NCBI GenBank assembly: GCA_965231125.1
Contig: OZ246414.1
Location: 209,739 to 273,738, forward strand
Direction of reading: 5' to 3'
Length of the DNA stretch: 64,000 nucleotides
From: an uncultured Gammaproteobacteria bacterium
GTDB taxonomy: Bacteria > Patescibacteriota > Microgenomatia > Woykebacterales > RBG-16-39-9b
Part shown: piece after piece, positions 1 through 64,000 of the stretch
How the letters are laid out: each line of letters begins with the position of its first letter
How positions within the stretch are numbered: position 1 is the first letter of the stretch
The notes under the pieces: model-generated
The model's database searches: none
Told to the model about the DNA's origin: nothing
The model's input: the letters and a program-made list of their open reading frames with translations, nothing else
Translations under genes and position numbers: made by a program

Positions 1-1
1 A

Positions 2-895
2 GGTAGGGTAACGGTTGGAAACTTTAGCACGGTTACCTCGAAAAAATACCCAGCTGGTACTAGCATAACTGCGGTTGGCGGTGCGTCTCAAGGTTTAATC
101 TTTACTTTGGACACAGCTGTCACTGTTCCAAAAGCTACCTCTTCAGGTTTTAATATTGTGGCTGGGCAAGCCGGCGTTAATGTAACCGCCAGCAAAATTG
201 GAGATAAAGGCAATGTTTCGGCAGGGTCTGATTTTCAAGTAGATGACGAGTCAATTGGGACCGTTAAAGCAACTAACGACCTTGATTTTTCGGGAGGAGA
301 ATCCCACCAGATAACGGCTGTATCCGACGAGGACAGAAAAAATCTTAGGGCGAAACTTTTAGCCAAACTTACTCAGGAGGCTAAGAAAGATCTTCAGAAC
401 AAACTTGGAGGGGCAAGCGTGCCGAACGGTGGTCTATCCGTTCAGGTGACCACAGAAAAATACGATAAGGCGGCCGGTGAGCAAGCAAAGGAAGTTAATT
501 TGACGATGGAGGTAACCGCCAGCGCAAAACTTTTTAAGGAGGAAGACCTCAAGAAAGTGTTAATTGGGTCAATGACAGTTCCGGATGGCTACGTCATAGA
601 TGAATCTGCCTCGCAAGTAAGTTCTAAAATAATCGGTACGGCTGGACAAGACGGTGCGGTGCAAGTTTTAGGAAAAATTAAAGCCGTTTTGGTGCCGGAT
701 ATAAAGCCTGAAGAACTGGCTGGTTATTTGGCGGGTAAAAGCTTTGGGGCCGCTAATTCATATCTGACAACTCTAAAAAATATTTCTGGGTTTGATATAG
801 AAATTAGGCCGGCAATATTTAGGATATTTAAGATTCTGCCTTTTAACAAATCCAGAATTAAAATTGACATATCGGAGCAGGATAGTGCAGACTAA
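2..895 (+). CDS. hypothetical secreted/surface protein, 5'-truncated by the window edge
   Basis: The frame of ORF 107..895 stays open back to position 2, so the CDS enters from upstream. It has Gly/Thr/Ser/Val-rich strand-like segments and no recognisable catalytic motif. Confidence 0.45.
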   Translation, partial: GRVTVGNFSTVTSKKYPAGTSITAVGGASQGLIFTLDTAVTVPKATSSGFNIVAGQAGVNVTASKIGDKGNVSAGSDFQVDDESIGTVKATNDLDFSGGESHQITAVSDEDRKNLRAKLLAKLTQEAKKDLQNKLGGASVPNGGLSVQVTTEKYDKAAGEQAKEVNLTMEVTASAKLFKEEDLKKVLIGSMTVPDGYVIDESASQVSSKIIGTAGQDGAVQVLGKIKAVLVPDIKPEELAGYLAGKSFGAANSYLTTLKNISGFDIEIRPAIFRIFKILPFNKSRIKIDISEQDSAD

Positions 896-1892
896 CTGGG
901 TTAAAAAAGGGAGAGTAATTGGTCCTTTTGGCGTATTTTCCACATTGCTAATAACAAGCTTTTTACTAGTAATTGCCGGCGTCTCGGTAGCAGGGGCTTG
1001 GTACAAAATTTCGCTCAAACCAAAAGGTGGAAACGTAACAAAAATTTTCGTAATTGGCAAAGGAGAGACAGCCCGAGAAATCGTCGGGAGGTTAGAAGAG
1101 GAAGGGCTAATTAAGAGCGCTTTCGCTTTCAGAATATACCTCTCAAGCTCTGGGTTTGGTAGTAAAATCCAAACCGGAACCTTTCGCCTCTCCTCAAATC
1201 AAAGTGCGCTTGAGCTTGCCCAGGAGTTACAAGGAGGTGAGCTGGATAAATGGGTTACTTTAGTGGAAGGTTTAAGAGACACGGAAATGGCCGCGATTTT
1301 GGCCAAGGAGTTCGCTATTAGCGAGGAAAATTTCATAAGTGCAGCCAAAGAAGGCTACATGTTTCCCGACACTTACTTAGTACCTGTGGATACCTCAGCT
1401 GAAAAAATTGTTACTATTCTAAGGAAAAATTTTGATAAAAAGGTTGATACGAAAGTTAGAGATCAAGCTAAAAAGGAGGGTTTAACTTTAAACGAGCTGA
1501 TAACACTGGCCTCAATAGTTGAGAGGGAATCTAAGACTGGTTCCGAGCGGCCAATAATTGCGGGAATCCTGCTTAAGAGATTTAAAGAAGGAATTCCTTT
1601 AGGAGCAGATGCTACTGTCCAGTACGCTTTGGGCTATCAATCAAGTGAGAAAACTTGGTGGAAAAAAATCCTTACCGATGAAGATCTTCAAACTGATAGC
1701 CCTTACAACACTCGCAAGTTTGCAGGTTTACCACCAACGCCAATATGTAACCCTGGACTTGCTGCTATTAAAGCAGCCGCCGATCCAAAATTTACCAATT
1801 ACAATTTTTATCTTCATGACCCCCAAGGAAAGGTTCATTTCGCTGAAACTTTGGAAGAACATAATGCAAACATTGCTAAACATTTAAGATAA
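864..1892 (+). CDS. mltG: endolytic murein transglycosylase MltG/YceG family
   Basis: N-terminal TM helix followed by a YceG-like domain (GTFRL, PDTYL, PTPICNPG motifs). Overlaps the upstream ORF by 32 nt, so the start may lie further downstream. Confidence 0.8.
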   Translation: MTYRSRIVQTNWVKKGRVIGPFGVFSTLLITSFLLVIAGVSVAGAWYKISLKPKGGNVTKIFVIGKGETAREIVGRLEEEGLIKSAFAFRIYLSSSGFGSKIQTGTFRLSSNQSALELAQELQGGELDKWVTLVEGLRDTEMAAILAKEFAISEENFISAAKEGYMFPDTYLVPVDTSAEKIVTILRKNFDKKVDTKVRDQAKKEGLTLNELITLASIVERESKTGSERPIIAGILLKRFKEGIPLGADATVQYALGYQSSEKTWWKKILTDEDLQTDSPYNTRKFAGLPPTPICNPGLAAIKAAADPKFTNYNFYLHDPQGKVHFAETLEEHNANIAKHLR

Positions 1893-1993
1893 GCAAAGAC
1901 ACTTGTAAACTTTGTGGGTACCAACTGACTTCGGACAAAAATGGAACGCAAGGTAGGATAAAATTTGACAAATAAGTAAGGCGTGTTTTATGC

Positions 1994-2434
1994 TTGAAGA
2001 AACTGCTTGTGAACGATAATCAAATCAAAACCACAAACTGGACCGCCTTTTTTCTCATCGTTGCTTTCCTGATTTTAGTGCCCGCACTTATTAGTTTCCT
2101 CTACTTAAGCGGCAAGGGTACGGAAAATGTAAAGAAGGAAACAAAAGTTAGCAGGATAGCCGGTCAGGCTCGGGTTTCCATCACCAAAGCCGGTTTTACC
2201 CCTTCTACCATCCAGATAGAGAAGGGCGTCCAGGTCACCTGGACCAACAACGACAGCTCCCCCCATCGAGTAGCGTCTGATCCTTACCCAACTCACACCA
2301 GTTTACCAGCCCTAGATTCTGAGATTCTAGCCCCCAAGGAGTCTTTCAGCTTTATCTTTGAGAAAATGGGCACCTTTACTTATCACGATCACCTCAAGCC
2401 ATTAAAGATTCGGGGGACTGTAATTGTCAAATGA
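1994..2434 (+). CDS. cupredoxin-fold (plastocyanin-like) protein with a degenerate copper site, membrane-anchored
   Basis: TM helix followed by TWTNNDSSPHRV...GTFTYHDHL. It is a paralogue of the 43648..44082 cupredoxin, but the Cys and Met copper ligands are replaced (HCSIH..M becomes HDHL..I). TTG start. Confidence 0.6.
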   Translation: MKKLLVNDNQIKTTNWTAFFLIVAFLILVPALISFLYLSGKGTENVKKETKVSRIAGQARVSITKAGFTPSTIQIEKGVQVTWTNNDSSPHRVASDPYPTHTSLPALDSEILAPKESFSFIFEKMGTFTYHDHLKPLKIRGTVIVK

Positions 2435-4521
2435 TGAATTTTGTTAGAGAACCGATTAATTTAAGAGATTACCGTCACCTAACTTCAATAGTCGTCGTGG
2501 CGTTTATTTTTGTTTCAGTCGTTGTTACAGTAAGTGGAGGTTTGAAACTTGAGGAGACAACTCGTAAACCAAAAGCAGCTAATCCATTAGAAACCATGAC
2601 CACCCCAGAAGGTACCGTTATAAACATTTATACAACCGGCGTGACGGCTGCGCAAATGTACAAATATTTGAAGGATAATGGCCTGGATTATGCAAGAGTT
2701 GGATCAGAAATGCGGGTAGACGTGGTTCCAACAGGTTTCACCACCGCGAGTGTTGGTTGCGGGTCTAGCGGCTCGACTTACGTTGCTAACCCCCCTGCAT
2801 TGCAGTTTAACATAAACGATATACTTTCTCACCCCAATTATTCTGTCGCCTACGAGTATTCTCACGCTTGGTTTACTTATTTTGCCTGTACTGCCTGGAA
2901 AGGTTCCTGGGACGAGTATCTTAAAGCCCGCAACCTCCTCGGTGATCCTCGACTTAATACGGATCTGTGTTGGACAGTTAATGACGGTCTGAGCGGCAGT
3001 GATTATGTAAAACTTTTTGCTCTGCCAGATCCTGGAGTTATTGTTGCCAAATGCCCCCCGGATATTCCGCTTGCCTCAGATGTGCCGGGTCTTAAAACTT
3101 TCTTAACCACAACCTGGAAGACCGGTTATAGTGGGACGGATACAGTTGCACCAACGGTCTCTATCAGACAACCGTCTAATAATGGTAATGTTTCTGGAAC
3201 TTCAGTCCAGATTTCTGCCAGTGCGGCGGATAATAATGGGGTTGCCTATGTTGAGTTTTATATCGATGGTGCTCTGAAACGGTTGGATGCTTACGGTTTC
3301 AATTTTGATTATACTTGGGACTCGACAAAAGTCGCTGACGGAGCACATGCAATCACTACCAAGGCCTATGACGCCGCTGGAAATACTGCATCGGCATCTA
3401 TTAATGTAAATGTTAATGGTTCAGGTGGGGATACCCAGGCACCCACTGTAACCATTACTTCTCCAGCGAACGGTGCTTCAGTTTCTGGGAATGTGAATGT
3501 AAATGCCAACGCTACGGATAATGTTGGGGTGACCAAAGTCGAGTTCTCTGTAGACGGGCTCTTGAGGGCTACTGATACAACCTCACCATACGGATTTACT
3601 TGGGATTCGACTACGGTTACAAATGGTACTCGCAATCTTTCTGCTAAAGCATTTGATGCGGCAGGTAATGTTGCTTCCGACACGATTTCTGTCACTGTGG
3701 CAAATGGTGACACCCAACCCCCATCAACACCCTCGGGTCTGACAGCTAGTGCAGCTAGTGCTACCTCAGTTAATCTCTCCTGGACCGCCAGTACAGATAA
3801 TGTTGGAGTCACTGGCTACTGGATTGTCAGGAATGGGGTCACGATTGCTTCTTCACTCACCAACAGTTACACTGATAATTCTGTTTCACCCGCAACCACC
3901 TACAACTACCAAGTAATCGCCTTTGATGCGGCTGGTAATACCTCTAGTACTTCTAACACCGCCACAGTGACTACCCCGGCTGCTCCGGATACTACACCAC
4001 CCTCCGCACCAACTAATCTAGTGGCCACGCCTGGTTCTTCTTCTCAGATTAACTTAAGCTGGACTGCCAGTACAGATAATGTAGGTGTGACTGGCTATGA
4101 TATTTACAGAAACAGTACTAAGATTGCCAAGGTGACTACAACAAGTTTTGGGGACACAGGACTGGCCGCCTCCACCACTTACAGTTACTTTGTCAAAGCA
4201 ATGGATGCGGTTGGTAATACCTCCAGCCCATCTAATACAGCTACTGCTACTACACTTAATCCTTCAATAAAAGGCAACATCACTGGAACCGTATTTAGCT
4301 CTGCTGGTGGGGTTGTAGCTGGGGCGAAACTTACTATATTTGTTTCTGGAAGCAAGAGAACATATTACACTTCTTCCTTTGGGATTTATTTTATCGACAG
4401 CATTCCCGTAGGTACTTACGATCTTCGGGTGTCAGCCCAGAGGTTTGCGCAGCAACAAGTGCAAGTTAGTGTGATAGCTAATACTACGACTACAAAAGAC
4501 ATCACTTTACAGAAAAGATAA
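2431..4521 (+). CDS. large cell-surface protein: TM anchor, novel N-terminal domain, 2 Ig-like plus 2 FN3 repeats, and a C-terminal carboxypeptidase-regulatory-like beta-sandwich
   Basis: ATGA overlap with the upstream gene. Ig-like repeats contain VEFxVDG...YGFxWDST...AxDAAGN. FN3 repeats contain LSWTASTDNVGVTGY. The C-terminal segment GTVxx..G..V.GA.L reads like CarboxypepD_reg. Confidence 0.8.
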   Translation: MMNFVREPINLRDYRHLTSIVVVAFIFVSVVVTVSGGLKLEETTRKPKAANPLETMTTPEGTVINIYTTGVTAAQMYKYLKDNGLDYARVGSEMRVDVVPTGFTTASVGCGSSGSTYVANPPALQFNINDILSHPNYSVAYEYSHAWFTYFACTAWKGSWDEYLKARNLLGDPRLNTDLCWTVNDGLSGSDYVKLFALPDPGVIVAKCPPDIPLASDVPGLKTFLTTTWKTGYSGTDTVAPTVSIRQPSNNGNVSGTSVQISASAADNNGVAYVEFYIDGALKRLDAYGFNFDYTWDSTKVADGAHAITTKAYDAAGNTASASINVNVNGSGGDTQAPTVTITSPANGASVSGNVNVNANATDNVGVTKVEFSVDGLLRATDTTSPYGFTWDSTTVTNGTRNLSAKAFDAAGNVASDTISVTVANGDTQPPSTPSGLTASAASATSVNLSWTASTDNVGVTGYWIVRNGVTIASSLTNSYTDNSVSPATTYNYQVIAFDAAGNTSSTSNTATVTTPAAPDTTPPSAPTNLVATPGSSSQINLSWTASTDNVGVTGYDIYRNSTKIAKVTTTSFGDTGLAASTTYSYFVKAMDAVGNTSSPSNTATATTLNPSIKGNITGTVFSSAGGVVAGAKLTIFVSGSKRTYYTSSFGIYFIDSIPVGTYDLRVSAQRFAQQQVQVSVIANTTTTKDITLQKR
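3142..3708 (+). repeat. intragenic tandem duplication encoding 2 Ig-like domains (about 96 aa each)
   Basis: Two consecutive units, 3142..3429 and 3430..3708, with a conserved protein pattern. Confidence 0.7.
3709..4254 (+). repeat. intragenic tandem duplication encoding 2 FN3-like domains (about 93 aa each)
   Basis: Units 3709..3987 and 3988..4254 share DTxPPSxPxxL...LSWTASTDNVGVTGY...AxDAxGNTSS. Confidence 0.7.
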
Positions 4522-4649
4522 AAGTCCCCTCTAAAAATAATTTTGGCTGGCCCAGTATATTGACTAACTTTTTAAGTGAAGAACTAGCTTAAAAACTGCA
4601 GCTTCTGCGCTAAAACAAAACATGCTGGGATACATGCTTGGGTTGGGTC

Positions 4650-4678
4650 TTGACAAGTCGACCTTTCGATGTTATTAT
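4650..4678 (+). promoter_or_regulatory. sigma70-like promoter for rpoBC (TTGACA-17-TATTAT)
   Basis: -35 TTGACA at 4650..4655, 17-nt spacer, -10 TATTAT at 4673..4678, about 225 nt upstream of the rpoB ATG. Confidence 0.5.
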
Positions 4679-4696
4679 AAGCGTAATTGAATATGG

Positions 4697-4739
4697 AAAT
4701 GACGTACGAATGTACGAGGTACGTCATTATTTTTTGCGT
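4697..4739 (+). terminator. intrinsic-terminator-like hairpin (attenuator) in the rpoB leader
   Basis: Perfect 10-bp arms AATGACGTAC / GTACGTCATT with an 11-nt loop, followed by ATTTTTTGCGTTTT. Confidence 0.5.
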
Positions 4740-4797
4740 TTTACTCGTTTTAATCTTCTCCGATAAGGATCGGGGAAATGACGTCCTCTCCAACTTC

Positions 4798-4820
4798 ACG
4801 TCGGAGCTGCCGACGTTTTA
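4798..4820 (+). terminator. second hairpin plus T-run in the rpoB leader
   Basis: ACGTCGG-agctg-CCGACGT followed by TTTTA. Confidence 0.35.
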
Positions 4821-4908
4821 TCGCCCCTAGGGTCGGGGAAAATAATTAGAGGTACTTCTTCGTAGATCCAGAAGAGTACCATAGAATTTATCTTAATTTA
4901 ATATTTTG

Positions 4909-7900
4909 ATGGCAAATTCTCTCTCAAGGAAAGTATTTGGGACAGCAGGGCACCAATATCCAATACCCAATTTAATAGAGACTCAAAAGACTTCCTATTC
5001 TTGGCTTCTTGGCGAAGGCATCAAGGAGTTACTTTCTGACATCTCCCCGATAGAAGATTTTACTGGAAAAACTTTTTCCCTAAGCTTTTTGGAGCATTCT
5101 TTAGGCGAGCCAAAATATACACCCGAAAAAGCGGTTGAAAAAGGGGTCACGTACTTCGCACCTCTTAAGGTGAAAGCAAGACTATTAAATAAAGAAACCG
5201 GCGAAACCATGGAACAAGAGGTTTTCATGGGCGACCTTCCTCTAATGACCGATTCGGGAACTTTCATAATTAACGGTGTTGAAAGGGTGGTGGTCACCCA
5301 ACTTACCCGGAGCCCGGGAATTTTTTACACTTCTGATATAGATCCGGCTACAGGCAGAGCTTTATACAGGGCGGAACTGAGACCAACTCGTGGTAGTTGG
5401 TTGGAATTTGAGACAGCTAAAAATAACGTTATCACTGTAAGAATTGATCGCAAGAGGAGATTGCCTGTGACTGTTTTGCTCAGAGCTGTGGGATACGGCA
5501 GTGATGATAAAATTAGAGAGCAGTTTGCAGAAATTGAAGAAGTCTCTGAGCACAAGTACATCGCCGCAACTCTCCAAAAAGACTCTACCAAAACATCCGA
5601 TGAAGCTTTCTTGGAAATCTATCACAAAATGCGCCCCGGTGACCCAGCGATACTTGATAATGCCAAACTTCTTCTGGAGACTCTTTTCTTCAACCCAAAA
5701 CGTTATTCTTTAGGAAAAGTCGGTCGCTACAAGCTAAATAAGCGCCTTTCTTTAGAAATTCCTAACAATCCCGAAAATTGGATTCTCAGACCAGAAGATA
5801 TAGTTGCCGGCACTAAATTACTTATTAAGCTTAACAATGGTGAAGGGGATCCGGACGACATTGATCATTTAGGTAATAGACGTCTAAGAGCAGTTGGGGA
5901 ATTAATTCAAAATACCCTGCGAGTGGGCTTTTTACAAATGGAAAGAGTCTCTAAAGAGAGAATGAGCATTTCCGCAGATCAAATGGCCGTGACACCAACT
6001 AGTTTAATTAACGCTCGACCGGTAGTTGCTCGCCTAAACGAATTTTTTGCGGGTAGCCAACTGTCGCAGTTTATGGATCAGATCAACTCACTTTCAGAAC
6101 TAGAACATCTGCGCCGACTTTCAGTTATGGGTCCGGGTGGGCTAACTCGCGAGCGAGCCAGTTTTTCAGTTCACGACGTTAACAACTCGCAATACGGCCG
6201 GATCGATCCAATAAAAAGTCCCGAAGGGCCAAACATCGGTTTAATTACCCATCTTGCTTTGATGGGACGCGTTAACGAGTACGGGTTTCTAGAAACCCCT
6301 TACCGAAAAGTTGTCAAAGATAAAAATGCTAAACCCAAGGTCACCGATGAAATAGTTTGGCTTATGGCAGATGATGAAGAGGGTTATTACATTACGGATT
6401 CAAATGCACGAACAGATAGCCAGGGCTATATTTTGGACAAGAGGGTAGCGGTGCGCCACAAAGCCTCTTTCACCACCGGGGCGGCAGACCAGGTAGATTT
6501 TGTTGATGTAGTGCCTTGGCAAATCGTTGGTGCATCGTCTTCCCTTATCCCCTTTTTAGCACACGATGATGCTAACCGGGCTCTTATGGGGGCTAACATG
6601 CAAGGGCAAGCGGTTCCTTTGGTCCGGCCAGAATCCCCAATTGTCGGTACCGGTATGGAGAGGGTTGTGGCTGAAAATATGGGTAGGGTTGCCAAGTCTC
6701 CGGTGGATGGGGAGGTTAGCGTTGTTGAAGGCAGTGAAATTATCATTAAAGGTAAGGACAAGAAAGAATACCGCCTGCCACTTAAGAAATTTACCAAATC
6801 AAATCAAAATACAGCTTACAGCCAAAGGCCAATCGTTTCCCGCGGCGAAAAAGTAAGGCAAGATCAAATAGTTGCGGATGGGCCGGTAACTGATTCTGGG
6901 GAACTATCTCTGGGCAAGAATTTGCTTATCGCTTATATGTCTTGGGAAGGTTATGGCTACGAAGACGCTATTATAATTTCCGATAGATTGGTGAAAGAGG
7001 ATGTTCTTACCTCTATTCATATCGAAGAATACGAATGCTCAGTTACGGAAACAAAATTGGGTCCCGAAGAAACTACGCGCGATATTCCCAACGTTGGCGA
7101 AGAGGCTTTGGCCAATTTAGATGAGCAAGGGATAGTTTACATCGGGGCCGAAGTTGGTCCGAACGATATACTTGTTGGAAAAATTACGCCAAAAGGTGAG
7201 ACAGAATTAACCGCCGAAGAAAGGCTCTTGCGAGCAATATTTGGTGAAAAAGCCAGGGAAGTTCGAGACACTTCTTTGCGTATGCCTCACGGTGAGCGCG
7301 GAACAGTTATTGCTATCCAAATTTTATCTAAAGAAGCCGGCGATGAACTTGAGCCAGGTGTCCAACGGCTCATTAAAGTTAAAGTTGCACAGACAAGAAA
7401 AGTAACTATCGGTGATAAACTTGCCGGTCGCCACGGAAACAAAGGAGTTATTTCTAAAGTTGTTCCCGCTGCCGACATGCCCTACCTTGAAGACGGAACA
7501 CCAATAGATATTATCCTTTCCCCACTTTCGGTTATTTCGAGAATGAATTTGGGTCAACTTTTAGAAACCCATCTTGGTTGGGCCGCTCAAAAACTTGGTC
7601 ACAAAGTGGCCGTACCGGCTTTTGGCGGATTCAAGGAAGAGCAGCTAGTCGAAGAACTTAAAAAGGCGTCTCTTCCAGAATCTGGAAAAGTCACTCTTTA
7701 CGATGGTAAAACTGGGGAAGCCTACGATAATCCAGTGGTTGTTGGCATTGGTTACATAATGAAGCTTGTCCATATGGTCGATGAAAAAGTTCATGCCAGA
7801 AGTACTGGTCCGTACTCTTTGGTTACTCAACAGCCGCTTGGTGGTAAAGCCCAAATGGGAGGCCAACGGCTCGGGGAAATGGAAGTTTGGGCTCTTGAAG

Positions 7901-8268
7901 CCTATGGTGCAGCCCACACTCTCCAGGAAATGCTGACAATCAAATCTGATGATGTTGTGGGGAGAGCTAAAGCTTTTGAGGCGATTGTTAAGGGAACGGA
8001 AATTCCTGAGTCTACGGTTCCGGAATCATTTAAAGTTTTAGTTAAAGAGCTTAATGGCTTGGGTTTGAAGGTCGAGCTTTTGGGAGCTCAAGTTGAGCAG
8101 GAACACGTGGAGACAGAAAAGGAATTGCAGGAAGAGGAAAAAGTTGAAAAAGAAGCTAAGGAACTTGCGGAGGCCTCGGGAGAAGAAGAAATAGTTACTA
8201 GCCAAGAGCTAGCCGCAGATAAGAGTCTGTCTGTTGAAGAGAGTGTTTCCGAAAAGGGGGCTTCTTAA
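4909..8268 (+). CDS. rpoB: DNA-directed RNA polymerase subunit beta
   Basis: Full-length RpoB homology throughout ([25 protein letters not shown]-like block). ATG at 4909 is preferred over TTG at 4906. Acidic 60-aa C-terminal tail. Confidence 0.97.
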
Positions 8269-8269
8269 T

Positions 8270-11200
8270 ATGAATGAAATTAAAGATTTTGAAGCATTAA
8301 GAATAATTTTGGGTTCGGCTGAGGATATACTAAGTTGGTCTCACGGAGAAGTTACCAAGCCCGAGACCATAAACTACCGAACTTTCAGACCAGAGAAAGA
8401 CGGTCTTTTCGATGAAAAGATTTTTGGACCCACTAAAGATTGGGAATGTTATTGCGGAAAATACAAGAGAATTCGTTACCGCGGAGTTATCTGTGACAAG
8501 TGTGGGGTTGAAGTTACTCAATCGAAGGTTAGGAGAGAACGAATGGGTCATATTAGTCTAGCCGCACCAGTCGCCCATGTTTGGTTTTTCAAAGGTTCTC
8601 CTTCTAAACTGTCTCAACTTCTAGATCTTACCCCGCGGAGTTTAGAAGCGATAATTTACTTTGCACAGTACATAGTTGTCGAAGTTAACGAGGATAAAAG
8701 AAAGGAGGCCTTGGAAAAGGTTGAGGAAAGAATAAAAAAGACAAAAGAGGAGATAAAAGATCAGTTTGCGAAACAAGCTAAGGAAGTGGAAAAGGAAGCG
8801 GAAGCCGAGATAAAAAAATTAGATATAAAAAACAAAGAACAAAAGGAATTAATAATTGAGGAGCTTAATCTAAAAACAAAGGCGCGCCTTGCTTCCTTGA
8901 GGGATGAGGAGGCTAACGAACTGGCAAAAGCTGATGATGAAAGCAAAGTAACTTTAGAAAAAATAAAATCCATTGTACCGGTATCCCTTCTTTCAGAAGA
9001 AGAATATCTAAAATTAACGGATTTTGGAGCCAGCAGTTTCTTAAAAGTAGGCATGGGTGCGGAAGCTCTGGTTCAAATTCTAAAGTCAATTGATTTGGCT
9101 AAATTAGCCCAGCGGCTTCGAGAAGAAGTCCAAAATTACACTGGACAAAGGCAGATAAAAGCAACGAAAACTCTGCGAATTGTTGAGGGTTTAAGGACTG
9201 CCAGTATTGGCTTGGATAGAATGATTCTCAAGTATCTGCCGGTTATTCCCCCAGACCTTCGTCCAATGGTCCAACTTTCCGGTGGACGTTTTGCAACTAG
9301 TGATCTGAATGATTTGTACCGCCGGGTTATAAATAGGAACAATCGTCTGAAGCGTTTAATGGATTTGGGTGCACCAGAAATAATTTTAAGAAACGAAAAA
9401 AGAATGCTTCAAGAGGCTGTGGATGCCTTAATAGATTCTACTCAAAGACCTGTTGGTAGAGCTGCGCCGGCACAGCTGCGTTCCCTCTCCGACATGTTGA
9501 AAGGAAAGCAAGGAAGATTTCGCCAAAACCTTTTAGGTAAAAGAGTCGACTACTCTGGGAGAAGTGTAATTATAATTGCCCCAGATATTAAATTAAATGA
9601 GTGTAGGGTGCCAAAGGAAATGGCACTAGAGCTTTTTAAGCCTTATGTTCTTCGTGAATTAATCTTTCAGGGTTACGCACCCAATGTAAAAAGCGCTAAA
9701 AATGTTTTCGAGAGAAGAGGCGAAGAAGTTTGGGATATACTTGAGGCCATCACTAAAAACCACCCAGTGTTGTTAAACCGGGCCCCAACATTGCATCGGT
9801 TGGGAATTCAAGCTTTTTACCCAATACTTACCGAAGGAAACGCTATCGGTGTTCACCCATCGGTTTGTGCCGGTTACGGAGCAGATTTTGATGGTGATCA
9901 AATGGCAATTCACATTCCTCTATCGAAAGCGGCAATTGGCGAATCCGAAGAATTGATGATGTCAACAAATAATCTTCTGCGGCCGGCTGACGGTGAGCCC
10001 ATAATGACTCCACGGCACGACGTTTTTCTTGGTGTTTATTACCTTACGCACATGCAGGAAGGCGAGCCAAAGGGTTTTTTTGCCGAGGACGAGGCGGTAA
10101 CGGCCTATCAAGCAAATAAAATCTCACTCACCACCCCAATTAAAGTCTGGTACAAAGGTGAGCTGTTGGACACCACCGTGGGTAGAATTCTTTTTAACAA
10201 TATTCTTCCAGGAGAGTTGCAATTTATTAACAATCGGGTAAAAGGGTCCGATCTAAAAAATATTCTAACTTCCTGCCAAAACCTTTTTGGGACAGATCGT
10301 ACCGTTGCCTTAATTGACGATATAAAAGACTTGGGTTTCTATTTCGCTACAATCTCGGGGATATCCATGGCCATAGCCGACTGTGAAATACTTCCAGAAA
10401 AGAAAGGTTTAGTTAGCCAAGCGGATAGGAAAGTTGAAGACATAGAAGGCAACTACCGAAAGGGATTAATTACTCAAACTGAGAAAACCCGTCTTACCGA
10501 AGAAGTTTGGGCGGATGTAACGGCCCAAGTTGATGAAAAAACATGGAAGGCGCTGAGAAAAGATAATCCCTTGCGAATTTTGCAAGAATCTGGTGCCCGT
10601 GGTTCTCGCGACCAGATAAAACAGCTAGCCGGTATGCGTGGTCTAGTAGCGGACCCACTTGGTAGAATTGTGGAACTCCCATCGAAAAGTAATTTTAGGG
10701 AAGGATTAGATGTTTACGAATACTTTACTTCAACCCGAGGGGCCCGAAAAGGTTTGGTAGACAAGGCTCTTAAGACGGCTGATGCTGGTTACTTGACTCG
10801 TAGATTAGTAGACGTTACGCACGATGTGCTTGTCCGCGAGGATGATTGTAAAACCAAAGAGGGAATTAATGTATCTGAAAGTGAGGAACGAACCACCGTA
10901 CTCGCAAATAGAATATTTGGTCGCACCCTTGCAAGGGATTTAATTGATGATAGAGGAAAAATTATCCTTAAAAAAGGTGAACAGATTATTGATAATAATT
11001 TCGAAAAAGCTAAAGCCGCTAAAATTTCAACTGTTTTTATCCGGTCTACCCTTACTTGTGAAACCAAGTACGGCGTTTGTATAGCTTGTTACGGGATCGA
11101 TCTTTCTACCAAGAAACCAGTTAAAATCGGTACACCCGTTGGTGTTATCGCGGCTCAATCTATCGGAGAACCAGGGACCCAGCTTACAATGCGTACTTTC

Positions 11201-12025
11201 CACCTTGGTGGAGTTGTCGGTTTAGATATAACCCAGGGGCTGCCTAGGGTGGATGAAATTTTTGAAGCTAGGTTACCAAAAACTCCAGCTGTGATTAGTG
11301 AAATATCAGGCAAAGTTCAGGTGATTGAGAGTGATGAGGGTAGAAAAGTTAGAGTTTTTGGTGAAGGAAGAAATAAAACGGAAAAAGAGTACTTGATACC
11401 AGTTTCTAGTGAGCTTTTAGTAACAGAGGGCCAGGAGGTTGCTGCCGGAGATAGATTAACTAGCGGACACTTGGATCTAAAAATATTACTTGAAACAAAG
11501 GGCATTAGAGCTGTCCAACAATATGTAGTTTCAGAACTACAAAAAGTGTATGAATCACAAGGTGCTCCAATTAACGATAAGCACTTTGAAGTAATTATTA
11601 GAAAAATGGGTGAAAAAGTTAAAGTTGAATCTTCAGGGGACACTTCGCTACTGCCGGGCGAATTGGTGGATAAAGTAAAGTTTGCGGAAGAAAATGCAAA
11701 GGTATTGGCAGCCGCCGGGGAACCAGCTACTGCCTCCGTAATTATCTTAGGTATTACTCGAGCCTCTTTATTCACAGAGTCGGTTCTTTCTGCCGCCAGT
11801 TTCCAGGAAACTACTTCAGTTCTTCGGGATGCGGCGATTAGCGGCAAGATAGATTATTTAAGAGGCCTAAAAGAAAATGTAATAATTGGACGTTTAATTC
11901 CTACCGGTGAGCGGGCCAGGCTGGATCGAAGAAAAGAGGTTCAAGTGACAGGTAAAGTGGTCGCCGCCGAAGAGGTTAAGATTAAAGAAGCAAGGCTGGT
12001 AGAAACAGAACCCGCAAAGGTCTAA
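8270..12025 (+). CDS. rpoC: DNA-directed RNA polymerase subunit beta'
   Basis: Zn-finger [33 protein letters not shown] catalytic motif. ATG at 8270 sits directly after the rpoB stop, with a GGGGG RBS. A lysine/glutamate-rich lineage insertion occupies about residues 140-260. Confidence 0.97.
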
Positions 12026-12027
12026 TT

Positions 12028-12056
12028 TGGCGCGGCTGTCAGCTAGCGCCACCGTC
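12028..12056 (+). terminator. imperfect hairpin after rpoC
   Basis: TGGCGCGGCTGtCAGCtaGCGCCA followed by a T-rich tract. Confidence 0.35.
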
Positions 12057-12101
12057 CTTTAAGTTGCCCTCTTCTTTTTCAGATGCTAGAATTTAGCCAA
12101 A

Positions 12102-12785
12102 ATGTTTCAGCAAAAACTATCTTTTAAAAATTCTCTTGGATTTTCCCTTTCGGCAATTTTCGAAGGCGAGACCGAGAAAGCTCCACTAGTTATCCTTTGC
12201 CATGGATACGAAAGTTCTAAAGACAGGATGTCAACGGCAAGTCTTGCGAAAGAGTTGGTAGAAAGAGGATTAGCCGTTTTCAGGTTTGATTTTACCGGTT
12301 GTGGGGAATCTGAAGGAAAAATTGAAGATCTCACCCCGCTACAAGGATTGGATGATTTAAAATCAGCTGTTGCCCATTCGGGTAGAAAAGATCTTGGGCT
12401 TTACGGAGCCAGTTTCGGCGGTCATGTTTCTCTAATGTATGCGATAGAGATTCCTGTTGCTGTTATGGCCCTGAGAGCTCCAGTTTCCGATTATGCTTGG
12501 GTAGTGGAAAAAGAGCCGAGCGGCAGGCGCAAAAGTTGGGTAAAGTCTCTTGCAGGTTTAGATCTTTATAAAGAAGTAAAAAAGATTTCCGCCCCGGTTC
12601 TTATTGTTCATGGAGATGCAGATGAGACGGTGCCAGTCGCACAAAGTAAAAAACTTTTCGACTCTCTACAAAGCGAGAAAAGACTGGAAATAATTAAAGG
12701 ACAGGGCCATCGCTTTGGTAAATCTGTAAATTTAGAAAAGACGAACGAGTTAATAGCAGACTTCTTTGGGGAAAAATTAAAATAA
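12102..12785 (+). CDS. alpha/beta hydrolase (dienelactone-hydrolase/S9-like)
   Basis: Nucleophile motif GASFGG, Asp in HGDADETVP, His in GQGHRF. Confidence 0.75.
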   Translation: MFQQKLSFKNSLGFSLSAIFEGETEKAPLVILCHGYESSKDRMSTASLAKELVERGLAVFRFDFTGCGESEGKIEDLTPLQGLDDLKSAVAHSGRKDLGLYGASFGGHVSLMYAIEIPVAVMALRAPVSDYAWVVEKEPSGRRKSWVKSLAGLDLYKEVKKISAPVLIVHGDADETVPVAQSKKLFDSLQSEKRLEIIKGQGHRFGKSVNLEKTNELIADFFGEKLK

Positions 12786-12821
12786 ATTGCCTACACATAT
12801 TTTAAGTGCTAGAATAGACCC

Positions 12822-13247
12822 GTGAATCCCATTTTTCTTGCCATTCTAGCTGCACTTTCCTACGGTATTTGGACCGTTTTCCATAAAATAGCCTCTACTA
12901 ATATAGATAAATTCCTTGGCTCGATGATTTTACAAATTGCTGCCTTTTCCACAGCGGCGGTTTTAGTTCTTTACATGAAATTTACAAAGCATAGTTTCCA
13001 GATTACCCCAAAGGGAGTTCTTCTTGTTATTTTAGCAGGTATTGCAGCGTCTTTTATAGACTTATTAGCGTTGGCTGCTTACTCAAAGGGTTTATCAATA
13101 TCTGTAGGAGGTCCTTTAATCATCGGTGGTGCTGTTGCAATTGCCGCTATTTTTGGTTTTGCCTTTGGTGATGCAATAACCCCCCCCAAACTTTTTGCGA
13201 TTGCTCTAATTGTTGCCGGGGCCTCAATCCTTGCTAAGTTCTCCTAA
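12822..13247 (+). CDS. small DMT/EamA-like membrane transporter (single EamA domain)
   Basis: 141 aa, four predicted hydrophobic helices, GTG start. Confidence 0.55.
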   Translation: MNPIFLAILAALSYGIWTVFHKIASTNIDKFLGSMILQIAAFSTAAVLVLYMKFTKHSFQITPKGVLLVILAGIAASFIDLLALAAYSKGLSISVGGPLIIGGAVAIAAIFGFAFGDAITPPKLFAIALIVAGASILAKFS

Positions 13248-13281
13248 TCAACCACTCTACTCATTGAGAAGGAAAGAGACT

Positions 13282-13638
13282 TCACTTTTTATTCTTCATT
13301 TCGCGCAGGCGGGAATCGGAAATTCCAAAATGATGGGCAATTTCGTGCTGAACAGTGTCCACAACTAGATTTTTTATAGACTGTTCGTCCCCTCTTGAGA
13401 GAAATTCAATCGGACCTTTGAAGATAGTTATTTTGTCCGGTAGCGCCATATTGTAGCCGGAGCCGCGTTTTATTTTAGGAATTCCCTGGTAAAGGCCAAG
13501 AAGCAGGCGTCCCTGGGCAATTTCTTGGTTGGGCCAATCTTCAACTACCACATCAACATTATCCAGCCGTTCCTTGAAAAAGGAAGGCAAGCTTTCGACG
13601 GCTTCTCGAACAAGAGCCTCAAAACTTTCATAGCTCAT
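13282..13638 (-). CDS. zincin-like metallopeptidase family protein (DUF1025-type)
   Basis: HEIAHHFG HExxH motif and an N-terminal ExxxExLPxxF...LDNVxVVVED pattern. Confidence 0.75.
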   Translation of the reverse strand: MSYESFEALVREAVESLPSFFKERLDNVDVVVEDWPNQEIAQGRLLLGLYQGIPKIKRGSGYNMALPDKITIFKGPIEFLSRGDEQSIKNLVVDTVQHEIAHHFGISDSRLREMKNKK

Positions 13639-13775
13639 AGAGGGATTTTACCATGAACCGACGTTAAAGTACAACCCATAGTCTTTACAGCTTTGGGTTC
13701 TTGCCGCAATAAGAAATCTCCCCAACAGAAATTGGTGAAAATTTATCGATATGTAAGAAAGGTTAAAAGGTAAGA

Positions 13776-14045
13776 TTAGCCTCTATCAGGTCTTTCTTCT
13801 CGAGGTCTTGCTTCGTTTACAACGATATTACGACCACCTACGTCTGAACCGTTCAATTTTTCGACTGCTTTAGTAGCATCGTCATCGTTAACCATTTCGA
13901 CGAAACCAAAACCGCGAGAGCGGCCGGTCATGCGATCGGTAATAACGTTTGCTGAACTAACTTCTCCAACTTGGGAAAAAAGTTGTCCTAATTCATCAGA
14001 AGTGGTTGCAAATGGAAGACCACCAACAAAAAGTTTTTTTGCCAT
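13776..14045 (-). CDS. RRM-type RNA-binding protein
   Basis: RNP2 (LFVGGLP) and RNP1 (RGFGFVEM) motifs. Confidence 0.85.
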   Translation of the reverse strand: MAKKLFVGGLPFATTSDELGQLFSQVGEVSSANVITDRMTGRSRGFGFVEMVNDDDATKAVEKLNGSDVGGRNIVVNEARPREERPDRG

Positions 14046-14235
14046 TAAACTGCTTTCACCCCCTTAGCGATACTTAAGTAGACACGCTATTCCTTTGTCT
14101 ACTGGGAAATACCAGAGGGGAAAGCTGCTGAACTTAAGAACATAAAGTATATAGTAATTTTACCCGATCAAAGCGGCCAAGTCAAGTACTATTAATTACT
14201 TGCGCGAAGAGCCTTTCTGAAGTAGCATCTTAAGT

Positions 14236-15357
14236 ATGGATTTTTCTAAAGAAGCGCTGGAGCAGGCGGAAAAGTTAGGTGGAAAAATTAGCGTCACCTC
14301 AAAAGTTAAAATAAAAAACCAGGAAGACCTTTCCGCTGCCTACACTCCAGGGGTAGCGGCCGTATCATCGGAAGTGGCTGGGGATGTTAGCAAGGCCTAT
14401 CGATTGACCATCAAAGGAAATTCTGTGGCCGTTGTCTCCGACGGCAGTTCTGTTTTGGGGCTTGGAGATATTGGCCCAGAGGCGGCTCTACCGGTAATAG
14501 AAGGCAAATGCATCTTGTTTAAAGAATTTGCTGGCATAGATGCTTATCCAATTGTCTTAAAAACTAAAAACGTGGCCGAAATTGTCCAAGTGGTGAAGGC
14601 AATTTCTCCTGGATTTGCCGGAGTCAACTTGGAAGACATTTCCGCTCCCCGTTGTTTTGAAATTGAAGAGGCGCTTCAAGATATTGGAATTCCGGTTTTT
14701 CATGACGATCAGCACGGGACAGCAATTGTAGTTTTAGCAGCTTTAACAAATGCACTAAAGGTTGTGGACAAAAAAATGGAGGGTATCAAAGTAGTAATTC
14801 TTGGCGCGGGCGCGGCTGGCATTGCAATTTCAAAAATAATTAATCCGGGAAAGCTAGTGCTGGTGGATTCCAAAGGGCCAATCACTGCAGAAAGAGCCGA
14901 TGCAAATCCTTATAAAAAAGAAGTGGTTAGCTTAAATAATTATTTTAACGCTGGGTCTCTGGAGAAGGCCTTTGAAGGAGCCGATGTTTTTATTGGTGTT
15001 TCCGGGAAAGGTAAAATAGAAAGCAGTCTGGTTAAAATGATGAGTAAAGACCCAATAATTTTTGCTCTTTCTAACCCAAACCCAGAAATTATGCCTAAAG
15101 AAGCAAGAGAAGCTGGGGCCTTTATCGTTGCTACCGGTCGAAGTGATCTCCCAAACCAGATAAACAATGTTTTAGCTTTTCCGGGCGTTTTTCGAGGAGC
15201 TTTGGATAATAGAGTAAAGAAAATTAATATGAAAATAAAATTGAAGGCGGCGTCTGCCATCGCAAAACTTGTTGAAAGACCGAAAGCCGAACAAATACTA
15301 CCCTCCCCCTTTGATAAGAGAGTTGTTGAGGCCATAAGTGCGGTAGTAGCAGATTGA
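14236..15357 (+). CDS. NAD(P)-dependent malic enzyme (short form)
   Basis: AYTPGVA, GAGAAG Rossmann motif, NNVLAFPGVFRGALD. Confidence 0.85.
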   Translation: MDFSKEALEQAEKLGGKISVTSKVKIKNQEDLSAAYTPGVAAVSSEVAGDVSKAYRLTIKGNSVAVVSDGSSVLGLGDIGPEAALPVIEGKCILFKEFAGIDAYPIVLKTKNVAEIVQVVKAISPGFAGVNLEDISAPRCFEIEEALQDIGIPVFHDDQHGTAIVVLAALTNALKVVDKKMEGIKVVILGAGAAGIAISKIINPGKLVLVDSKGPITAERADANPYKKEVVSLNNYFNAGSLEKAFEGADVFIGVSGKGKIESSLVKMMSKDPIIFALSNPNPEIMPKEAREAGAFIVATGRSDLPNQINNVLAFPGVFRGALDNRVKKINMKIKLKAASAIAKLVERPKAEQILPSPFDKRVVEAISAVVAD

Positions 15358-15395
15358 ATTTTAGCGTGTTGTTTTCCATGTTATAATTCAGCTAT

Positions 15396-15632
15396 ATGTC
15401 TAAGGTCGAGTTTGTTATCGAATTATTTGAAGATCCAGAGGTAGGTGGCTTTGTTGCCGATGTGGTGAATTTACCAGGCTGTATGTCTCAAGGAGAAACT
15501 AAAGAAGAAGCACTAGAAAATGTTGGGAAAGCAATTAAAGGTTATTTGGAAGTAGTTGGCAAACCAAAGTTGGGCGAAGAACCTAAATTAATCACAAAAA
15601 AAGTAGTTGAAATCCCCCAAGTTACTGTTTGA
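15396..15632 (+). CDS. hicB: type II antitoxin HicB family
   Basis: 78 aa, UPF0150/HicB-like (FVADVVNLPGCMSQGETKEEAL). Confidence 0.75.
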   Translation: MSKVEFVIELFEDPEVGGFVADVVNLPGCMSQGETKEEALENVGKAIKGYLEVVGKPKLGEEPKLITKKVVEIPQVTV

Positions 15633-15856
15633 TGGTTAGACTAGCAAATATATCTGGCCGAAAAGCTGTAAAAGCTTTTGGCAAGGCAGGGTACACTCAC
15701 GTAAGAACCACTGGCGATCACGCCATCCTAACTAAACCCAAATTTCATACTATTTCAGTTCCTCTTTACAAAGAAGTCAAACCGTTCCTGTTAAAGTCGC
15801 AAATTAAAAGAGCCGGTATAACAGAAGAAGAGTTTTTAGAACTACTTAAAAAATGA
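15632..15856 (+). CDS. hicA: type II toxin HicA (YcfA-like mRNA interferase)
   Basis: About 74 aa, motif GYTHVRTTGDHAILTKP. TGATG overlap with hicB and ATGA overlap with the downstream dehydrogenase. Confidence 0.75.
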   Translation: MVRLANISGRKAVKAFGKAGYTHVRTTGDHAILTKPKFHTISVPLYKEVKPFLLKSQIKRAGITEEEFLELLKK

Positions 15857-16971
15857 TAAAACACGACAACTTAGGACCGGAAAAGTTAATCGAGGTTTAC
15901 GATCAAAAGTCTGGTGTGCACGGTTTTTTAGTTATCGATAATACTTGGCTCGGCGTCGGGAAGGGCGGGTTGAGAATGACCCCGAATGTTAGTCTTGCGG
16001 AAATCTACCATCTGGCTCGCGTGATGACTTACAAAAACGCTTTAGCCGAGTTGCCGTTTGGCGGAGCAAAATCCGGAATAGTTGCCGACCCCAAAAAAAT
16101 TTCGGGGGATGAGAAGCTTGAATTAGTCCGCGCTTTTTCGCGCGCGATTAAAAATCTTTGCCCTTCCCTTTATGTGGCTGGGCCGGATGTAAACACGGGT
16201 GAGCGAGAAATGGCCGAGTTTGCGCGGGCCAACGGTTCTTTAAAATCGGCCACCGGAAAACCAGCTGATATGTGCGTTAAACCTGGGGTGGAGTGTGGTA
16301 TCCCCCACGAGTTTGGTTCCACCGGTTTTGGAGTGGTGCAGGCGGCTCTTGAGTCGATCGAATTTCTAGGAAAAAAAGTGAAAGATGTGAGGGTGGCAGT
16401 AGCCGGGTTTGGCAACGTAGGCACTTTTGCGGCCAGCCTTTTGGATAAAGAAGGGGCAAAAATAGCCGCGATTTCTGATAGCGCTGGTACAACGTATAAT
16501 CCCTCGGGGCTGAACGTTCAAAAAGTTTTTGATGTAAAAAAAGAGAAAGGAACGGTTGCGCAAAATCCAGATGGTGAAAAATTGGGAGTTGACGATGTTT
16601 ACAGTCTGGATGTGGATATTCTTATCCCCGCCTCTTTAGGAGGGGTTATCCATGAGACTAACGCCTCTTCCGTGAAAGCGAAAGTAATTATCGAGGCGGC
16701 AAACCTGCCGGTGAGTGAAGAAGCCGAGGAAATATTAAACAAACGGAATGTTTTAATCATTCCGGACATAATCGCCAACGCTGGTGGGGTTATCTCCTCC
16801 TACGCCGAGTATCGTGGTTACAATCCGAAGCAGGCTTTTAAACTGGTGGAGAGAAAAATTAAGAAAAATGTAAAGATGATTTTAGAAAAAGCGGGAAGTA
16901 AAAAAGTTACCCCGCGTAAAGCCGCTATGGAAATTGCTTTAGAACGACTTAACTCCAAAAAACCAAAATAG
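15853..16971 (+). CDS. Glu/Leu/Phe/Val dehydrogenase family protein (short glutamate/leucine dehydrogenase)
   Basis: GGLRM, GGAKSGI and GFGNVG motifs. Confidence 0.85.
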   Translation: MIKHDNLGPEKLIEVYDQKSGVHGFLVIDNTWLGVGKGGLRMTPNVSLAEIYHLARVMTYKNALAELPFGGAKSGIVADPKKISGDEKLELVRAFSRAIKNLCPSLYVAGPDVNTGEREMAEFARANGSLKSATGKPADMCVKPGVECGIPHEFGSTGFGVVQAALESIEFLGKKVKDVRVAVAGFGNVGTFAASLLDKEGAKIAAISDSAGTTYNPSGLNVQKVFDVKKEKGTVAQNPDGEKLGVDDVYSLDVDILIPASLGGVIHETNASSVKAKVIIEAANLPVSEEAEEILNKRNVLIIPDIIANAGGVISSYAEYRGYNPKQAFKLVERKIKKNVKMILEKAGSKKVTPRKAAMEIALERLNSKKPK

Positions 16972-17065
16972 TTAAATTTACGTTCCAAGGTCCGACCTTG
17001 ACGCACGAATTTTGGGAATTTTTAAACCATTGCAAAAAAAACAGGCGTAATATAATTTAAGGTGG

Positions 17066-17794
17066 ATGGAAAACCAACAATCTCAATCAAATATAAATTG
17101 GAAAACTGTCGTCGCAGTAGTATTTGTGTTAGCTGTAGTCCTTGCGGTGCTAGGCAGCGGTTGGTATTATCTTGCCACAAGAAACACAGCTAACCAACCC
17201 ACAACCACCACCCAACAAAACGAAACCGCCGGTTGGAAGACTTATATAAATAATGAGGACAAATTTTCTTTGAACTACCCGCCTGATATGATACCTCTTG
17301 ACGACACAGCCTTGGGCCTAGAAGGTCGACCTGAGAAAATAGATCCAAAAACGGGCGAAGTTGTGGCAGTTAAACTTGATCCAAGAACAACGGGTAACCT
17401 TATCTTCATTAATAGTAAACTTAAGGACACTTATGAGCCTGGCACTTTTCACACAAATCCTAAAATATCTCAATTTCTCTCGATTACTTCTAGGAAATAC
17501 GATTCCTCTTATAATTTGTATCAAAATGTTGTTTTAGACAGCTACAATAAAAATAAAGCGGACTCAAGGTCTATTACTCCACTTAGTAAAACAGAACTTG
17601 CGGGTAACGTTGCTTATACATATCAAATGACCGAAGCTAGAGGTTATAATTTTGAGGGCACAGCGATTAGCATTGAAAGTAAATCATTGGAAGTAACATC
17701 AGTGTACAAAAATAAGACACTGGTTCAGATGGTCTACTACAGTCCAAATGAGACTATTAAAAGAATGGTTTCAACCTTCAAATTCCTCGATTAA
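17066..17794 (+). CDS. hypothetical membrane-anchored/secreted protein
   Basis: AAGGTGG RBS, N-terminal TM helix, no recognisable domain. Confidence 0.5.
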   Translation: MENQQSQSNINWKTVVAVVFVLAVVLAVLGSGWYYLATRNTANQPTTTTQQNETAGWKTYINNEDKFSLNYPPDMIPLDDTALGLEGRPEKIDPKTGEVVAVKLDPRTTGNLIFINSKLKDTYEPGTFHTNPKISQFLSITSRKYDSSYNLYQNVVLDSYNKNKADSRSITPLSKTELAGNVAYTYQMTEARGYNFEGTAISIESKSLEVTSVYKNKTLVQMVYYSPNETIKRMVSTFKFLD

Positions 17795-17804
17795 GCCACC
17801 CTTG

Positions 17805-17833
17805 TTGACAGCGAGGACCGCTTTCCTTATAAT
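17805..17833 (+). promoter_or_regulatory. consensus sigma70 promoter TTGACA-17-TATAAT for rpsL, placed for leaderless transcription
   Basis: The -10 ends 9 nt before the rpsL ATG at 17843, and no SD is present. Confidence 0.6.
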
Positions 17834-17842
17834 TCCCAAGTT

Positions 17843-18256
17843 ATGCCGACGATAAGTCAGCTTGTTCGAAAAGGCCGAAAGAAAGTTGCTAAGAAAGTTA
17901 AGGCAACGGCCCTTCGTTCGAGTTTCAATGCCAGAACAAGAAAAATATCGCAAACTTTTAACCCCCAAAAGAGGGGCGTTGCCACTGTGGTGAAGACCAT
18001 GACACCGAAAAAGCCGAATTCGGCTCTTCGCAAAGTAGCCCGGGTTCGCTTGTCAAATAGAAAAGAGGTAACGGCCTACATTCCCGGTATTGGTCACAAT
18101 TTGCAGGAACATTCAATTGTTTTGGTGCGAGGCGGCCGGGTGAAGGATTTACCAGGTGTGAAATACCATATTATAAGAGGTCACTACGACACTACTGGTG
18201 TCGAGGGTCGTAAGCAAGGTCGAAGTTTATACGGTACCAAAAAACCGAAGGAATAA
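17843..18256 (+). CDS. rpsL: 30S ribosomal protein S12
   Basis: [11 protein letters not shown]...[10 protein letters not shown]...; about 13-aa internal insertion relative to typical S12. Confidence 0.95.
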
Positions 18257-18265
18257 TATATTATT

Positions 18266-18739
18266 ATGAGAGGAAAACGAGTCGAAAAAAGAAAATTAGT
18301 GCCAGACCCAATCTACGGGAGCCGTTTAATTACTCGGTTTGTGAACCGTTTGATGTTTGATGGTAAAAAAGCTGTCTCTCAGAAACTTGTTTATGAGGCT
18401 CTTGAGGGCATTAAAGAAAAAGGCAAGGATCCGGTAGAAACATTTGACAGCGCGGTGCGTAACGTGGCTCCTAAGGTAGAGGTGCGTCCACGCCGAGTTG
18501 GTGGAGCAAGTTATCAAATTCCGGTTGAAGTAAAGGGTGATCGCCGCGAGGCTCTGGCAATCCGGTGGATTATTGCCGCCGCCAAGGCTCGTTCTTCCTC
18601 GGAATTCAAGAGCATGGGTGCAAAGTTGTCCGCCGAATTTCTGGATGCTGCATCCGGCAGCGGTGCCGCTGTAAAGAAAAGAGACGACGCGCACAGGATG
18701 GCCGATGCGAATAAGGCCTTCGCCCATTTCCGTTGGTAG
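18266..18739 (+). CDS. rpsG: 30S ribosomal protein S7
   Basis: S7 homology. Confidence 0.95.
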   Translation: MRGKRVEKRKLVPDPIYGSRLITRFVNRLMFDGKKAVSQKLVYEALEGIKEKGKDPVETFDSAVRNVAPKVEVRPRRVGGASYQIPVEVKGDRREALAIRWIIAAAKARSSSEFKSMGAKLSAEFLDAASGSGAAVKKRDDAHRMADANKAFAHFRW

Positions 18740-18936
18740 AGTTTTTAAACCACCACCTCCCCGTTTCAAAAGTATAATTGTTAAAAAAGTTTGCGAAGGC
18801 CTTGCGAGAGTTGCGTTACTATCGAAATCGCTGTTTCGATAGCACTTCACTCTCTAAAAGTATTTGCGCAAAAGCCTTGTGTTCCGCTTCGCCGGACTAA
18901 AAGCTTTTGACCGCCTACCTACCTTTCTAAATTGTG

Positions 18937-18965
18937 TTGACAGCTTGGTTGCTATTTGGTATCAT
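18937..18965 (+). promoter_or_regulatory. sigma70-like promoter TTGACA-17-TATCAT upstream of fusA
   Basis: Lies inside the 374-nt rpsG-fusA intergenic region. Confidence 0.5.
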
Positions 18966-19113
18966 CCTCAAGTTCAACACCGAGCAGGTGTTTTTTCATG
19001 CGTAAAATAAGAACTTAGTCGGAATTTGCAAGAAAGTTTATTATCGCAAATTTCTCCCAAAACCCTGCCTTTTTCACTAGCGCGAAAAAGTAGTATAATT
19101 TAGGTTCAACATT

Positions 19114-21222
19114 ATGGCTAAGGAAGTCTCGTTAGATAAGATTAGAAACATAGGAATTATCGCCCACATTGATGCCGGGAAGACTACGGTTACGGAACGC
19201 GTGCTTTTTTATACAGGTAAGACATATAAGATAGGAGAGGTCCACGAAGGAGCCGCTGTTATGGATTGGATGGCGCAGGAAAGGGAACGTGGGATCACCA
19301 TTACATCCGCCGCGACCACTGCATTTTGGGCCACAAAAGAAGGGCCATATAAAGGTGAAAGACACCGAATAAATATTATCGACACTCCAGGGCACGTGGA
19401 TTTTACTGCCGAGGTCGAACGGTCTTTGCGAGTCTTGGATGGGGCCGTTGTGATTTTTGATGGAAAAATGGGAGTAGAACCACAAAGCGAAACTGTTTGG
19501 CGCCAAGCCGACAAATACGAAGTCCCCAGAGTGTGTTTTATAAACAAACTAGATGCAATTGGCGCCGATTTTTACATGAGTCTTTCTTCAATCAAAGAAA
19601 GGCTGGGTGCAAATGCCCACCCAATACAGCTCCCAATTGGTGAAGAAAGTGGCTTTAAAGGAATTATTGACTTAATTTCCCGTAAGGCGACTGTCTATAC
19701 CGATGAAACGGGTGCTAACCCGCAGGAAGCAGAAATTCCAGCGGAACTAAAAGATAAGGTGGAAGAATACCGAGCAAAGTTAGTTGAGGCAATTGCGGAG
19801 CACTCAAGCGACGCGCTTCTAGAAAAATATCTTGCCGGACAAGAACTCTCCGAAGAAGAACTACAAAAAGGATTGCGAGAAGCTACCATCTCAGCAAAAG
19901 TAATTCCAGTGTTGGCCGGCAGCGCCCTAAAAAATAAGGGTGTTCAACCAATGCTAGATGCAGTTGTTAACTACCTACCTTCCCCGTTAGATTTGCCGTC
20001 GGTTGAGGGTATTAATCCAAAAATGGGTTCCGAAGAAGAAAGAAAAACTGACGACGGCGAGCCTTTTGCCGCTCTCGCTTTCAAAGTTATGACGGACCCT
20101 TTCGTTGGCCGACTTACCTATTTTAGAGTTTATTCCGGAAAACTTTCTGCCGGCTCTTACATTTACAACTCCACCAAGGATACTAAAGAAAGAGTGGGGA
20201 GAATTCTTTTAATGCACGCTAACACTCGTCAAGAAATCCAAGAAATAGGGGCTGGGGAAATTGGTGCTGCCGTTGGTCTAAAGCAGACTTTTACTGGAGA
20301 CACCTTGAGTGACGAAGCAAAGCCAATAGTTCTAGAAACTATTAAATTTCCCGAGCCAGTTATTTCTTTGGCAATCGAACCAAAAACAAAAGCCGATCAA
20401 GAAAAAATGGGCTTATCGCTGGCAAAACTTGCCGAGGAAGATCCAACGTTTAGGTTGAAAGGTGATCTGGAGACGGGGCAGTCGATCATTAGCGGTATGG
20501 GCGAACTACATTTAGATATTATTGTCGATCGTATGAAGAGGGAATTTGGGGTTGAAGCAAATGTAGGAAAGCCCCAAGTTGCTTATAAAGAGACTATTAA
20601 AAAGGTAGCGCAGGGGGAAGGAAAATATATTCGTCAATCCGGTGGTCGCGGACAGTACGGGCATTGTCTTATCAGAGTCGAACCAAAAGGGAGGGGCGAA
20701 AATTACGAGTTTAAAAATGAAATTGTCGGTGGGGCTATTCCCCGTGAATTTATCCCCGCAATTGAAAAAGGCGTCCGCGAGGCTCTGGATAACGGGGTTT
20801 TGGCCGGCTATCCGATGGTGGATTTGTTAGTTGCCGTTTACGATGGAAGTTTTCATGAAGTTGATTCTTCCGAGGAGGCCTTTAAAATTGCCGGTTCCAT
20901 GGCATTTAAAGCTGCTACAAAAGCGGCGGACCCGGCGCTACTAGAGCCAATAATGAAGCTTGAAGTAACCGCCCCAGAAGAATTTATGGGTGATATCATC
21001 GGAGACTTATCAAGTAAACGAGCCAGAATTGAAGGTACCGAGCAAAAAGGTAACGCGAGGATAATTAAAGCGCTCGTTCCTTTGGCTGAGATGTTTGGTT
21101 ATGCAACAAGTTTGCGGAGTCAAACTCAAGGCAGAGCTGCTTTTAGTATGGAGCCTTCTCATTACGAGGAAGTTCCAGTAAATGTTGCAAACACTATTAT
21201 CAACAAAGGAGCCAAAGTTTAA
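19114..21222 (+). CDS. fusA: elongation factor G
   Basis: [17 protein letters not shown], full EF-G length. Confidence 0.97.
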
Positions 21223-21298
21223 AAAGGTAGTTTACAAGTTGACTTTGTTTGGTAAAATACATAAGTTGGATTTAGATCTAGGATATTAACTAGATTCG

Positions 21299-21307
21299 TG
21301 GTATAAT
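21299..21307 (+). promoter_or_regulatory. extended -10 (TGGTATAAT) upstream of tuf
   Basis: TGnTATAAT element 53 nt before the tuf ATG, followed by an AAGGAGG RBS. Confidence 0.4.
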
Positions 21308-21359
21308 TATCCACCTGCCAATGTTAAGTATAATTTAAAATCAAGCTGAAGGAGGTAAG

Positions 21360-22550
21360 ATGGCTGAAGCAAAAAAATTTGAAAGAAATAAACCCCACTT
21401 GAATGTGGGAACTATTGGTCACGTTGACCACGGAAAAACAACCCTTACTGCCGCTATTACAAAACACCTTGCTGATAAAGGCAAGGCGGAGTATCGAAGC
21501 TTTGAGACAATCGATAACGCTCCTGAAGAAAGGCAGCGGGGGATTACTATTGCTTTGGCTCACGTTGAATACGAAACTGATAAAAGACACTACGCTCACA
21601 TTGATGCCCCAGGACACGCTGATTACATTAAGAACATGATTACAGGGGCCGCCCAGATGGACGGGGCAATTTTAGTTGTGTCTGCAGCTGATGGCCCAAT
21701 GCCCCAGACTCGCGAACATATCCTTCTTGCTCGTCAAGTTGGAGTGCCGGCAATTGTAGTCTTTATGAACAAGGTGGATACCGTCGACGACAAGGATCTC
21801 CTTGACCTCGTTGAAGAAGAAATCCGCGATCTCCTTTCCAAATATGAATATCCAGGAAAGGAGATTCCTGTAATTCGGGGCAGTGCCTTAAAAGCTCTCG
21901 AAGGAGATGCCGAAGCCCAAAAAAGTATTGATGAACTTTTGAAAGCAATTGATGACTACATTCCAACTCCCACCCGCGATTTAGATAAGCCATTCCAAAT
22001 GCCAATTGAGGATGTTTTCTCGATTAAAGGTAGAGGAACAGTAGTTACTGGTAGAATTGAAAAAGGTAAGGTTAAGGTCAATGATACAGTTGAGATAGTC
22101 GGAATAAAGCCAAAAACTACAGCAACCGTTGTCACTGGTGTTGAGATGTTCAGAAAACTATTGGATGAAGGTCAGGCTGGAGATAACGTTGGTTTGCTAC
22201 TGCGAGGTATTGAAAAAGACGATGTCGAACGCGGTCAGGTTATAGCTCATCCCGGAAGTATTAAACCCCACACTGAATTTGACGCCGAGGTTTATGTCCT
22301 AACTAAAGAGGAAGGCGGTCGTCACACACCATTTTTCTCCGGTTACCGACCACAATTCTACTTGAGAACCACAGACGTCACCGGGGAAGTGACTTTGCAG
22401 GAAGGTACTGAAATGGTAATGCCTGGTGACAGCACAAAAATGAAAGTCAAATTAATTGGTCCGGTTGCTCTTGAAGAAGGGCTTAGATTTGCAGTCCGAG
22501 AAGGTGGTCATACCGTCGGCGCTGGAGTTATCACTAAGATAATTGCTTAA
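21360..22550 (+). CDS. tuf: elongation factor Tu
   Basis: [21 protein letters not shown]. Confidence 0.98.
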
Positions 22551-22577
22551 GCAAACCCTAGGCTCGCTAAAATATTT

Positions 22578-22886
22578 ATGCCAAAAGGTCGCATTAGGGT
22601 ACGTTTAAAATCTTACGACGCAAGAGTTTTGGATGACTCAGCTGAGGATATTTTGGATACAGCAATTCGCACTGGTGCGAAAATTGCTGGGCCAATACCT
22701 TTGCCTACCGAACGTGAATCTTTTACGGTGACAACCTCACCGCATATTGATAAAGATGCTCGGGAACAATTTGAGATAAAGACTCATAAGAGACTGATAG
22801 ATATCATTGAACCAACCCCGAAGACTCTTGACGCTCTGATGCACCTGGAATTGCCCGCTGGAGTTGATATAGAGATTAAAATGTAA
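22578..22886 (+). CDS. rpsJ: 30S ribosomal protein S10
   Basis: S10 homology. Confidence 0.95.
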
Positions 22887-23000
22887 ATTTTAATCTCTGC
22901 GCAGAGCCTACCGAGATAAAGATTACATCTTTATCTCTGTGCCGACTATGAAATCAAAATGTAATTTTGATTTCTGCGAAGACTAAGAAATCAAATATTA
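22872..23000 (+). repeat. tandem array of three and a half ~37-41-nt units, each a perfect 25-nt AT-rich palindrome plus a TGYGMMGAC spacer
   Basis: Hairpins at 22872..22897, 22913..22937 and 22950..22974. Arm differences between copies are all compensatory. Confidence 0.8.
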
Positions 23001-23084
23001 TGAGCGGTATGTAGATCAATTTTAAATAACAAGAGCAATAAAAAAGATTTATGGACCGAAAGGTCTTTTTTGTTTTTTAAAGTT

Positions 23085-23900
23085 ATGGTAAAAGGTTTAA
23101 TTGCTAAAAAACTAAATATGGGTCAAGTTTTTGATTCACACGGCCGGGCAGTTCCGGTTACAAGGGTCTTAGTTGAGCCAAACTATATAATTCAGATTAA
23201 AACGGAAGATGCGGACGGTTATAAAGCTGTGCAACTAGGGTCTGGTGAAGCAAAGAGGGTCAGTAAGCCACTGGCCCAGCATATTAAGAAAGCAGGATTA
23301 ACAAATCTGCCACGGGTTTTTAAAGAATTTAGATTTGACGGTGATGTTAAGTTAGGTCAAGAGATTAAAGTGGATGAAGTTTTTCATAAAGGAGTTTTGG
23401 TAGACGCTATTGGAATTTCTAAAGGTAAAGGCTTTGCTGGGGTAGTCAAACGGTATGGTTTTGCTGGTGGTCCCAGAACCCACGGACAATCGGATAGAGA
23501 AAGAGCTCCAGGATCTATTGGAGCTACAACTACACCAGGAAGAGTCTATAAAGGGACAAAGATGGCCGGCCACATGGGGGCGGATAGAGTGAAGATGATG
23601 GGTTTAGAAATCGTAGATATAGACGAAGAAAAAAAGGTTTTGAGTATTAAAGGTTCAGTTCCAGGACCAACTGGGAGTTTAATAATTCTTGAAAAATCGG
23701 CAAAGAAAAAGAAGAAATATCATGAACCAGAGATTCCTCAGGTGCCCCATCTTGGTGGCTCGGAAGAGGAAAAATCTGAAGAAAGTAGCCAGGCGGGAGA
23801 GCCTAAAGAATCTTCGCCTGGGCAGCCCAGCGAAGTGGTAAATAAGGAGCAACCTAAACAGACGTCTGCCCAAGAAGTAAAGGAGGAAGCAAATGGCTAA
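23085..23900 (+). CDS. rplC: 50S ribosomal protein L3, with a ~70-aa Ser/Glu/Lys-rich C-terminal tail
   Basis: VKGLIAKKLNMGQVF... L3 homology. Start 23085 is preferred over TTG 23070. No SD is visible. Confidence 0.9.
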   Translation: MVKGLIAKKLNMGQVFDSHGRAVPVTRVLVEPNYIIQIKTEDADGYKAVQLGSGEAKRVSKPLAQHIKKAGLTNLPRVFKEFRFDGDVKLGQEIKVDEVFHKGVLVDAIGISKGKGFAGVVKRYGFAGGPRTHGQSDRERAPGSIGATTTPGRVYKGTKMAGHMGADRVKMMGLEIVDIDEEKKVLSIKGSVPGPTGSLIILEKSAKKKKKYHEPEIPQVPHLGGSEEEKSEESSQAGEPKESSPGQPSEVVNKEQPKQTSAQEVKEEANG

Positions 23901-24594
23901 GGAAGTTACGAAAAAGAAAGAAACTAAAAAACTTCCCAAAAAGGACGTGGGCCCAGCCGCACCTTTATTTAACCAAAAAGGGGAAGCTTTAGGCGAAATT
24001 TCTTTAGACAAAGAAATTTTTGGGAACAAATTGAATGAGAGTTTAATTAACCAGTCTATCAGAGTCTACTTGGCAAATCAGAAGAAAGGGACTGCCTCAA
24101 CTAAGACTCGGGCAGAAGTTTCCGGTGGTGGAGCAAAGCCTTGGAAGCAAAAAGGAACTGGTCGCGCTCGCGCGGGATCAATTCGGGCTCCTCATTGGAG
24201 AGGCGGCGGTGTAGTTCATGGTCCAAGGTCAGGACATGTTAAGCTCTCGTTACCGAAAAAAATGAGACGAAAAGCACTACTTTCAGCCCTATCAGCAAAG
24301 GCAGTGGGTAGTGAGATTATTGTCCTTGAAGAGCTGAAATTTAAAGAGCCTAAAACAAAAACAGCTGCCAAATTAATTGAGAAACTGCCGGTTAAAGGTA
24401 AAAGCTTGGTAGTTTTAGACGAAAAAAATGAAACCACTCAAAAATCGCTAAGGAATTTGACGCAGGTTAGCTTTGACCAAGTTCAAAATTTAAATACGTT
24501 TAGTGTTTTAAATTCAGATAACCTAATTATTACTAAAAATTCTTTGGATAAAATGCGCAAGTTTTACTTAGGAGAAGCCAATGGAGCCAAATAA
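23893..24594 (+). CDS. rplD: 50S ribosomal protein L4
   Basis: L4 homology; 8-nt overlap with rplC. Confidence 0.93.
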   Translation: MAKEVTKKKETKKLPKKDVGPAAPLFNQKGEALGEISLDKEIFGNKLNESLINQSIRVYLANQKKGTASTKTRAEVSGGGAKPWKQKGTGRARAGSIRAPHWRGGGVVHGPRSGHVKLSLPKKMRRKALLSALSAKAVGSEIIVLEELKFKEPKTKTAAKLIEKLPVKGKSLVVLDEKNETTQKSLRNLTQVSFDQVQNLNTFSVLNSDNLIITKNSLDKMRKFYLGEANGAK

Positions 24595-24874
24595 GGTTAT
24601 TATAAGACCGATAATTTCTGAGGCAGCTCTTAAGGAACTTGAGGCGAATAAATACGTTTTTGAGGTTCAAAAGAAGGCTAATAAAAAAGAAATTGCGAGA
24701 GCAGTAAAAGAACATTTTGGTGTAGATGCACTTGTGGTTAGAACTAGAATTATAAAAGGACGTTCTCGTCGCGGTTTAGGTAAGAGAGCGCGCACCGCCG
24801 CAAGTCCATTAAAAAAAGCGACGGTGTTAATCGGTAAAGATCAAAAAATAGATATTTTTGAAGCAAAGAAGTAA
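24581..24874 (+). CDS. rplW: 50S ribosomal protein L23
   Basis: L23 homology. Confidence 0.9.
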   Translation: MEPNKVIIRPIISEAALKELEANKYVFEVQKKANKKEIARAVKEHFGVDALVVRTRIIKGRSRRGLGKRARTAASPLKKATVLIGKDQKIDIFEAKK

Positions 24875-24889
24875 GGCAGCAAAACATTT

Positions 24890-25717
24890 ATGGCGATTAA
24901 AAAGTTACCAGGTAAAAAAAATGCAAGAAGATTTATGACTTCTGTTGTGGCAGAGGTTACTCGGGCTGAGCCGTTAAAATCTCTTACCCACGCGCTGTCA
25001 AAAACAGGGGGTAGGGATGCTTCTGGAAAAGTTAGTGTGCGACACATTGGCGGACGCCACAAGAGACTTTATCGGGCAGTAGATTTTAAAAGGGATAAAT
25101 TTAATATACCGGCCAAAGTGGTTTCTATTGAATACGATCCAAACCGGACCGCTTTTATCGCCCAGCTAAATTTTGTAGACGGCGAAAAGCGCTACATTAT
25201 TGCCCCAGACACTTTAAAAGTGGGTGATAAAGTTATTTCTGGCGAAAACGTGGAGATTAGTTCGGGCAACAGCTTACCGTTGAAAAATATACCTGTCGGC
25301 ACCACGGTTCATAATATCGAGTTGACTCCTGGTAGAGGTGGGCAAATAGCAAGAAGTGCCGGTACCAATGCTACTTTAATGGCAAAGGAAGGGGGCCTTG
25401 CTCATTTAAAAATGCCTTCCGGAGAAGTGCGCAAGGTTTCGCATGATGGGTTAGCAACAATTGGAGTGGTAAGCAAAGTAGATTGGAAAAACGTTATTTT
25501 TGGTAAAGCTGGAAGGAAAAGACACATGGGTATTAGACCAACGGTGCGAGGGGTGGCAATGTCACCGCGGGATCACCCTCATGGTGGCGGTGAGGGTAGA
25601 AGTGGAATTGGTATGAGTTCACCAAAAAGCCCTTGGGGCAAGCCGACCTTAGGTAAAAAAACAAGAAAAAAGAACAAACATTCAGGCGGTTTAATAATTG
25701 AAAGGAGAAAGAAATAA
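24890..25717 (+). CDS. rplB: 50S ribosomal protein L2
   Basis: [21 protein letters not shown]. Confidence 0.96.
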
Positions 25718-26001
25718 TGGGAAGATCTCTTAGAAAAGGTCCCTATGTGGATCAAAAATTGTTAAAAAAAATAAAAAGCGCCAAAGAAGCTGGGTCCAGG
25801 GAACCTATAAAGACTTGGGCACGGCGTTCGCAAATATCACCAGATATGGTCGGAGTAACTTTAGCGGTGCATAACGGCAAGAACTTTGTTCCTGTGTTTG
25901 TTACTGAAACTATGGTTGGTCACCGGTTAGGAGAGTTTTCTGCTACCCGTAGTTTCAAAGGCCACGGGACGGTAGCTAAGAGAACTCTGACCCCAACGTA
26001 A
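25717..26001 (+). CDS. rpsS: 30S ribosomal protein S19
   Basis: S19 homology; TAATG overlap with rplB. Confidence 0.95.
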
Positions 26002-26014
26002 TGGTTGCGTATCT

Positions 26015-26368
26015 ATGAACATTGAAGCAAAAGCTAAAAATTTAAGAATATCACCAAGGAAAGTAAGGTTAGTAGCCGAGAATTTTTCTGGCCGGAAGGC
26101 GGTAGAAGCCTTGGAATCACTACGCTTTGTTAATAAAAGTGCAGCTCGCCCACTTTCAAAAGTAATTAAATCGGCTATAAGTAACGCGACTAACAACAAT
26201 AAGCTTGATGAGAAAAAACTTATTATTAAAGAAATAATTGTGGATGAAGGGCCTAGACTTAAGCGGTATATACCAAGAAGTAGAGGTATGGCCCACCCAA
26301 TTTTAAAGCGGACCTCACATATTAAGGTAGTAGTCTCAGAGGAGGAAATTAATGGGACAAAAAGTTAA
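26015..26368 (+). CDS. rplV: 50S ribosomal protein L22
   Basis: L22 homology. Confidence 0.93.
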   Translation: MNIEAKAKNLRISPRKVRLVAENFSGRKAVEALESLRFVNKSAARPLSKVIKSAISNATNNNKLDEKKLIIKEIIVDEGPRLKRYIPRSRGMAHPILKRTSHIKVVVSEEEINGTKS

Positions 26369-26999
26369 TCCTCGCGCATTTAGGTTGCCAACAAATTATC
26401 AATGGAGCGCAAATTGGATTGCCGATAACAAGAAGTATAAAGATTATGTTGCCCAGGATAGTAAGATCCGAAAGTTTGTTATGGCTAGGTTAAAAAACGC
26501 TGGAGTCGCGAACGTTGTTATTGAACGTTCGATCAATAAGATAAATGTTATTGTTCACGTTTCTCGTCCCGGAATGGTTATTGGTCGGTCTGGTCAAGGC
26601 GTTGAGGAACTAAGGAAGAATTTGGATGAATTGATTGGTCAAAAGATAAGTTTAAATGTGGAAGAAGTGAGAAACCCAGATTTGAATGCCTATCTAGTGG
26701 CGGTTTCGGTTGCAGATCAGATTGAAAAGAGAATGCCAGTGAAAAAAATTATGGCTCAGTCGGTATCTCGAGTTATGAGATCGGGTGCCAAGGGGGTAAA
26801 AATAATTTGCAGTGGTAGGCTTGGCGGAAGAGAAATTGCCGGTAGAGAGAAGTTAGTTGAAGGAAGCGTTCCTTTGCAGACTTTAAGGGCCAATATAGAT
26901 TTTGCTAGCGTACCGGCGAAAACAGCAACCGCTGGTGTAGTTGGTGTTAAAGTGTGGATCTACAAGGAAAAAGAACAAAAGAAAGGTACACGAGAATAA
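26352..26999 (+). CDS. rpsC: 30S ribosomal protein S3
   Basis: KH domain-containing S3 homology. Confidence 0.95.
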
Positions 27000-27001
27000 T
27001 T

Positions 27002-27418
27002 ATGTTACAGCCAAAACGAGTAAAATTTAGAAGGGCTTTTAGAGGGAGTAGATCTGGTGTGGCTACTCGGGGATCGACTATTAACTTTGGTGATTTTGCT
27101 TTGAAGTCTCAAGAAGCAGCTTGGGTAAGTGCTAGACAAATAGAAGCAGCCCGCCGCGCAATTACCCACTATACAAAAAGGGGCGGTAGGCTTTGGATAA
27201 GAATTTTTCCGGATAAGCCTGTTTCCAAAAAACCACCTGAGACTAGAATGGGTTCTGGAAAAGGAGCCGTGGATCACTACGCTGCCGTAGTAAAACCGGG
27301 AACTATATTGTTTGAGATCGGTGGAGTTACAAAAGATATTGCGGAGGAAGCTTTAAGGCTAGCAGCCAGAAAATTGCCGGTTGATTCAAAAATTGTGAGT
27401 AAAGAGGAAATACTATGA
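27002..27418 (+). CDS. rplP: 50S ribosomal protein L16
   Basis: [11 protein letters not shown]; ATG at 27002 sits right after the rpsC stop. Confidence 0.94.
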
Positions 27419-27609
27419 AAAAGATAGATGTAACCGGAAAAGATAAAAAAGAACTGGAGTCTATTCTTGAAAAGACACAGAAAGAAATTTTGGATCTTAA
27501 AATGGAAAACAGTTTAGGTAAACTTAGTAACCCTCGTGTAATTGGGCTGAAAAGAAAAGAAATTGCCCGCCTTTCAACTAGAATTAGGCAGCTGGAGGTT
27601 AAAGCATGA
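27415..27609 (+). CDS. rpmC: 50S ribosomal protein L29
   Basis: L29 homology; ATGA overlap. Confidence 0.88.
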
Positions 27610-27824
27610 TAGGCTACGTTTTAAGTAAAAAATTAGAAAAAACGGCGGTTGTGGTTATTGAGCGAGTAAAACCACACCCTCTCTATAAGAAGCAGATTAG
27701 AACAAGAAAAAAATATCTTGTTCATGACAGTCTTGGAGTCAAAGAAGGCGATAAAGTGAAAATCGCTCAAACTCGTCCAATTTCAAAGAGGAAGCATTAC
27801 AAAATAGTGGAGGTTGTGAAATGA
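27606..27824 (+). CDS. rpsQ: 30S ribosomal protein S17
   Basis: S17 homology; ATGA overlap. Confidence 0.92.
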
Positions 27825-28189
27825 TTCAGTCGAGAAGCATGCTGAATGTGGCTGATAACTCAGGGGCGAAAAGTTTAATGGTTATTGGAATTCCGGGAAA
27901 GAATAATAAAAAAGTTGCTCGTATGGGCGATGTTGTTACCGCAGTGGTAAAAAAGGCAAACGCGGAAGGAGCTGTTAAAGAGTCAGAAATAGTGAAGGCT
28001 TTAGTTGTCCGGGCTAGAAAAGAAAAAAGGCGCGAAGACGGCTCTTACATAAGATTTGACGATAACGCGGCTGTAGTTATTGATAATACAGGGTCCCCAC
28101 GTGGGACCAGAATTTTTGGACCAGTTGCCAGGGAAGTTAGAGATAGAGGATTTTTGAAGATAGTTTCACTGGCCCAGGAGGTAGTTTAG
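27821..28189 (+). CDS. rplN: 50S ribosomal protein L14
   Basis: [17 protein letters not shown]. Confidence 0.96.
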
Positions 28190-28494
28190 TGAAGTTTAAA
28201 ATTGGGGATTCAGTTATAGTTACAGCCGGTAAAGATAAGTCGAAGGTGGGAAAGATTGAAAGAGTCTACCCGAAGCTTTATAAAGTGCTTGTTGCTGGAG
28301 TTAATATTTACAAAAGACACAAAAAATCTACTGGTAAAACTCTTCAAGGAGGGATTATCGATATAACAAAACCCTTACCGGTGGCTAATGTCGCTTTAGT
28401 CTGCCCAAAATGTAACTTACCAACTAGAGTTGGTTACAGAATTGAAGGCAAAGAAAAACTAAGAGTTTGCAAAAAGTGTAAACAAGCTATATAA
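28189..28494 (+). CDS. rplX: 50S ribosomal protein L24 with a C-terminal CxxC...CxxC zinc-ribbon
   Basis: KOW motif GDSVIVTAGKDKSKVGKI; C-terminal CPKC...CKKC; GTG start overlaps the rplN stop. Confidence 0.9.
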   Translation: MKFKIGDSVIVTAGKDKSKVGKIERVYPKLYKVLVAGVNIYKRHKKSTGKTLQGGIIDITKPLPVANVALVCPKCNLPTRVGYRIEGKEKLRVCKKCKQAI

Positions 28495-28504
28495 GTCAAA
28501 CACT

Positions 28505-29041
28505 ATGGAAACTTTATTGGAAACAAAAGAAAAATCGGCAAAAGATTTAAATGTAAAAAATATTTTTGCTGTACCTAAAATCGAAAAAATTGTGTTAAAT
28601 GTCGGTTTTGGCGGCCTATCTGGCGATCAAAAGATACAAGAGGCTGTGGCCGCTGGCTTAAAAAAAATAACGGGCCAAGCCCCCTCCTTAACTGCAGCAA
28701 AAAAAGCAATTGCTTCTTTTAAAATCAGGAAAGGGCAAGTGATTGGTGCTAAAGTAACTTTGCGAGGCAAAAAATCTGACGATTTTTTCCGTAAGCTGGT
28801 GAGTATTGTCTTACCGAGAATGCGAGATTTTCGAGGAGTTTCGGCTCGCTCATTTGATGGACAAGGTAACTACACGTTGGGTTTTAGGGAATTTAACGTC
28901 TTTCCTGAGATCGACTATAGTAAAGGTGAAAAACAATTTGGTTTGGAAATAACAATAAAAACTACGGCTAAAACCGACGAAGAGGCCCGAAAACTTTTAG
29001 AAGGATTGGGAATGCGTTTCCAAAAGGAGAAGTTAAAGTAA
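28505..29041 (+). CDS. rplE: 50S ribosomal protein L5
   Basis: L5 homology. Confidence 0.95.
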
Positions 29042-29045
29042 TAAG

Positions 29046-29231
29046 ATGGCTAGAAAATCTTTAATTGAAAAAGCAAAAAGAACACCTAAATTTTCTGTTA
29101 GAGGCCGCAACCGGTGTTTAATTTGTGGACGGCCTCGCGGCTACATGCGAAAATTTGGGCTTTGTAGAATTTGTTTTAGGCAAGCAGCTCACAAAGGGGA
29201 ACTGCCTGGAGTTGTGAAAGCGAGTTGGTAA
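29046..29231 (+). CDS. rpsN: 30S ribosomal protein S14 type Z (zinc-binding)
   Basis: 61 aa with CLICGRP...CRIC. Confidence 0.95.
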
Positions 29232-29234
29232 GAT

Positions 29235-29621
29235 ATGGATGCAATCGGCGATATGTTAACAAGTATTCGTAACGGTTATATGAGTAGAAAAGAATCAGTA
29301 ATCGTCCCGCACTCAAAACTTAAATTATCGGTGGCAAATAAGCTTGCCGACCTTTCTTTTGTTGAGAAAGTATCTGTAGAAGGTGAGGGAGCGGTTAAAA
29401 ATTTAAATATTCAGTTGAAGTATACGGGTGGTAGTCCAGCTTTAAGTCGTTTGAAGAGAATTTCGAAACCAGGTTTGAGGATTTACTCTCCGAAAAAAAG
29501 TCTCAAACCAGTACTCCGGGGTTTAGGATACGTGTTGCTTTCAACCCCCAAGGGTATTTTAACTAATAAAGAAGCCGTCAAAGAAGGTATTGGCGGAGAA
29601 GTTATTTGTGAGGTTTGGTAA
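29235..29621 (+). CDS. rpsH: 30S ribosomal protein S8
   Basis: S8 homology. Confidence 0.95.
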   Translation: MDAIGDMLTSIRNGYMSRKESVIVPHSKLKLSVANKLADLSFVEKVSVEGEGAVKNLNIQLKYTGGSPALSRLKRISKPGLRIYSPKKSLKPVLRGLGYVLLSTPKGILTNKEAVKEGIGGEVICEVW

Positions 29622-29622
29622 T

Positions 29623-30168
29623 ATGAGTAAAATAGGCAATCAGCCAATAAAAATTCCGGCTGGTGTTGAAGTAAAATCCGAAAAGCACTATGTGGTTGTA
29701 AAAGGCCCTGGCGGTGAGCTCCAAGTAAGGGTTCCCAGTGGTATTACAGTTACCCAAAAGGAAGACCAAGTGGTAGTTGCAAGAGATAGTGACGAACGAC
29801 AGTCAAAAGCAAATCATGGTTTGATTAGAAGTCTGGTTAACAACGCCGTCGTTGGTGTTTCCGAGGGTTTTAAAAAAACACTTGAGCTTTCCGGTGTTGG
29901 ATTTAGAGCAGCGTTGTCACAAGATAAACTTGTCTTATCCATCGGGTTTTCACATCCAGTTGAGGTAGAAAAACCAGAAGGGGTAAACTTCACCGTTTCT
30001 GAAAATAAAATTACAATTTCTGGAGCGAGTAAAGAATTGGTTGGGGACGTTGCTAGTAAAATAAGAAAATTACGACCACCGGAGCCTTACAAAGGTAAGG
30101 GAATAAAATACGAAGGTGAGATAGTAAGGAGAAAAGCTGGTAAAGCCCAAGCCGCAACTACTTCATGA
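29623..30168 (+). CDS. rplF: 50S ribosomal protein L6
   Basis: MSKIGNQPIKIP; ATG follows the rpsH stop. Confidence 0.94.
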   Translation: MSKIGNQPIKIPAGVEVKSEKHYVVVKGPGGELQVRVPSGITVTQKEDQVVVARDSDERQSKANHGLIRSLVNNAVVGVSEGFKKTLELSGVGFRAALSQDKLVLSIGFSHPVEVEKPEGVNFTVSENKITISGASKELVGDVASKIRKLRPPEPYKGKGIKYEGEIVRRKAGKAQAATTS

Positions 30169-30509
30169 TAAGACCAAAAGGAACAATACTTAGAAAAAAA
30201 CGAGTGAGAGCAAAAATAGGTAGCTTGGAGAATCGAGCGCGTTTGAGTGTGTTTCGCTCGAATATTAATATTTACGGTTCATTAATTGAGGTAGGTTCTG
30301 GTAAGACAATAATTTCAATTGGTAGTAAGGATTTGAAGAAAAAATTGGAGAATAAAATTGAAGAAGCTTTTGAAACTGGGGTATTGCTTGGGGAGAAGGC
30401 TAAAGAAAAGAAAATAAAAAAAGTGGTCTTTGACAGAGGTAGCTATAAGTATCACGGGAGAGTAAAAGCTTTTGCAGAAGGTGCCAGAAAGGCAGGTTTA
30501 GTTTTCTGA
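30165..30509 (+). CDS. rplR: 50S ribosomal protein L18
   Basis: L18 homology. Confidence 0.92.
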
Positions 30510-31027
30510 TGGAAGAATACATACCAGAAGAATTTGAGGAAAAGATAGTTCAAGTCAATAGAGTGTCGAAAAAAACCAAAGGCGGCAATCGAATCGGATT
30601 TTCCGTAGTGGTTGTTGTTGGTGACAAGAAGGGTAAGGTTGGTGTTGGACTGGGCAAAGCCCCAACTGTCCAATCAGCTATTAAAAAGGGATCTGCATTT
30701 GCTAAAAAGCACTTAATAAAAGTACCTATGATGGGGACAACGATCCCTCACGAAATTTTCATAAAAAAAGGTGCAGCTAAGGTACTTTTAAAACCAGCCT
30801 CAACTGGTACTGGTGTTATCGCGGGTGGTGCAGTTAGAGCTGTTGTTGAGGCGGCTGGTGTAAAAGATATATTATCAAAAGTACTTGGCACATCAAACCA
30901 AGCGTCGAATGTTTACGCCACCCTTGAAGCTTTAAGACAGTTAAAAGAGAGGAAAGAAAAAACTTTAAAAGTTAAGGCGGCTCCAAAAAAGAAGGCAGCT
31001 ATAAGGGAAGTAGTTGGTCAGGAATAG
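30509..31027 (+). CDS. rpsE: 30S ribosomal protein S5
   Basis: S5 homology. Followed directly by rplO, so no L30 gene is present. Confidence 0.95.
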
Positions 31028-31030
31028 ATT

Positions 31031-31465
31031 ATGAAACTTTCGTCTTTAAAAAGCTTAAAAAGTGGTGCAAGAGCCGCAAAAAGGGTTGGCCGCGGTGAAT
31101 CTTCTGGGAAGGGTAAAACTGCGGGCCGCGGTATGAAAGGTCAAAAAGCAAGAGGCGCAGTTAAACCAGAATTTGAGGGTGGGCAACTTCCGATAATCAA
31201 GAGACTACCTTTCCAAAAAGGCGTTGGGAATAAACCCTCTAAACAGGCTTTCACTATTACTTTGAGAGACCTTTCAAAATTAAAAGAGGGTGCTACTGTC
31301 GAGTTAAGAACTCTCAAGGAGGCTAATTTAATTCCGAAGCAGAATGTGAAAGTCAAAGTAGTCGCAACCGGCAACCTCACTAAAACTCTAGTGGTTAAAC
31401 TTCCAGTGACAAAGAAAGCTAAAGAGGCTATCGAAAAGGCAAAAGGAAAAGTCCTAAATGATTAA
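31031..31465 (+). CDS. rplO: 50S ribosomal protein L15
   Basis: L15 homology. Confidence 0.93.
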   Translation: MKLSSLKSLKSGARAAKRVGRGESSGKGKTAGRGMKGQKARGAVKPEFEGGQLPIIKRLPFQKGVGNKPSKQAFTITLRDLSKLKEGATVELRTLKEANLIPKQNVKVKVVATGNLTKTLVVKLPVTKKAKEAIEKAKGKVLND

Positions 31466-32753
31466 AGTTTTATTGGATATTTGGAAAAGTCCAGACCTAC
31501 GCGGGAGAATTATTTTTACTTTGGCAGTGATTTTTATTGTCAGGGTTTTGGCTTTTATTCCCGTGCCAGGTGCAGATCCGACAGCTTTAAAAAATCTTTT
31601 TTCAGGCAGTCAATCACTCGGGCAGATATTAAATCTTCTGGATTTGTTTTCAGGAGGGACGCTGCTGCGTTTTTCAATAGTAGCGCTGGGTCTTAACCCT
31701 TACATAAATGCTTCGATTATTATGCAGCTTATGGGCATGGTAATTCCTCAGATTGAAGAACTCCAAAAAGAAGGTGAATATGGACGCCAAAAAATAAACC
31801 AGTACACGCGGATCCTCACCGTTCCACTTGCCTTGGTGCAATCGTACGGGGTAGTTATTTTAATTCGCCACACGGCGCCGCAGTTTTTAGGAGCCATCAA
31901 CCCACTTAGCTTAGTTACAATAATTTTAACTATGACAGCCGGAACAATTTTAATGATGTGGTTAGGAGAGATTATAACCGAACAAGGGATAGGCAACGGT
32001 ATATCGATATTAATCTTCGCAGGAATTGTTGCCCGCATCCCAATTAGTCTGGGGCAGACGGCTTCAATTTTTAACTCTCAAAACTTTTCTACAGTGGCCT
32101 TGCTTGTGGTTGTAGGACTAATTGTTATTGTAGCAACTGTGATAATTAACGAAGGTCAGCGTCGAGTTTTGGTACAGTACGCCAGGCGCGTTCGGGGCAA
32201 TCGGCTTTACGGCGGTCAAACCACCCACCTGCCAATTAGAGTAAATCAAGCGGGTGTAATACCTATTATTTTTGCTATCTCGTTAACATTGATTCCTACT
32301 ATGTTAGGGGCCTTTTTTTCAACCTCTTCAAACCAGGTAGTTGCTCACGCGGCAACGAGTATCCAAAATATTTTCAATAATACTTACTATAACAGCACAA
32401 TTTATTTTGTTCTGGTTCTTGTTTTTACCTACTTTTATACTGCAGTTACATTTAACCCAACTAAAGTCGCCGATGAAATAAAGAAGTATGGTGGTTTTAT
32501 CCCAGGGATAAGACCGGGCAAAGCAACAGCCGAATATTTAGGATTTATCTCAAACAGGATAACCTTATTGGGAGGAGTATTTTTGGGGTTAATTGCCGTA
32601 CTGCCGTTTATTGCTAGAGACGTAAGTGGTATAAGTACAATTGCTTTAGGAGGCACCGGACTCCTAATTGTTGTTTCGGTTGTTATTGAGACAGCTAAGC
32701 AACTTGAGTCGCAACTAATTATGCGCTCTTATGAAGGTTTTCTTTCTCGATGA
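31458..32753 (+). CDS. secY: preprotein translocase subunit SecY
   Basis: 10-TM SecY homology. Confidence 0.96.
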   Translation: MIKVLLDIWKSPDLRGRIIFTLAVIFIVRVLAFIPVPGADPTALKNLFSGSQSLGQILNLLDLFSGGTLLRFSIVALGLNPYINASIIMQLMGMVIPQIEELQKEGEYGRQKINQYTRILTVPLALVQSYGVVILIRHTAPQFLGAINPLSLVTIILTMTAGTILMMWLGEIITEQGIGNGISILIFAGIVARIPISLGQTASIFNSQNFSTVALLVVVGLIVIVATVIINEGQRRVLVQYARRVRGNRLYGGQTTHLPIRVNQAGVIPIIFAISLTLIPTMLGAFFSTSSNQVVAHAATSIQNIFNNTYYNSTIYFVLVLVFTYFYTAVTFNPTKVADEIKKYGGFIPGIRPGKATAEYLGFISNRITLLGGVFLGLIAVLPFIARDVSGISTIALGGTGLLIVVSVVIETAKQLESQLIMRSYEGFLSR

Positions 32754-33286
32754 ATATTTTAATCTTCGGAGTTCAAGGGTCTGGTAAAAGTACAGTTGGA
32801 CGTTATATCGCCAAAAAATTAAACATACCTTTCATCGCAACCGGGGATATCTTCAGAAAATTGAGAGAAGAACAATCTACGCTTGGCGGACTCGTGAGGG
32901 ACAAAATTGATAAAGGCTTTTTAGTTCTAGACGAACCAACTATGGGGATTGTCAATCAAAGATTGAACGAGAAAGACACGGAAAGCGGATTTGTGTTAGA
33001 TGGCGCGCCGCGAAATTTAAAACAGGTAGAGATGCTTAATAAAAATGTCGATCTACTCGTTTTGGTTAATTTGGATAAGAAAGAAGCAATTTCAAGGCTT
33101 TTAAACAGAGCTCGCCATGATGACACGAGAGAAGCAATCGAAAAAAGGATTTCATGGTATGAAGAACAAACAAAGCCGGTTATTGATTATTATAAAGGAA
33201 AAAACGTTAAGGTAACTACTGTAGATAACATGCCTGCCGAAGATTTGGTCAGAAAAAAAGTAGATGATTTATTTGAAGAATTCTAA
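32750..33286 (+). CDS. adk: adenylate kinase (short-LID form)
   Basis: P-loop GVQGSGKST; 178 aa. Confidence 0.9.
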   Translation: MNILIFGVQGSGKSTVGRYIAKKLNIPFIATGDIFRKLREEQSTLGGLVRDKIDKGFLVLDEPTMGIVNQRLNEKDTESGFVLDGAPRNLKQVEMLNKNVDLLVLVNLDKKEAISRLLNRARHDDTREAIEKRISWYEEQTKPVIDYYKGKNVKVTTVDNMPAEDLVRKKVDDLFEEF

Positions 33287-34007
33287 AGAAATAGAGCTTA
33301 TGCGGCAGGCTGGAAGAGTCGCTGCTTTGGCTTTAAAAAAAGTTGAGGAGCACATTAAAATTAGGGTGAAGATTAGGCAGTTAGATAAAATTGCTGAAGA
33401 AGTAATTAATAGCAACGGTGCGACTGCATCTTTCAAAGAAGTAGCCGGTTATCATCATTGTATTTGTGCTACTCAAAACGATTGGGTAGTGCACGGAATA
33501 CCGGGCGAGTACGAGTTGAAGGATGGAGATATCATTGGTATTGATCTTGGAGCTTACTATAAAGGCTATCATTCCGATATGGCTCATACCTATTTAGTGG
33601 GCAAGAGCCCAAAAAAAGAAAAATTTTTGCAAACTGGTGAGACAGCTCTATGGTCCGCCATTAAAGAAGCCAAAGTAGGTAATCATATTGGTGATATTAG
33701 TAATAAAATTCAGGTGGTTGTTGAGGGTGCTGGCTACTCGGTGGTAAAAGAACTAGTTGGTCATGGAGTCGGAAAAGATTTACATGAGGACCCGCTAATT
33801 CCAGGAAAAGGAAAAAAAGGAACAGGGGCTGAAATTGAGGAAGGTATGGTTTTGGCGATTGAAGTTATTTACAATATGGGAAGCCCGGACATAACGTTAC
33901 TTTCAGATGGGTGGACAATAGCAACAAAAGATGGTTCTTACTCGGGTCTTTTCGAAAGAACAATCGCCGTAACCAAAGAAGGACCTGTAGTATTGACGCG
34001 GGTTTAG
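33264..34007 (+). CDS. map: type I methionine aminopeptidase
   Basis: MetAP metal-ligand pattern (D..D..H..E..E). Confidence 0.93.
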   Translation: MIYLKNSKEIELMRQAGRVAALALKKVEEHIKIRVKIRQLDKIAEEVINSNGATASFKEVAGYHHCICATQNDWVVHGIPGEYELKDGDIIGIDLGAYYKGYHSDMAHTYLVGKSPKKEKFLQTGETALWSAIKEAKVGNHIGDISNKIQVVVEGAGYSVVKELVGHGVGKDLHEDPLIPGKGKKGTGAEIEEGMVLAIEVIYNMGSPDITLLSDGWTIATKDGSYSGLFERTIAVTKEGPVVLTRV

Positions 34008-34045
34008 CTTTAGTGTAAAATTACCAGGATCTTTTTTCAAATTGT

Positions 34046-34288
34046 ATGGAACAGGGAAATGAAAACATTCAGGTATCAGGAAAGGTATTAGAATCACTAC
34101 CTAACACTTTATTTAGGGTAGAGGTTGCTAAAGACGCTCCGGAGAGGGTTGCAGGCAAAATACTGCTCTGCCACATATCAGGCAAAATGCGAATGCATTA
34201 TATTAGAATTTTACCCGGAGATAAAGTGCGAGTGGAGGTTACCCCGTACGATTTGGAAAAAGGCAGAATTGTATATCGAGAGGGTTAG
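34046..34288 (+). CDS. infA: translation initiation factor IF-1
   Basis: S1-like IF-1 homology. Confidence 0.93.
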
Positions 34289-34308
34289 ATGATCGAGGAA
34301 ACAAAAAC

Positions 34309-34422
34309 GTGAAAGTTCAAGCATCAATTAAAAAACGTTGTGCCCAATGTAAAATAGTAAAAAGGCGTGGAGTTCTCTACGTTATCTGTACGAACCCGCG
34401 TCACAAACAACGTCAGGGATGA
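34309..34422 (+). CDS. rpmJ: 50S ribosomal protein L36 (zinc-ribbon form)
   Basis: 37-aa [40 protein letters not shown] with a GTG start. It is too short to appear in the ORF track and sits at the canonical infA-rpmJ-rpsM position. Confidence 0.9.
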
Positions 34423-34483
34423 TTAAGTTAGTAGGGTGTTAGCCACTAGCGACCAGTGGCTAGCGAACTAATTTCTAAATATT

Positions 34484-34897
34484 ATGGCTAGAATTGCAGG
34501 AGTAGAACTACCAGAAAATAAAAAAATAGTATTTGCACTACCGTATATTTACGGGGTTGGTTTTAGCCTGTCTAAAAAGATAGTAAAAGAGGCAAAAGTA
34601 GATCAGGAAAGACGAGTTAAAGAATTGACAGAAGAAGAAGTTGCCAGAGTGCAAAAAGCGGTTGATAAATACCCAATTGAGGGGGATTTGCGCCGCCAAG
34701 TACAGCAAAATATTAGAAGGTTAGAGGAAATCGGTACTTACAGGGGAGTGCGACACAAGAAAAATTTACCAGTTCGGGGCCAACGTACCAGAAGTAATGC
34801 ACGAACAAAGAGAGGAAAGAGAGTCACGATCGGAGCAATGAAGAAGGAAGTAATGCAAAAAACAGAGAAGCCCACCCAGGAAGAAGTTAAGAAATAA
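34484..34897 (+). CDS. rpsM: 30S ribosomal protein S13
   Basis: S13 homology. Confidence 0.95.
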   Translation: MARIAGVELPENKKIVFALPYIYGVGFSLSKKIVKEAKVDQERRVKELTEEEVARVQKAVDKYPIEGDLRRQVQQNIRRLEEIGTYRGVRHKKNLPVRGQRTRSNARTKRGKRVTIGAMKKEVMQKTEKPTQEEVKK

Positions 34898-35295
34898 TGG
34901 CAAAAAGTAAGCAGGAAGTGCATTCTAGAAAATTAAAAGAAAGAACCGACATTAACAAAGGCAAAGTTTTTGTGAGTGCCAGTTTTAATAATACTATCGT
35001 CACTATTACAGATAGTCGTGGTAATACTTTGGGTTGGAGTAGCGGTGGTAGCGTTGGTTTTAAAGGGGCTAGGAAATCTACTCCGTTTGCAGCCACAACT
35101 GCAATGGAAAGCTTAGTAAAAAAAGTGGTGGATAAGGGGCTAAAAGAGGTAGAAGTTTATGTTAAAGGTCCCGGCTCTGGACGAGACGCCGCCGTTAAAG
35201 CCTTAAAAGGTAGTGGTATTACAATCAAAGCTATCGCGGACGTTACACCAATTCCGCACAATGGACCAAGACCGAGAAAGAAGAGAAGAGTATAA
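34897..35295 (+). CDS. rpsK: 30S ribosomal protein S11
   Basis: S11 homology. Confidence 0.95.
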   Translation: MAKSKQEVHSRKLKERTDINKGKVFVSASFNNTIVTITDSRGNTLGWSSGGSVGFKGARKSTPFAATTAMESLVKKVVDKGLKEVEVYVKGPGSGRDAAVKALKGSGITIKAIADVTPIPHNGPRPRKKRRV

Positions 35296-35296
35296 A

Positions 35297-35926
35297 ATGG
35301 GAAGATATTTAGGACCAAAATTTAAATTAGATCGACGTGAAGGCACGAACCTTTTCTTAAAAGGGAAGAGGAGTTTGAGCTCTAAACACCCAATTGAGAA
35401 AAAGGGGGCAGTACTGCCCGGCCAGCATGGGCAATCAAGAAGAAGACGAAAAACCTCAGATTATGGTTTACAACTTCGTGAGAAACAAAAGGTCAAGAGA
35501 ATGTACGGTCTCTTTGAGAGACAATTTAAGAAATACTTCAAGCAAGCAGCGAGAGGAAAAGGGGATACAGGTTTTGCTCTTTTACAGAAGCTAGAGACGA
35601 GACTAGACAACGTTGTTTATCGGTTGGGGCTGGCTGCATCGCGATCTCAAGCCAGACAAATCGTTTCTCACGGCCATGTTTTGGTTAATGATAAAAAAGT
35701 GAATATTCCTTCTTTCGAGGTAAAAGTAGACAACATCATTTCTCTATCGGCGAAAGCACAGAAATTTAATTTGGTGAAAGAGTCTTTGGAGGCACAGGAT
35801 GCAGATTCATTACCAAAATGGTTGGAAAGAAAAGGTTTATCTGGTAAAGTGAACCGACTGCCAGAAAAAGAAGAAATCGTTCAAGATATAAACGATCAAT
35901 TAATTGTTGAGTTCTATAGTCGTTAG
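35297..35926 (+). CDS. rpsD: 30S ribosomal protein S4
   Basis: MGRYLGPKFKLDRREG; ATG at 35297 follows the rpsK stop. Confidence 0.94.
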   Translation: MGRYLGPKFKLDRREGTNLFLKGKRSLSSKHPIEKKGAVLPGQHGQSRRRRKTSDYGLQLREKQKVKRMYGLFERQFKKYFKQAARGKGDTGFALLQKLETRLDNVVYRLGLAASRSQARQIVSHGHVLVNDKKVNIPSFEVKVDNIISLSAKAQKFNLVKESLEAQDADSLPKWLERKGLSGKVNRLPEKEEIVQDINDQLIVEFYSR

Positions 35927-36043
35927 ACTTCAGGACTCGAAGAGTTCTACCGTCGTTAGGGATGGAAAGCCTAAGGCTCTCGTTCTAGATAATTGTTAAT
36001 TTATGATTTATATAACCACTAAGGTGGAGGAGGATATATTATT

Positions 36044-36949
36044 ATGGTAGATAAAGTTAGAGTGATTCCTTCGGGAAATGATAAGGAAGGGACTCTTATA
36101 ATAGAGCCATTACCCCAAAGTTATGGCGTGACTTTGGGTAACTCTCTGCGCCGTGTTTTGCTTACTTCCCTTCCTGGGGCGGCTATAACCCAAGTAAAAA
36201 TCTCGGGAGTATCCCACGAGTACTCCACGATTAAAGGGGTAAAAGAAGACGTGGTCGAGATACTTTTGAACCTAAAAGGGGTAAGACTTCAAATTGATGG
36301 CGATAAGCCGGTTAAATTGACTCTCGATGTAAAAGGTCCAAAAGAAGTGTTGGCAAAAGATATAGAAGTACCGTCCGGAGTGAAAATAGCAAATCCGGAT
36401 CATTATATTACTACTCTCTCAGATTCCAAAACGAAGCTATCCGTCGATATTAAGGCGGAAACAGGTTTTGGCTACGTACCTGTCGAATCGCGACGCTCTT
36501 TGGGGGTGGGGACTATTCCCCTGGACGCAACTTTCAGCCCAGTCCTAAAAGTTAATTATAAAGTTGAGGCGACACGGGTTGGTCAAATAACAAACTTCGA
36601 TAAGCTGATAATTACGGTAACTACAGATGGGACAATTACACCCGCCGAGGCAGTAAAACAAGCCTCAAAAATATTAACAGACTACTTCAATGTTTTGGTT
36701 GAACAAAAGAAACCGACAAAGGAAGATAAGCAGGAAAAGGCTCCTCGACCAAAGATCGAAAAAGACGCTCTTGTTGAAGAGCTGGAACTTTCCACTCGGA
36801 TAACTAATTCTCTACGTTCGGCTGGTATTGATACGGTTGAGAAGCTGCTTAAAACACCAAAGGAAGATTTGGTTAAATTGAAGAATATGGGCGCAAAATC
36901 CATATCGGATATTGAAGAAAAACTAAAAGAGAAAGGATTAGTCAGCTGA
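36044..36949 (+). CDS. rpoA: DNA-directed RNA polymerase subunit alpha
   Basis: Alpha NTD and CTD homology; GGTGGAGGAGG RBS. Confidence 0.95.
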   Translation: MVDKVRVIPSGNDKEGTLIIEPLPQSYGVTLGNSLRRVLLTSLPGAAITQVKISGVSHEYSTIKGVKEDVVEILLNLKGVRLQIDGDKPVKLTLDVKGPKEVLAKDIEVPSGVKIANPDHYITTLSDSKTKLSVDIKAETGFGYVPVESRRSLGVGTIPLDATFSPVLKVNYKVEATRVGQITNFDKLIITVTTDGTITPAEAVKQASKILTDYFNVLVEQKKPTKEDKQEKAPRPKIEKDALVEELELSTRITNSLRSAGIDTVEKLLKTPKEDLVKLKNMGAKSISDIEEKLKEKGLVS

Positions 36950-37488
36950 TGGCGCACCGGATTTTTGGCAGGAAGTTAAGTCGGACGACTAATCAAAGAA
37001 AAGCACTTTTGCGGTCTCTTGCAAACTCGGTTATTTTGTATGAGAAAGTGAAAACCACAAAAGCAAAAGCAAAAGCCGTAAAACCTTTTCTTGAGAAACT
37101 GATAACAGTTTCTAAAAATGATAGTATTTTCGCCAGACGTACTTTGGTAGCAAAGCTTGGGTTGGAAAATTCAGCCAGTAAACTTTTGGAGGTTATTGGC
37201 CCAACTTTTAAAGAAAGGCCGGGCGGGTATTTGAGATTAACAAAATTATCACCCCGCTCCGGCGATTCAGCCAATATGGTTGTCATTGAGTTTGTCGAGC
37301 AATTGTCCGCTCCAAAAAAGATCGTCAAGGGCAGCGCAGGGGAGCTAAAAACAAAAGAGCCACGAAGGAACCGTTCTTCGGCAGTTAAAAAAGAAACTAA
37401 AAAGACAGCCACCGAAAGTTCGAAAAAAATAAATAAACCCACTAAAAAATCTGCCCCAAAGATAAGCAATGAAAAAAGAGATAAGTAA
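36949..37488 (+). CDS. rplQ: 50S ribosomal protein L17 with a ~55-aa Lys-rich C-terminal extension
   Basis: L17 homology in the first ~120 aa. Confidence 0.92.
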   Translation: MAHRIFGRKLSRTTNQRKALLRSLANSVILYEKVKTTKAKAKAVKPFLEKLITVSKNDSIFARRTLVAKLGLENSASKLLEVIGPTFKERPGGYLRLTKLSPRSGDSANMVVIEFVEQLSAPKKIVKGSAGELKTKEPRRNRSSAVKKETKKTATESSKKINKPTKKSAPKISNEKRDK

Positions 37489-37987
37489 AAAGCCTTCGAC
37501 CCGAGTGAAGGATCAGGGTTCAAAAGTAAAAAGTCAAAATCAAGATAGGGAAAACACTTCTCTCAATAAAACAAGTAAAACTGTACTGGAGAAAAAGTGG
37601 TATCTGGTCGATGCGAAGAATAAAGTTTTGGGAAGGTTAAGTACCAAAATAGCAAAATTACTGATGGGCAAGGACAAGGCAGGTTTTGTTCGTTATAAAG
37701 ATAGTGGTGATTATGTAGTGGTGATAAATGCCGCCAAAATTGCGGTCTCAGGTACTAAAGAGAAGAATAAAAAATATTACAACTATTCTGGGTATCCAAG
37801 TGGGTTAAAAGAAACTACCTTAGGAAAGCTGCGAGCCCGAAAACCTGAGGAGATAGTTCGTCACGCAGTTTCGGGAATGCTACCTAAAAACCGTTTAGCC
37901 AAGGCCATTATAAAAAAACTTTACATCTACCCAAAAGAAGACCATCCCCACGAACCTCAGAAGCCGACTGTAGTGGAGTTGAACTAA
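37469..37987 (+). CDS. rplM: 50S ribosomal protein L13 with an N-terminal extension (start uncertain; GTG 37505 is an alternative)
   Basis: WYLVDAKNKVLGRLS core. Confidence 0.88.
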   Translation: MKKEISKKPSTRVKDQGSKVKSQNQDRENTSLNKTSKTVLEKKWYLVDAKNKVLGRLSTKIAKLLMGKDKAGFVRYKDSGDYVVVINAAKIAVSGTKEKNKKYYNYSGYPSGLKETTLGKLRARKPEEIVRHAVSGMLPKNRLAKAIIKKLYIYPKEDHPHEPQKPTVVELN

Positions 37988-37988
37988 T

Positions 37989-38504
37989 ATGCCGAGAACT
38001 AAAAAAAGTACAGTTGAAAAGGTAGATAAAGAAAAGGCCAAAGACACTCTCACGACCGAGAAAAAAACGGCTGAACAAAGTGAAGTTAAAGAAAAAGCCA
38101 AGGCGAAAGAAAAAAAGGAATTTTTTCAAGGACTTGGAAGAAGAAAAGAGTCTATTGCTAGGGTGCGCCTCTTTCTTAAAAAAGGTGATCTTTTGGTAAA
38201 TAATAAACCGATCTCCGAATATTTTTCTGAAGCAGCCGCCCAAAAAGTTTACGAAGAACCGCTTCGCACTGTTAACCGGCTTGGTCAAGTCTCCGGGACT
38301 ATAAAAGTTCGAGGTGGGGGTAGAGTTGGCCAACTTGGAGCCGTCACCCACGGAATTTCCAGGGCCTTGCTTGATCTGGACGAGAGTTTTCGAGCTACCC
38401 TTTCAAAGAAAAAACTTCTAACTCGAGATTCCCGTGTCAAAGAGAGGCGTAAATACGGCCACGCTGGTAAAGCTAGAAAAATGAAGCAGAGTCCGAAACG
38501 TTAG
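37989..38504 (+). CDS. rpsI: 30S ribosomal protein S9 with a ~40-aa K/E-rich N-terminal extension
   Basis: GLGRRKESIARV...C-terminal ...AGKARKMKQSPKR. Confidence 0.93.
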   Translation: MPRTKKSTVEKVDKEKAKDTLTTEKKTAEQSEVKEKAKAKEKKEFFQGLGRRKESIARVRLFLKKGDLLVNNKPISEYFSEAAAQKVYEEPLRTVNRLGQVSGTIKVRGGGRVGQLGAVTHGISRALLDLDESFRATLSKKKLLTRDSRVKERRKYGHAGKARKMKQSPKR

Positions 38505-38695
38505 TATTTGTTGTGGAAGATCGCTTGGTAAAGAAAGAGGATACCAACTAGTCCAGGTAGTAGGGATAAGAGTTCGAAGAAACGGATGTGGATTTGACCA
38601 ATTAGCAAGGCGATTAGCAAAAGCACAAACCCCCAAACAAAAGTTGGAATTCTTTTAATGACCACCCAGTTTATATTCCTTAACCATTCCTCCAT
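38501..38695 (-). CDS. possible small hydrophobic protein (64 aa, 2 TM)
   Basis: Convergent with rpsI, 4-nt overlap, no clear RBS. Confidence 0.25.
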   Translation of the reverse strand: MEEWLRNINWVVIKRIPTFVWGFVLLLIALLIGQIHIRFFELLSLLPGLVGILFLYQAIFHNKY

Positions 38696-38828
38696 ATTTA
38701 CATTATATCAAAGTAACAAATCTGCTTTTAAACCCTGTAGTTGATTAACGTTTACTAAAGGATTAATATGTAAACAATCGAAAAGACTTTTTAGTAAGTT
38801 CGATCAATCAAAAGTGAAGGAGAAGGTC

Positions 38829-40049
38829 ATGGATAGAGTCGTTGTGACTGGTAGAGGGGCAGTCTGCCCTTTGGCAAACAACTGGCCTGATAGTTGGGCG
38901 GCAATGCTGCAAGGGCGCTCTGGTATTGGCCCACTCACAAAGTTTGACGCGCCTTGGTTCGAAGCCGGAATTGTTGGTGAAGTGCGTAATTTCCATCCGG
39001 AGGAAGTTATCCCTGGAAAAGTTTTAAAGAGAGCGGCGATTCCTAGTCATTACGCACTTGTTGCTACTCACGAAGCAGTTGCCGAGTCGGGGCTGGTAAT
39101 TAACGAGTCGAACACAGAAGATGTGGGAGTGATCTTTGGCTCGGCGGGTGGAGGGTACGAACGTATTTTGAAGCAGGAGCATGTCCTTTTTGAAGAAAGT
39201 GCTCGACGCGTTAGCTCATTTACAATCGCCCACATGTTACCAGATGCTTCTTCCGGGCACATCGCCATTGCGCTTGGGGCAAAAGGACCAAACTACTGCC
39301 CGACCGCTGCCTGCGCTACCGGAACAGTCGCAGTTGGCGAAGCCATGGAGACAATCCGTCGCGGCGATGCCAAAGCCATAATTTGCGGTGGTACAGACGA
39401 GCCGATTCTGCCGGTACTGCTTGCCGGATTTCAAGCTTTAAAAGGCATGGCGACGGAAGCTTGCAGGCCTTTCGATCTACGTCGTGACGGTTTTGTTGTC
39501 GGCGAAGGGGCGGCAGCACTAGTGCTAGAAAGCCTGGACTTTGCGAGAGCCCGCGGTGCCCGCGTCTACGCGGAAGTTGTTGGCTATGGTTCAGCGGCTG
39601 ATGCCTTCCATATGGAAAAGCCGGATGAGTGGGGAGATGGGATCGGTCGGGCTATGGTAATGGCCTTACGAAAAGCAGATATTTCACCTGAAGAAGCCGA
39701 CTACATAAATGCGCATGGGACTGGTACGCCGTTGAACGACAAGGTGGAGACATTAGCCATAAGGAGCGTCTTCGGCTCGCATGCGTACGAACTTGCTGTC
39801 AGCTCAACGAAGTCGATGGTCGGTCATCTCATGGGTGGTGCTGGCGCTCTTGAGGCGTTGGCAACAGTTAGCGCAATTAACGACGAAATGATCCCGCCGA
39901 CCATCAACTACGAAACGCCGGATCCGGAGTGTGATTTGGATTATGTACCAAATACCGCCCGCCGAAGAAAGATAGATGTAGCGTTGTCCAACTCGCTTGG
40001 TCTTGGTGGGCACAACGCTTGCGTAGTCTTTAGGAAATTTGAGGGTTAG
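38829..40049 (+). CDS. fabF: beta-ketoacyl-ACP synthase II-like condensing enzyme
   Basis: Cys-His-His triad contexts (AACATG, AHGTGT, GHLMGGAG). AAGGAG RBS 8 nt before ATG 38829. GC about 50-52% versus about 40% in the flanks. Confidence 0.88.
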   Translation: MDRVVVTGRGAVCPLANNWPDSWAAMLQGRSGIGPLTKFDAPWFEAGIVGEVRNFHPEEVIPGKVLKRAAIPSHYALVATHEAVAESGLVINESNTEDVGVIFGSAGGGYERILKQEHVLFEESARRVSSFTIAHMLPDASSGHIAIALGAKGPNYCPTAACATGTVAVGEAMETIRRGDAKAIICGGTDEPILPVLLAGFQALKGMATEACRPFDLRRDGFVVGEGAAALVLESLDFARARGARVYAEVVGYGSAADAFHMEKPDEWGDGIGRAMVMALRKADISPEEADYINAHGTGTPLNDKVETLAIRSVFGSHAYELAVSSTKSMVGHLMGGAGALEALATVSAINDEMIPPTINYETPDPECDLDYVPNTARRRKIDVALSNSLGLGGHNACVVFRKFEG

Positions 40050-40067
40050 GTCAGATAACAGAAATCA

Positions 40068-40103
40068 AAACGGGTGTTCACACGAATGCCCGTTTCTTTT
40101 TTC
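40068..40103 (+). terminator. rho-independent terminator after fabF
   Basis: AACGGG...CCCGTT stem followed by TCTTTTTTC. Confidence 0.6.
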
Positions 40104-40164
40104 TATAAATATTTTTTCTTCCACACTTGGAATTATACTCTATAAGTATTTAAAATTTCAGCTA

Positions 40165-40193
40165 TTGACAAATGCAAATGATTTGCATATAGT
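40165..40193 (+). promoter_or_regulatory. zur promoter TTGACA-17-TATAGT with an embedded 17-nt perfect palindrome ATGCAAATgATTTGCAT (Zur/Fur-box-like operator)
   Basis: The palindrome at 40173..40189 overlaps the spacer and the -10. Confidence 0.6.
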
Positions 40194-40255
40194 TAGCCCA
40201 CGTAAGTGGTCGCAGAACGTGAAGCGATCTATTGCAAGTCAACTACACCTACATT

Positions 40256-40684
40256 ATGCAAAAAGACGTCTTAGAAATATTAAAAGAAAATAAAATAAAA
40301 ATTACCAACGAGAGAAAGGAAATTATTTCAGTTCTTCAAAGTACAAAATTCCCCCTTCGTCCAGCGGATATATTTTTAAGGATTAAGTCAAAGTTGCCTA
40401 AGGCCAACTTGACAACAGTTTACAGAAATTTAGAAATGTTGGAAGGTTTAAGTTTAATTAAAAAGTTGACTTTCGATAAAGACAGTTTCTCTTATGAATT
40501 AGTAACAAACCGGCCCCACCACCATCATGTTGTGTGTAAAAACTGCGGTAAGATTGAAGATTTAAATAATATTCCAGAAAAATTTGTCAAAGAAATTTCG
40601 GAAAGCACAAAATTTAAAATCGAAGACCACAACTTAGAATTCTTTGGTATTTGTGAATCCTGCTCAAAGGAGTTAAACAGATGA
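40256..40684 (+). CDS. zur: Fur-family metalloregulator, probably Zur
   Basis: HHHH...CxxC...CxxC motifs, winged-helix N-terminus, and immediate linkage to znuACB. Confidence 0.8.
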   Translation: MQKDVLEILKENKIKITNERKEIISVLQSTKFPLRPADIFLRIKSKLPKANLTTVYRNLEMLEGLSLIKKLTFDKDSFSYELVTNRPHHHHVVCKNCGKIEDLNNIPEKFVKEISESTKFKIEDHNLEFFGICESCSKELNR

Positions 40685-41598
40685 GTAACAGAAAATTGCT
40701 TTCGCTGATCGCGCTTATTATTTTAGTTCTGTCAGCGGGGTATTTTGTTTTCCGAAACTACCACCCTTCAGAAAGTTCCGGAAAGTTAAAAGTGGCAACT
40801 AGTTTCTACTCACTTTACTTTTTCACTAAGGAAATTGGAGGAGACAAGGTTGATGTTACCAACATTACTCCGGCTGGAGCAGAACCGCATGATCATGATC
40901 CTTCAACAGGTGACATTGTTAAGATTGAAGAAAGCAAAATGCTGGTTCTCAATGGTGCAGTAGAATCTTGGGGACACAAGATTAAGGACATTTTGAAGGG
41001 AAGTAATGTCCTGGTAGTTACTGCCGGAGAAGGTTTGCTAACCAAACAACTAACTGAAGGTGGGCAGACTGGTGTGGACCCGCACGTTTGGCTCGACCCT
41101 ATATTAGCCAAGCAAGAAGCTCACGCGATTGCCCAAGGATTGATTAAAGTCGATCCAGCTGACACTACCTTTTATCAACACAACGAAAAGAAACTCGACG
41201 GCGAGCTTGATCAGCTGGATCAGGATTATAGAAAAGGTTTGGTAAGTTGTCAGCAAAAAGACATTATAACTTCTCACGCCGCCTTTGCTTATCTTGGCTC
41301 TCGCTACGGGCTTAACCAAGTAGCAATCTCTGGTCTTTCGCCAGATGCTGAGCCATCAGCCGCCCAACTAGCTGATGCAACCAACTTTGCCAAATCGCAC
41401 AACGTTAGATATATTTTCTTTGAGAGCTTGGTCAGTCCAAAGCTCTCCGACACCATTGCTAACGAAGTTGGCGCGAAGACATTAGTTCTTGATCCGATCG
41501 AAGGTCTGACCGATAATGATATTAAGGCAGGCAAGACCTACTTTACGGTGATGCAAGACAATCTAAACAATCTGCGTATCGCTCTGTCATGCAAATAG
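40681..41598 (+). CDS. znuA: metal (zinc) ABC transporter substrate-binding protein, ZnuA/TroA family
   Basis: Cluster-9 SBP homology with a short His/Asp-rich loop (PHDHDP). Confidence 0.85.
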   Translation: MSNRKLLSLIALIILVLSAGYFVFRNYHPSESSGKLKVATSFYSLYFFTKEIGGDKVDVTNITPAGAEPHDHDPSTGDIVKIEESKMLVLNGAVESWGHKIKDILKGSNVLVVTAGEGLLTKQLTEGGQTGVDPHVWLDPILAKQEAHAIAQGLIKVDPADTTFYQHNEKKLDGELDQLDQDYRKGLVSCQQKDIITSHAAFAYLGSRYGLNQVAISGLSPDAEPSAAQLADATNFAKSHNVRYIFFESLVSPKLSDTIANEVGAKTLVLDPIEGLTDNDIKAGKTYFTVMQDNLNNLRIALSCK

Positions 41599-42338
41599 AT
41601 CACAGCAAAAGTATTATTGAAGTTGATAAAGTTTCCTTTGCTTATAACGGTGAAGATGCGATTAAAGACGTGTCAATAGCCGTTCACAGAGGAGATTACT
41701 TAGGAATAATTGGTCCTAATGGCGGTGGGAAATCAACATTATTGAAAATAATGCTTGGGCTTTTGCACCCCAAAGAAGGAGTAATTAAACTTTTCAATCA
41801 GTCTATTGATGAATTTAAGGATTGGTCCAAAATTGGTTACGTCCCTCAAAAACCACCGAATTTCGAATTAAATTTTCCAGTGAGTGTTCGAGAAGTAGTC
41901 GCCATGGGTCGTTACGGAAAACGTGGTTTATTACGGTTTCCGACCAAAGAGGATGGAGAAAAAGTTAACAAAGCCTTGAGTCAAGTTGAAATGACAGAGT
42001 TTGCCGGTCGGCAAATTACCGAACTTTCGGGAGGACAGCAGCAAAGAGTTTTTATTGCCCGGGCACTAGTGAGCGAACCAGAGGTAATCTTTCTCGATGA
42101 ACCAACTGCCGGAGTTGATATTAAAACCCAAAAGAGTTTCTACGCACTGCTTGAAAAATTAAACCGAGATTTCGACCTCACTTTAGTTCTAATTTCCCAC
42201 GAACTTGACGTTTTGGCCCACGAGGCTACTGAACTGGCGTATATAAACAGAACTCTTGAGTATTACGGCGACCCAAAAGAATTTTTGAAGGGGGACTATT
42301 ACCACCAGTTTATTGGCAAGGGAGAGCCTCACCACTAA
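41589..42338 (+). CDS. znuC: metal ABC transporter ATP-binding protein
   Basis: Walker A GPNGGGKST, signature LSGGQQQRV, Walker B FLDEP. Confidence 0.9.
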   Translation: MQIDHSKSIIEVDKVSFAYNGEDAIKDVSIAVHRGDYLGIIGPNGGGKSTLLKIMLGLLHPKEGVIKLFNQSIDEFKDWSKIGYVPQKPPNFELNFPVSVREVVAMGRYGKRGLLRFPTKEDGEKVNKALSQVEMTEFAGRQITELSGGQQQRVFIARALVSEPEVIFLDEPTAGVDIKTQKSFYALLEKLNRDFDLTLVLISHELDVLAHEATELAYINRTLEYYGDPKEFLKGDYYHQFIGKGEPHH

Positions 42339-43132
42339 TGCTTTCGATTTTCCAATACAGTTTCATTGTGCGTGGTTTTGAGGCCGGCGTCGTCGTCGCC
42401 TTAATTGCTCCGTTGATTGGAATTTTTTTGGTGCTGCGTCGCTACTCTTTGATCGCCGATACACTAGCACATGTTTCGCTAGCTGGAGTGGCCATTGGGT
42501 TGCTTTTAAAGGTGAGCCCATTAATTACCGCTATTATTGTATCTGTTGCGTCCTCAGCCGCTATTGAACGTTTGCGTATTTCCAAAAAAGTTTATGGAGA
42601 AAGTGCCCTTGCAATTTTTCTTTCCGGAAGCTTAGCGTTAGCAATTGTTCTGATTAGTGCGGCCCATGGGTTCAATATTGATATCTTCAACTATCTCTTT
42701 GGATCAATTTTGACAGTGAGACAGACTGATATTTACCTTATCGCTTCCTTAGGAATAGTGATTTTGGTAGCAGTAGCGGCCTTTTATAAGGAATTACTTT
42801 TCGTTACTTTTGACGAGGAGGCGGCAGCTGTTAGCGGAATTCCGACTCGGTTAATCAATACAATGCTGATCGTCTTGGCTGCTTTTACAGTCGCCTTGGC
42901 AATTCCAGTAGTTGGAGTTTTGTTAATCGCGGCTTTGATCGTAATTCCAGTAGTAACTGCCCTCCAATTTAAAAGGGGTTTCAAACAAACTATTCTTATT
43001 GCGGAAGCAATCTCAGTTTTCTCGGTAATAGCGGGAATATTCACCTCTTTCTACTTAAATCTTTCCGCAGGTGGAACTATAGTCTTAATTGCGTTAGCAA
43101 TATTTTTAATTGCGTTAATTATTAACGATTGA
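42338..43132 (+). CDS. znuB: metal ABC transporter permease
   Basis: ZnuB/TroCD-type permease homology. Confidence 0.88.
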   Translation: MLSIFQYSFIVRGFEAGVVVALIAPLIGIFLVLRRYSLIADTLAHVSLAGVAIGLLLKVSPLITAIIVSVASSAAIERLRISKKVYGESALAIFLSGSLALAIVLISAAHGFNIDIFNYLFGSILTVRQTDIYLIASLGIVILVAVAAFYKELLFVTFDEEAAAVSGIPTRLINTMLIVLAAFTVALAIPVVGVLLIAALIVIPVVTALQFKRGFKQTILIAEAISVFSVIAGIFTSFYLNLSAGGTIVLIALAIFLIALIIND

Positions 43133-43157
43133 AAAAACCGTTTGTTATAATTAGTTT

Positions 43158-43529
43158 ATGGGCAGTAACGTTGAGATAAACGATACTTTACAGATTTCAA
43201 AAGAACAAGGTTTCCCGGGGGAATTAGATTTCGAAAGACACAAAGAAAAACCTTTTACAGCGGAGGATTTTAAGGAGAAAGTTTTTGAATTCAAAAACAA
43301 AAAGGGTGTGCGGATTTATAAAAGTCCGCCAGTCCGAAACTTTTTAGTTGAAAATAAAGCCGGCAAGTGGCTTTATTGGGGGTTGATCTATATCTTAGAG
43401 GTGACTAACAATTACGAGAAACAAATAACCTCAGGAAAGTATAAAATAATTTACATATATACACCTGAGGAAATGAGGCAGGCCCATAAATTGATAGATA
43501 GAGATCACGAAACAGGTTTTTTTGACTAA
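43158..43529 (+). CDS. hypothetical protein
   Basis: 123 aa, no recognisable motif. Confidence 0.45.
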   Translation: MGSNVEINDTLQISKEQGFPGELDFERHKEKPFTAEDFKEKVFEFKNKKGVRIYKSPPVRNFLVENKAGKWLYWGLIYILEVTNNYEKQITSGKYKIIYIYTPEEMRQAHKLIDRDHETGFFD

Positions 43530-43594
43530 ATTTATTTAGTTTCCGTCAACCGATATCTGCCTTCGCACCCGTAATCTTTTTACAATAACCGCTC

Positions 43595-43623
43595 TTGACT
43601 AAAATTTGATGCCAGAGTACAAT
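43595..43623 (+). promoter_or_regulatory. sigma70-like promoter TTGACT-17-TACAAT for the cupredoxin gene
   Basis: Consensus spacing, 25 nt upstream of the ATG. Confidence 0.5.
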
Positions 43624-43647
43624 TAGTTTTTGCAAGAAAGGTAGCAC

Positions 43648-44082
43648 ATGCGAAATATCATCATTGGTGTAATAATAATTGTTTTGATAATAGTTGGTGT
43701 ATGGTACTTTTCAGGTAAGAACAAAGGGTACAATACCCCAACTAACAGCTCGCAGAACCCATCTACTTCAAGCAGCCAAACCAAGTCTAACCAGACTGGC
43801 ACGACCCAAAAGCAATCTCAAGCATCTACCAGTGCTGTTACAATCCAAAACTTTGCTTTTAGCCCGGCGGACATTACCGTCAAAAAAGGTACTAAGGTGA
43901 CTTGGACCAATCAAGACAGCACTGCCCACACCGTAACTGAGACGGATGGTCAAAATGGGCCGGGTAGCGGTACTTTAAACCAAGGACAAACTTATTCTTT
44001 CACTTTTGACAGTGTTGGTACGTTCCACTACCACTGCTCGATCCACACTAGTATGACAGGTATGGTGACTGTTACCGAATAA
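43648..44082 (+). CDS. plastocyanin/azurin-type cupredoxin, membrane-anchored with a Ser/Thr/Gln-rich linker
   Basis: Type-1 copper ligand set: H in TAHTV and C, H, M in HYHCSIHTSMTGM. Confidence 0.8.
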   Translation: MRNIIIGVIIIVLIIVGVWYFSGKNKGYNTPTNSSQNPSTSSSQTKSNQTGTTQKQSQASTSAVTIQNFAFSPADITVKKGTKVTWTNQDSTAHTVTETDGQNGPGSGTLNQGQTYSFTFDSVGTFHYHCSIHTSMTGMVTVTE

Positions 44083-44273
44083 CACCTGGCAAAGCCTTTA
44101 TCGGGCGTTCTATTCTTTGCAGATTTAACTAGATTTATGATGAGACATTGCTTTGTTTATGTCTGCGTTAGCACCGGCCAGCTTAGCCGCCTTTAGTGAT
44201 TAGTTGAATGGTAATGTAATCTAGCGCAGCCATTTTTTGACAATAGGTTGGTGGTTATGGAAGGGAATCCAAG

Positions 44274-44294
44274 CCGGCCTTGATGAGCCTAGAC
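44274..44294 (+). repeat. island repeat family, short form (D1)
   Basis: CCGGCCTTGATGAGCCTAGAC overlaps the stop of the DoxX-like gene and resembles repeat C. Confidence 0.5.
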
Positions 44295-44609
44295 TTCATT
44301 AGGATTGAGAAACAGATAAACTGGAACGGCTAAGATGCCGATATGTTCTAAAGTGTCGCCTACACTACCAAACCCAGAGACAAGGATCACCCCAATTATC
44401 CAGGCGGCAGCGTAGACAGAGACATATTTTCGGAATAAACCTAAAATCAGGAGAATACCAACTAGACCATCACTTACTCCGATTAGCTTTACAATGGTCT
44501 CGGCCGAAAAAGGTACCACACTAGTTAAAAAAGAATTTTTAACTAATTCTGTGAATTCATCAGGCGCGAAAAAAGCAGTGTAAGAGTTGGCTATAAAAAT
44601 CAGACCCAA
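44289..44609 (-). CDS. DoxX-like small membrane protein (the ORF stays open upstream to about 44690, so the true start is uncertain)
   Basis: Several hydrophobic helices; TTG start in the track. Confidence 0.4.
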   Translation of the reverse strand: MGLIFIANSYTAFFAPDEFTELVKNSFLTSVVPFSAETIVKLIGVSDGLVGILLILGLFRKYVSVYAAAWIIGVILVSGFGSVGDTLEHIGILAVPVYLFLNPNEV

Positions 44610-44734
44610 GCCGACGCCGATTATTTCCGGGGAAAATTTTTTCAGGTTTTGAATAATAATCGGTTGCCTCCAAGTAAAGATTAGTAACAGTTAATTATAT
44701 TTGGAGTATTTTGAAAAAAGCAAGCTTTATTAAA

Positions 44735-44760
44735 CCGGCTGGCCTTGATGGACTCCTCAC
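44735..44760 (+). repeat. island repeat family (D2)
   Basis: CCGGCTGGCCTTGATGGACTCCTCAC, similar to the 5' parts of repeats A and B. Confidence 0.5.
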
Positions 44761-44912
44761 TAGATTTGTGATATAATTCATTTATTGACAATTTAATATT
44801 TACTGGACGTTGAAAGGCATCTAGTAACTGGAGTTGAATGTTTAAGTAAGTTGTCATTGCGTGACCCGCCCTGAAATCTTGGACATCGAAACCAGTTGTC
44901 GGATGCCTTTTT

Positions 44913-45263
44913 TTGTATCTTAATCTTAACAAAATTATGATAGATTATAAGTTTTTACCGAAAGATTTAAAGCAATACCTCGGGCCCAATTACAATTGGA
45001 TAATTGCTTCCGGAGAAAGTAAGTTAACTGCTAAAAATCAGACCAACGATTTACGTTCGATTCTTAATTCAATTGGGAGATTTAACTACGCAGATTTTAG
45101 AAGGTTCATTCAAATAAAACGGGAATTAGGTGAATCTAATCTATATTTAAACTCCCGTATTTTGGGAGCGAGGCAATTTGCGCAGTTTTTGAAACAACAA
45201 GAATTTGCTGTTGACGCGCAGCTTTTAACCTACCCTATCTTCAAGCCTGAGTTAGTTCATTAG
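44913..45263 (+). pseudogene. 5' fragment of a tyrosine recombinase/integrase (N-terminal SAM-like core-binding domain only)
   Basis: About 116 aa matching the integrase N-terminal helix pattern (LTAKNQTNDLRSILNSIG...FRRFIQ...LGARQFAQFL). The catalytic R-K-H-R-H-Y domain is absent, and the ORF stops 12 nt before repeat A. Confidence 0.55.
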
Positions 45264-45275
45264 GTATTTGAATTT

Positions 45276-45357
45276 CTGGTTGGCCTTATTGGACCGCACT
45301 TCGTTGAAACTTCGCGCGGCTGGCGATTTGGAGGAACCTCTGGCCTCAATTAAGTTC
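45276..45357 (+). repeat. island repeat family, long form (A, ~82 nt)
   Basis: About 80% identical to B over its length (GGCCTTATTGGACCGCACTTCG...GGCGATTTGGAGGAACCTCTGGCCTCAATTAAGTTC). Confidence 0.7.
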
Positions 45358-45391
45358 TTTTGATTTTTCTCCTATACACCTAAACCATTTC

Positions 45392-45847
45392 TTAGGTTGC
45401 TAGCTCTTTACTAAATTTTGTGAAAATTCTTCTAATTTCCCTTTCAAGCCTCTCCTGTGTTATTCCGTTTCGATTGGCTTCTACAACAATAATAGCTAAT
45501 TCGTAAAGAGATTCTCTAGGAATTGTGAAATCAACCCCATGAGCTAATAAAAATACATGTGTAGAAAGAACGGCTGTTCTTTTGTTACCTTCAAATAAAG
45601 GGTGTTCGCAAGCTATCTTAATAAAATAGGCAACTGCGGCGTTTAAAACTGTGGGTTTTACATACTTATTAACAATAGATAGTTGAACTGAGCCAAGAAT
45701 GCTTTCTAGTTTCCCGGGGGTTCTACGGTCGAAAGGTTCAGTTGGGTCGCCAAGACTAATCTGCAAGTTCTCGTAGGCGGTCTTGTAAATCTCTACTGTT
45801 AGATAATTCTTTGGGGGTAGAGTCAGATTCTTTATCATATTTTTCAA
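45392..45847 (-). CDS. doc: Doc (death-on-curing) Fic-family toxin
   Basis: Fic/Doc motif HPLFEGNKRTA and N-terminal GDPTEPFD..PGKLESILGSVQ. Confidence 0.8.
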   Translation of the reverse strand: MKNMIKNLTLPPKNYLTVEIYKTAYENLQISLGDPTEPFDRRTPGKLESILGSVQLSIVNKYVKPTVLNAAVAYFIKIACEHPLFEGNKRTAVLSTHVFLLAHGVDFTIPRESLYELAIIVVEANRNGITQERLEREIRRIFTKFSKELAT

Positions 45848-45926
45848 GCAGCTCGTAAGTTTTGCGGTATTTTTTTATGCTGTGATTAATATTTTTTTGG
45901 ATTATCTTTTTCTCGGAAGTTGTCAT
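45756..45926 (-). CDS. candidate antitoxin partner of Doc (56-aa unlisted ORF)
   Basis: ATG 45926 to TAG 45756, MTTSEKKIIQKNINHSIKKYRKTYELLEKYDKE... It lies immediately upstream of doc and overlaps it out of frame by about 90 nt. No family assignment. Confidence 0.3.
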   Translation of the reverse strand: MTTSEKKIIQKNINHSIKKYRKTYELLEKYDKESDSTPKELSNSRDLQDRLRELAD

Positions 45927-46090
45927 ATGTAGCAGTATACTACAATTCTACAAATAAAGTGAAAATCAAGCAACACTTGACAGGTTTATGCTTTATCACC
46001 AAAGTGCTAGAATAACACCTTGCAGGTGATGTTTTTTGACAAAATAACACTCTAGCGAGTGATGTTTTCTCATCAATTAATGATTCGAAA

Positions 46091-46321
46091 ATGGCAGCTA
46101 TGAAAATTAAAAATTTATTATTGAAAATTATTCTTTCGCTTCTCGGTTTAATTATTCTTACCATTGTTGGCAGCCTTCTTTATTTGAGATTAAGCTGTAA
46201 GGCTATTCAAATTATCAAGACTCATAAGGGCAATACACAATATTCAATAATAAGCCAGCGGGGAGATTCTCACGAACCAGCAAGTTGTAGTGGATTTCCG
46301 GTGGTAGTTGGAATGGAATAG
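46091..46321 (+). CDS. possible small membrane protein
   Basis: 76 aa with one hydrophobic helix; weak support. Confidence 0.25.
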   Translation: MAAMKIKNLLLKIILSLLGLIILTIVGSLLYLRLSCKAIQIIKTHKGNTQYSIISQRGDSHEPASCSGFPVVVGME

Positions 46322-46356
46322 TATTTTTAGAAAAAGAGACTCAGGCACGAATTTCA

Positions 46357-46381
46357 TTGGTCGGCCTTGTTAGGCTCAGAC
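46357..46381 (+). repeat. island repeat family, short form (C)
   Basis: TTGGTCGGCCTTGTTAGGCTCAGAC. Its first 15 nt are identical to the start of B, and it contains a GTTAGGC core. Confidence 0.65.
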
Positions 46382-46412
46382 AGTTGGCGGGGCCCAGTGG
46401 CGAGCTCAGTCC

Positions 46413-46778
46413 TCAGCTCACCGCTTTCTTCACGAGCGCGCCGATCTTTGCCTCTTCGGCGGCAGTCAACCCCTTCAGCGCGAAGGCGATTGGCCACATG
46501 TGGCCTTCGTCGAGGTTCGCCTCGTCGTTGAAACCGAGCGTCATGTACCTCTCCTTGAACTTCTCCCCGCCGCGGAAGAAGCAGATAACCTTGCCGTCCT
46601 TGGCATACGCGGGCATCCCGTACCAGACCCTCGGCGAGAGGGTTGGCGCGCTCTCTTTGATGATAGCATGGAGCCGCTCGCCCATGGCGCGATACGGTCC
46701 CGGCATCGCGTCGATCGCCGCGAGCACCGCGGCCTCGCCGTCGGCCTTCTTCGTCGCCTTCTTGTCGACTACTTGCAT
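46413..46778 (-). CDS. DUF1801/YdhG-like protein, strongly GC-rich (probable horizontal acquisition)
   Basis: About 60% GC against a ~40% background. DUF1801-like pattern ([25 protein letters not shown]...[17 protein letters not shown]). Confidence 0.7.
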
Positions 46779-46929
46779 ATAGGGTTCCTTTCTACTGCGA
46801 TTAATATTTTTGTAAAACCACGTTAATTGGTATTAAAGTTATTGTCAATGGTTTTAGTATGAGTTCCAAAAACGTTACTATCCCCACAGAAAAAGAAGTT
46901 TCTGTCGAAAATATTTAGCTTCAAAAACC

Positions 46930-47015
46930 TTGGTCGGCCTTGTTGGACTACACTTCGCTAAAGCTCGCGTAGCAGGCGATTTCGAGGAACCTCTGTCCGC
47001 AATTGAGCTCGTTAG
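46930..47015 (+). repeat. island repeat family, long form (B, ~86 nt)
   Basis: TTGGTCGGCCTTGTTGGACTACACTTCGCTAAAGCTCGCGTAGCAGGCGATTTCGAGGAACCTCTGTCCGCAATTGAGCTCGTTAG. Confidence 0.7.
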
Positions 47016-47027
47016 TTAAAACACAGC

Positions 47028-47720
47028 TTATTCAGATTTACCGCCCGTTGTTAAAAGCCGGTCGTGATTATATCGGAGTAACATTATCCCAATAAGTAGA
47101 GCAAAGCCAAATAAATACCCGCTAATTACATCGGATAACCAGTGTAGGTGTAGATAGATACGAGACGGGCCAACTAACAACACGACAGTTAACTCGACTA
47201 ATAGAAGCATTAAACGAAGTTTTTTATTTTTGATGTACAACAAGGTAAGAATTGCTAAATAGCCAAAGAAAACAACGTATGAAGCAGTATGGCCCGAAGG
47301 ATAACAAGTCTCGTGCCAAAAAGTTTTTTGAAGAAAGGAAAGATTGAACACCTCGTGAAAGGAAACAATTTTGCTAAAGGGAGAAGCTGGGCATTCTACT
47401 CGAAAGATGAGTTTTACCACGAATTCAGTTAAAAACCAGCCGGAAAAGCTCAATGGAAGCATTTTTGCTTCAAAATTATTCTTCTTGCGACGGAAATAAA
47501 CAAACAGCCATATTAAAACACCTACAATTGGCACATAGAGAAAAGCCAGAAACCTAGAAACATAATAAAGGAGATTGTTCAGTGAGAAAGGTAGGTTTTG
47601 GTTAAGATAAACGTCAATCGGTGTTAGTTGCCCACTCATTACTATAAAAGTGAATACGACAAAGGCCACAAGAAGCAGGCAAAAAATAATTGAATAGGTG
47701 CTGTACTTTAGAGAAAGCAT
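47028..47720 (-). CDS. PAP2-family membrane phosphatase
   Basis: PSGH and SRxxxxxHxxxD motifs (YPSGHTA; SRIYLHLHWLSD); 6 TM. Confidence 0.75.
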   Translation of the reverse strand: MLSLKYSTYSIIFCLLLVAFVVFTFIVMSGQLTPIDVYLNQNLPFSLNNLLYYVSRFLAFLYVPIVGVLIWLFVYFRRKKNNFEAKMLPLSFSGWFLTEFVVKLIFRVECPASPFSKIVSFHEVFNLSFLQKTFWHETCYPSGHTASYVVFFGYLAILTLLYIKNKKLRLMLLLVELTVVLLVGPSRIYLHLHWLSDVISGYLFGFALLIGIMLLRYNHDRLLTTGGKSE

Positions 47721-47810
47721 TTGATGCTATTTTGGATTTTACACCAAAAATGCTAGAATAACACCCAACGCTACTAAAGTTATGCTGGGCGATCCCACAT
47801 TTCACCAAGG

Positions 47811-48236
47811 CTATTTATGATGCTTTTGAAGAAATTTTTTTGGGGTTGCTATCTGAATTTTTGGAATTATCCTTTGCGATTCTTCAGTTAGAATGTGTTT
47901 TCTATCCAGACTAACTAAAAAATCTGACTTGGATTCTTGGGCTGAAATAAGAATGTGCCGATCTTTTTGATCTATGTCTTTTAATTTCTCAAGCTTTTCT
48001 TCCTCCGGAAAAGGTAAAATTTTGAAGTAATCTTCTTCCAGCCAGTTTAGAAACAGTTGATATTTTTCTTGATTTAATTTCCTTCTGATAGCTTCTTCGG
48101 ACTCTGCCACCACACCTTCATTTATCCAACCGTCAAGTTTCCCTTTCTCTATCAGATTAATTATTTCAAAAGAGCCGCCGGTTTGTGAACCAGCGGCAGC
48201 AACAATTACAGAGGAGTCTAGGAAAACCTTTATCAT
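47811..48236 (-). CDS. PIN-domain toxin (VapC-like)
   Basis: N-terminal VFLDSSVIVAA and acidic residues consistent with a PIN fold. ATGA overlap with the upstream antitoxin. Confidence 0.65.
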   Translation of the reverse strand: MIKVFLDSSVIVAAAGSQTGGSFEIINLIEKGKLDGWINEGVVAESEEAIRRKLNQEKYQLFLNWLEEDYFKILPFPEEEKLEKLKDIDQKDRHILISAQESKSDFLVSLDRKHILTEESQRIIPKIQIATPKKFLQKHHK

Positions 48237-48454
48237 TCTAACTTATCTTCTTCAAGAAAACTCTCTATCTCTTTATCAGTGTATTTCCGCAAATATTTGG
48301 TTGGAATACTTTTCAGCGGCTTAATTATGAGTTCGCCTTCTTTAATACTTACATCAAGGAGAGTATTTTCATCTATCTCTAGTTGTTTGCGAAAGGTCGC
48401 AGGAATAGTAATTTGGCCCTTTGGTAATGGTTTTACAACTTCGGAAGTCTTCAT
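48233..48454 (-). CDS. AbrB/MazE-type antitoxin (VapB-like)
   Basis: SpoVT/AbrB swapped-hairpin pattern KGQITIPATFRKQLEI. Confidence 0.65.
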   Translation of the reverse strand: MKTSEVVKPLPKGQITIPATFRKQLEIDENTLLDVSIKEGELIIKPLKSIPTKYLRKYTDKEIESFLEEDKLE

Positions 48455-48498
48455 ATAGTTAGAATTTTAGAATTTCTAACTTTCTTTGTCAAGTATGT

Positions 48499-48572
48499 TG
48501 GTCGGGGAGGAGGGAATCGGACCCACGATACCGCACCCCCAGCGCGGTGTATTACCACTATACTACTCCCCG
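48499..48572 (-). tRNA. tRNA-Pro (anticodon GGG), CCA encoded
   Basis: 7-bp acceptor stem CGGGGAG/CTCCCCG, D-arm GTAT-AGTGGTA-ATAC, anticodon loop CTGGGGG, discriminator A plus CCA. One T-T mismatch in the T-stem and C55 in place of U. Confidence 0.75.
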
Positions 48573-48659
48573 AATGAAGTCATGGTGAGATTGAAATTAT
48601 ATCCGTTTTTGTGTTACTCTTCAAATGTAACCTTTGCATTGTAGAATTTATCTGCCTAT

Positions 48660-49571
48660 ATGGATTTTAGTCAATTAATTTCAGAAGCTTTTAACATCAC
48701 TCGTAGAAATCGGGCGCTCTGGATCTTCGGAGCAATATCCGCAATTTTTGGCGCCGGTCCACCCTTCATAAATTTCATCTTTAGTTTTCCTACCAATTTC
48801 GGCACGTCGAGTAACATGAATGACTTTCAAAACTCAATGTCTACGAACTTTGACTTTTTGAAATACATAGATTCATCGGTTTGGGCCACCATTGTAATCG
48901 CCGGATTGATAGCGCTCTTAGCGATAAGTTTCTTTTTTCTCTACGTACAAATTTGGTCCTTTGTTGCTCTTGTAGCGCAGACTCTTGGGTTAACTGAGGG
49001 CAAAAGTGTTAGTTTTAGGCAAGCTTGGCAAATTGGTGAGAAATATTTTTGGAGAGTAGTTGGGGTTTGGTCTATACTCTCTTTAATAGTTTTGCCGCCA
49101 ATTATTCTTTTCATTGCCCTCCCTGTAATGTTTTTTGTAGCTGGATTAAACGTTTTTGCGCTGATAATTGGGGCAATAGAGGTTTTAATTTTTATTGTCG
49201 CATTAATGCTTTACTTGATAGTTGCGAGTATTATGGTTGAATTTAGTGTCCGGAAAATTGTGGATAGTGATACAGGAGTTTTGGAATCTATCAAAGAGAG
49301 TTGGTGGCTTTTTAGAGGAAGTTCCGGTAAAAGTTTTCTCGTTTGGCTGGTGAATGTTGCCCTAGGATTTTTCTTGGGTTTTGCGTTTTTGCTTGCCAGT
49401 GCCGTGTTTTTCTTTATTGGGGTTGCCGCTGTCGCTATTAGTGTTTGGCTCGTCGTATTGCCCATAGTAGGTTTTGTCTTAACAATTATTTTTATTAGTA
49501 TGCTCTGGAGCGTCTTTTCTACTTCTTATTGGACACTCGCTTACAGGCAGTTGTCGAAAGGAACAGAGTAA
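48660..49571 (+). CDS. hypothetical polytopic membrane protein
   Basis: 303 aa, about 6-8 TM, no motif. Confidence 0.55.
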   Translation: MDFSQLISEAFNITRRNRALWIFGAISAIFGAGPPFINFIFSFPTNFGTSSNMNDFQNSMSTNFDFLKYIDSSVWATIVIAGLIALLAISFFFLYVQIWSFVALVAQTLGLTEGKSVSFRQAWQIGEKYFWRVVGVWSILSLIVLPPIILFIALPVMFFVAGLNVFALIIGAIEVLIFIVALMLYLIVASIMVEFSVRKIVDSDTGVLESIKESWWLFRGSSGKSFLVWLVNVALGFFLGFAFLLASAVFFFIGVAAVAISVWLVVLPIVGFVLTIIFISMLWSVFSTSYWTLAYRQLSKGTE

Positions 49572-49572
49572 A

Positions 49573-50124
49573 ATGCAAGATAATGTCCCACCTGTAGTTG
49601 CGCCGGTGCCAAATCAAATGCGACCTCAACCAACTCCACCAGCTTTCCAGGAACAAGTGACTCCTGCCGCTCCTGTTGCTACTGCATCAGTAGCTACAGA
49701 AGTACCTGCGGAGTACGCCAGTTTTTGGCAAAGGTTCGTAGCTTCATTCGTCGATGGGTTATTAATTATTTTTGTGAGTTTCTTTTTAATCTTTATTCTT
49801 GGCGGAATTTTTAAGCCGCTTCGTGAGGGTAGTGGGCTTGCTAATATTTTAGGCTTTCCTATTTTATTAATTGCCTGGGCCTACCATGTTTATATGGTGG
49901 GAAAGTATGGGGCTACTCTTGGTAAAATGGCGGTTCATATAAAGGTTATAGATGAGAATTATCAAATTCCGACTTTTGGCAAGGCAGGGTTAAGAGAAAT
50001 AATTGGGAAGTTTGTCTCTGGCATTATCCCATTATTCATTGGTTACCTCTGGATGTTGTGGGACGATAAGAAGCAGACGGTGCATGATAAAATTGCCAGT
50101 ACGTACGTAGTTAAAGTTAAGTAA
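49573..50124 (+). CDS. RDD-family membrane protein
   Basis: RDD-like pattern (GATLGKMAVHIKVID...R) with a Pro-rich N-terminus. Confidence 0.7.
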   Translation: MQDNVPPVVAPVPNQMRPQPTPPAFQEQVTPAAPVATASVATEVPAEYASFWQRFVASFVDGLLIIFVSFFLIFILGGIFKPLREGSGLANILGFPILLIAWAYHVYMVGKYGATLGKMAVHIKVIDENYQIPTFGKAGLREIIGKFVSGIIPLFIGYLWMLWDDKKQTVHDKIASTYVVKVK

Positions 50125-50248
50125 TTCCTGTTATCTTGCGTTTAGTGCTAGGTAGTCATCGTGAAATTAGCTGCTTGTTTTTCTCCTATAGTTATGTTAC
50201 GGTTTTTATAGTTTTAAAAAAAGGCCTGCCTAGAAGGGGGCATTTTTT

Positions 50249-51280
50249 ATGGATACTAAAAAGTTAGAGGCGATAAAAGCCGCCATGGGAGAGATCGAAA
50301 AACAGTTTGGTAAAGGTTCTATTATGCAGCTAGGGGAGGCAGCGGCTAAAATGGATATCTCCGCGATTCCCACCGGGGCGTTAGGGCTGGATCTTGCTTT
50401 AGGAATTGGTGGTCTTCCCCGGGGAAGAGTTGTGGAAATTTTTGGCCCCGAAGGCGGCGGAAAAACTACTCTTGCTCTTCACGTAATTGCTGAGGCTCAG
50501 AAAAAAGGCGGCGCAGCTGCTTTCGTTGATGCTGAACATGCGCTGGACCCGTCCCGTGCGGAAAAAATCGGCGTCAACATTAAAGACCTTTTAGTTTCTC
50601 AACCGGACACCGGCGAACAAGCGCTAGAAATTGTTGAGACTTTAGTGCGAAGTGGAGCAATTGACGTTGTAGTTGTGGATTCCGTCGCCGCTCTGGTTCC
50701 CCGCGCCGAAGTGGAGGGGGAGATGGGCGATGCCTTTGTTGGAATTCAAGCAAGACTCATGAGTCAGGCAATGCGAAAGCTTGCCTCCGCAATTTCCAAA
50801 TCCAGAACCCTCGCGATTTTTATAAACCAACTTCGAGAAAAAGTTGGTATTATGTTTGGTAACCCGGAAGTGACTCCGGGTGGGCGGGCCTTGAAATTTT
50901 ACTCTTCGGTGCGCATCGACATCCGCAGAATAGAATCTATCACCGACGGCCCAAATGCAATTGGGAACCGGGTCAAGGCAAAAATTGTTAAAAATAAAGT
51001 GGCGCCGCCTTTCCGGGTAGCTGAGTTTGACATAATGTTCGACCGCGGAATTTCTCGAGAAGGGTCCATTGTGGACGCTGCCATTGAGACCGGTGTGGTT
51101 AAAAAAACCGGTGGGTGGTTTTCCTACGCTGGTCAAAACATCGCCCAAGGTAGAGAAGCCGCTAAATCCTACCTCGAAGAGCACGCTAAAGTAGCCGCCG
51201 AAATTGAGAAAAAGGTAAAAGAGGTTTACGCAAAAGGAGTCCCAACAACGCCTCCTAAAGAAGAGTCTGAAGAAGATTAA
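50249..51280 (+). CDS. recA: recombinase RecA
   Basis: GPEGGGKTT Walker A, L1/L2 loop conservation. Confidence 0.97.
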
Positions 51281-51316
51281 AGCCGTCCAAGAATAAATCC
51301 CAGACGGCGTTGAAGT

Positions 51317-51727
51317 CTAGTTGGAGTTCCCTTCTGGTACGATAACTTCGGTGGTGCGATCAAGGATGATTGGACGTTCACTAAGCTCGTACCAGTCGGT
51401 CTGCATCCTGTCGCTATCCACTTTTTTGGTTGGACGTGCTTGAACACCATTCACGACTTGGTCTCCAATCAGAAGCCATTGGTTAAGCTCCCCAACCTGT
51501 CTGCAGATATCTCCTCTTTCAAGATCTCCGGCGGTTGGTAGTTGGACGATTTTTTCTACTTTTTCGTGGAGCTTTACACTAGTTAACTCCCCATCTTCAG
51601 TTCGAAAGTTAAACCCATCTCCTTCTGGAACACGTGTCCAGACCTCACCTCCGACTATAATCCGTTCTCGAAGTCCAACTTCGTGGGCCGACACCTTGAC
51701 AGTGGCCATCAAACCAGTTCCAACCAT
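51317..51727 (-). CDS. hypothetical protein
   Basis: 136 aa on the strand opposite recA/recX, GC slightly elevated (about 47%). Confidence 0.45.
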   Translation of the reverse strand: MVGTGLMATVKVSAHEVGLRERIIVGGEVWTRVPEGDGFNFRTEDGELTSVKLHEKVEKIVQLPTAGDLERGDICRQVGELNQWLLIGDQVVNGVQARPTKKVDSDRMQTDWYELSERPIILDRTTEVIVPEGNSN

Positions 51728-51821
51728 TGGTTAGATTTCCTTTCTCCTACCGAAGATGTGGACTTTCTGGCCGCTAAGCCAGGCAAAAGTCTACCAAAAT
51801 TGCATGATATAATCAAGCCTA

Positions 51822-52502
51822 ATGAAGATTACCGACATTGTCGCCCAGAAAAAAGATTCTAAGAGAGTAAACGTCTTTCTTGATGGCGAATTTGCTTTTG
51901 GGATAAGCGCCGAGATTCTTTTTGAAAAAAGGCTAAAGATCGGCCAGAGTTTATCCGAAAAAGAAACCGCCTCTATTGTTCAAGCAGATCAGGCTGTCAG
52001 ACTTTTAAATAAAGCGCTGCGATTTTTATCGTACCGGCCTCGAAGCGAAAAAGAAATTCGAGACCATTTGCTACGTAAAGGTAAGCTTAAAGATGTGGAA
52101 AAATCTGACACTGAGAAAGTTGAGTACGAAAAATCGGTCGACGCAGTGATAAAAAAATTAAAAAATCTAGGCCAAATTAACGACAAAGAATTCGCTCTCT
52201 GGTGGGTTGAACAGAGGGGGAAGTTTAGGCCGAGAGGGAAGATGTTGGTAAAGTTGGAGTTGTTACAAAAGGGAGTGGATAAGGAGCTCATTGGAGAATT
52301 AACCCAGGGGACACACGAGACAGGAGCGACAAATGAATTAGAGTTGGCTAAGAAAGTTGCTCTGAAAAAGTCTGTTAGCTACAAAAAATTAGAGCCAGCG
52401 GACTTTAAAATTAAGATGGGGCACTTTTTGGCGAGACGCGGGTTCACTTGGGACGTGATAAAAAAAACCGTTGACAGTTTAGTAGACAAAGGAGTAAAAT
52501 AG
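51822..52502 (+). CDS. recX: recombination regulator RecX
   Basis: Three-helix-repeat RecX pattern in a recA-proximal location. Confidence 0.8.
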   Translation: MKITDIVAQKKDSKRVNVFLDGEFAFGISAEILFEKRLKIGQSLSEKETASIVQADQAVRLLNKALRFLSYRPRSEKEIRDHLLRKGKLKDVEKSDTEKVEYEKSVDAVIKKLKNLGQINDKEFALWWVEQRGKFRPRGKMLVKLELLQKGVDKELIGELTQGTHETGATNELELAKKVALKKSVSYKKLEPADFKIKMGHFLARRGFTWDVIKKTVDSLVDKGVK

Positions 52503-52668
52503 GTATCGAGTTAGTTAGAAGAATTAGATTGACAGGACAATAAATTCCACAATCTAGAGTCTTACTTCTTAACTACTTTTATCCCCGTCTCGCGAGCGGG
52601 CCGAGCCGGACCTGCCCCATTAAAACTTATGAACATTTATCAAGAAAGGTCTAAGGTGAAAATAATTT

Positions 52669-54156
52669 ATGGATCCAGCTTTAATTGCAATGGGAGCCCT
52701 AGTAGTTGGGGCTTTCGTAGGCTTCGCCTATCAAAACTTTGTTAAGTCAAAACTTCCCCAAAAATCTTCTGGAGAAAAACCGTCTGAAGGGACCTCAAAC
52801 GCCCGCGAACTAATCATCGAAGCCAAAGATGAAGCTTACAAAATTAAACGTGAGGCCGAAGAAGAGGCGCGAAAGGTCCGTGAAGAGGTAATAAAATTGG
52901 AAGCTAGAGTCGCCTCAAGAGAAGAGACCATCGAGAAAAAACTTTCCGAGATTGAAACCAAAGAGGCATCTCTGGCGAAGAGAAATGATGAATCCGAAAA
53001 AATTCGAGCTGAACTCGTAACTAAATTAGAAAAAGTTGCTGGTGTTACTAGAGACGAAGCGAAAAAACTAATTGTTGATGCTACTGAATCGCATTTGAAA
53101 GAAGAAGTTGCTCGAAGGATCCGTGAAGCCGAGGAACAAGTTAAAAAGGAAGCCGATGAAAAAGCAAAAAATATTTTGGTAGACGCGATGAAGCATGGTG
53201 CTACCGATTATGTTGCAGAATACACCACCTCCACAGTTAAACTTCCCGATGACGAAATGAAAGGGCGAATTATTGGCAAAGAAGGCCGCAATATAAAGGC
53301 TTTTGAGATAGCCACTGGGGTTGATGTAGATCTTGATGATCCCGGAATTGCCCGACTTTCATCTTTCGACGGGGAGCGGCGTGAAGTCGCCAAGATTTCT
53401 CTTGAGCGGCTAATGGCCGATGGTAGAATCCAGCCAACAAGAATTGAAGAAATTGTCGACCGCGTCAAAAAAGAATTCGAAAAAATCCGCCGCGAAGAAG
53501 GAGAAAAGCTTGCCAACGAGGTGGGCGCTCCGAACCTACCCTTGGAGATACTAGAAACTTTAGGAAGATTCAAGTGGCGCTTTTCTTACGGACAGAACCT
53601 TTGGCTGCACACTTTGGAAGAGACCAAGATTGGTATGGCGATAGCTCGTGAAGTTGGCGCCGACTTGAACATAGTTCGGCTTGGGTGTCTCTTTCACGAT
53701 ATTGGTAAAGTGTTTACCCCAGAGCAGGAAGGTACTCACGTGCAAGTTGGCGCCGACTTTTTAAGAAAATTTAAGATGGACCCGAAAGTAATTGCCTGCG
53801 TTGAGGAACACCATGAAGATAAACCTTTTTCAGCAGTAGAATCTGTTATTGTCTGGATTTCCGATGCAATTTCTGGTTCCCGACCCGGCGCCAGACACGA
53901 AGCAGTTGAGGATTATATAAAACGAGTAACCGAAATTGAAAATGTTGCCAGTTCCTTCCGCGGGGTTGAGAAATCCTTTGCAATCGCAGCTGGCCGGGAA
54001 GTACGGGTAATTGTAATACCGGAGCAAGTTAGCGATGCCGACCTAACAAAACTAGCGCATGACGTTGCGGATAAAATCCATGATTCAATTACATACCCAG
54101 GACAGGTGAAAGTCACAGTAGTTAGGGAAACACGGGCGGAATCCGTCGCTAGATGA
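52669..54156 (+). CDS. rny: ribonuclease Y
   Basis: N-terminal TM, coiled coil, KH domain, HD domain (LFHDIGK). Confidence 0.95.
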   Translation: MDPALIAMGALVVGAFVGFAYQNFVKSKLPQKSSGEKPSEGTSNARELIIEAKDEAYKIKREAEEEARKVREEVIKLEARVASREETIEKKLSEIETKEASLAKRNDESEKIRAELVTKLEKVAGVTRDEAKKLIVDATESHLKEEVARRIREAEEQVKKEADEKAKNILVDAMKHGATDYVAEYTTSTVKLPDDEMKGRIIGKEGRNIKAFEIATGVDVDLDDPGIARLSSFDGERREVAKISLERLMADGRIQPTRIEEIVDRVKKEFEKIRREEGEKLANEVGAPNLPLEILETLGRFKWRFSYGQNLWLHTLEETKIGMAIAREVGADLNIVRLGCLFHDIGKVFTPEQEGTHVQVGADFLRKFKMDPKVIACVEEHHEDKPFSAVESVIVWISDAISGSRPGARHEAVEDYIKRVTEIENVASSFRGVEKSFAIAAGREVRVIVIPEQVSDADLTKLAHDVADKIHDSITYPGQVKVTVVRETRAESVAR

Positions 54157-54323
54157 TGTATTTAGTATTTGGTATATAATATCTGGTATAGAAAAACAGG
54201 AACTATAAAGCCACATACTAAATACAAAACACACAATACAAAATACAATGCGAATTCTTAGCCCACGAAGCCCGCTTTGCGGGGCGAGTGGTCGCAAGAT
54301 TTTCGACACTGATTTAGTTTAGA

Positions 54324-55115
54324 ATGAAAATCTTATTCATAGGTGATATTGTTGCAAAACCTGGTAGGCAAGCAGTAGAAGAAGTCTTACCAGATATAAT
54401 TAAGAAAGAAAAAATCGATCTTTGTGTGGCCAACATTGAAAACCTAACTCACGGTAAAGGCGCCACAGCCGAAAGAGTTGATGACATGAGGGAGGCTGGA
54501 GTCGATATTTTCACTTCGGGAAATCACATTTGGTTCCGCAAGGAGTTTGAAGAGGTCCTTAATAATGATCCAACCGTGATCCGACCAGCAAACTATCCAG
54601 CCGATGCGCCTGGTTTCGGTTTCACCTACGCAACCGTCGGTAAGGAAAAAGTTCTAATTATTAATTTAATTGGTCGGCAGTGGATTGACGAACCGGTGGA
54701 CGAGCCCTACCGGGTTGTCGACGCCTTACTTTTGGATCAAGTCGATAAAGAAAAACCAAGCGCTATACTACTAGATTTTCACGCCGAGGCAACTAGTGAA
54801 AAAAATGCTATGGCTTGGTTCTTGGACGGCAGAATCACGGCTCTCGTTGGGACTCATACGCATATCCCGACCGCAGATTCTTGGGTTTTACCAAAAGGTA
54901 CAGCCTTAGTTACCGATATTGGTATGACGGGAGCATTGCACTCTGTTCTTGGGGTAGACCCTTCCATAATTATCGCTAAACAGAAAGACCCAGCCGCGAT
55001 CAAATTTGAGTGGGTGGAGAAAGGACCAAAGGTTTTTCGTTCGGTTTTGATTGAAACAGATAAAAAAGGGCTTGCTAAATCAATCAAAAGGGTAGATAAA
55101 TTAATAGGAACGTAG
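54324..55115 (+). CDS. ymdB: YmdB-family metallophosphoesterase (2',3'-cyclic-nucleotide phosphodiesterase)
   Basis: MKILFIGDIVAKPGR...GNH...GTHTH motifs; conserved rny-ymdB pairing. Confidence 0.88.
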   Translation: MKILFIGDIVAKPGRQAVEEVLPDIIKKEKIDLCVANIENLTHGKGATAERVDDMREAGVDIFTSGNHIWFRKEFEEVLNNDPTVIRPANYPADAPGFGFTYATVGKEKVLIINLIGRQWIDEPVDEPYRVVDALLLDQVDKEKPSAILLDFHAEATSEKNAMAWFLDGRITALVGTHTHIPTADSWVLPKGTALVTDIGMTGALHSVLGVDPSIIIAKQKDPAAIKFEWVEKGPKVFRSVLIETDKKGLAKSIKRVDKLIGT

Positions 55116-55149
55116 TGACGCAGTATTAGAGCGAAGGGAGGTGTTTTAA

Positions 55150-55422
55150 TTGCTCAAAGCAGATATTGTTGAAAAAGTTGCTAAAGAAGCCCATCTTACC
55201 AAAAAAGCGGCTAAAGAAGCCGTCGATGCCACCTTTAACACGGTAAACACCGCCTTAAAAAAAGGGGAAAAAGTTGTGCTTTCTGGTTTTGGAACATTCA
55301 TCATTCGCGAGAGGAAATCACGAGTCGGCCGGAACCCAAAGACAGGAAGCAGTTTGCAACTTCCCCAAATGAATACTATTGGTTTCATCGCCGCCAAACA
55401 GATGAAAAAATCCGTGCGTTAG
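55150..55422 (+). CDS. hup: HU-family DNA-binding protein
   Basis: Arm motif RERKSRVGRNPKTG; TTG start with a GGGAGGTG RBS. Confidence 0.9.
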   Translation: MLKADIVEKVAKEAHLTKKAAKEAVDATFNTVNTALKKGEKVVLSGFGTFIIRERKSRVGRNPKTGSSLQLPQMNTIGFIAAKQMKKSVR

Positions 55423-55760
55423 GGTGGAAAAGTGTCGTCTAATAACAAGTTGAAACCTTGGGTAGCATCTCCACCGAAGAAAAACCACTATTCTCTACAT
55501 TTTAGTTCAGCTAATTAACAGTCAAAAATTCTGCGTCTTTCAGAATAGTTTATAAGTCCAATATACCAGTATATTGCACCAATTGTATCCAAAGAAAAAC
55601 GACCCTTTTGCCAATCCTTCGTAGCTTTATGCGAAGAATGGATCGAGTCGTTTTCCCTCCTAAGAGAACCTCAAAGAGATTCCCTTGGGTTTTACGAGGA
55701 AGGCTTTGAGGCTTCCTCGGGATGAGATTGTTGCGAGTCTCGCATCCGTGGACTCTGCTC

Positions 55761-56099
55761 TTAAGTTGTTGGGGCTGGTCCTATTCGACTCTCAAGATCG
55801 GGTACTGAGTCGAGTATGGCCTTGATCTGCGCTAGGGCCAGGAGCTGGGGATCGTGAGCGCTGAGCGAGAACGGGCCGCCGCCAATTTTCCTTCTTTCCG
55901 CGATCTGATCATACAAAGTCCTAAGCCGCTTAAGGTACCAGTTGTAGAACTCTTCCTTCGTGATACCCATACCCGTTACTGCGGGGCAGAGTGCTACCGA
56001 AGTTGCCAGACCCTGCAAGATCATGAACTCGTTGGTAGGGTTCTGTGGCGCTTTATTGCTCGCGTCGCTTACTACACGCTCCAATGTCGGTATGCCCAT
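55761..56099 (-). CDS. hypothetical protein, GC-elevated (~52%)
   Basis: 112 aa, no motif; flanked by a hairpin-dense 3' region at 55540..55760. Confidence 0.4.
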   Translation of the reverse strand: MGIPTLERVVSDASNKAPQNPTNEFMILQGLATSVALCPAVTGMGITKEEFYNWYLKRLRTLYDQIAERRKIGGGPFSLSAHDPQLLALAQIKAILDSVPDLESRIGPAPTT

Positions 56100-56192
56100 C
56101 GTTGCTCTCCTTCCTAAAAATAGACAGAATTACTTGCTTCGGAGAGAAATTATAGCAAAGTTAGAAACAATTGTCAACTATAGGATTGTTAC

Positions 56193-57062
56193 TTAAGTAA
56201 CGAAGAAAACTTCTCTTTTGCGTTTGAAGTCGGTGGCTACGTGTTCGGCTTCGCCTTTTAACACCGCTTCGTATTCCTTGCAAAAAATGCAGTTTTCCGA
56301 GTTGTGAGGGAAATTATCCGCAAGCTTGGTTTTTTCCACCGCCAGTGCCCTTTGCTCAACCATTTTTAGTGCCGCGCCTAGATCCTTCATCTGCACCTCT
56401 TTTGGAGCCTTATCTTTATCCAAATACCAGTAACTTGTTTTTCGCACGGGTTTGTTAAGAGTCTCATTCGCCAAAATTGTGTAAATCGGCAGCTGCAACG
56501 AGTCGTCGGCCTCTTCGTGCTGGCCAGTTTTAAAATCGAGAATATGCAAACCGTCTTCATACGGCTCCAACCAATCAAAGTTTCCTACTAAGACGATCTC
56601 TTTTTCGGGGAAAAGCTTTTTCTTCGGAAAGTCGGGAGCTGTCATGGGAGTTTTTCCCGCGAAGTCTTTATTTGCAAAAAAGCGCTCTGCCATCGCCACG
56701 GAGCGGTCTTTAAACTCTTTTTCTTGAGAAGAGGATTTAAACCCGCCAATTTTCCTAGGCTTTAGCAGCCAGCCGCGGGAAAGCTCATACATCAGCTTGT
56801 CTTTATTTCTCTCGGTTGGCGGGTAGCGGTTAACAAAATTATCAATTGCATCGTGAACAATTTCTCCTAACGAAAGGTATGGGTTCGCCACTTGGATACG
56901 AAAATTATTGCCGAAAGCTTTGTCTCGATAGAGGTTGCGCAGAAAGTAAAAGTGCGGACATTTTTCAAAATCGGAAAGTGATGAGTGAGAAATCCAAGTT
57001 GTATTAGGATTATAATCAAAAGCCATAAGAGACAGCTTAACCGACTTATTTGCCTTTTTCAA
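56193..57062 (-). CDS. PD-(D/E)xK nuclease superfamily protein (RecB/Cas4-like fold)
   Basis: ILDFKTGQ...QLPIY motifs plus a C-terminal CIFC. The start is probably ATG 57026 rather than TTG 57062. Confidence 0.6.
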   Translation of the reverse strand: MKKANKSVKLSLMAFDYNPNTTWISHSSLSDFEKCPHFYFLRNLYRDKAFGNNFRIQVANPYLSLGEIVHDAIDNFVNRYPPTERNKDKLMYELSRGWLLKPRKIGGFKSSSQEKEFKDRSVAMAERFFANKDFAGKTPMTAPDFPKKKLFPEKEIVLVGNFDWLEPYEDGLHILDFKTGQHEEADDSLQLPIYTILANETLNKPVRKTSYWYLDKDKAPKEVQMKDLGAALKMVEQRALAVEKTKLADNFPHNSENCIFCKEYEAVLKGEAEHVATDFKRKREVFFVT

Positions 57063-57085
57063 GCTTTAGCCTTAAACTTTATATC

Positions 57086-58366
57086 ATGGATTCCGCCCGA
57101 GATATTATTGACGAAGCCAAAAAAGTTCTCTACGGAAATTTAAAAACCGGGTACTCCACATGGGCCAAAAGCGAATACAAGTACATCAGTCCTTCGCGAG
57201 ACCACTACCACCACCAATGGTTTTGGGATTCTTGCTTTCACGCAATCGTTCTCTCCCATTTTGACATTGAGCTTGCCAAGAATGAGATTCGCTCGCTTCT
57301 TCGCGCCCAGCGGAAAAATGGTTTTATTCCCCACGTAATTTACTGGCGGGAAGGGAGGTTTAGACGGCCAATCGCTGGTCTTGGAGCGCTGTTAGAGTCC
57401 AAACTTTCCCTTGAACCAACATCTACAGAAATGATTCAACCACCTCTCATTGCCCAGGCGGTCGAGGCAATTTACAAGAAAGAAAAAAATCTAAGTTTTC
57501 TAATTGAGGTAGTCCCAAAAATTAGAGAATACTATAAATGGATCGCTGAAAATCGCGATCCGGACAAGGACAACCTAATTTCAATAATTGCCCCGTACGA
57601 ATCCGGCCTGGACCAAAGCCCGGCATTTGATCCAATTCTCGGTGTTGAAAATCGTAATATCTTATTAATAGCTTTGGCTGGCCGGAAGGTTACGTTCAAA
57701 AATTTACTTAGAGACTACTCGCTTGATAAGATTTTTGCCGCCGATTATTTCAATGTTGAGGATGTGTTTGTAAATTCGATTTATATATACAATCTGAAAA
57801 TTATGGCGAACCTACTTCACGAAATTGATGCAGAGGGAGATGCCCGCTGGTTTTTGCAAAAATACCACTTGGCAAAAGAGGCTCTGGTAAAAAAATGTTT
57901 TGATAAGGAAAATAAAATCTTTTTTGACATATATTCAAAAGAAGAAAAAATGTCCAAGATTATTACCATAAAGAGTTTGACGCCACTTATTTTGGATATT
58001 GATGAGAAGATTGTTAAGGCGTTGGTGGCGCGTCATTTGGAAAATACAAATGAATTTAATCTCCCGTACCCACTACCAACCGTTGCTCGAAATGAGCCTT
58101 CGTTTGCGCCGTCGCCTTCGACTATTGCTAAAGAACCGGTTATTTGGCGAGGCCCAACTTGGGTAAACACCAATTGGTATTTAGTTAAAGGTTTAAGGAA
58201 ACACGGTTTTAATGAGTTTGCCCAGACGATCGTCGATCGCACTGTAGAGCTCGTAAAAAGAGGCGGTTTTAGAGAATTTTTTGATCCCTTCACCGGCGAA
58301 GGATATGGCGCCTCATATTTTGGCTGGTCCACCTTAGTTGTTGATATGATGGCAGAACCCGAATGA
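57086..58366 (+). CDS. six-hairpin glycoside hydrolase (GH63/GH15/glycogen-debranching-like)
   Basis: (alpha/alpha)6-type GH pattern. ATG 57086 is preferred over the track start 57050. Confidence 0.6.
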   Translation: MDSARDIIDEAKKVLYGNLKTGYSTWAKSEYKYISPSRDHYHHQWFWDSCFHAIVLSHFDIELAKNEIRSLLRAQRKNGFIPHVIYWREGRFRRPIAGLGALLESKLSLEPTSTEMIQPPLIAQAVEAIYKKEKNLSFLIEVVPKIREYYKWIAENRDPDKDNLISIIAPYESGLDQSPAFDPILGVENRNILLIALAGRKVTFKNLLRDYSLDKIFAADYFNVEDVFVNSIYIYNLKIMANLLHEIDAEGDARWFLQKYHLAKEALVKKCFDKENKIFFDIYSKEEKMSKIITIKSLTPLILDIDEKIVKALVARHLENTNEFNLPYPLPTVARNEPSFAPSPSTIAKEPVIWRGPTWVNTNWYLVKGLRKHGFNEFAQTIVDRTVELVKRGGFREFFDPFTGEGYGASYFGWSTLVVDMMAEPE

Positions 58367-59208
58367 ACCACTATTTAGCGGAGTATTTGGGAGAAAGTTA
58401 TAAAGAGGCTCATATAGACTCGTCTCACGAAGGTTATTCTTGTCGCGCCGTCTTAGTTGGAGAGCGGGTTGCCCCTGTTGTTACAATTGTTCCAGGATTT
58501 AGTTCTGAGATTGAGCAAATGGCTCCTTTCATAAAAAAATTCCGGCTGTCAGGTTACAGCGTTGTCTGTCTTTCACAACCAGGAGCACCGACTTCGGCTC
58601 AGCCTAATCATTTTTACAAACACCAAGGATTTTCTGGTTTTGCTGCTTCGGTTAAAAAAGCACTGGCGCGTTTTGGAATCCCAAAAACTTTTATTTATGC
58701 GTCTTCTACAGGGGCAGCGGCCGCCGCTTCTTTAGCGTCCGAAGAGGCAAGTTTGGTGCAGTCAATTGTTGCCATGAACCCAGCGGCCCTTTTTTCCCAA
58801 TCACCATTTTCGGCCGCCTATGGATCCATCTTTACCTTGTTCGTGGATTGGAGAAGGCACGCTGGCGTTGTTAAGGATGCGCCTCGCCCACCAAAACCAA
58901 AAGTTAATTTCTTAGTTTCAACCTATCGTCACTACTGGGGTTTTTGGAATCTTTCCAAGATTGCGGCGCAAGATTCAACTTTTGAAAATCTAAAAAAAGT
59001 TTCGGCACCGGTACTAATTTTAGTTGGCGAAAAAGACACCCTAGCGCAGTTTGGAAAAATTAAAGAGCGAGTTGAGAATTTTAAAAATGTCCAGGTTTAT
59101 TCAATGGCCGGTTTTTCTCATTCAGACCCGAATTCGGAAGAAAAGATTGAGGAGACTATCGAAAAAGCAGCCTGCTGGTTTGAAAAAAGTGAACCCGCTT
59201 ACCGGTGA
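58363..59208 (+). CDS. alpha/beta-fold hydrolase
   Basis: Nucleophile elbow YASSTG and a C-terminal GFSHSD; ATGA overlap with the GH gene. Confidence 0.6.
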   Translation: MNHYLAEYLGESYKEAHIDSSHEGYSCRAVLVGERVAPVVTIVPGFSSEIEQMAPFIKKFRLSGYSVVCLSQPGAPTSAQPNHFYKHQGFSGFAASVKKALARFGIPKTFIYASSTGAAAAASLASEEASLVQSIVAMNPAALFSQSPFSAAYGSIFTLFVDWRRHAGVVKDAPRPPKPKVNFLVSTYRHYWGFWNLSKIAAQDSTFENLKKVSAPVLILVGEKDTLAQFGKIKERVENFKNVQVYSMAGFSHSDPNSEEKIEETIEKAACWFEKSEPAYR

Positions 59209-59468
59209 TACCAGAAAGCGGGTCCTTTTGTGTCTAGATATATCAGAAGGCCAAAAACGCCGACCAGTCCCCAGCAGGTGAAATATCGGGCCGTTACTTC
59301 CACTTCTCCAGGATGAGCAGCGAAGAAGCCTCCACCTCTAATCCCCAAATCCGCCAACATGTAGGCAGTGGCGAAAAAGAGACGGAACCCTCCTCCCCAA
59401 ATTAGTCCTGACTGAAACGAAGTCATGGTCCATAGACCACGCAGGAAACTGCCGTCACTAAGGTTCAT
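59199..59468 (-). CDS. small Gly-rich membrane protein (possibly GlsB/YeaQ/YmgE-like)
   Basis: Perfect SD AAGGAGGTG 5 nt before the ATG and an upstream TATAAT; 89 aa. Confidence 0.5.
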   Translation of the reverse strand: MNLSDGSFLRGLWTMTSFQSGLIWGGGFRLFFATAYMLADLGIRGGGFFAAHPGEVEVTARYFTCWGLVGVFGLLIYLDTKGPAFWYHR

Positions 59469-59593
59469 CTCTCACCTCCTTGCGGTATATTATAGCACAG
59501 AAAAGCAAACTATAGGTTGACTTCGGTGAGATTTTTATGTATGATAACGAAACTAATTTTGGCAGATAAGCTTTAAATGAAAGGAGACAAAAA

Positions 59594-59917
59594 ATGCCCA
59601 CTAACTGGCCCATTTATCTGTGCCTCTATGGGTCGGGGAAACCGAAGTTCCGACTGGACACGATGACTCCTGAAGAGGTCGAAACTTTGGCGTCCTTGAT
59701 GACTCACCACTACGAACCTTTCACTACTGCCATAAGGGTGAAAATCGACGGGGGAGTGTCGCGAGTAAATCCAGAAGCTGACCGATTAGCGAGGTCAAAG
59801 GGAATTCATATCGGTCCTTACCACCGAGGCTCAATGAACATAGGTTTAGGCATTTCAGATCTGTCAAAGATACCTCAGCTAGTCAAGGATCTAAAAGAGG
59901 TACTTGGCATGATCTAG
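59594..59917 (+). CDS. hypothetical protein
   Basis: 107 aa with a GGAGAC RBS. Confidence 0.45.
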   Translation: MPTNWPIYLCLYGSGKPKFRLDTMTPEEVETLASLMTHHYEPFTTAIRVKIDGGVSRVNPEADRLARSKGIHIGPYHRGSMNIGLGISDLSKIPQLVKDLKEVLGMI

Positions 59918-59988
59918 TGATAACCACATTGGCGAGCTGTCTGAATAATTTAGGCAGCTCGCCTCTTTTTTATGCTAAACTCACACTT

Positions 59989-60936
59989 ATGAAAAAACTT
60001 TTGGCCGTTGTTGGGCCGACGGCAACTGGTAAAACAGATTTAGCGATTTCTCTTGCGAAAAAATTTAACGGCGAAATTGTCTCCGCGGATTCACGGCAGA
60101 TTTACAAAGGGATGGATATTGGGACCGGGAAGGAATTAAGTCAAAAGTCAAAAGTCAAAAGTCAAAAATTCGAAAAACACAAAGGATATTGGGTTGTTGA
60201 GGGGATACCAATTTATCTTTATGATGTTATCAATCCAGACGAGAGTTTTTCAGTGGCGGAGTACCAACAGCTTGCTTACGAAAAAATTGCAAAGATTCAC
60301 GAAAAAGAAAAATTGCCAATATTAGTTGGTGGGACCGGTTTGTACACAAGATCTGTACTACAAGGTTTGAAGATACCTCAAGTTGCGCCGGATAATAATT
60401 TAAGAAAAAAATTAGAAAAAAAACCACTCGGAATCCTTCTTAAAGAGTTGGAAGAGGTGGACTATAAAGCTTATCAAAAAATTGATAAATCCAACCCTCG
60501 TCGAGTTATACGAGCGCTTGAAGTTTATTTAAAAACAGGTAGAACTATATCGGAACTCGCAGCAAAATTTAAGCCGAACTTTGAAAGTCTTGTGGTTGGC
60601 CTTTCGGCCCCGCGCGAAGTTTTATATGAAAAAGCGGATAAAAGAGTGGAACTTTGGTTTAAAACAGGTTTTGTCGATGAGGTACGAGAGCTTTTGAAAA
60701 AGTATTCCTCGGATTTACCATCGATAAACTCTTTGGGTTATCGGCAGGCAGTTTCGTACCTCCAAAACAAAATTTCACTCCCGGAGGCTATCCAAAGAAC
60801 AAAATTTGATCATCACGGTTACATCCGCCGGCAACTGACTTGGTTTAGAAAAGAGAGGGTTGAATGGTTTGATGTCGGCCGTCCAGGATTCGAAAAAGAA
60901 ATTTACAGAAAAGTGCGGGAATGGATTAAAGACTAA
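59989..60936 (+). CDS. miaA: tRNA dimethylallyltransferase
   Basis: P-loop GPTATGKT. ATG 59989 is preferred over the track start 59917. Contains a (GTCAAAA)4 repeat. Confidence 0.9.
   Translation: MKKLLAVVGPTATGKTDLAISLAKKFNGEIVSADSRQIYKGMDIGTGKELSQKSKVKSQKFEKHKGYWVVEGIPIYLYDVINPDESFSVAEYQQLAYEKIAKIHEKEKLPILVGGTGLYTRSVLQGLKIPQVAPDNNLRKKLEKKPLGILLKELEEVDYKAYQKIDKSNPRRVIRALEVYLKTGRTISELAAKFKPNFESLVVGLSAPREVLYEKADKRVELWFKTGFVDEVRELLKKYSSDLPSINSLGYRQAVSYLQNKISLPEAIQRTKFDHHGYIRRQLTWFRKERVEWFDVGRPGFEKEIYRKVREWIKD
60140..60167 (+). repeat. heptanucleotide tandem repeat (GTCAAAA)x4 inside the miaA CDS
   Basis: Perfect 4 copies, encoding KSKVKSQK. Confidence 0.85.
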
Positions 60937-60984
60937 AATTTGCTTGGAAAGGCGAGTTTCTGCTAAAATTTAACTAGGTTTTCA

Positions 60985-61998
60985 ATGAACGATAAACAAG
61001 TCATCGAAATATCCACAAGAAGCATTCTCAAGGCAGTCGCAATAGTTATATTTCTCTTGGTTGCCTGGAAGATTAAGGGCATTATTTTTGCTTTGATTAT
61101 ATCTATAATTTTGATGAGTGGTTTTTCGGCAGTTGTAGATTGGTTTGTAGAAAGAGGGATCAATAGAGTTATCGCCGTTGTCCTTTCGTATATTATTGCA
61201 ATTGGGCTTTTAGGACTTATCCTCTTCATTATCCTACCGCCGCTTATTATTCAAACTAGTGAGTTTTTTAAAGATCTTCCACTTTACGTTAATACTCTTT
61301 CGGAAAATCTGAATAAATATCATATATACGTTTCAATAGATACCGAACACATAACCCAACTCTTATCAACTCGGATAGAAACCATATTGAACGAAACATT
61401 AAATATTATCCTTAATGTCTTCACGGGCTTTTTGACATTTGTTACTGTGGCCGTTCTCACTTTCTACCTGCTTTTGGAAAAAGACAAAATCAAAAGGAAT
61501 ATGTTTGTTCTCTTTCCGCATCTTCCAAAAGAGCGGGTGACAAGTTTGGTTAATAAAATTGATGAAAAGTTAGGCGCTTGGGTACGCGGTGAGTTTATCC
61601 TTATGGTGATAATTGGTACGGCTAGTTGGATTGGCCTCTCTCTTCTTCGAATTAATTTTGCGCTTCCTTTGGCTGTCTTGGCTGGGTTATTTGAGGCGGT
61701 GGCAATAATTGGACCGATTTTCGCGTCTATCCCCGCAATGATAGTTGCTTTTGTTCAATACGGCACGCCAATTGCAGTTGTCGGTGTTGCGCTTCTTTAC
61801 TTCCTAATCCAACAGTTTGAAAATAATTTATTAGTGCCTAAAGTTATGCAGAAAGCAGTCGGGGTGCATCCGCTCGCTGTTATACTTTCTTTGCTAATTG
61901 GAGGATCGCTTTTTGGGATTTTTGGTGCTGCCTTGGCTGTGCCAATAGCGGCTACAATTCAAGTAATTATCGAAGATATTCATGAGCACAGTGATTGA
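60985..61998 (+). CDS. AI-2E family transporter (PerM/YhhT-like permease)
   Basis: 8-TM topology and length typical of the family. Confidence 0.7.
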   Translation: MNDKQVIEISTRSILKAVAIVIFLLVAWKIKGIIFALIISIILMSGFSAVVDWFVERGINRVIAVVLSYIIAIGLLGLILFIILPPLIIQTSEFFKDLPLYVNTLSENLNKYHIYVSIDTEHITQLLSTRIETILNETLNIILNVFTGFLTFVTVAVLTFYLLLEKDKIKRNMFVLFPHLPKERVTSLVNKIDEKLGAWVRGEFILMVIIGTASWIGLSLLRINFALPLAVLAGLFEAVAIIGPIFASIPAMIVAFVQYGTPIAVVGVALLYFLIQQFENNLLVPKVMQKAVGVHPLAVILSLLIGGSLFGIFGAALAVPIAATIQVIIEDIHEHSD

Positions 61999-62000
61999 CC

Positions 62001-62966
62001 CTACGTAAGTTGGCTGGTAGTAAGAACCACTGCAAAAATAATAAAGCACAGTATCAGCCCCACGCCTATTTTGCTCAAAGAAGTTTTTGAAAAAATTGCG
62101 GCAAGCCCCAACCCACTAATAGCAAAAAGTGTAAGTGTAGAAATTATTAAGAACCCTCTTCCAACTGCAATCGGGTGGAAAATTCCGCCAACGCCAAGAG
62201 CGATTGTTAAGTCTAAAATCGATGCGCCAGTCAAATTACCAACGGATAACATCATATGCCCTTTTATAATAGAACGAATTGTGGTTGCAATTTCCGGGAT
62301 GGAAGTACCAACTGCAATCGGCAGGGCCGCTATTAAAATCGGTGAGATGCCAAAATCGGAGGCCAACACAACAGCCGAATCCACTAAATATTTTGCGCCG
62401 ACTCCTAAAATTATTGCTGCAACTACGAAAAAAATTAAATCTTCAACCCCATCTTCGTGGTCTATAAAGGATCTGATTTTATTGAAGCGAGTTTCTATCT
62501 GATTTAAAATACTTAACTCGCTTTTAGTAACGGAAAATTCCAGAAAAAGATAAACTATCCCGATAGTTAAAAGAAGGAAACTTTGCACCCTGGTTATTTC
62601 CCCACCAAAACCAAGGATTAATATTAGAAGCGTTAAGAAGATAAGAATGTTAAAGGTGCGGCTAAAATAGCCTTTTTGCGGTCGCCCCTGGCTAAAAAGG
62701 AAAATAATTCCAAGAGCCAGGCCTAAATTAGCTATTGGTGAAGCTAACACTGTCCCGAAAGAAATTCCCGGCTCTCTTGAGGTTCCACCAAAAAAAGATA
62801 CAGATGCTTCAGGCAAAGTTGTGGCTAAACTTACAATGGTGGCCCCAACAACTAGTTCTGAGACCCCTAATCTTCTGGCCATCTCAATAGCGATCTCTCC
62901 AATCCAATCGGCCCCCTTAATTATAGCCGCTAAACTTATTACAAAAATTAAAATTTCTGGCAGCAT
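62001..62966 (-). CDS. CaCA-family sodium/calcium exchanger (YrbG-like)
   Basis: Two alpha-repeats (GATIVSLATTLPE; GTSIPEIATT). Confidence 0.8.
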   Translation of the reverse strand: MLPEILIFVISLAAIIKGADWIGEIAIEMARRLGVSELVVGATIVSLATTLPEASVSFFGGTSREPGISFGTVLASPIANLGLALGIIFLFSQGRPQKGYFSRTFNILIFLTLLILILGFGGEITRVQSFLLLTIGIVYLFLEFSVTKSELSILNQIETRFNKIRSFIDHEDGVEDLIFFVVAAIILGVGAKYLVDSAVVLASDFGISPILIAALPIAVGTSIPEIATTIRSIIKGHMMLSVGNLTGASILDLTIALGVGGIFHPIAVGRGFLIISTLTLFAISGLGLAAIFSKTSLSKIGVGLILCFIIFAVVLTTSQLT

Positions 62967-63016
62967 TTAAGCAGTAATATTAGTAACATACTTATTATAC
63001 TAAACTCGACGCCGTG

Positions 63017-63045
63017 TTGAAAACTAAGGCAAAATGTGCTATAGT
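63017..63045 (+). promoter_or_regulatory. promoter TTGAAA-17-TATAGT for rnpB
   Basis: Consensus spacing, 6 nt before the predicted 5' end of the RNase P RNA. Confidence 0.55.
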
Positions 63046-63051
63046 ATGCGG

Positions 63052-63435
63052 GCTTGGAGGTAGATGGGTGATCGCTCCGCCAGTTGGCGGAGAGGAAAGT
63101 CCAGGCAGCAAGCCAACGCCCAACGGACTGTAAGGTCCGACTGGTAACAGCTAGTCCTCGCCCCATTCCTTCGGAATGGGGATCCCAAAAGGGAAAATGA
63201 GGCCAATCTCGAATTGACGAGATTGGAGAGCAACAGAGACGAGTCTCGGCTTTTTTGAGTCGAGGGTGAAACGGGCAATCCTAGGGGCTGCAATCGCCGA
63301 ATCCTGCGTTGACAGTTGGGATAGCAGGGAAGACGCGAGCACTCCGACTAAATCGGAGGAGGTTGACTAAACGTCGACTTCAGATAGATGATCGCCTTAA
63401 AACAGAACCTGGCTTACAAGCTACCTCTAAGCAAC
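63052..63435 (+). ncRNA. rnpB: RNase P RNA, bacterial type A
   Basis: P4 halves AGGAAAGTCCAGGC and ACAGAACCTGGCTTA; P1 pairing CTTGGAGGTAG/CTACCTCTAAG; UUCG-capped stem. Confidence 0.9.
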
Positions 63436-63440
63436 AAAGA

Positions 63441-63470
63441 ACCTCGATTTTAATCGGGGTTTTTTGTTGG
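63441..63470 (+). terminator. terminator hairpin after rnpB
   Basis: CCTCGATTttaAATCGGGG followed by TTTTTTG. Confidence 0.55.
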
Positions 63471-63524
63471 CAAGATTTAGTGCAGCTTCTTGAACACTAG
63501 AGATTTTTCTGAGAAAATACACTT

Positions 63525-64000
63525 ATGGAAGCAAATATTAATCCCCCTCCATCAAAGAACAAGGATTCTCAACAAGAGCCCCAGAAAACTAATAAATTAA
63601 GATGGTTACTACTTGGTCTGTTTATTCTCTTGTTATTACTAATCTCATATGTGGGTTACTTAAAGGTCAAAGAAAAACTCACGCCATCGTACCAACCGGA
63701 TTATGGTCCTTGTGCACCAGGTGGGACGACTTGTTTTGAGGCTGAGGGAAAGGTTAAAGTTGTTAATACCCCGGAGGTTCAAGAATTAATAAAAAAATAT
63801 GGTGTCAACAATGTTCATATAAGAGCGCTTGACATAGACTTAGTGGAAGATATTGAGTTTATAAAGCAGATACATCCTAATTTTAAAGAACAAACAGGCT
63901 GTATTATTATAGTTCATGCTGGTGATGATGGTTATGTTTATCAGGAAGATAAGCAGCTGAATATAATTTACAAAGAGACATTGTCAGAATTCACAGAAAA
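63525..64000 (+). CDS. hypothetical membrane-anchored protein, 3'-truncated by the window edge
   Basis: Open frame from ATG 63525 to the window end (158 codons), N-terminal TM helix. Not listed in the ORF track. Confidence 0.5.
   Translation, partial: MEANINPPPSKNKDSQQEPQKTNKLRWLLLGLFILLLLLISYVGYLKVKEKLTPSYQPDYGPCAPGGTTCFEAEGKVKVVNTPEVQELIKKYGVNNVHIRALDIDLVEDIEFIKQIHPNFKEQTGCIIIVHAGDDGYVYQEDKQLNIIYKETLSEFTE

Follow-up and report, generated by a model that had tools for sequence, protein, structure and literature searches.

The 64,000-nucleotide stretch of DNA analysed here (the window) carries an island of small genes beside a tRNA-Pro(GGG) gene (48498..48572, minus strand; found by ARAGORN and by the Rfam tRNA model at 55.5 bits). 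The gene farthest from the tRNA encodes a DoxX/MauE-like membrane protein of 106 aa (44289..44609, minus strand; Pfam DoxX E=2.5e-4, under the curated cut-off). It is followed by a plus-strand gene for a 108-aa protein (44937..45263) and by a minus-strand doc module (45392..45926), which comprises a Fic/Doc toxin (45392-45838/45847; Pfam Fic E=4.5e-7) and a small ORF upstream of it (45756-45926), presumed by position only to be the antitoxin. Next come a 76-aa ORF on the plus strand (46091-46321) and, on the minus strand, a GC-rich (about 65%) DUF1801 gene recognised by Pfam (46413..46778), a PAP2-family phosphatase (47028..47720; Pfam E=9.7e-15) and a toxin-antitoxin pair made up of a PIN toxin (47811-48236; Pfam PIN_3 E=2.1e-9) and an AbrB/MazE-type antitoxin (48233-48454; Pfam MazE_antitoxin E=8.9e-10). 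An earlier, sequence-only reading of this DNA had all of the cargo on the minus strand, which is wrong for the 108-aa gene and the 76-aa ORF. A 28-nt motif on the plus strand at 45992..46019 recurs at 47738..47765 (82% identity, blastn E=0.02); in the minus-strand sense these copies lie upstream of the doc module and of PAP2, respectively, and by their sequence they may be promoters. The recA gene adjoins the locus.

Between these genes lie members of a repeat family for which five sites had been proposed, and all five are present on the plus strand. Their core-equivalent octamers are found at 44270-44277 (copy A, CAAGCCGG), 44735-44742 (B, CCGGCTGG), 45276-45283 (C, CTGGTTGG), 46357-46364 (D, TTGGTCGG) and 46930-46937 (E, TTGGTCGG). 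The claim that two copies can be aligned over some 85 nt at roughly 80% identity holds for C and E (45277-45360 against 46931-47013; 84 nt, 79.8%, blastn E=1e-15), and the copies align far past the GGCCTT motif, a point on which the sequence-only reading had let the family stand or fall. A family profile built on copies from four genomes recovers C (E=1.5e-21), E (E=2.8e-19) and, over its first 32 positions only, D (E=3.4e-4); it gives no significant match to B alone (E=3.2) and none to A. On these sequence comparisons the family is real, with C (45259..45400) and E (46912..47051) as full long-form junctions. Copy D (46340..46376) is a truncated junction consisting of the proximal left arm (left-arm profile E=0.008), the core and 12 nt, the remaining right arm having been deleted; at the syntenic site the full arm is kept in the related contig L005, and L023 has a different deletion. 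Copy B (44731..44770) is a decayed member, since the syntenic site in a close relative (L014, 120-200) holds a recognisable copy (E=1.2e-11); its counterpart in L005 lies at about 7769. Copy A (44266..44300), which directly adjoins the DoxX-like gene at its stop codon, has the degenerate sequence CAAGCCGGCCTTGATGAG, with one mismatch to GG-Y-Y-GGCCTT-R-W-T-R-G, and is a candidate for the distal end of the island; because the profile misses it, its membership is only putative. MITE- or REP-type elements are marked by terminal inverted repeats, target-site duplications and genome-wide dispersal, and the family does not fit this pattern: within the 64-kb window no copies occur outside the array.

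Each full junction, of about 110 bases (units of roughly 110-170 nt), has three parts: a variable left arm, the 8-bp core TTGGTCGG and a right arm some 100 nt long. The core matches the final three bases of the acceptor stem, the discriminator base and CCA, plus one additional tRNA base; in the window this tRNA-Pro 3' end plus one base is the anchoring core at 48498-48505. Every CCA-encoding genome has this octamer both in its junctions and at the end of the tRNA, and in L005 the identity between junction and tRNA extends to 13 nt (TTATCTTGGTCGG). The idea that the repeats of the window start with this tRNA-end 8-mer needs narrowing: D and E carry it exactly and the other copies do not. Some left arms contain an inverted partial tRNA-Pro (17/22 identical), with a score that for the best copies is reached in at most 1 of 2000 shuffles and a weaker statistic for some pairs of copy and tRNA. 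The right arm shows a weak, tRNA-dependent likeness to the tRNA body (17/22, p=0.001 for one tRNA; others not significant). A left arm is also present at the tRNA-proximal junction in the LejiaB contig and in L022, as expected if attR consists of left arm, core and tRNA, and the internal junctions look like intact attP sites. The anchoring, the 8-bp core and the turnover of cargo described below support the proposal that site-specific integration took place repeatedly at the tRNA 3' end and left an att copy behind each time. We regard it as probable that the array is a stack of integrase-less integrative cassettes, laid down by serial site-specific recombination at that end by an enzyme supplied in trans. 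Classical tRNA islands leave copies of 17-50 nt, and an identity of 8 bp counts against serial integration. Another route, Xer recombination at dif sites (IMEX, pdif), was considered: a dif-like site has 28 bp, with two 11-bp inverted arms flanking a 6-bp spacer. By inspection, the 19-mer that is invariant among copies (TTGGTCGGCCTTGTTGGAC) and its surroundings contain no dif dyad, and the copies are all direct.

Translated, the right arm gives a small ORF some 40 codons long (WSALLDDIRNLWPQLNSFDFS..NLNRFL). This raises the alternative that the unit is primarily a functional small gene encoding some 40 aa, or an element that regulates the convergent gene or belongs to its 3' end; on this view it was copied together with its neighbours, its tRNA likeness is incidental and no integration is involved. 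Nine copies are free of stops in the plus frame, with a pN/pS of 0.28, and third codon positions account for 48% of the diversity (p=0.018). Such a protein-coding substitution pattern in the right arm is needless for an att arm and counts against serial integration. Profile searches of 5.8 and 1.84 billion proteins matched only ORFs of 39-84 aa, several of them starting with ATG (for example MSALLDEIRNLWHTINSWEFSPANVGRFLNSYPAFAISGSSF), and no long recombinase parent of the SSV type appeared in either; moreover, a convergent gene usually has its stop codon directly at the unit. Most array copies, however, lack a start codon or contain stops or frameshifts. The first 36 nt of the unit are invariant in DNA, synonymous positions included, and therefore point to a role at the DNA level. 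A small gene would, in addition, leave polarity, tRNA anchoring and cargo turnover unexplained, and we hold this alternative to be improbable. The copies in the window are decaying: in translation, C is frameshifted and E is interrupted by an in-frame stop and diverges in its tail, D is truncated, and B and A have diverged heavily. For this reason the window array is, to judge by its sequence, probably an old one that is by now mostly fixed.

Arrays of uniform orientation that end at tRNA-Pro(GGG) occur in no fewer than five related CPR contigs, from Candidatus Woykebacteria and relatives. Family-profile matches with E values of 1e-19 to 1e-31 were obtained in the window, L005, L014, L021, L022, L023 and the LejiaB contig, and copies keep to one side of the tRNA gene, in a single orientation, in the window, L005/L008, L023, L022, L027 and LejiaB. 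The LejiaB array is the longest described here, with 8 copies across 15 kb, and in an exact scan for the 19-mer the LejiaB matches were confined to two places. Gene order is not conserved among the relatives, as it would be in an ancestral, non-mobile arrangement. The window has DoxX, the 108-aa gene, the doc toxin-antitoxin module, DUF1801 and PAP2 with the PIN pair; L005 has ParE/Phd, the 108-aa gene family with DUF5674, DUF1801 and a 201-aa protein; L023 and LejiaB each differ again. Array content thus varies, the flanks are conserved, and modules recur in different places. LejiaB (8143-9464) and L023 (10866-12191) share a CopC-cupredoxin cassette with 83% identity along 1326 nt, its homology beginning exactly at the core and its position in the array differing between the two. 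The DUF1801 gene is found in the arrays of all four Woykebacteria compared (the window copy matches those of L005, L023 and LejiaB at 78-92% nucleotide identity), and its cassette, together with the left arm, continues into one right arm and cargo in the window and into others in L023. At the left flank of copy E, homology with L023 extends as far as the invariant 19-mer, beyond which arm and cargo are different. Because the junctions recur in relatives while the modules differ, the stack beside tRNA-Pro in this tiny-genome (CPR) bacterium is a gene-swapping hotspot. Near-identical strains (99.92-100% identity) share the same array, and exact-protein look-ups returned the same context every time. 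Two observations here weigh against serial integration: no circular form, empty site or strain-level presence/absence variant was seen in those look-ups and strains, and at the LejiaB locus L021 two copies flank a 3-kb block with no tRNA nearby.

The sequence-only reading had taken the 108-aa gene for a tyrosine-recombinase fragment abutting the array. It is not a local truncation. The gene encodes a conserved, selected, standalone protein consisting of a tyrosine-recombinase core-binding (SAM-like N-terminal) domain. Its nine homologues, of 104-118 aa, mostly share one end point, the two most divergent stopping a few residues earlier, and dN/dS is 0.23-0.34. The AF2 model has a pLDDT of 83, and its best Foldseek matches are the N-terminal domains of XerA, Brujita Int, lambda Int, IntI and Cre; the protein has no Pfam match and no catalytic domain. 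The gene ends at a conserved stop of its own and is read in another frame than the right-arm ORF. It sits within the array, directly upstream of a junction, a placement that we count in favour of serial integration. It is preceded by a structured leader (44807..44915, plus strand), with a long hairpin and a U-run (RNA MFE -39.6 kcal/mol, z=-4.3), that matches no Rfam family; the leader is kept in L005 and L014. Pfam revealed no IntI, Phage_integrase or other catalytic tyrosine recombinase domain in the ORFs examined with it, which were 15 from the window, within the island or close to it, and five of the larger ones from the 15-kb LejiaB array. In that array, 15 further translations read by eye showed no catalytic recombinase; L027 offered only an rve (DDE) transposase. 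No integrase, in the units or in a linked element, was found among the ORFs checked across the loci compared, and this too counts against serial integration.

A rival reading does without a dedicated recombinase: the unit, a repeated small gene or sequence, would serve as portable homology, and RecA-dependent exchange would shuffle modules between copies and, through the conserved flank of tRNA and RecA genes, with DNA of relatives. In keeping with this, the copies share 80-95% identity along some 100 nt and a 19-mer that does not vary, no recombinase was found in the ORFs tested, recA lies beside the locus, array copies evolve under relaxed constraint (pN/pS 0.69 for an orthologous pair) and one array has no tRNA. 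The 8 bp of homology at the tRNA junction are nevertheless insufficient for RecA, and homologous exchange leaves unaccounted for why every unit starts with the terminal 8 tRNA bases, why left arms stand at the tRNA junction and why arrays in six contigs are polar and end at tRNA-Pro. We therefore consider it unlikely.

An integron-like platform, in which an IntI-like enzyme recombines attC-type cassette sites as folded single strands, was the other reading suggested from the sequence. Like integrons, the locus is a polar array of small, one-to-few-gene cassettes in a single orientation with related boundary sites, its cargo is rich in toxin-antitoxin pairs and accessory enzymes, and its content varies between relatives. 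In some copies, the left-arm sequence CAGAGGTTC could pair with the right-arm sequence GAACCTCTG over 9 bp. The proposed GTTRRRY cores are borne out in part: GTTGGAC and GTTAGGC fit the consensus, but the inverse partner RYYYAAC is absent and no hairpin accompanies them. attC sites are imperfect inverted repeats (R''-L''...L'-R') that form hairpins with extrahelical bases. In the repeats, single-stranded folding of C and E on both strands was no better than that of shuffled sequence (z +0.65 to +1.78), full units gave z values of +0.4 to -2.3, and the RNAalifold consensus of -3.7 kcal/mol contained no covarying pairs and no conserved pairing. In integrons, intI encodes a tyrosine recombinase with an IntI-specific insertion and lies adjacent to the array, and the promoterless cassettes, in one orientation, are expressed from Pc. 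Here, unlike in integrons, intI and other catalytic recombinase genes are missing from the ORFs tested in or beside the arrays, both strands carry cargo (window, L005 and LejiaB), two modules share the promoter-like motif, and the array is anchored on a tRNA 3' end in place of attI and Pc. With two of its defining features failing, the integron reading was rejected as highly improbable.

Under serial integration, the 4.4-kb block would comprise five small integrase-less modules (0.5-1.6 kb) accreted at the 3' end of tRNA-Pro(GGG), each bearing an attP-like junction of left arm, 8-bp core and a right arm that doubles as a small ORF. Core-by-core recombination of a circular module with the tRNA, or with any internal junction, would insert the module, and recombination between two direct cores would excise one; over time, insertions and excisions could produce the arrays of differing content and order seen in related genomes. 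We infer this recombination chemistry and the circular intermediates, together with a trans-acting enzyme that would be a tyrosine-type recombinase encoded elsewhere.

Several known systems share parts of this organisation. SSV-type archaeal integrases, with their 'gene capture', were reportedly described by She et al. in 2001. As in that type, an ORF spans the att core, so that integration would sever its upstream part, and trapped elements gather at a tRNA; there, however, the split ORF is the integrase itself, whereas the profile searches here gave small ORFs with no long parent. Pavlovic, Bellanger and co-workers are said to have characterised CIMEs (cis-mobilizable elements) and their accretion with ICEs and IMEs in Streptococcus. 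Streptococcal CIMEs accrete with these elements at tRNA or other att sites (reviewed in PMC5704250). The modules resemble CIMEs as att-flanked elements without recombination genes of their own, in tandem site-specific accretion and in needing an integrase in trans; CIMEs usually have an ICE or IME next to them as the source of the integrase, while no such partner was seen at these loci, whose arrays, of up to 8 units, are longer. In the tycheposons of Prochlorococcus, successive integrations at the same site form tRNA-side islands and push older elements inward (Hackl et al., bioRxiv 10.1101/2020.12.28.424599), and these islands contain decayed elements, fragmentary integrases and scattered extra att copies (bioRxiv 10.1101/2020.12.28.424599). 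Many tycheposons retain a tyrosine recombinase, in contrast to the array ORFs tested here, none of which encodes a catalytic one, and their repeats are partial tRNAs where ours share 8 bp with the tRNA. The likeness lies in a streamlined genome with an island beside a tRNA gene, in the probable stacking of integrations at one site and in the decayed elements and additional att copies within the island; what sets the present arrays apart is a repeated junction of 110-170 nt that contains a small ORF, and modules of 0.5-4 kb.

The island at 44100-48600 consists of mostly minus-strand genes within a stretch otherwise carried on the plus strand, and is bordered by a cupredoxin gene (43648-44082) and by tRNA-Pro(GGG) (48499-48572, minus strand). 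All five repeat sites listed by the sequence-only reading are present, each on the plus strand: A (~44270), B (~44731), C (45259-45400), D (46340-46376) and E (46912-47051). The degenerate motif drawn from these same copies occurs four times at no more than one mismatch, against 0.1 expected. The two long copies described as about 85 nt and 80% identical correspond to C and E (45277-45360 versus 46931-47013; 84 nt, 79.8%, E=1e-15), while D is identical to E at 18 of 20 nt. Copies A and B are weak: a family profile scores C at 1.5e-21, E at 2.8e-19, the truncated D at 3.4e-4 and B at 3.2, and does not detect A. What validates B is the corresponding position in L014, a close relative, where a copy in good condition scores E=1.2e-11. 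Contrary to the sequence-only reading, not all of the cargo lies on the minus strand: the gene at 44937-45263 is on the plus strand.

Two Logan contigs are 100% identical to the window and a JGI contig (L001) is 99.92% identical; the same island occurs in all, and no sign of recent mobility was seen among these near-identical strains. Exact-protein look-ups returned no alternative contexts for PAP2, Doc or the flanking genes. A second, 28-nt repeat (..TGCTAGAATAACACC) was observed at 45992-46019 and 47738-47765 (plus strand; 82% identity, E=0.02), upstream, in the minus sense, of the doc module and of the PAP2 gene, and may represent a shared promoter or operator.

Relatives were reached through the gene at 44937-45263 (plus strand), previously taken for a recombinase fragment, since its homologues all measure 104-118 aa and derive from Candidatus Woykebacteria. 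This uniform length, a conserved stop codon of its own and purifying selection (dN/dS 0.23-0.34) contradict the description as a fragment. The 108-aa protein has a predicted fold (pLDDT 83) resembling the N-terminal core-binding domain of XerA, phage Brujita Int, lambda Int, IntI, XerD and Cre, with TM scores of 0.5-0.68 and a best E of 0.014. Given its own conserved stop and its absence from the arrays of two relatives (L023 and LejiaB, a contig of Woykebacteria MAG LejiaB_42_22), we regard the protein as cargo and not as the enzyme of the platform. Pfam revealed no catalytic recombinase domain in 15 ORFs of the window that lie in the island or close by, or in five of the larger LejiaB array ORFs, nor was one found in the remaining LejiaB array translations, which were read by eye. 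In the JGI version of the same strain, a 1-nt deletion (L001 6309 versus window 44966) frameshifts the 108-aa gene, so that either the assembly is wrong here or a genuine pseudogene variant exists. Upstream of the gene, a leader at 44807-44915 (plus strand), preceded by TTGACA, forms a long hairpin with a terminal U-run (-39.6 kcal/mol, z=-4.3); its nucleotide conservation in L005 and L014 is at least that of the coding region. It matches no Rfam family and may act as an attenuator or riboswitch-like element, or be a small RNA.

Scanning metagenomes with the 108-aa protein alignment yielded three loci, and scanning genome contigs yielded no match. One homologue, P0005, was located in the syntenic Woykebacteria locus L005 (GCA_001816985.1), whose gene order runs from PPDK through the island to tRNA-Pro(GGG) and then RecA, with repeat copies at 7178, ~7769, 8378, 9190 and 9899. 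A 19-mer identical in the window and this species, TTGGTCGGCCTTGTTGGAC, was then sought as an exact match in 185,579 species genomes. This recovered LejiaB_42_22, where eight full copies are spread along 15 kb, all oriented alike, in an array that terminates at tRNA-Pro(GGG); a further locus of that MAG, with two copies (L021); and L022 (CAYIWY010000001.1, 136001-144000), labelled Gammaproteobacteria. The last is probably mis-binned or mislabelled, because it carries three repeat copies, a Woykebacteria-like recA and a Woykebacteria-type tRNA-Pro 98.7% identical to that of L005. A 19-mer match in a Planctomycetota locus (L018) was due to chance. L023, a close relative of the window organism, holds four copies followed by tRNA-Pro, DUF7544 and RDD, and a more distant Rifle contig (L027) holds one; its island measures 4.4 kb, ends in tRNA-Pro and RecA, and has the copy at its far edge. 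Between the small ORF and tRNA-Pro of this contig, at 8590-9276 (minus strand), lie an rve-family (DDE) transposase and an HNH endonuclease, with no tyrosine recombinase in that interval; its 108-aa ORF has no relation to the core-binding-domain gene. Viral contigs gave nothing relevant in pattern scans or in two peptide-profile scans, one match (L004) being a chance hit in GC-rich coding sequence.

Each junction comprises a left arm, an 8-bp core and a right arm of ~100 nt. The core, TTGGTCGG, is the reverse complement of CCGACCA+A at the tRNA 3' end, and in L005 this identity extends to 13 nt. At least two types of left arm exist. Type I (~65 nt, complete in only four copies) includes GAAGTCCGATTCTCCTCAACCC, which matches the T-arm and acceptor of tRNA-Pro at 17/22 positions in the orientation opposite to the resident tRNA, a score reached by at most 1 of 2000 shuffles for the best copies, some copy/tRNA pairs being weaker; type II is TTAGGTTCAAAAA. 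A left arm also lies directly left of the tRNA in LejiaB and L022, and the internal junctions therefore resemble attP (left arm-core-right arm) and the tRNA junction attR (left arm-core-tRNA). Derivation of the repeat from the 3' fragment of another tRNA was rejected, as inspection disclosed no T-arm/acceptor pairing and ARAGORN no pseudo-tRNAs. The right arm may be a degenerate tRNA-Pro body, its local alignment being significant against one tRNA variant only; the start of the DUF7544 gene (GATTTTAGTC) resembles the arm by coincidence, in our judgement. The long form of the right arm has a 30-nt insert directly after GGAC and is found at window 45293-45330 and 46947-46983, at 13984 in the LejiaB array coordinates (lejRC) and at L022 798. 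Within this insert, which is in frame in the LejiaB copy, a 4-bp helix covaries between copies (CTAC/GTAG, CCGC/GCGG, CCAC/GTGG, CCCT/AGGG, CCCA/TGGG).

The proposal that the repeats form attC-like hairpins failed. Folding of the five copies as single-stranded DNA does not exceed that of shuffled sequence (z of +0.65 to +1.78 for both strands of C and E), and full units including the left arm fold inconsistently (z +0.4 to -2.3). The RNAalifold consensus of eight short-form copies from relatives reaches -3.7 kcal/mol with zero covarying pairs. On these results the reading as an attC or other structured element was rejected; an Rfam scan of 43000-50000 at E<=5 matched the tRNA alone.

The right arm bears a coding signature. 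In the frame from the core TGG, nine intact copies read WSALLDDIRNLWPQLNSFDFS..NL.RF(L/F) with zero stops, against 5 to 23 in the other five frames; pN/pS is 0.28, third codon positions hold 48% of the diversity (permutation p=0.018), and Arg and Ser alternate between codon families. Two protein libraries, of 5.8 billion and 1.84 billion entries, yielded to profile searches only ORFs of 39-84 aa, some with an ATG at or near the core. Neither a terminus of a long protein nor an SSV-type split integrase is therefore supported as the nature of the repeat, the long parent being absent from both libraries. Within arrays the ORF is mostly dead: most copies lack a start codon, the window copies carry a frameshift (C), a stop (E) and a truncation (D), and an orthologous pair of array copies shows pN/pS 0.69. 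Even at synonymous sites the first 36 nt do not vary, pointing to a role at the DNA level.

The cargo between junctions turns over. In the window it comprises DoxX, the core-binding-domain gene, a Doc toxin-antitoxin pair, DUF1801, and PAP2 with PIN/AbrB; in L005, ParE/Phd, the core-binding-domain gene with DUF5674 and a 94-aa gene, DUF1801 and a 201-aa gene; in L023, DUF1801, a 137-aa gene, CopC with cupredoxin and a 399-aa gene. The eight LejiaB modules include Nudix, DUF218, PIN/AbrB, deformylase, dehydrogenases, CopC with cupredoxin, GNAT and others. The CopC cassettes of LejiaB and L023 are 83% identical over 1326 nt, with homology starting exactly at the core, and occupy different array positions. 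In the window the DUF1801 cassette with its left arm precedes a long right arm and PAP2; in L023 it precedes a short right arm and another gene. In LejiaB the ParE/Phd module known from L005, together with its partial copy, is found inverted on the opposite side of the tRNA. With ~65% GC in a ~38% GC genome and 78-92% nucleotide identity across four Woykebacteria arrays (window 46413-46778, minus strand; L005 9415-9849; L023 9497-9919; lejRC 1-430), the DUF1801 gene was clearly acquired from a foreign source. Each Logan assembly has a contig end within it (at window 46435 and 46597). The interval from ribosomal protein S9 to recA differs in content over its whole length among these CPR genomes (window 38500-44100, L023 1500-9460, L027), so the variable region is wider than the repeat-bounded array.

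These findings fit a stack of integrative cassettes that lack an integrase and accreted at the tRNA-Pro 3' end, presumably by site-specific recombination at the 8-bp core with an enzyme supplied in trans. The closest analogues are islands built by tycheposons (bioRxiv 10.1101/2020.12.28.424599) and CIME accretion, from which arrays of the window type differ in sharing very short identity with the tRNA, in a composite junction that contains a small ORF, and in being without an integrase in any unit seen. The main rival, homologous recombination between the repeats, would shuffle modules but leaves unexplained both the tRNA-derived core and the polarity of the arrays. CPR bacteria have tiny genomes, and their acquisition of accessory genes is poorly understood. 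The island is a lineage-wide hotspot between a ribosomal-protein block and recA, stacking toxin-antitoxin pairs, copper proteins, Nudix hydrolases, dehydrogenases and an obviously foreign GC-rich gene, and offers a concrete, testable route of gene gain and loss. For a tRNA island the junction is unusual, with only 8 bp in common with the tRNA, a small ORF with a coding signature and no integrase in cis, so that finding the enzyme could reveal a new recombinase-site pairing. If it is only a fossil, the array still serves to mark where islands begin and end in CPR metagenome bins.

Beyond cassette accretion, we consider it possible, though rather unlikely, that Woykebacteria and their relatives possess a previously undescribed gene-capture platform, integron-like in its working and differently built. 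The tRNA-Pro 3' end would be the fixed entry site, and composite junctions of double-stranded DNA (inverted partial tRNA, 8-bp core, small-ORF arm) would be the cassette sites. Cassettes without an integrase would enter and leave by the action of an unlinked recombinase, and the small ORF or the core-binding-domain-only protein would act as accessory or directionality factors.

Follow-up and report, generated by a model that had tools for sequence, protein, structure and literature searches.

The 3' end of a tRNA gene is a classical target of tyrosine integrases, and genomic islands targeted to such genes carry direct repeats of the terminal nucleotides of the tRNA. In integrons, cassettes are separated by attC sites, imperfect inverted repeats of R''/L''-L'/R' symmetry that form hairpins as single strands and bear RYYYAAC at one end and GTTRRRY at the other, and the array is headed by attI next to intI. 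The pdif sites of Acinetobacter plasmids are 28-bp imperfect palindromes with an 11-6-11 layout, which serve XerC/XerD and occur in alternating orientation. The BOX elements of streptococci (boxA-boxB(n)-boxC) are dispersed genome-wide. Here we describe an array of cassettes that is integron-like and tRNA-island-like but is without the defining features of either. It belongs to the CPR/Patescibacteria, bacteria with tiny genomes in which gene acquisition is little understood; a search of the literature uncovered no account of arrays of this type from CPR bacteria.

The window, by which we mean the whole stretch of DNA analysed (64 kb), is part of a CPR genome of about 40% GC and carries rpoB/C, ribosomal protein operons and recA-recX-rny. 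Among named relatives, a Candidatus Woykebacteria MAG is the closest; GCA_001816985.1 is also counted among the relatives. The array and its surroundings comprise the following features:

44735..44753, + strand: degenerate L module (ccGGCTGGCCTTGATGGAC), 2 mismatches to the 17-nt core
44749..44777, + strand: sigma-70-like promoter (TGGACT, 17-nt spacer, TG-extended TATAAT), a consensus match only
44801..44912, + strand: 112-nt leader, a long imperfect hairpin with a terminal U-run at 44905-44912, directly 5' of ORF108
44937..45263, + strand: ORF108, a complete 108-aa gene for a predicted four-helix protein without catalytic domain
45276..45360, + strand: repeat A, with L at 45276-45294 (3 mismatches), a 37-nt middle and R at 45332-45353
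45392..45926, - strand: Fic/Doc toxin gene (45392-45847) and an overlapping upstream ORF of 56 aa (45756-45926)
46357..46375, + strand: L-only repeat (TTGGTCGGCCTTGTTAGGC), directly abutting the high-GC cassette
46376..46780, - strand: DUF1801 cassette, with the DUF1801 gene (Pfam DUF1801) at 46413-46778
46930..47013, + strand: repeat B, with a perfect L at 46930-46948, a middle insert and R at 46985-47006
47028-47720, - strand: PAP2 phosphatase gene (Pfam PAP2, 9.7e-15), within the tRNA-proximal cassette or cassettes (47028..48454)
47811-48236, - strand: PIN toxin gene (Pfam PIN_3, 2e-9)
48233-48454, - strand: MazE/AbrB-type antitoxin gene (MazE_antitoxin, 9e-10)
48499..48572, - strand: tRNA-Pro(GGG), whose 3' end faces the array

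With moderate confidence, we read this locus as a maintained ORF108, the probable descendant of a core-binding domain, that occupies the outermost unit of a cassette array anchored at tRNA-Pro.

ORF108 lies within a + strand ORF (44913-45263) that measures 116 aa when read from TTG. The sequence-only reading had described this ORF as the N-terminal fragment of a tyrosine recombinase stopping 12 nt before repeat A, and both its coordinates and the spacing are confirmed (stop codon at 45261-45263, repeat A from 45276). The ATG at 44937, inside the longer ORF, is the start in all orthologues (MIDYKF..., 108 aa), and the TTG at 44913 falls within the U-run of the conserved hairpin upstream of the gene, so the 8 additional codons are probably untranslated. 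The true start is probably ATG 44937 and the product 108 aa long. The ORF108 family comprised 13 members (10 clusters at 90% identity, 2 representatives at 50% identity and 1 genome locus), with the two 50%-identity cluster representatives recovered from 1.84 billion representative proteins. All 13 members are 102-108 aa in length, down to about 50% identity, and all have the C-terminal tail LLTYPxF in common. Pairwise dN/dS was 0.06-0.30 over the full length wherever dS was measurable. These low ratios, together with the uniform length, indicate a maintained stand-alone gene. ORF108 is an intact small gene under purifying selection and is restricted to one CPR lineage (Woykebacteria-like).

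This pattern bears directly on the earlier claim that an integrase had been cut off at repeat A, either by recombination there or by insertion of a cassette. ORF108 would then be a pseudogene, the N-terminal remnant of an integrase recently severed at the repeat or by the Doc cassette. A stop codon 12 nt short of a repeat, a lone domain of core-binding type ending near the would-be inter-domain linker and the lack of a catalytic domain downstream are what such a remnant would display, and N-terminal-only integrase fragments of similar size were found in Bacillaceae genomes. Yet ORF108 relatives in L007, L128 and L132 (divergent) have the same C-terminal end with no adjoining L or R repeat, and 79 nt separate the stop codon from the L module at L129, compared to 12 nt in the window. 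Equally difficult to reconcile with a recent remnant are the constant length and C-terminal motif of the 13 relatives, the low dN/dS and the possession of a conserved promoter and leader of its own (see below). Furthermore, a search of 1.84 billion representative proteins with the family profile turned up no full-length relative. Consequently, the pseudogene reading is largely refuted, and we regard recent truncation as very improbable. The identical C-terminus in the absence of repeats and the low dN/dS indicate that any truncation is ancient, its product having been retained by selection, and the 12-nt spacing in the window is incidental. Since the protein ends at the would-be inter-domain linker, an ancient truncation followed by domestication is possible. 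In annotation, ORF108 should not be labelled an integrase pseudogene.

The absence of a catalytic domain, also claimed earlier, is borne out. No tyrosine-recombinase-like ORF occurs anywhere in the 64-kb window, and tblastn with integrase fragments against the window recovered only the N-terminal-type match of ORF108. Likewise, no full-length integrase is produced by a frame further downstream, as had been stated, the + strand 3' of ORF108 being antisense to the Doc/Fic gene. The R-K-H-R-H/W-Y catalytic domain that marks membership of the tyrosine recombinases (PF00589) is absent from the 108 aa of ORF108, and the protein is therefore unable to cut or join DNA.

The proposed match to the SAM-like core-binding domain of integrases stands in a different form from the one first given. 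The window protein had no Phage_int_SAM match in Pfam even at E<=10, and the direct HMM comparison that had been suggested thus failed; nor did it have a match in Pfam, NCBIfam or PHROGs, and PADLOC and a PDB sequence search gave nothing relevant at threshold. The SAM-like assignment rests instead on weaker, mutually agreeing evidence. Across the family, Phage_int_SAM_1 was the most frequent sub-threshold Pfam family (4 of 13 members), the best member scoring 17.9 bits (E 0.0038) against a gathering threshold of 22.3 bits for PF02899; XerC (7/13) and XerD (6/13) were the most frequent sub-threshold NCBIfam families. In a library of 1.84 billion proteins, the family profile reached P0017 at E 8e-4. 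P0017 is a 116-aa 'site-specific integrase' with a bona fide Phage_int_SAM_1 domain (43.8 bits, E 3e-11) and is 32% identical to ORF108 across 60 aa; when used as a tblastn query against the whole window, its sole match was ORF108 (45042-45194, E 3e-6). Alignment of ORF108 to a SAM-domain alignment with hhalign gave P 9e-4 over 47 columns in helices 3-4, with a probability of just 22.7%. The AF2 model consists of four helices and is of low confidence (pLDDT 66). With this model, the top three Foldseek matches in the PDB were an archaeal Xer, the Brujita integrase and the Tn1549 integrase (E 0.5-4), and 7 integrases stood within the top 24 matches in BFVD; Foldseek E-values ranged from 0.1 to 4 overall. 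Residues 5-61, the N-terminal half of ORF108, also resemble the repeat unit of large uncharacterised proteins. Searches with ORF108 by tblastn in phage and plasmid collections returned only weak Maribacter phage matches (E 0.4) and no plasmid matches.

Each of these signals, taken singly, falls under curated or customary thresholds, and it is fair to ask whether they are generic helical-bundle noise. ORF108 would in that case be unrelated to recombinases, another small helical protein (e.g., a transcription factor or a partner of the leader RNA) carried as cargo of a variable region. No match reaches a curated threshold, the PDB sequence search was uninformative, the hhalign probability of 22.7% extends over 47 columns only, confidence in the AF2 model is low, residues 5-61 match repeat units of unrelated large proteins, and the gene occurs without repeats in L128 and L132. 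However, six independent methods (the profile search leading to P0017, Pfam, NCBIfam, hhalign, Foldseek against the PDB and Foldseek against BFVD) agree on the family, their signals converge on helices 3-4, and no competing protein family recurs across the homology searches. An unrelated origin is thus unlikely. We consider remote homology to the SAM-like, core-binding domain of tyrosine recombinases to be likely, and ORF108 is most probably a stand-alone descendant of that domain, ending in the would-be inter-domain linker.

Upstream of ORF108 lies a leader that is conserved even more strongly than the gene. The -35 hexamer of the predicted promoter overlaps the end of the degenerate L module, and the TGnTATAAT element is kept in L001, L129 and L132 as it is in the window (four loci). 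The leader, a single copy at each locus, is 91-97% identical across four loci, whereas identity among the coding sequences there is 77-86%, and their dS reaches 1.8. Its RNA has a minimum free energy of -39.6 kcal/mol (z -3.55), a value that none of 200 shuffles equalled, and the consensus fold has 37 pairs. No Rfam match was obtained for the leader at the gathering threshold or at E<=5. The possibility that it is a minus-strand coding sequence (an 83-aa ORF at 44681-44932) was rejected because copies differ, among other things, by an indel in the apical loop. Transcription of ORF108 would start at its own predicted promoter and pass through the 112-nt hairpin-plus-U-run leader, which may act as an attenuator or an autoregulatory site. 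The protein itself may be a sequence-specific DNA-binding protein that acts as a regulator or as an accessory factor; our most economical guess is that it is a DNA-binding accessory protein or regulator that possibly acts on its own leader.

The repeats that delimit the array have a modular structure. A 19-nt L module (TTGGTCGGCCTTGTTGGAC) is followed by a middle segment, about 6 to 57 nt long and absent from L-only copies, and by an R module (AGGAACCTCTGGCCTCAATTAA), after which comes a loosely conserved extension of about 45 nt (reaching about 45395 in repeat A). Repeats A and B match at 80% over the 54-nt seed family, their alignment running from CTGGTTGG to about 45360. The 17-nt L core has 6 matches compared to 1.3 expected, a count that none of 100 shuffles reached, and the R module has 2 matches compared to 0 expected. 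The four copies of the window lie within 2.3 kb, all on the + strand, with none elsewhere in the 64 kb, and two of them (the L-only copy at 46357-46375 and the degenerate L at 44735-44753) add to those listed in the sequence-only reading. The latter, outermost among the repeats of the array, bounds the ORF108 unit on its left; at the equivalent position upstream of its ORF108, L129 has a full L, middle and R. Within any one locus, all repeat copies are on the same strand.

Two structural or coding explanations of the repeats were rejected. DNA folding of repeats A and B, on both strands, was no better than that of shuffles (z +0.65 to +1.93), and the same was true of repeat copy C on both strands. 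RNAalifold produced only a weak pairing of L with R, rich in G-U and with all pairs invariant, which provides no covariation evidence. The repeats were consequently dismissed as attC-type hairpins. Their Rfam search (gathering threshold and E<=5) returned the tRNA as its sole match, and the inverted-repeat core typical of tyrosine recombinase sites is absent from the L module. A small coding region was considered since a single frame is maintained all the way from L to R in 9 of 11 copies; it was rejected because L is invariant at third codon positions and two copies are frame-shifted, and some copies have no start codon while others consist of L only.

Members of the repeat family were also seen in L001 (the Woykebacteria relative), at the ORF108 locus L129 and in metagenomes. 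When metagenome contigs were scanned with the 17-mer, at least 120 stretches matched, mostly by chance in unrelated genomes (e.g., L037, which is not a CPR genome), and real arrays were confined to 8 loci, which provided 7 new arrangements (L048 repeats L001). One 6-kb CPR contig bears five L modules, the maximum seen. Neither the window nor any of the array-bearing loci was found to encode an integrase. Scans of IMG/VR with L, R, the leader and ORF108 yielded nothing beyond chance matches, which fell in high-GC or unrelated contigs; no IMG/VR contig had both L and R modules or offered a phage attP candidate, and no attP-like partner was found in the viral contigs, phages and plasmids scanned.

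Comparison of the arrays reveals what the repeats delimit. A ParE-Phd pair occurs in four contexts, and in these homology begins at one L module and ends at the next. The DUF1801 cassette is common to the window, L001 and L064, in each case between L modules and with about 85-90% nucleotide identity; its gene has 63% GC in a genome of about 40% GC, as seen in the GC profile. A contig from SRR6155509 breaks off near window position 46435, where this high-GC cassette begins, shortly past the L module at 46357. L modules also stand on both sides of ORF108 and its leader in the window, L001 and L129. The limits of homology of the ParE-Phd and DUF1801 units at L modules show that the repeats behave as cassette boundaries, and cassette boundaries they are, at the L modules. 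Of the remaining cassette genes, the Fic/Doc gene was assigned by Pfam (Fic/DOC, E 4.5e-7), and the 56-aa ORF at 45756-45926 is presumed, from its position only, to be the antitoxin of Doc.

The array is anchored at the 3' end of tRNA-Pro. The last 7 nt of the tRNA gene (TGGTCGG on the + strand) are also the first 7 nt of the L module if its leading T is left aside. In five loci (the window, L001, L010, L057 and L088) tRNA-Pro(GGG) lies 0.6-1.6 kb from the nearest L, and in 5/5 it is oriented with its 3' end towards the array, an end that has the sequence TGGTCGG in all five and a preceding T in four. On the opposite side of the tRNA gene is a conserved block with a membrane protein, an RDD protein and recA, and the window and L001 share an overall layout of ORF108, variable cassettes, tRNA-Pro and recA-recX-rny-ymdB-hup. 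Note that the 7-nt identity is short, with a chance roughly estimated at about 1 in 10 such comparisons. Viewed as a tRNA island, the array has the expected 3' location in five loci; the copied stretch is only TGGTCGG, short but compatible with a 7-bp overlap region.

We propose that the 3' end of tRNA-Pro is the primary attachment site or anchor of the array. Cassettes would enter through conservative site-specific recombination, with a crossover within the 7-nt TGGTCGG common to the tRNA 3' end and every L module, catalysed by a tyrosine-type integrase presumably encoded elsewhere. A circular cassette carrying an L-middle-R site would recombine with the tRNA 3' end inside TGGTCGG; the resulting cassette would start with CCTTGTTGGAC (plus middle and R) and stop just before the next TGGTCGG, leaving the tRNA intact. 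The arrangement that this model predicts is the arrangement observed. The ORF108 unit, which lies farthest from the tRNA and whose flanking L modules are the most degenerate, would be older than all the others.

The same repeats could be modular elements of the BOX, REP or MITE kind, or regulatory elements, with cassettes swapped by homologous recombination after DNA uptake and with the repeats and the conserved tRNA/recA flank serving as homology anchors. Conserved ends with an optional middle do recall pneumococcal BOX elements, no recombinase is present, the repeats have neither an inverted-repeat core nor a significant hairpin, the L:R pairing is weak and invariant, and the end of an L module overlaps a -35-like hexamer. 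Dispersed elements would nevertheless hardly be expected to form a strictly co-oriented cluster of 4 copies in 2.3 kb with none elsewhere in 64 kb, to coincide exactly with the limits of shared cassettes, or to form arrays 3' of the same tRNA gene whose terminal 7 nt they share; furthermore, 19 nt is short for RecA-dependent exchange. We judge this explanation improbable and retain site-specific recombination at the tRNA end as our working model.

The sequence-only reading had taken the truncated enzyme as support for the view that the repeats are recombination sites of its family. The role of the repeats as cassette boundaries and their tRNA-Pro anchor sustain part of that view. ORF108 contributes little to it: lacking a catalytic domain, it cannot itself recombine the repeats and is weak evidence for their use by this enzyme family. 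The gene is part of the array in the three closest genomes, but ORF108 relatives in L128 and L132 have no L or R repeats nearby, the one in L007 has a single degenerate L-like match about 1.9 kb downstream, and these three loci have no convincing repeat families of their own. Conversely, arrays exist on contigs where no ORF108 was seen. The gene and the repeats are consequently not obligatorily linked, and a functional link between them is possible but doubtful.

A more ambitious scenario would be a CPR-specific, integron-like capture platform, with the tRNA-Pro end as attI, L-middle-R as a non-folding, double-stranded attC, and ORF108 targeting or gating a trans-encoded recombinase. ORF108 would then be a domesticated core-binding domain that recognises the repeat sites or its own leader, and the whole, if true, would be a split or trans-acting tyrosine-recombinase system. 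We hold this to be a long shot. On the more modest reading, that of a maintained gene in the outermost unit of the array, a tRNA-anchored, repeat-bounded array would represent a concrete and testable mechanism of gene capture for the CPR radiation. The array exchanges toxin-antitoxin pairs and a clearly foreign gene of 63% GC among genomes, and a separate gene of core-binding type, kept by purifying selection behind a leader more conserved than its coding sequence, would be an unusual reuse of a recombinase module.

How, then, does the locus compare with described systems? The N-terminal domain of tyrosine recombinases (PF02899; XerC/XerD, TIGR02224/TIGR02225) is the closest known counterpart of ORF108 at the protein level. 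The two are alike in their size of about 100 residues, and the low-confidence model of ORF108 likewise has four main helices, with sequence likeness concentrated in helices 3-4; many ORF108 members have sub-threshold matches to these families, and integrases are the best structural matches. However, ORF108 is a separate gene that purifying selection has kept at 102-108 aa without the catalytic (RHRY) domain, all members score below the Pfam gathering threshold, and a full-length relative was not detectable in the profile search of 1.84 billion proteins.

With integrons the array shares its co-orientation, its short cassettes, most of which hold one or two genes and which are rich in toxin-antitoxin pairs, and its related repeats of about 60-130 nt between cassettes, with conserved ends and a variable middle. 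The same cassettes (ParE-Phd, DUF1801) occur in different genomes, bounded by repeats, and the L module has a GTTRRRY-like heptamer (GTTGGAC). Unlike integrons, the window and the array-bearing loci have no IntI, the array is headed by tRNA-Pro instead of attI next to intI, and the cassette genes are found in both orientations and have their own promoters. The repeats also differ from attC in that they have no R''/L''-L'/R' inverted symmetry and do not fold, and their single GTTRRRY-like heptamer stands at the 5' end of the conserved unit, the wrong end, without a partner.

As in tRNA-targeted islands, foreign and compositionally deviant DNA lies directly 3' of a tRNA gene, direct repeats share the terminal nucleotides of the tRNA, and several units stand in tandem. 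The units here are nevertheless just 0.5-1.6 kb long and encode no integrase, the distal end holds only the catalytically void ORF108, and the identity to the tRNA extends over 7-8 nt in repeats that have about 100 nt of conserved non-tRNA sequence. The pdif modules of Acinetobacter plasmids present a comparable picture of small modules, often toxin-antitoxin pairs, that are bounded by short sites of recombinase type and occur in varied contexts, but the L module, 19 nt in length, forms no palindrome, and the L and R copies all share one orientation. Finally, streptococcal BOX repeats resemble the repeats described here in their conserved left and right modules and their optional or variable middle. 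Unlike BOX repeats, however, the copies of this array are clustered and co-oriented, mark the limits of cassettes, and are anchored at a tRNA gene.

All of the repeat-bounded cassette arrays that were found share the same anchor, a tRNA-Pro(GGG) gene, and lie directly on the 3' side of this tRNA. The gene was located in the window and in four comparison loci, including the Woykebacteria relative L001:

Positions of the tRNA-Pro(GGG) gene next to cassette arrays
Window 48499-48572, minus strand, tRNA-Pro(GGG)
L001 11113-11187, tRNA-Pro(GGG)
L010 2885-2962, tRNA-Pro(GGG)
L057 6628-6701, tRNA-Pro(GGG)
L088 4094-4167, tRNA-Pro(GGG)

The tRNA ends in CCGACCA, which reads TGGTCGG on the array strand and is identical to the start of the L module, the conserved 19-nt end of the cassette-bounding repeats. 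This stretch, common to the tRNA end and the L module, may be the crossover region.

The 3' end of an L module also contributes to a putative promoter. The L copy at window 44735-44753 supplies, through its terminal TGGAC, the -35-like hexamer (44749-44754) of the promoter of ORF108, the 108-aa gene probably related to the SAM-like N-terminal domain of tyrosine recombinases. L modules might be a source of outward promoter elements for cassettes on the + strand. A second sequence, the AA(A/G)TGCTAGAATA(A/G)(A/C)CCC-like motif of repeat family D4, is common to window positions 46002-46041, 47738-47766 and 12804-12843, which represent two cassette intergenic regions and one distant site, and looks like a TG-extended -10 box.

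A single reading frame is open in 9 of the 11 full repeat copies, from the first codon of L (TTG, CTG or ATG) to a stop just past R, the module at the other end of the repeat; the frame crosses the variable middle, which adds 0, 30, 39 or 48 nt in these nine (full copies are exemplified by window 46930-47019, L001 9908-9964 and L088 3482-3544). The predicted products take the form LVGLVG...EPLAxIKLF*. A coding role was rejected and the repeats were judged non-coding because it is the nucleotide sequence that is conserved and because some copies are frame-shifted. Despite this verdict, the preservation of frame across copies is curious. Two direct repeats of another kind lie at window 3780-4253 within the gene of a 696-aa surface protein (2431-4521); they are spaced by 279 nt, are 71-74% identical, and are probably ordinary tandem fibronectin-III/Ig-like domain repeats.

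The DUF1801 gene (window 46376-46780) stands out by its composition, with 63% GC compared to ~40% for the genome. The GC-rich stretch of its cassette begins right after an L module and stops at the start codon. The cassette is also present in L001 (9199-9926) and L064 with 53-57% GC and ~85-90% nucleotide identity, and looks as if it was acquired recently by horizontal transfer from a donor of high GC content. L164, a contig of Logan SRR6155509 from an independent assembly of this genome, ends at approximately window 46435, at the beginning of this high-GC cassette and just past the L module at 46357. The break may stem from differences between strains in the cassettes they carry, or may be an artefact of coverage or GC.

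A DUF1801 gene lies near the ORF108 homologue in the divergent subfamily as well. In L007 (10001-10655) the two genes are convergent with 2 nt between them, and in L128 (9738-11334) ~0.8 kb separates them. L/R repeats were not detectable at these two neighbourhoods, and the pattern hints at a recurrent association of ORF108 with DUF1801.

ORF108 is preceded by a 112-nt leader (window 44801-44912) with a hairpin and a U-run, found once per locus. Among four loci compared, the leader is 91-97% identical, whereas the adjoining coding sequence is 77-86% identical, with dS up to 1.8. The leader had no match in Rfam and was not present in the divergent subfamily of 102-104-aa ORF108 proteins. Candidate roles are a cis-regulatory RNA of unknown type, an sRNA and a site bound by a protein.

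The profile search with the ORF108 family recovered additional matches. The chimeric 140-aa P0013 consists of a DUF1016 N-terminal domain followed by the final 37 residues of a member of the ORF108 family, and is an ORF108-family gene of another genome interrupted or recombined at approximately residue 67. Three large uncharacterised proteins, P0014 (2299 aa), P0015 (776 aa) and P0016 (623 aa), carry 3-6 repeats of a ~95-aa unit that has no Pfam family and that matches ORF108 residues 5-61 (profile E of 3e-6 to 6e-4; 31% identity over 59 aa by BLASTP).

Follow-up and report, generated by a model that had tools for sequence, protein, structure and literature searches.

Tandem islands at tRNA and tmRNA genes, including integrase-less cis-mobilizable elements (CIMEs) that arise by accretion, are known from the ssrA islands of Dehalococcoides (PMC3146451), and the CIME/IME tandems of the ICESt1 type provide a further example of accretion (review PMC5704250). 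The locus analyzed here, which lies in a 64,000-nt stretch of DNA (the window), looks like an ordinary tRNA-linked insertion hotspot of this known kind with some unusual details. As in the tRNA and tmRNA islands, the insertions adjoin the 3′ end of a small RNA gene that remains intact, the units stand in tandem with a distal short direct repeat of the RNA gene end, some units lack integration genes, and toxin-antitoxin pairs as well as genes of foreign composition are part of the cargo. A conserved stretch of ∼85 nt around the repeat, including an upstream motif that is unmatched in the RNA gene, is likewise a property of the ssrA islands (PMC3146451). Unlike in tRNA and tmRNA islands, the units here are tiny (0.57 to 1.6 kb, with 1 to 3 genes), the repeat in common with the tRNA is merely 7 to 8 nt long, no complete integrase was seen in the window, where a domain-sized remnant lies at the far end of the array, and the host is an ultra-small-genome bacterium in which the units are putatively mobile.

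The analysis documented the anatomy of the locus, a presence/absence polymorphism at the tRNA end, a family of terminal elements, foreign composition, and horizontal spread. We consider it probable, at roughly 0.6, that the region 3′ of tRNA-Pro(GGG) is a hotspot in which three tandem units (VapBC-PAP2, DUF1801, and Phd/Doc) were placed by serial site-specific insertion at the tRNA 3′ end.

Anatomy of the tRNA-Pro locus

The three units are each without an integrase of their own, their genes run in the direction of the tRNA except for one 76-aa open reading frame (ORF), and the tRNA-distal end of each unit is a copy of an element of ∼100 nt. From the tRNA outward, the features are as follows.

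48499..48572, minus strand: intact tRNA-Pro(GGG), the anchor of the hotspot (ARAGORN; Rfam tRNA model, 55.5 bits)
48498..48505, minus strand: CCGACCAA at the tRNA 3′ end, an attL-like junction (junction table)
46930..48497, minus strand: unit 1, VapBC-PAP2, 1568 bp (Pfam, alignments to relatives, GC3 of 0.30 to 0.38)
48233-48454, minus strand: VapB, in unit 1
47811-48236, minus strand: VapC, a PIN toxin, in unit 1 (Pfam)
47028-47720, minus strand: PAP2 phosphatase, in unit 1 (Pfam)
46928..47032, minus strand: element B, full length, ∼100 nt, ending ...GTCCAACAAGGCCGACCAA (repeat families D2 and D13, alignment, covariance model at 109.6 bits)
46779..46929, minus strand: AT-rich leader of the DUF1801 unit, 151 nt, GC of 0.31, with a TTGACA box and an RBS
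46413..46778, minus strand: DUF1801 (YdhG-like) gene, 121 aa, GC of 0.626, GC3 of 0.852
46376..46412, minus strand: GC-rich 3′ UTR that travels with the DUF1801 gene (flank comparison, blastn, alignment)
46357..46375, minus strand: element remnant C, GCCTAACAAGGCCGACCAA, 19 nt, containing the left 15-mer at 46357-46371
46339..46356, minus strand: flank beyond remnant C, TGAAATTCGTGCCTGAGT, homologous to the flank past the full-length element in contigs L012 and L013
45380..46338, minus strand: cargo of unit 3, the Phd/Doc unit (Pfam Fic/DOC, ORF list)
46091-46321, plus strand: 76-aa membrane-like ORF (ORF list)
45756-45926, minus strand: 56-aa ORF upstream of and overlapping Doc/Fic, a putative antitoxin by position alone, with no family match
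45392-45847, minus strand: Doc/Fic toxin (Pfam Fic/DOC)
45274..45379, minus strand: element A, full length, closing unit 3 and ending ...GTCCAATAAGGCCAACCAG (covariance model at 123.5 bits)
44913..45263, plus strand: 116-aa recombinase-like ORF, with its stop codon 13 nt from the end of element A

At its 3′ end, the tRNA-Pro gene reads ...CTCCCCGACCA, with terminal ...CCCCGACCAA. Unit 1 starts immediately downstream of CCGACCAA at the tRNA with CATACTTGACAAAG..., the VapB promoter, and a promoter-like site (TTGACA-17-TAAAAT) is located at 48492-48464 ahead of VapB. The genes of this unit are native-like in GC3. Unit 1 is absent from three related contigs (L005, L012, and L013), in which the tRNA-Pro adjoins the DUF1801 leader directly, the tRNA 3′ end ...CCCCGACCA being followed by AGGTTTTTGAAGC.... 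In the window, the leader instead follows the end of element B, ...AAGGCCGACCA, and the tRNA is followed by the VapB promoter. Comparison of the tRNA-leader junction of the relatives with the element B-leader junction of the window therefore places the breakpoints of the 1568-bp indel inside the repeated CCGACCAA, and the presence/absence junctions all lie within CCGACCAA(GG). Loss of this segment from the relatives would explain the indel just as well as a gain here. Near-identical copies of PAP2 were not found in other genomes, where the best match has 48% identity, and thus there is no independent sign of unit 1 being mobile now. A Candidatus Daviesbacteria PAP2 locus lies in other surroundings, lacks the element, and was rejected as another copy of unit 1.

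At the far end of the array, an exhaustive representative search matched the 116-aa ORF to residues 8 to 95 of a 348-aa protein (P0257) that carries Pfam Phage_integrase at residues 133 to 290; a second protein, P0256, has a weak Phage_int_SAM_1 match. The ORF is homologous to the tyrosine-recombinase N-terminal region upstream of the catalytic domain, with the catalytic domain itself missing. It gave no direct Pfam, NCBIfam, or PHROG hit, and stand-alone homologues of equal length exist elsewhere. Among the ORFs scanned in the 64-kb window, neither a complete integrase or Phage_integrase catalytic domain nor a transposase was found. A site-specific recombinase in or beside the array is required of tRNA-targeting islands, and CIMEs by definition have none.

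The 15-bp repeat and the terminal elements

The perfect 15-bp direct repeat reported in the first-pass annotation is confirmed. The sequence TTGGTCGGCCTTGTT occurs exactly at 46357-46371 and 46930-46944, with 558 nt and the 121-aa DUF1801 gene between its two copies, and no third copy exists in the 64-kb window even when up to 2 mismatches are allowed. Two copies of the 15-mer were seen in 0/100 shuffles. Exact direct repeats of at least 15 nt number 11 in the window versus 2.3 in block shuffles, and loci with such a pair (at least 15 nt) inside 1 kb number 4 versus 0.09 expected, and the 15-mer repeat by itself is only moderately unusual. The repeat is att-like in that its terminal 8 bases are also those that close the tRNA-Pro gene at its 3′ end.

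Alignment identifies the right 15-mer (46930-46944) as the tail of element B, which closes the VapBC-PAP2 unit, and places the left 15-mer (46357-46371) inside a 19-nt stump of the DUF1801 unit's own element. The two 15-mers are tails of paralogous ∼100-nt elements of two adjacent units and not products of one insertion. Elements A and B have about 80% identity over 85 to 100 nt, and element B is identical in an independent assembly (L010). A full-length element is present after DUF1801 in L012 and L013, and remnant C corresponds to its last 19 nt; relative to L012, 158 nt are replaced by 4 nt (∼154 nt deleted). The flank beyond remnant C begins TGAAATTCGTGCC, and the 18 nt that follow the remnant are homologous to their L012/L013 counterparts (33 nt at 88% by blastn).

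The element tail reads AACAAGG-CCGACCAA, the last 7 to 8 bases of which are the same as those of the tRNA gene. CCGACCA(A) terminates the tRNA, element B, remnant C, and the L012/L013 element, and element A ends in CCAACCA. As a bare local alignment, the 7- to 8-nt identity of element and tRNA is insignificant. In the 64-kb window, a covariance model of the element copies recovers A and B alone, which means that here the element does not occur outside this locus. The consensus contains a small hairpin whose helix 2 has two covarying pairs and 97.9% of cells paired, and the hairpin score was reached by 8/500 shuffles. When elements A, B, and C are folded alone as single-stranded DNA, their stability falls below that of shuffles (z of +0.6 to +2.0), and the element is without a U-tract.

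Two origins for the element were rejected. A decayed 3′ half of tRNA-Pro aligns at the terminal CC(C)GACCA only, with 42 to 165 of 500 shuffles scoring equally, and neither ARAGORN nor Rfam found a pseudo-tRNA. A protein-coding remnant is contradicted by the frame-breaking 1-nt and 5-nt indels by which the copies differ. Of the known RNA families in Rfam, only the tRNA scored; a search over 45100-47200 (E up to 5) returned no match for the element, the leader, or the trailer, and the L012 module gave only chance-level hits. Folding of the trailer gave nothing significant (z of −0.8 to +0.6). The element core had 0 hits in metagenomes, and scans of viral contigs with three pieces of element and trailer yielded chance matches at most.

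The DUF1801 gene and its relatives

The segment between the repeats had been described as a GC-rich, single-gene insertion from a high-GC donor. The gene fits this description (GC of 0.626 versus 0.423 for the window, and 0.35 to 0.42 for neighboring genes, which have a GC3 of about 0.30 to 0.45), but the 558 nt are not uniform, positions 46779-46929 having a GC of only 0.31; a GC-rich gene is housed in an AT-rich leader/trailer frame. The high-GC donor is corroborated by the GC3 of 0.852 and by DNA identity of 94 to 96% to copies on contigs of GC 0.60 to 0.63, with 95.6% identity to L003 and 93.7% to L020 over the coding DNA (contigs of GC 0.61 to 0.62). Two further contigs, L027 and L030, hold the gene in GC-matched, native-looking surroundings. 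The GC-rich stretch with a DNA-level match to the high-GC contigs L002-L004 spans 46376-46807. The 37-nt 3′ UTR is common to these contigs up to ...CCAACTGTCTGA, and its first ∼27 nt also accompany the copy on L006, an archaeal-type contig with a GC of 0.47. The DUF1801 ORF with ∼20 to 30 nt upstream and 37 nt downstream is thus probably derived from a high-GC lineage, a direction of transfer that we infer.

The protein matches Pfam PF08818 over residues 30 to 89 at 27.3 bits, right at the threshold (cutoff, 27.2), and PF08818 is precomputed for most of its listed homologues at 71 to 93% identity. No PDB match was obtained by sequence or by profile, and the AlphaFold2 model is of low confidence (mean pLDDT of 57), too poor for a fold search. 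YdhG-like proteins form a SCOP superfamily with a frataxin-like fold, of which the structures 2OC6, 2I8D, and 2KL4 have been solved (cited in PMC10855754). One homologue of the protein carries the name "iron chaperone" in one source, and the gene in L002-L004 comes after a HesB/IscA-type Fe-S assembly gene.

Four other contigs (L005, L012, L013, and L010) also contain the module with its flanks. The 5′ junction from leader to ATG is identical in L010, an independent Logan assembly, and conserved in the other three, and the assembly at the locus is sound. The leader, which starts AGGTTTTTGAAGC... / GGTTTTTGAAGC and follows the tRNA-Pro CCA directly in L005, L012, and L013, is identical to that of the window at 144/151 positions in L005 and L012 and at 132/151 in L013. 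Related small-genome lineages hold the GC-rich gene at the same locus, and therefore the insertion is not private to this genome. The first-pass annotation had held that same-locus homologues without repeats would speak against its reading; such homologues exist in part, in that the gene is present and its left boundary is the tRNA, with no 15-mer.

When the window is compared with L005, recA has identities of 75% in DNA and 84% in protein, RDD and the neighboring membrane protein have protein identities of 53% and 29%, respectively, and leader plus DUF1801 gene have 91% DNA identity. At 91% for the module versus 75% for recA, the DUF1801 insertion is young relative to genome divergence. The AT-rich leader/trailer frame is conserved between lineages far better than recA, and the module has passed among small-genome lineages recently, relative to the divergence of their genomes.

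The AT-rich frame is also present inside two unrelated high-GC genomes, with a module 89 to 96% identical to the small-genome (CPR-like) copies. L003 and L004 keep 33 nt upstream and ∼160 nt downstream, where the initial ∼48 nt of the element are retained, and L020 keeps ∼115 nt upstream and 114 nt downstream; these flank pieces are nested. A full-length element in L003, suggested by the covariance model, was rejected, the alignment being convincing for the 5′ ∼48 nt only. In L020, the module breaks an ADP-ribosylglycohydrolase-like ORF, and the microhomology at entry is only TGG. The plasmid collection holds the DUF1801 coding sequence only, at 71 to 79% identity in Deinococcus and Streptomyces megaplasmids that lack leader and trailer; the phage collection left the module unmatched, and genome-collection scans with the neighboring protein and the leader as queries gave 0 hits. 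It is conceivable, and on balance doubtful, that a ∼0.7-kb module (leader with promoter, DUF1801, trailer, and terminal element) is a self-contained cassette that crosses phylum boundaries. If so, it would be direct sequence evidence for gene flow from ultra-small into high-GC bacteria, possibly their hosts. An unrecognized vector common to both groups is the alternative to such outward flow.

Proposed insertion at the tRNA end and competing explanations

Under serial site-specific insertion, a tyrosine recombinase would recombine a circularized unit with the 3′ end of the tRNA at a point inside CCGACCAA, the partners of the proposed exchange being AACAAGGCCGACCAA and the tRNA-Pro 3′ end. This recombinase may now be left only as the N-terminal-region ORF or may be provided in trans. 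Insertion would regenerate the tRNA, the newest unit would land beside it, and the element tail of the inserted unit would become fused to the previous neighbor DNA. The right 15-mer would accordingly be the tail of the VapBC-PAP2 unit abutting the DUF1801 leader, and the left 15-mer the stump of the DUF1801 unit's element after an internal ∼154-nt deletion. What we infer here are the chemistry of the recombinase, the succession of events, and the transfer direction. It counts against the site-specific model that the tRNA-proximal ends of the units are, by inspection, mutually dissimilar; some proximal-end similarity would be expected of units that share one recombinase with arm sites.

A possible, if unlikely, explanation is that homologous recombination after DNA uptake produced the mosaic with no dedicated recombinase. 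The ∼100-nt element would be a conserved 3′ intergenic operon signal, such as a terminator-like or RNA-stabilizing hairpin, element and tRNA gene would act as homology arms for unit swaps between strains, and the 15-mers would be the best-conserved part of paralogous intergenic sequences. L012 and L013 show the pattern of allelic replacement that this predicts: over the stretch from the element up to guaA they match at 234/234 positions, but their leaders diverge by 11% and their DUF1801 coding sequences by 21%, and L013 carries a mosaic allele inside the same leader/trailer frame. The element hairpin with its compensatory changes and the failure to find a functional integrase among the window ORFs are also in its favor. 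However, homologous exchange does not predict that the unit 1 breakpoints fall exactly at the 8-nt repeat ending both tRNA and element, and it fits poorly with an element that is less stable than its shuffles (z of +0.6 to +2.0) and lacks a U-tract, or with the recombinase N-terminal-like ORF that lies where the array ends. Homology-facilitated illegitimate recombination after natural transformation is a process of possibly comparable kind. It would explain a GC-rich ORF with short flanks inside an AT-rich frame and the entry of the module into the L020 ORF at TGG, but it leaves the precise breakpoints at the tRNA end and the conserved terminal element unexplained.

It is very unlikely that one recent insertion of a DUF1801 cassette made both 15-mers, either as a target-site duplication or as attL/attR, even though the perfect 15-nt repeat flanks the only strongly GC-anomalous gene of the region. 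The right copy forms the last part of a 100-nt element whose paralogue (A) sits behind unrelated cargo, and the unit of the right copy is missing in the relatives, where the left boundary of the module is the tRNA; the left copy extends into a full-length element in L012 and L013. Inspection showed no terminal inverted repeats around the DUF1801 unit, and the window ORFs scanned include no transposase. Of the discrete, recent cassette proposed in the first-pass annotation, the discrete and horizontally exchanged unit stands, while the 15-mers do not stem from its insertion. Similarly, the repeat is att-like as had been suggested, but it is neither a target-site duplication nor this cassette's own attL/attR. 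A transposon or IS element with target-site duplication was rejected, with no transposase found and the "duplication" belonging to the paralogous 100-nt element.

Integron cassettes resemble the locus in that the units are small, share one orientation, mostly carry a single gene, and have an element like a recombination site behind them. Heptamers of the GTTRRRY type are found in B, C, and the L012 element (GTTGGAC and GTTAGGC fit the GTTRRRY core that attC elements of ∼100 nt would carry), and an ORF resembling the tyrosine-recombinase N-terminal region is nearby. The geometry and folding of attC are nevertheless lacking: the paired inverse core (RYYYAAC...GTTRRRY) is absent, each element has a single heptamer, at the wrong end relative to the ORF, which the consensus fold leaves unpaired or puts at the edge of a helix, element A has ATTGGAC, and the elements do not form long bulged single-stranded DNA hairpins (z of +0.6 to +2). 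Further, the genes face towards the recombinase remnant and not away from it, the cassettes have their own promoters, the anchor is a tRNA gene and not attI, and the window ORFs scanned contain no catalytic domain of an intI integrase. The integron-like array is a highly improbable reading and essentially refuted at this locus.

Least credible of all is an assembly chimera in which a high-GC organism's fragment was spliced into a low-GC contig: two independent assemblies do break at DUF1801 (L010 inside the gene, L005 13 nt past the stop codon), as expected if community copies of 90 to 95% identity tangle the assembly graph, but the leader-to-ATG junction is shared with L010, L005, L012, and L013, trailer, element, and flank recur in L012 and L013 with the flank beyond the element matching the window, and the gene is also found on a 915-kb NCBI contig.

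Bacteria with ultra-small genomes are believed to rely on other cells and trade genes with them, by routes that are poorly documented. This locus offers a base-resolved example, in which a tRNA-Pro hotspot, a terminal element, and a recently imported high-GC gene occur together and copies of the module are found in high-GC genomes, and the terminal element could serve to find more such units. If element and recombinase remnant are not a working integration system, the locus would still teach caution, since a perfect short repeat around a gene of odd composition need not be its insertion scar. If they are, they would constitute a compact, tool-like system and a marker of gene flow in these lineages.

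The 15-bp repeat and the tRNA-Pro array

The 15-mer TTGGTCGGCCTTGTT occurs at 46357-46371 and 46930-46944, with no third copy in the window when up to 2 mismatches are allowed, and the perfect direct repeat that the first-pass annotation had described around a GC-rich DUF1801 gene is confirmed; the interpretation given there holds only in part. The one real open reading frame (ORF) between the copies (46413..46778, minus strand, 121 aa) matches Pfam DUF1801 at threshold. The gene has a GC content of 0.626 and a GC3 of 0.852; neighboring genes have GC3 values of 0.30 to 0.45, and the whole window has a GC content of 0.423. The bracketed segment is of mixed composition: GC is only 0.31 over the 151 nt of 46779-46929, and 46376-46807 is the stretch with a DNA-level match to the high-GC contigs L002 to L004. 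Loci with an exact 15-mer repeated inside 1 kb number 4 in the window (0.09 expected), so the repeat by itself is only moderately informative.

Read along the minus strand, the array has the following order.

Features of the tRNA-Pro array, in window coordinates
48572→48499, minus strand: tRNA-Pro(GGG)
After the tRNA gene: VapB, VapC (PIN), and PAP2 phosphatase genes
47032→46928, minus strand: terminal element B (~100 nt), after PAP2
Between element B and DUF1801, minus strand: AT-rich leader
After the leader, minus strand: DUF1801 gene, then a GC-rich 37-nt 3′ UTR
46375→46357, minus strand: element stump C (19 nt)
After C, opposite strand: 76-aa ORF
Next: Doc toxin gene, with a small overlapping ORF ahead of it that is taken for the antitoxin by position only
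45379→45274, minus strand: element A, the second full-length copy, after Doc
13 nt past element A, converging: 116-aa ORF

Elements A and B are ~80% identical and represent a terminal element not described before. The right-hand 15-mer makes up the final 15 nt of B, and the left-hand 15-mer lies inside C. The two 15-mers are the tails of paralogous elements that end two adjacent units, and not a duplication produced by the arrival of the DUF1801 gene, as had been proposed. When the element copies were used to build a covariance model, it matched only A and B within the 64 kb, so the element is not dispersed through the window. Every copy ends in CCGACCA (CCAACCA in A), and the tRNA gene likewise ends in CCGACCA; beyond that terminal stretch, no tRNA similarity of the elements was found. 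A small hairpin with compensatory pairs is supported by three distinct copies.

Direct family searches with the 116-aa ORF (44913-45263) gave no match. An exhaustive search aligned it at 33% identity with residues 8 to 95 of a 348-aa protein whose Phage_integrase catalytic domain spans residues 133 to 290, and a closer homologue has a weak SAM-like N-terminal domain match. The ORF is therefore a homologue of the N-terminal part of a tyrosine recombinase, with the catalytic domain missing. Homologues of the same region are found in other genomes (P0255, P0256, and P0258); stand-alone versions of 103 to 106 aa stop at a common motif, LL.YP.F, and in P0258 the last 37 residues are fused to an N-terminal piece of DUF1016. 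They could reflect repeated truncation at one fixed breakpoint, or a small protein that is functional.

A 28-nt box occurs twice (45992-46019 and 47738-47765; 82% identity, with 15 nt exact, TGCTAGAATAACACC), once ahead of the 56-aa ORF preceding doc and once ahead of PAP2, and looks like a promoter or operator box common to the VapBC-PAP2 and Phd/Doc units. Positions 46016-46080, in the gap separating the Phd/Doc operon from the divergent 76-aa ORF, hold two tandem 29-nt repeats, each containing a short palindrome (CACCTTGCAGGTG, CACTCTAGCGAGTG) followed by ATGTTTT, which may be operator sites. A second compositional outlier is a beta-ketoacyl synthase (FabF-like) gene (38814-40049; GC 0.53, GC3 0.50) between ribosomal protein genes and a Fur/ZnuABC cluster, with GC dropping sharply to 0.30 to 0.36 on either side.

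Related loci and their junctions

An exact protein look-up found the locus on the 116-kb JGI contig Ga0136847_10637249 and on a 915-kb NCBI contig with identical proteins. Window coordinates are shifted by 8745 relative to the JGI contig and would begin ahead of its first base, so the NCBI contig is probably the one from which the window comes. Four other contigs were informative. The independent Logan assembly L010 is identical to the window from PAP2 through element B and the leader to halfway into DUF1801. Contig L005 shares the synteny of the window (recA–RDD–membrane protein–tRNA-Pro) and comes from a diverged lineage (recA, 84% protein and 75% DNA identity; RDD, 53% protein; membrane protein, 29%). 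L012 is 98% identical to L005, and L013 has another gene upstream of the tRNA.

In L005, L012, and L013 alike, the tRNA 3′ end ...CCCCGACCA is followed at once by the leader AGGTTTTTGAAGC..., which in the window comes instead after the end of element B, ...AAGGCCGACCA. The 1568 bp from 48497 to 46930 (VapBC, PAP2, and B) is thus an indel, and its breakpoints lie inside the repeated CCGACCAA. Downstream of DUF1801, L012 and L013 have an AT-rich trailer of ~95 nt, to which a full-length element is joined that ends in GGTCCAACAAGCCCGACCAG; the 18 nt past this element (AATTCGTGCCTGAGT...) are homologous to the window sequence right after C. The window therefore has a deletion, in which 4 nt stand in for 158 nt of trailer and element, and what is left, GCCTAACAAGGCCGACCAA, is the left 15-mer.

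From the element to the guaA start, L012:520-753 and L013:40-273 are identical (234/234), while their leaders differ by 11%, their DUF1801 coding sequences by 21%, and their genes upstream of the tRNA are different; the DUF1801 allele of L013 is a mosaic, with another N terminus in a common frame. Homologous replacement evidently also acts at the locus. Two independent assemblies end at the gene, L010:1 (window ~46597) inside DUF1801 and L005:3382 13 nt after it. Near-identical copies (90 to 95%) in other community members probably branch the assembly graph, and the ends are also consistent with strain heterogeneity at the locus.

Origin and spread of the DUF1801 module

The DUF1801 subfamily is strikingly uniform: the best 120 homologues listed are 71 to 93% identical in protein and include archaea and bacteria; the few named ones are assigned to Methanomicrobiales, Halobacteriota, Dehalococcoidales, Chloroflexales, and Syntrophales. 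The copies examined have a GC content of ~0.57 to 0.64 and a GC3 of ~0.76 to 0.87 in host contigs of GC 0.35 to 0.70. High protein identity and constant GC3 whatever the host GC suggest a wide and recent spread between phyla. As this constancy is joined by flanks of matching GC in L027 and L030 (contig GC, ~0.64), the high-GC donor first suggested from codon usage remains reasonable. The ribosome-binding stretch TAGAAAGGAATCCTAT is kept in L027 and not in L030, and the ~27-nt 3′ UTR (GGACTGAGCTCRCCACTGGGYCCCRCC) is shared with the Methanothrix-like copy L006 and not found in L021, L027, or L030.

Between small-genome lineages, the module (leader, gene, trailer, and terminal element) has 91% DNA identity and its leader 144/151, at a recA identity of 75%; conservation so far above that of core genes means recent horizontal exchange. 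The closest DNA copies to the window gene are L003 (95.6%) and L020 (93.7%), on contigs of GC 0.61 to 0.62, and both still have AT-rich flanking sequence with homology to the small-genome module. L003:970-1532 and, independently, L004:457-1010 retain 33 nt of upstream sequence with a GC content of 0.24; downstream they retain ~160 nt (trailer GC 0.38) that takes in the first ~48 nt of the element, beyond which native sequence of GC 0.66 begins. A GC-rich hairpin stands in these two contigs where the element hairpin would be, and in L002 to L004 the DUF1801 gene comes after a HesB/IscA-type gene. In L020:394-987 (JGI 3300012931, Ga0153915_10612517; GC 0.62 overall, 0.68 to 0.73 in native flanks), the module interrupts an ADP-ribosylglycohydrolase-like frame (...WLQLLPAG / WTAERAAY...), with only TGG microhomology at the junctions; its leader, diverged and of GC 0.30, is kept over ~115 nt, and 114 nt are kept past the stop codon, namely, the 37-nt GC-rich 3′ UTR and 77 nt of trailer (GC 0.33). 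Such nested AT-rich remnants inside GC-rich genomes suggest transfer of the module into these high-GC bacteria out of a low-GC source, for instance the small-genome lineage, a direction we infer.

DUF1801/YdhG-like proteins have a frataxin-like fold (PMC10855754), and one source names a homologue "iron chaperone." No PDB match was found for the protein, and its structure model has a pLDDT of 57. A putative role in metal or Fe-S handling is tentatively suggested.

Proposed accretion at the tRNA gene and alternative explanations

The best-supported reading is an integration hotspot linked to the tRNA and built by accretion. A circular unit would carry the junction ...AACAAGG-CCGACCAA-unit start and recombine with ...CTCC-CCGACCAA at the tRNA 3′ end; this would regenerate the tRNA, place the newest unit next to it, and fuse the element tail of that unit to the former downstream sequence. 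Accretion would account for the exact breakpoints and common unit orientation, for the ~100 nt conserved at each distal end, including AACAAGG, which has no tRNA match, and for the presence of the recombinase remnant where the array is oldest. The array resembles the tandem ssrA islands of Dehalococcoides, where ~85 nt are conserved around each repeat and units without an integrase occur (PMC3146451), and the same pattern has been described for CIME/IME accretion (PMC5704250). Its weak points are that element ends and tRNA share only 7 to 8 nt and that no similarity among tRNA-proximal unit ends was seen by inspection. Also against it, the 64-kb window holds no complete integrase, and the VapBC-PAP2 unit gives no sign of current mobility, its PAP2 homologues reaching at most 48% identity (nearest named, Candidatus Daviesbacteria, 45%). 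That named homologue and the 915-kb contig size tentatively suggest a CPR/Patescibacteria host. We place the probability of the whole accretion model at about 0.6; its descriptive parts (the family of elements, the indel next to the tRNA, the deletion behind C, and a foreign, horizontally spread module) are very probable.

Among the alternatives, one is plausible though less likely: cells take up DNA and exchange it by homologous recombination, and the element serves as a conserved 3′ signal. The compensatory hairpin pairs agree with it, and exchange of this kind does happen, as seen in the L012/L013 mosaic. The single recent insertion of a DUF1801 cassette put forward by the first-pass annotation is contradicted by the comparative data and now improbable. 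An integron-like array, failing on attC geometry, folding, and the layout of gene and promoter, is very improbable. An assembly chimera would fit the two assemblies that break at DUF1801, yet five contigs agree, making it very improbable.

The locus is read as a tandem series of integrative units, now decayed, next to a tRNA gene, a system of a known kind, from a lineage where such tRNA-linked loci are seldom resolved. The recurrence of the module in two high-GC contigs is a lead worth following.
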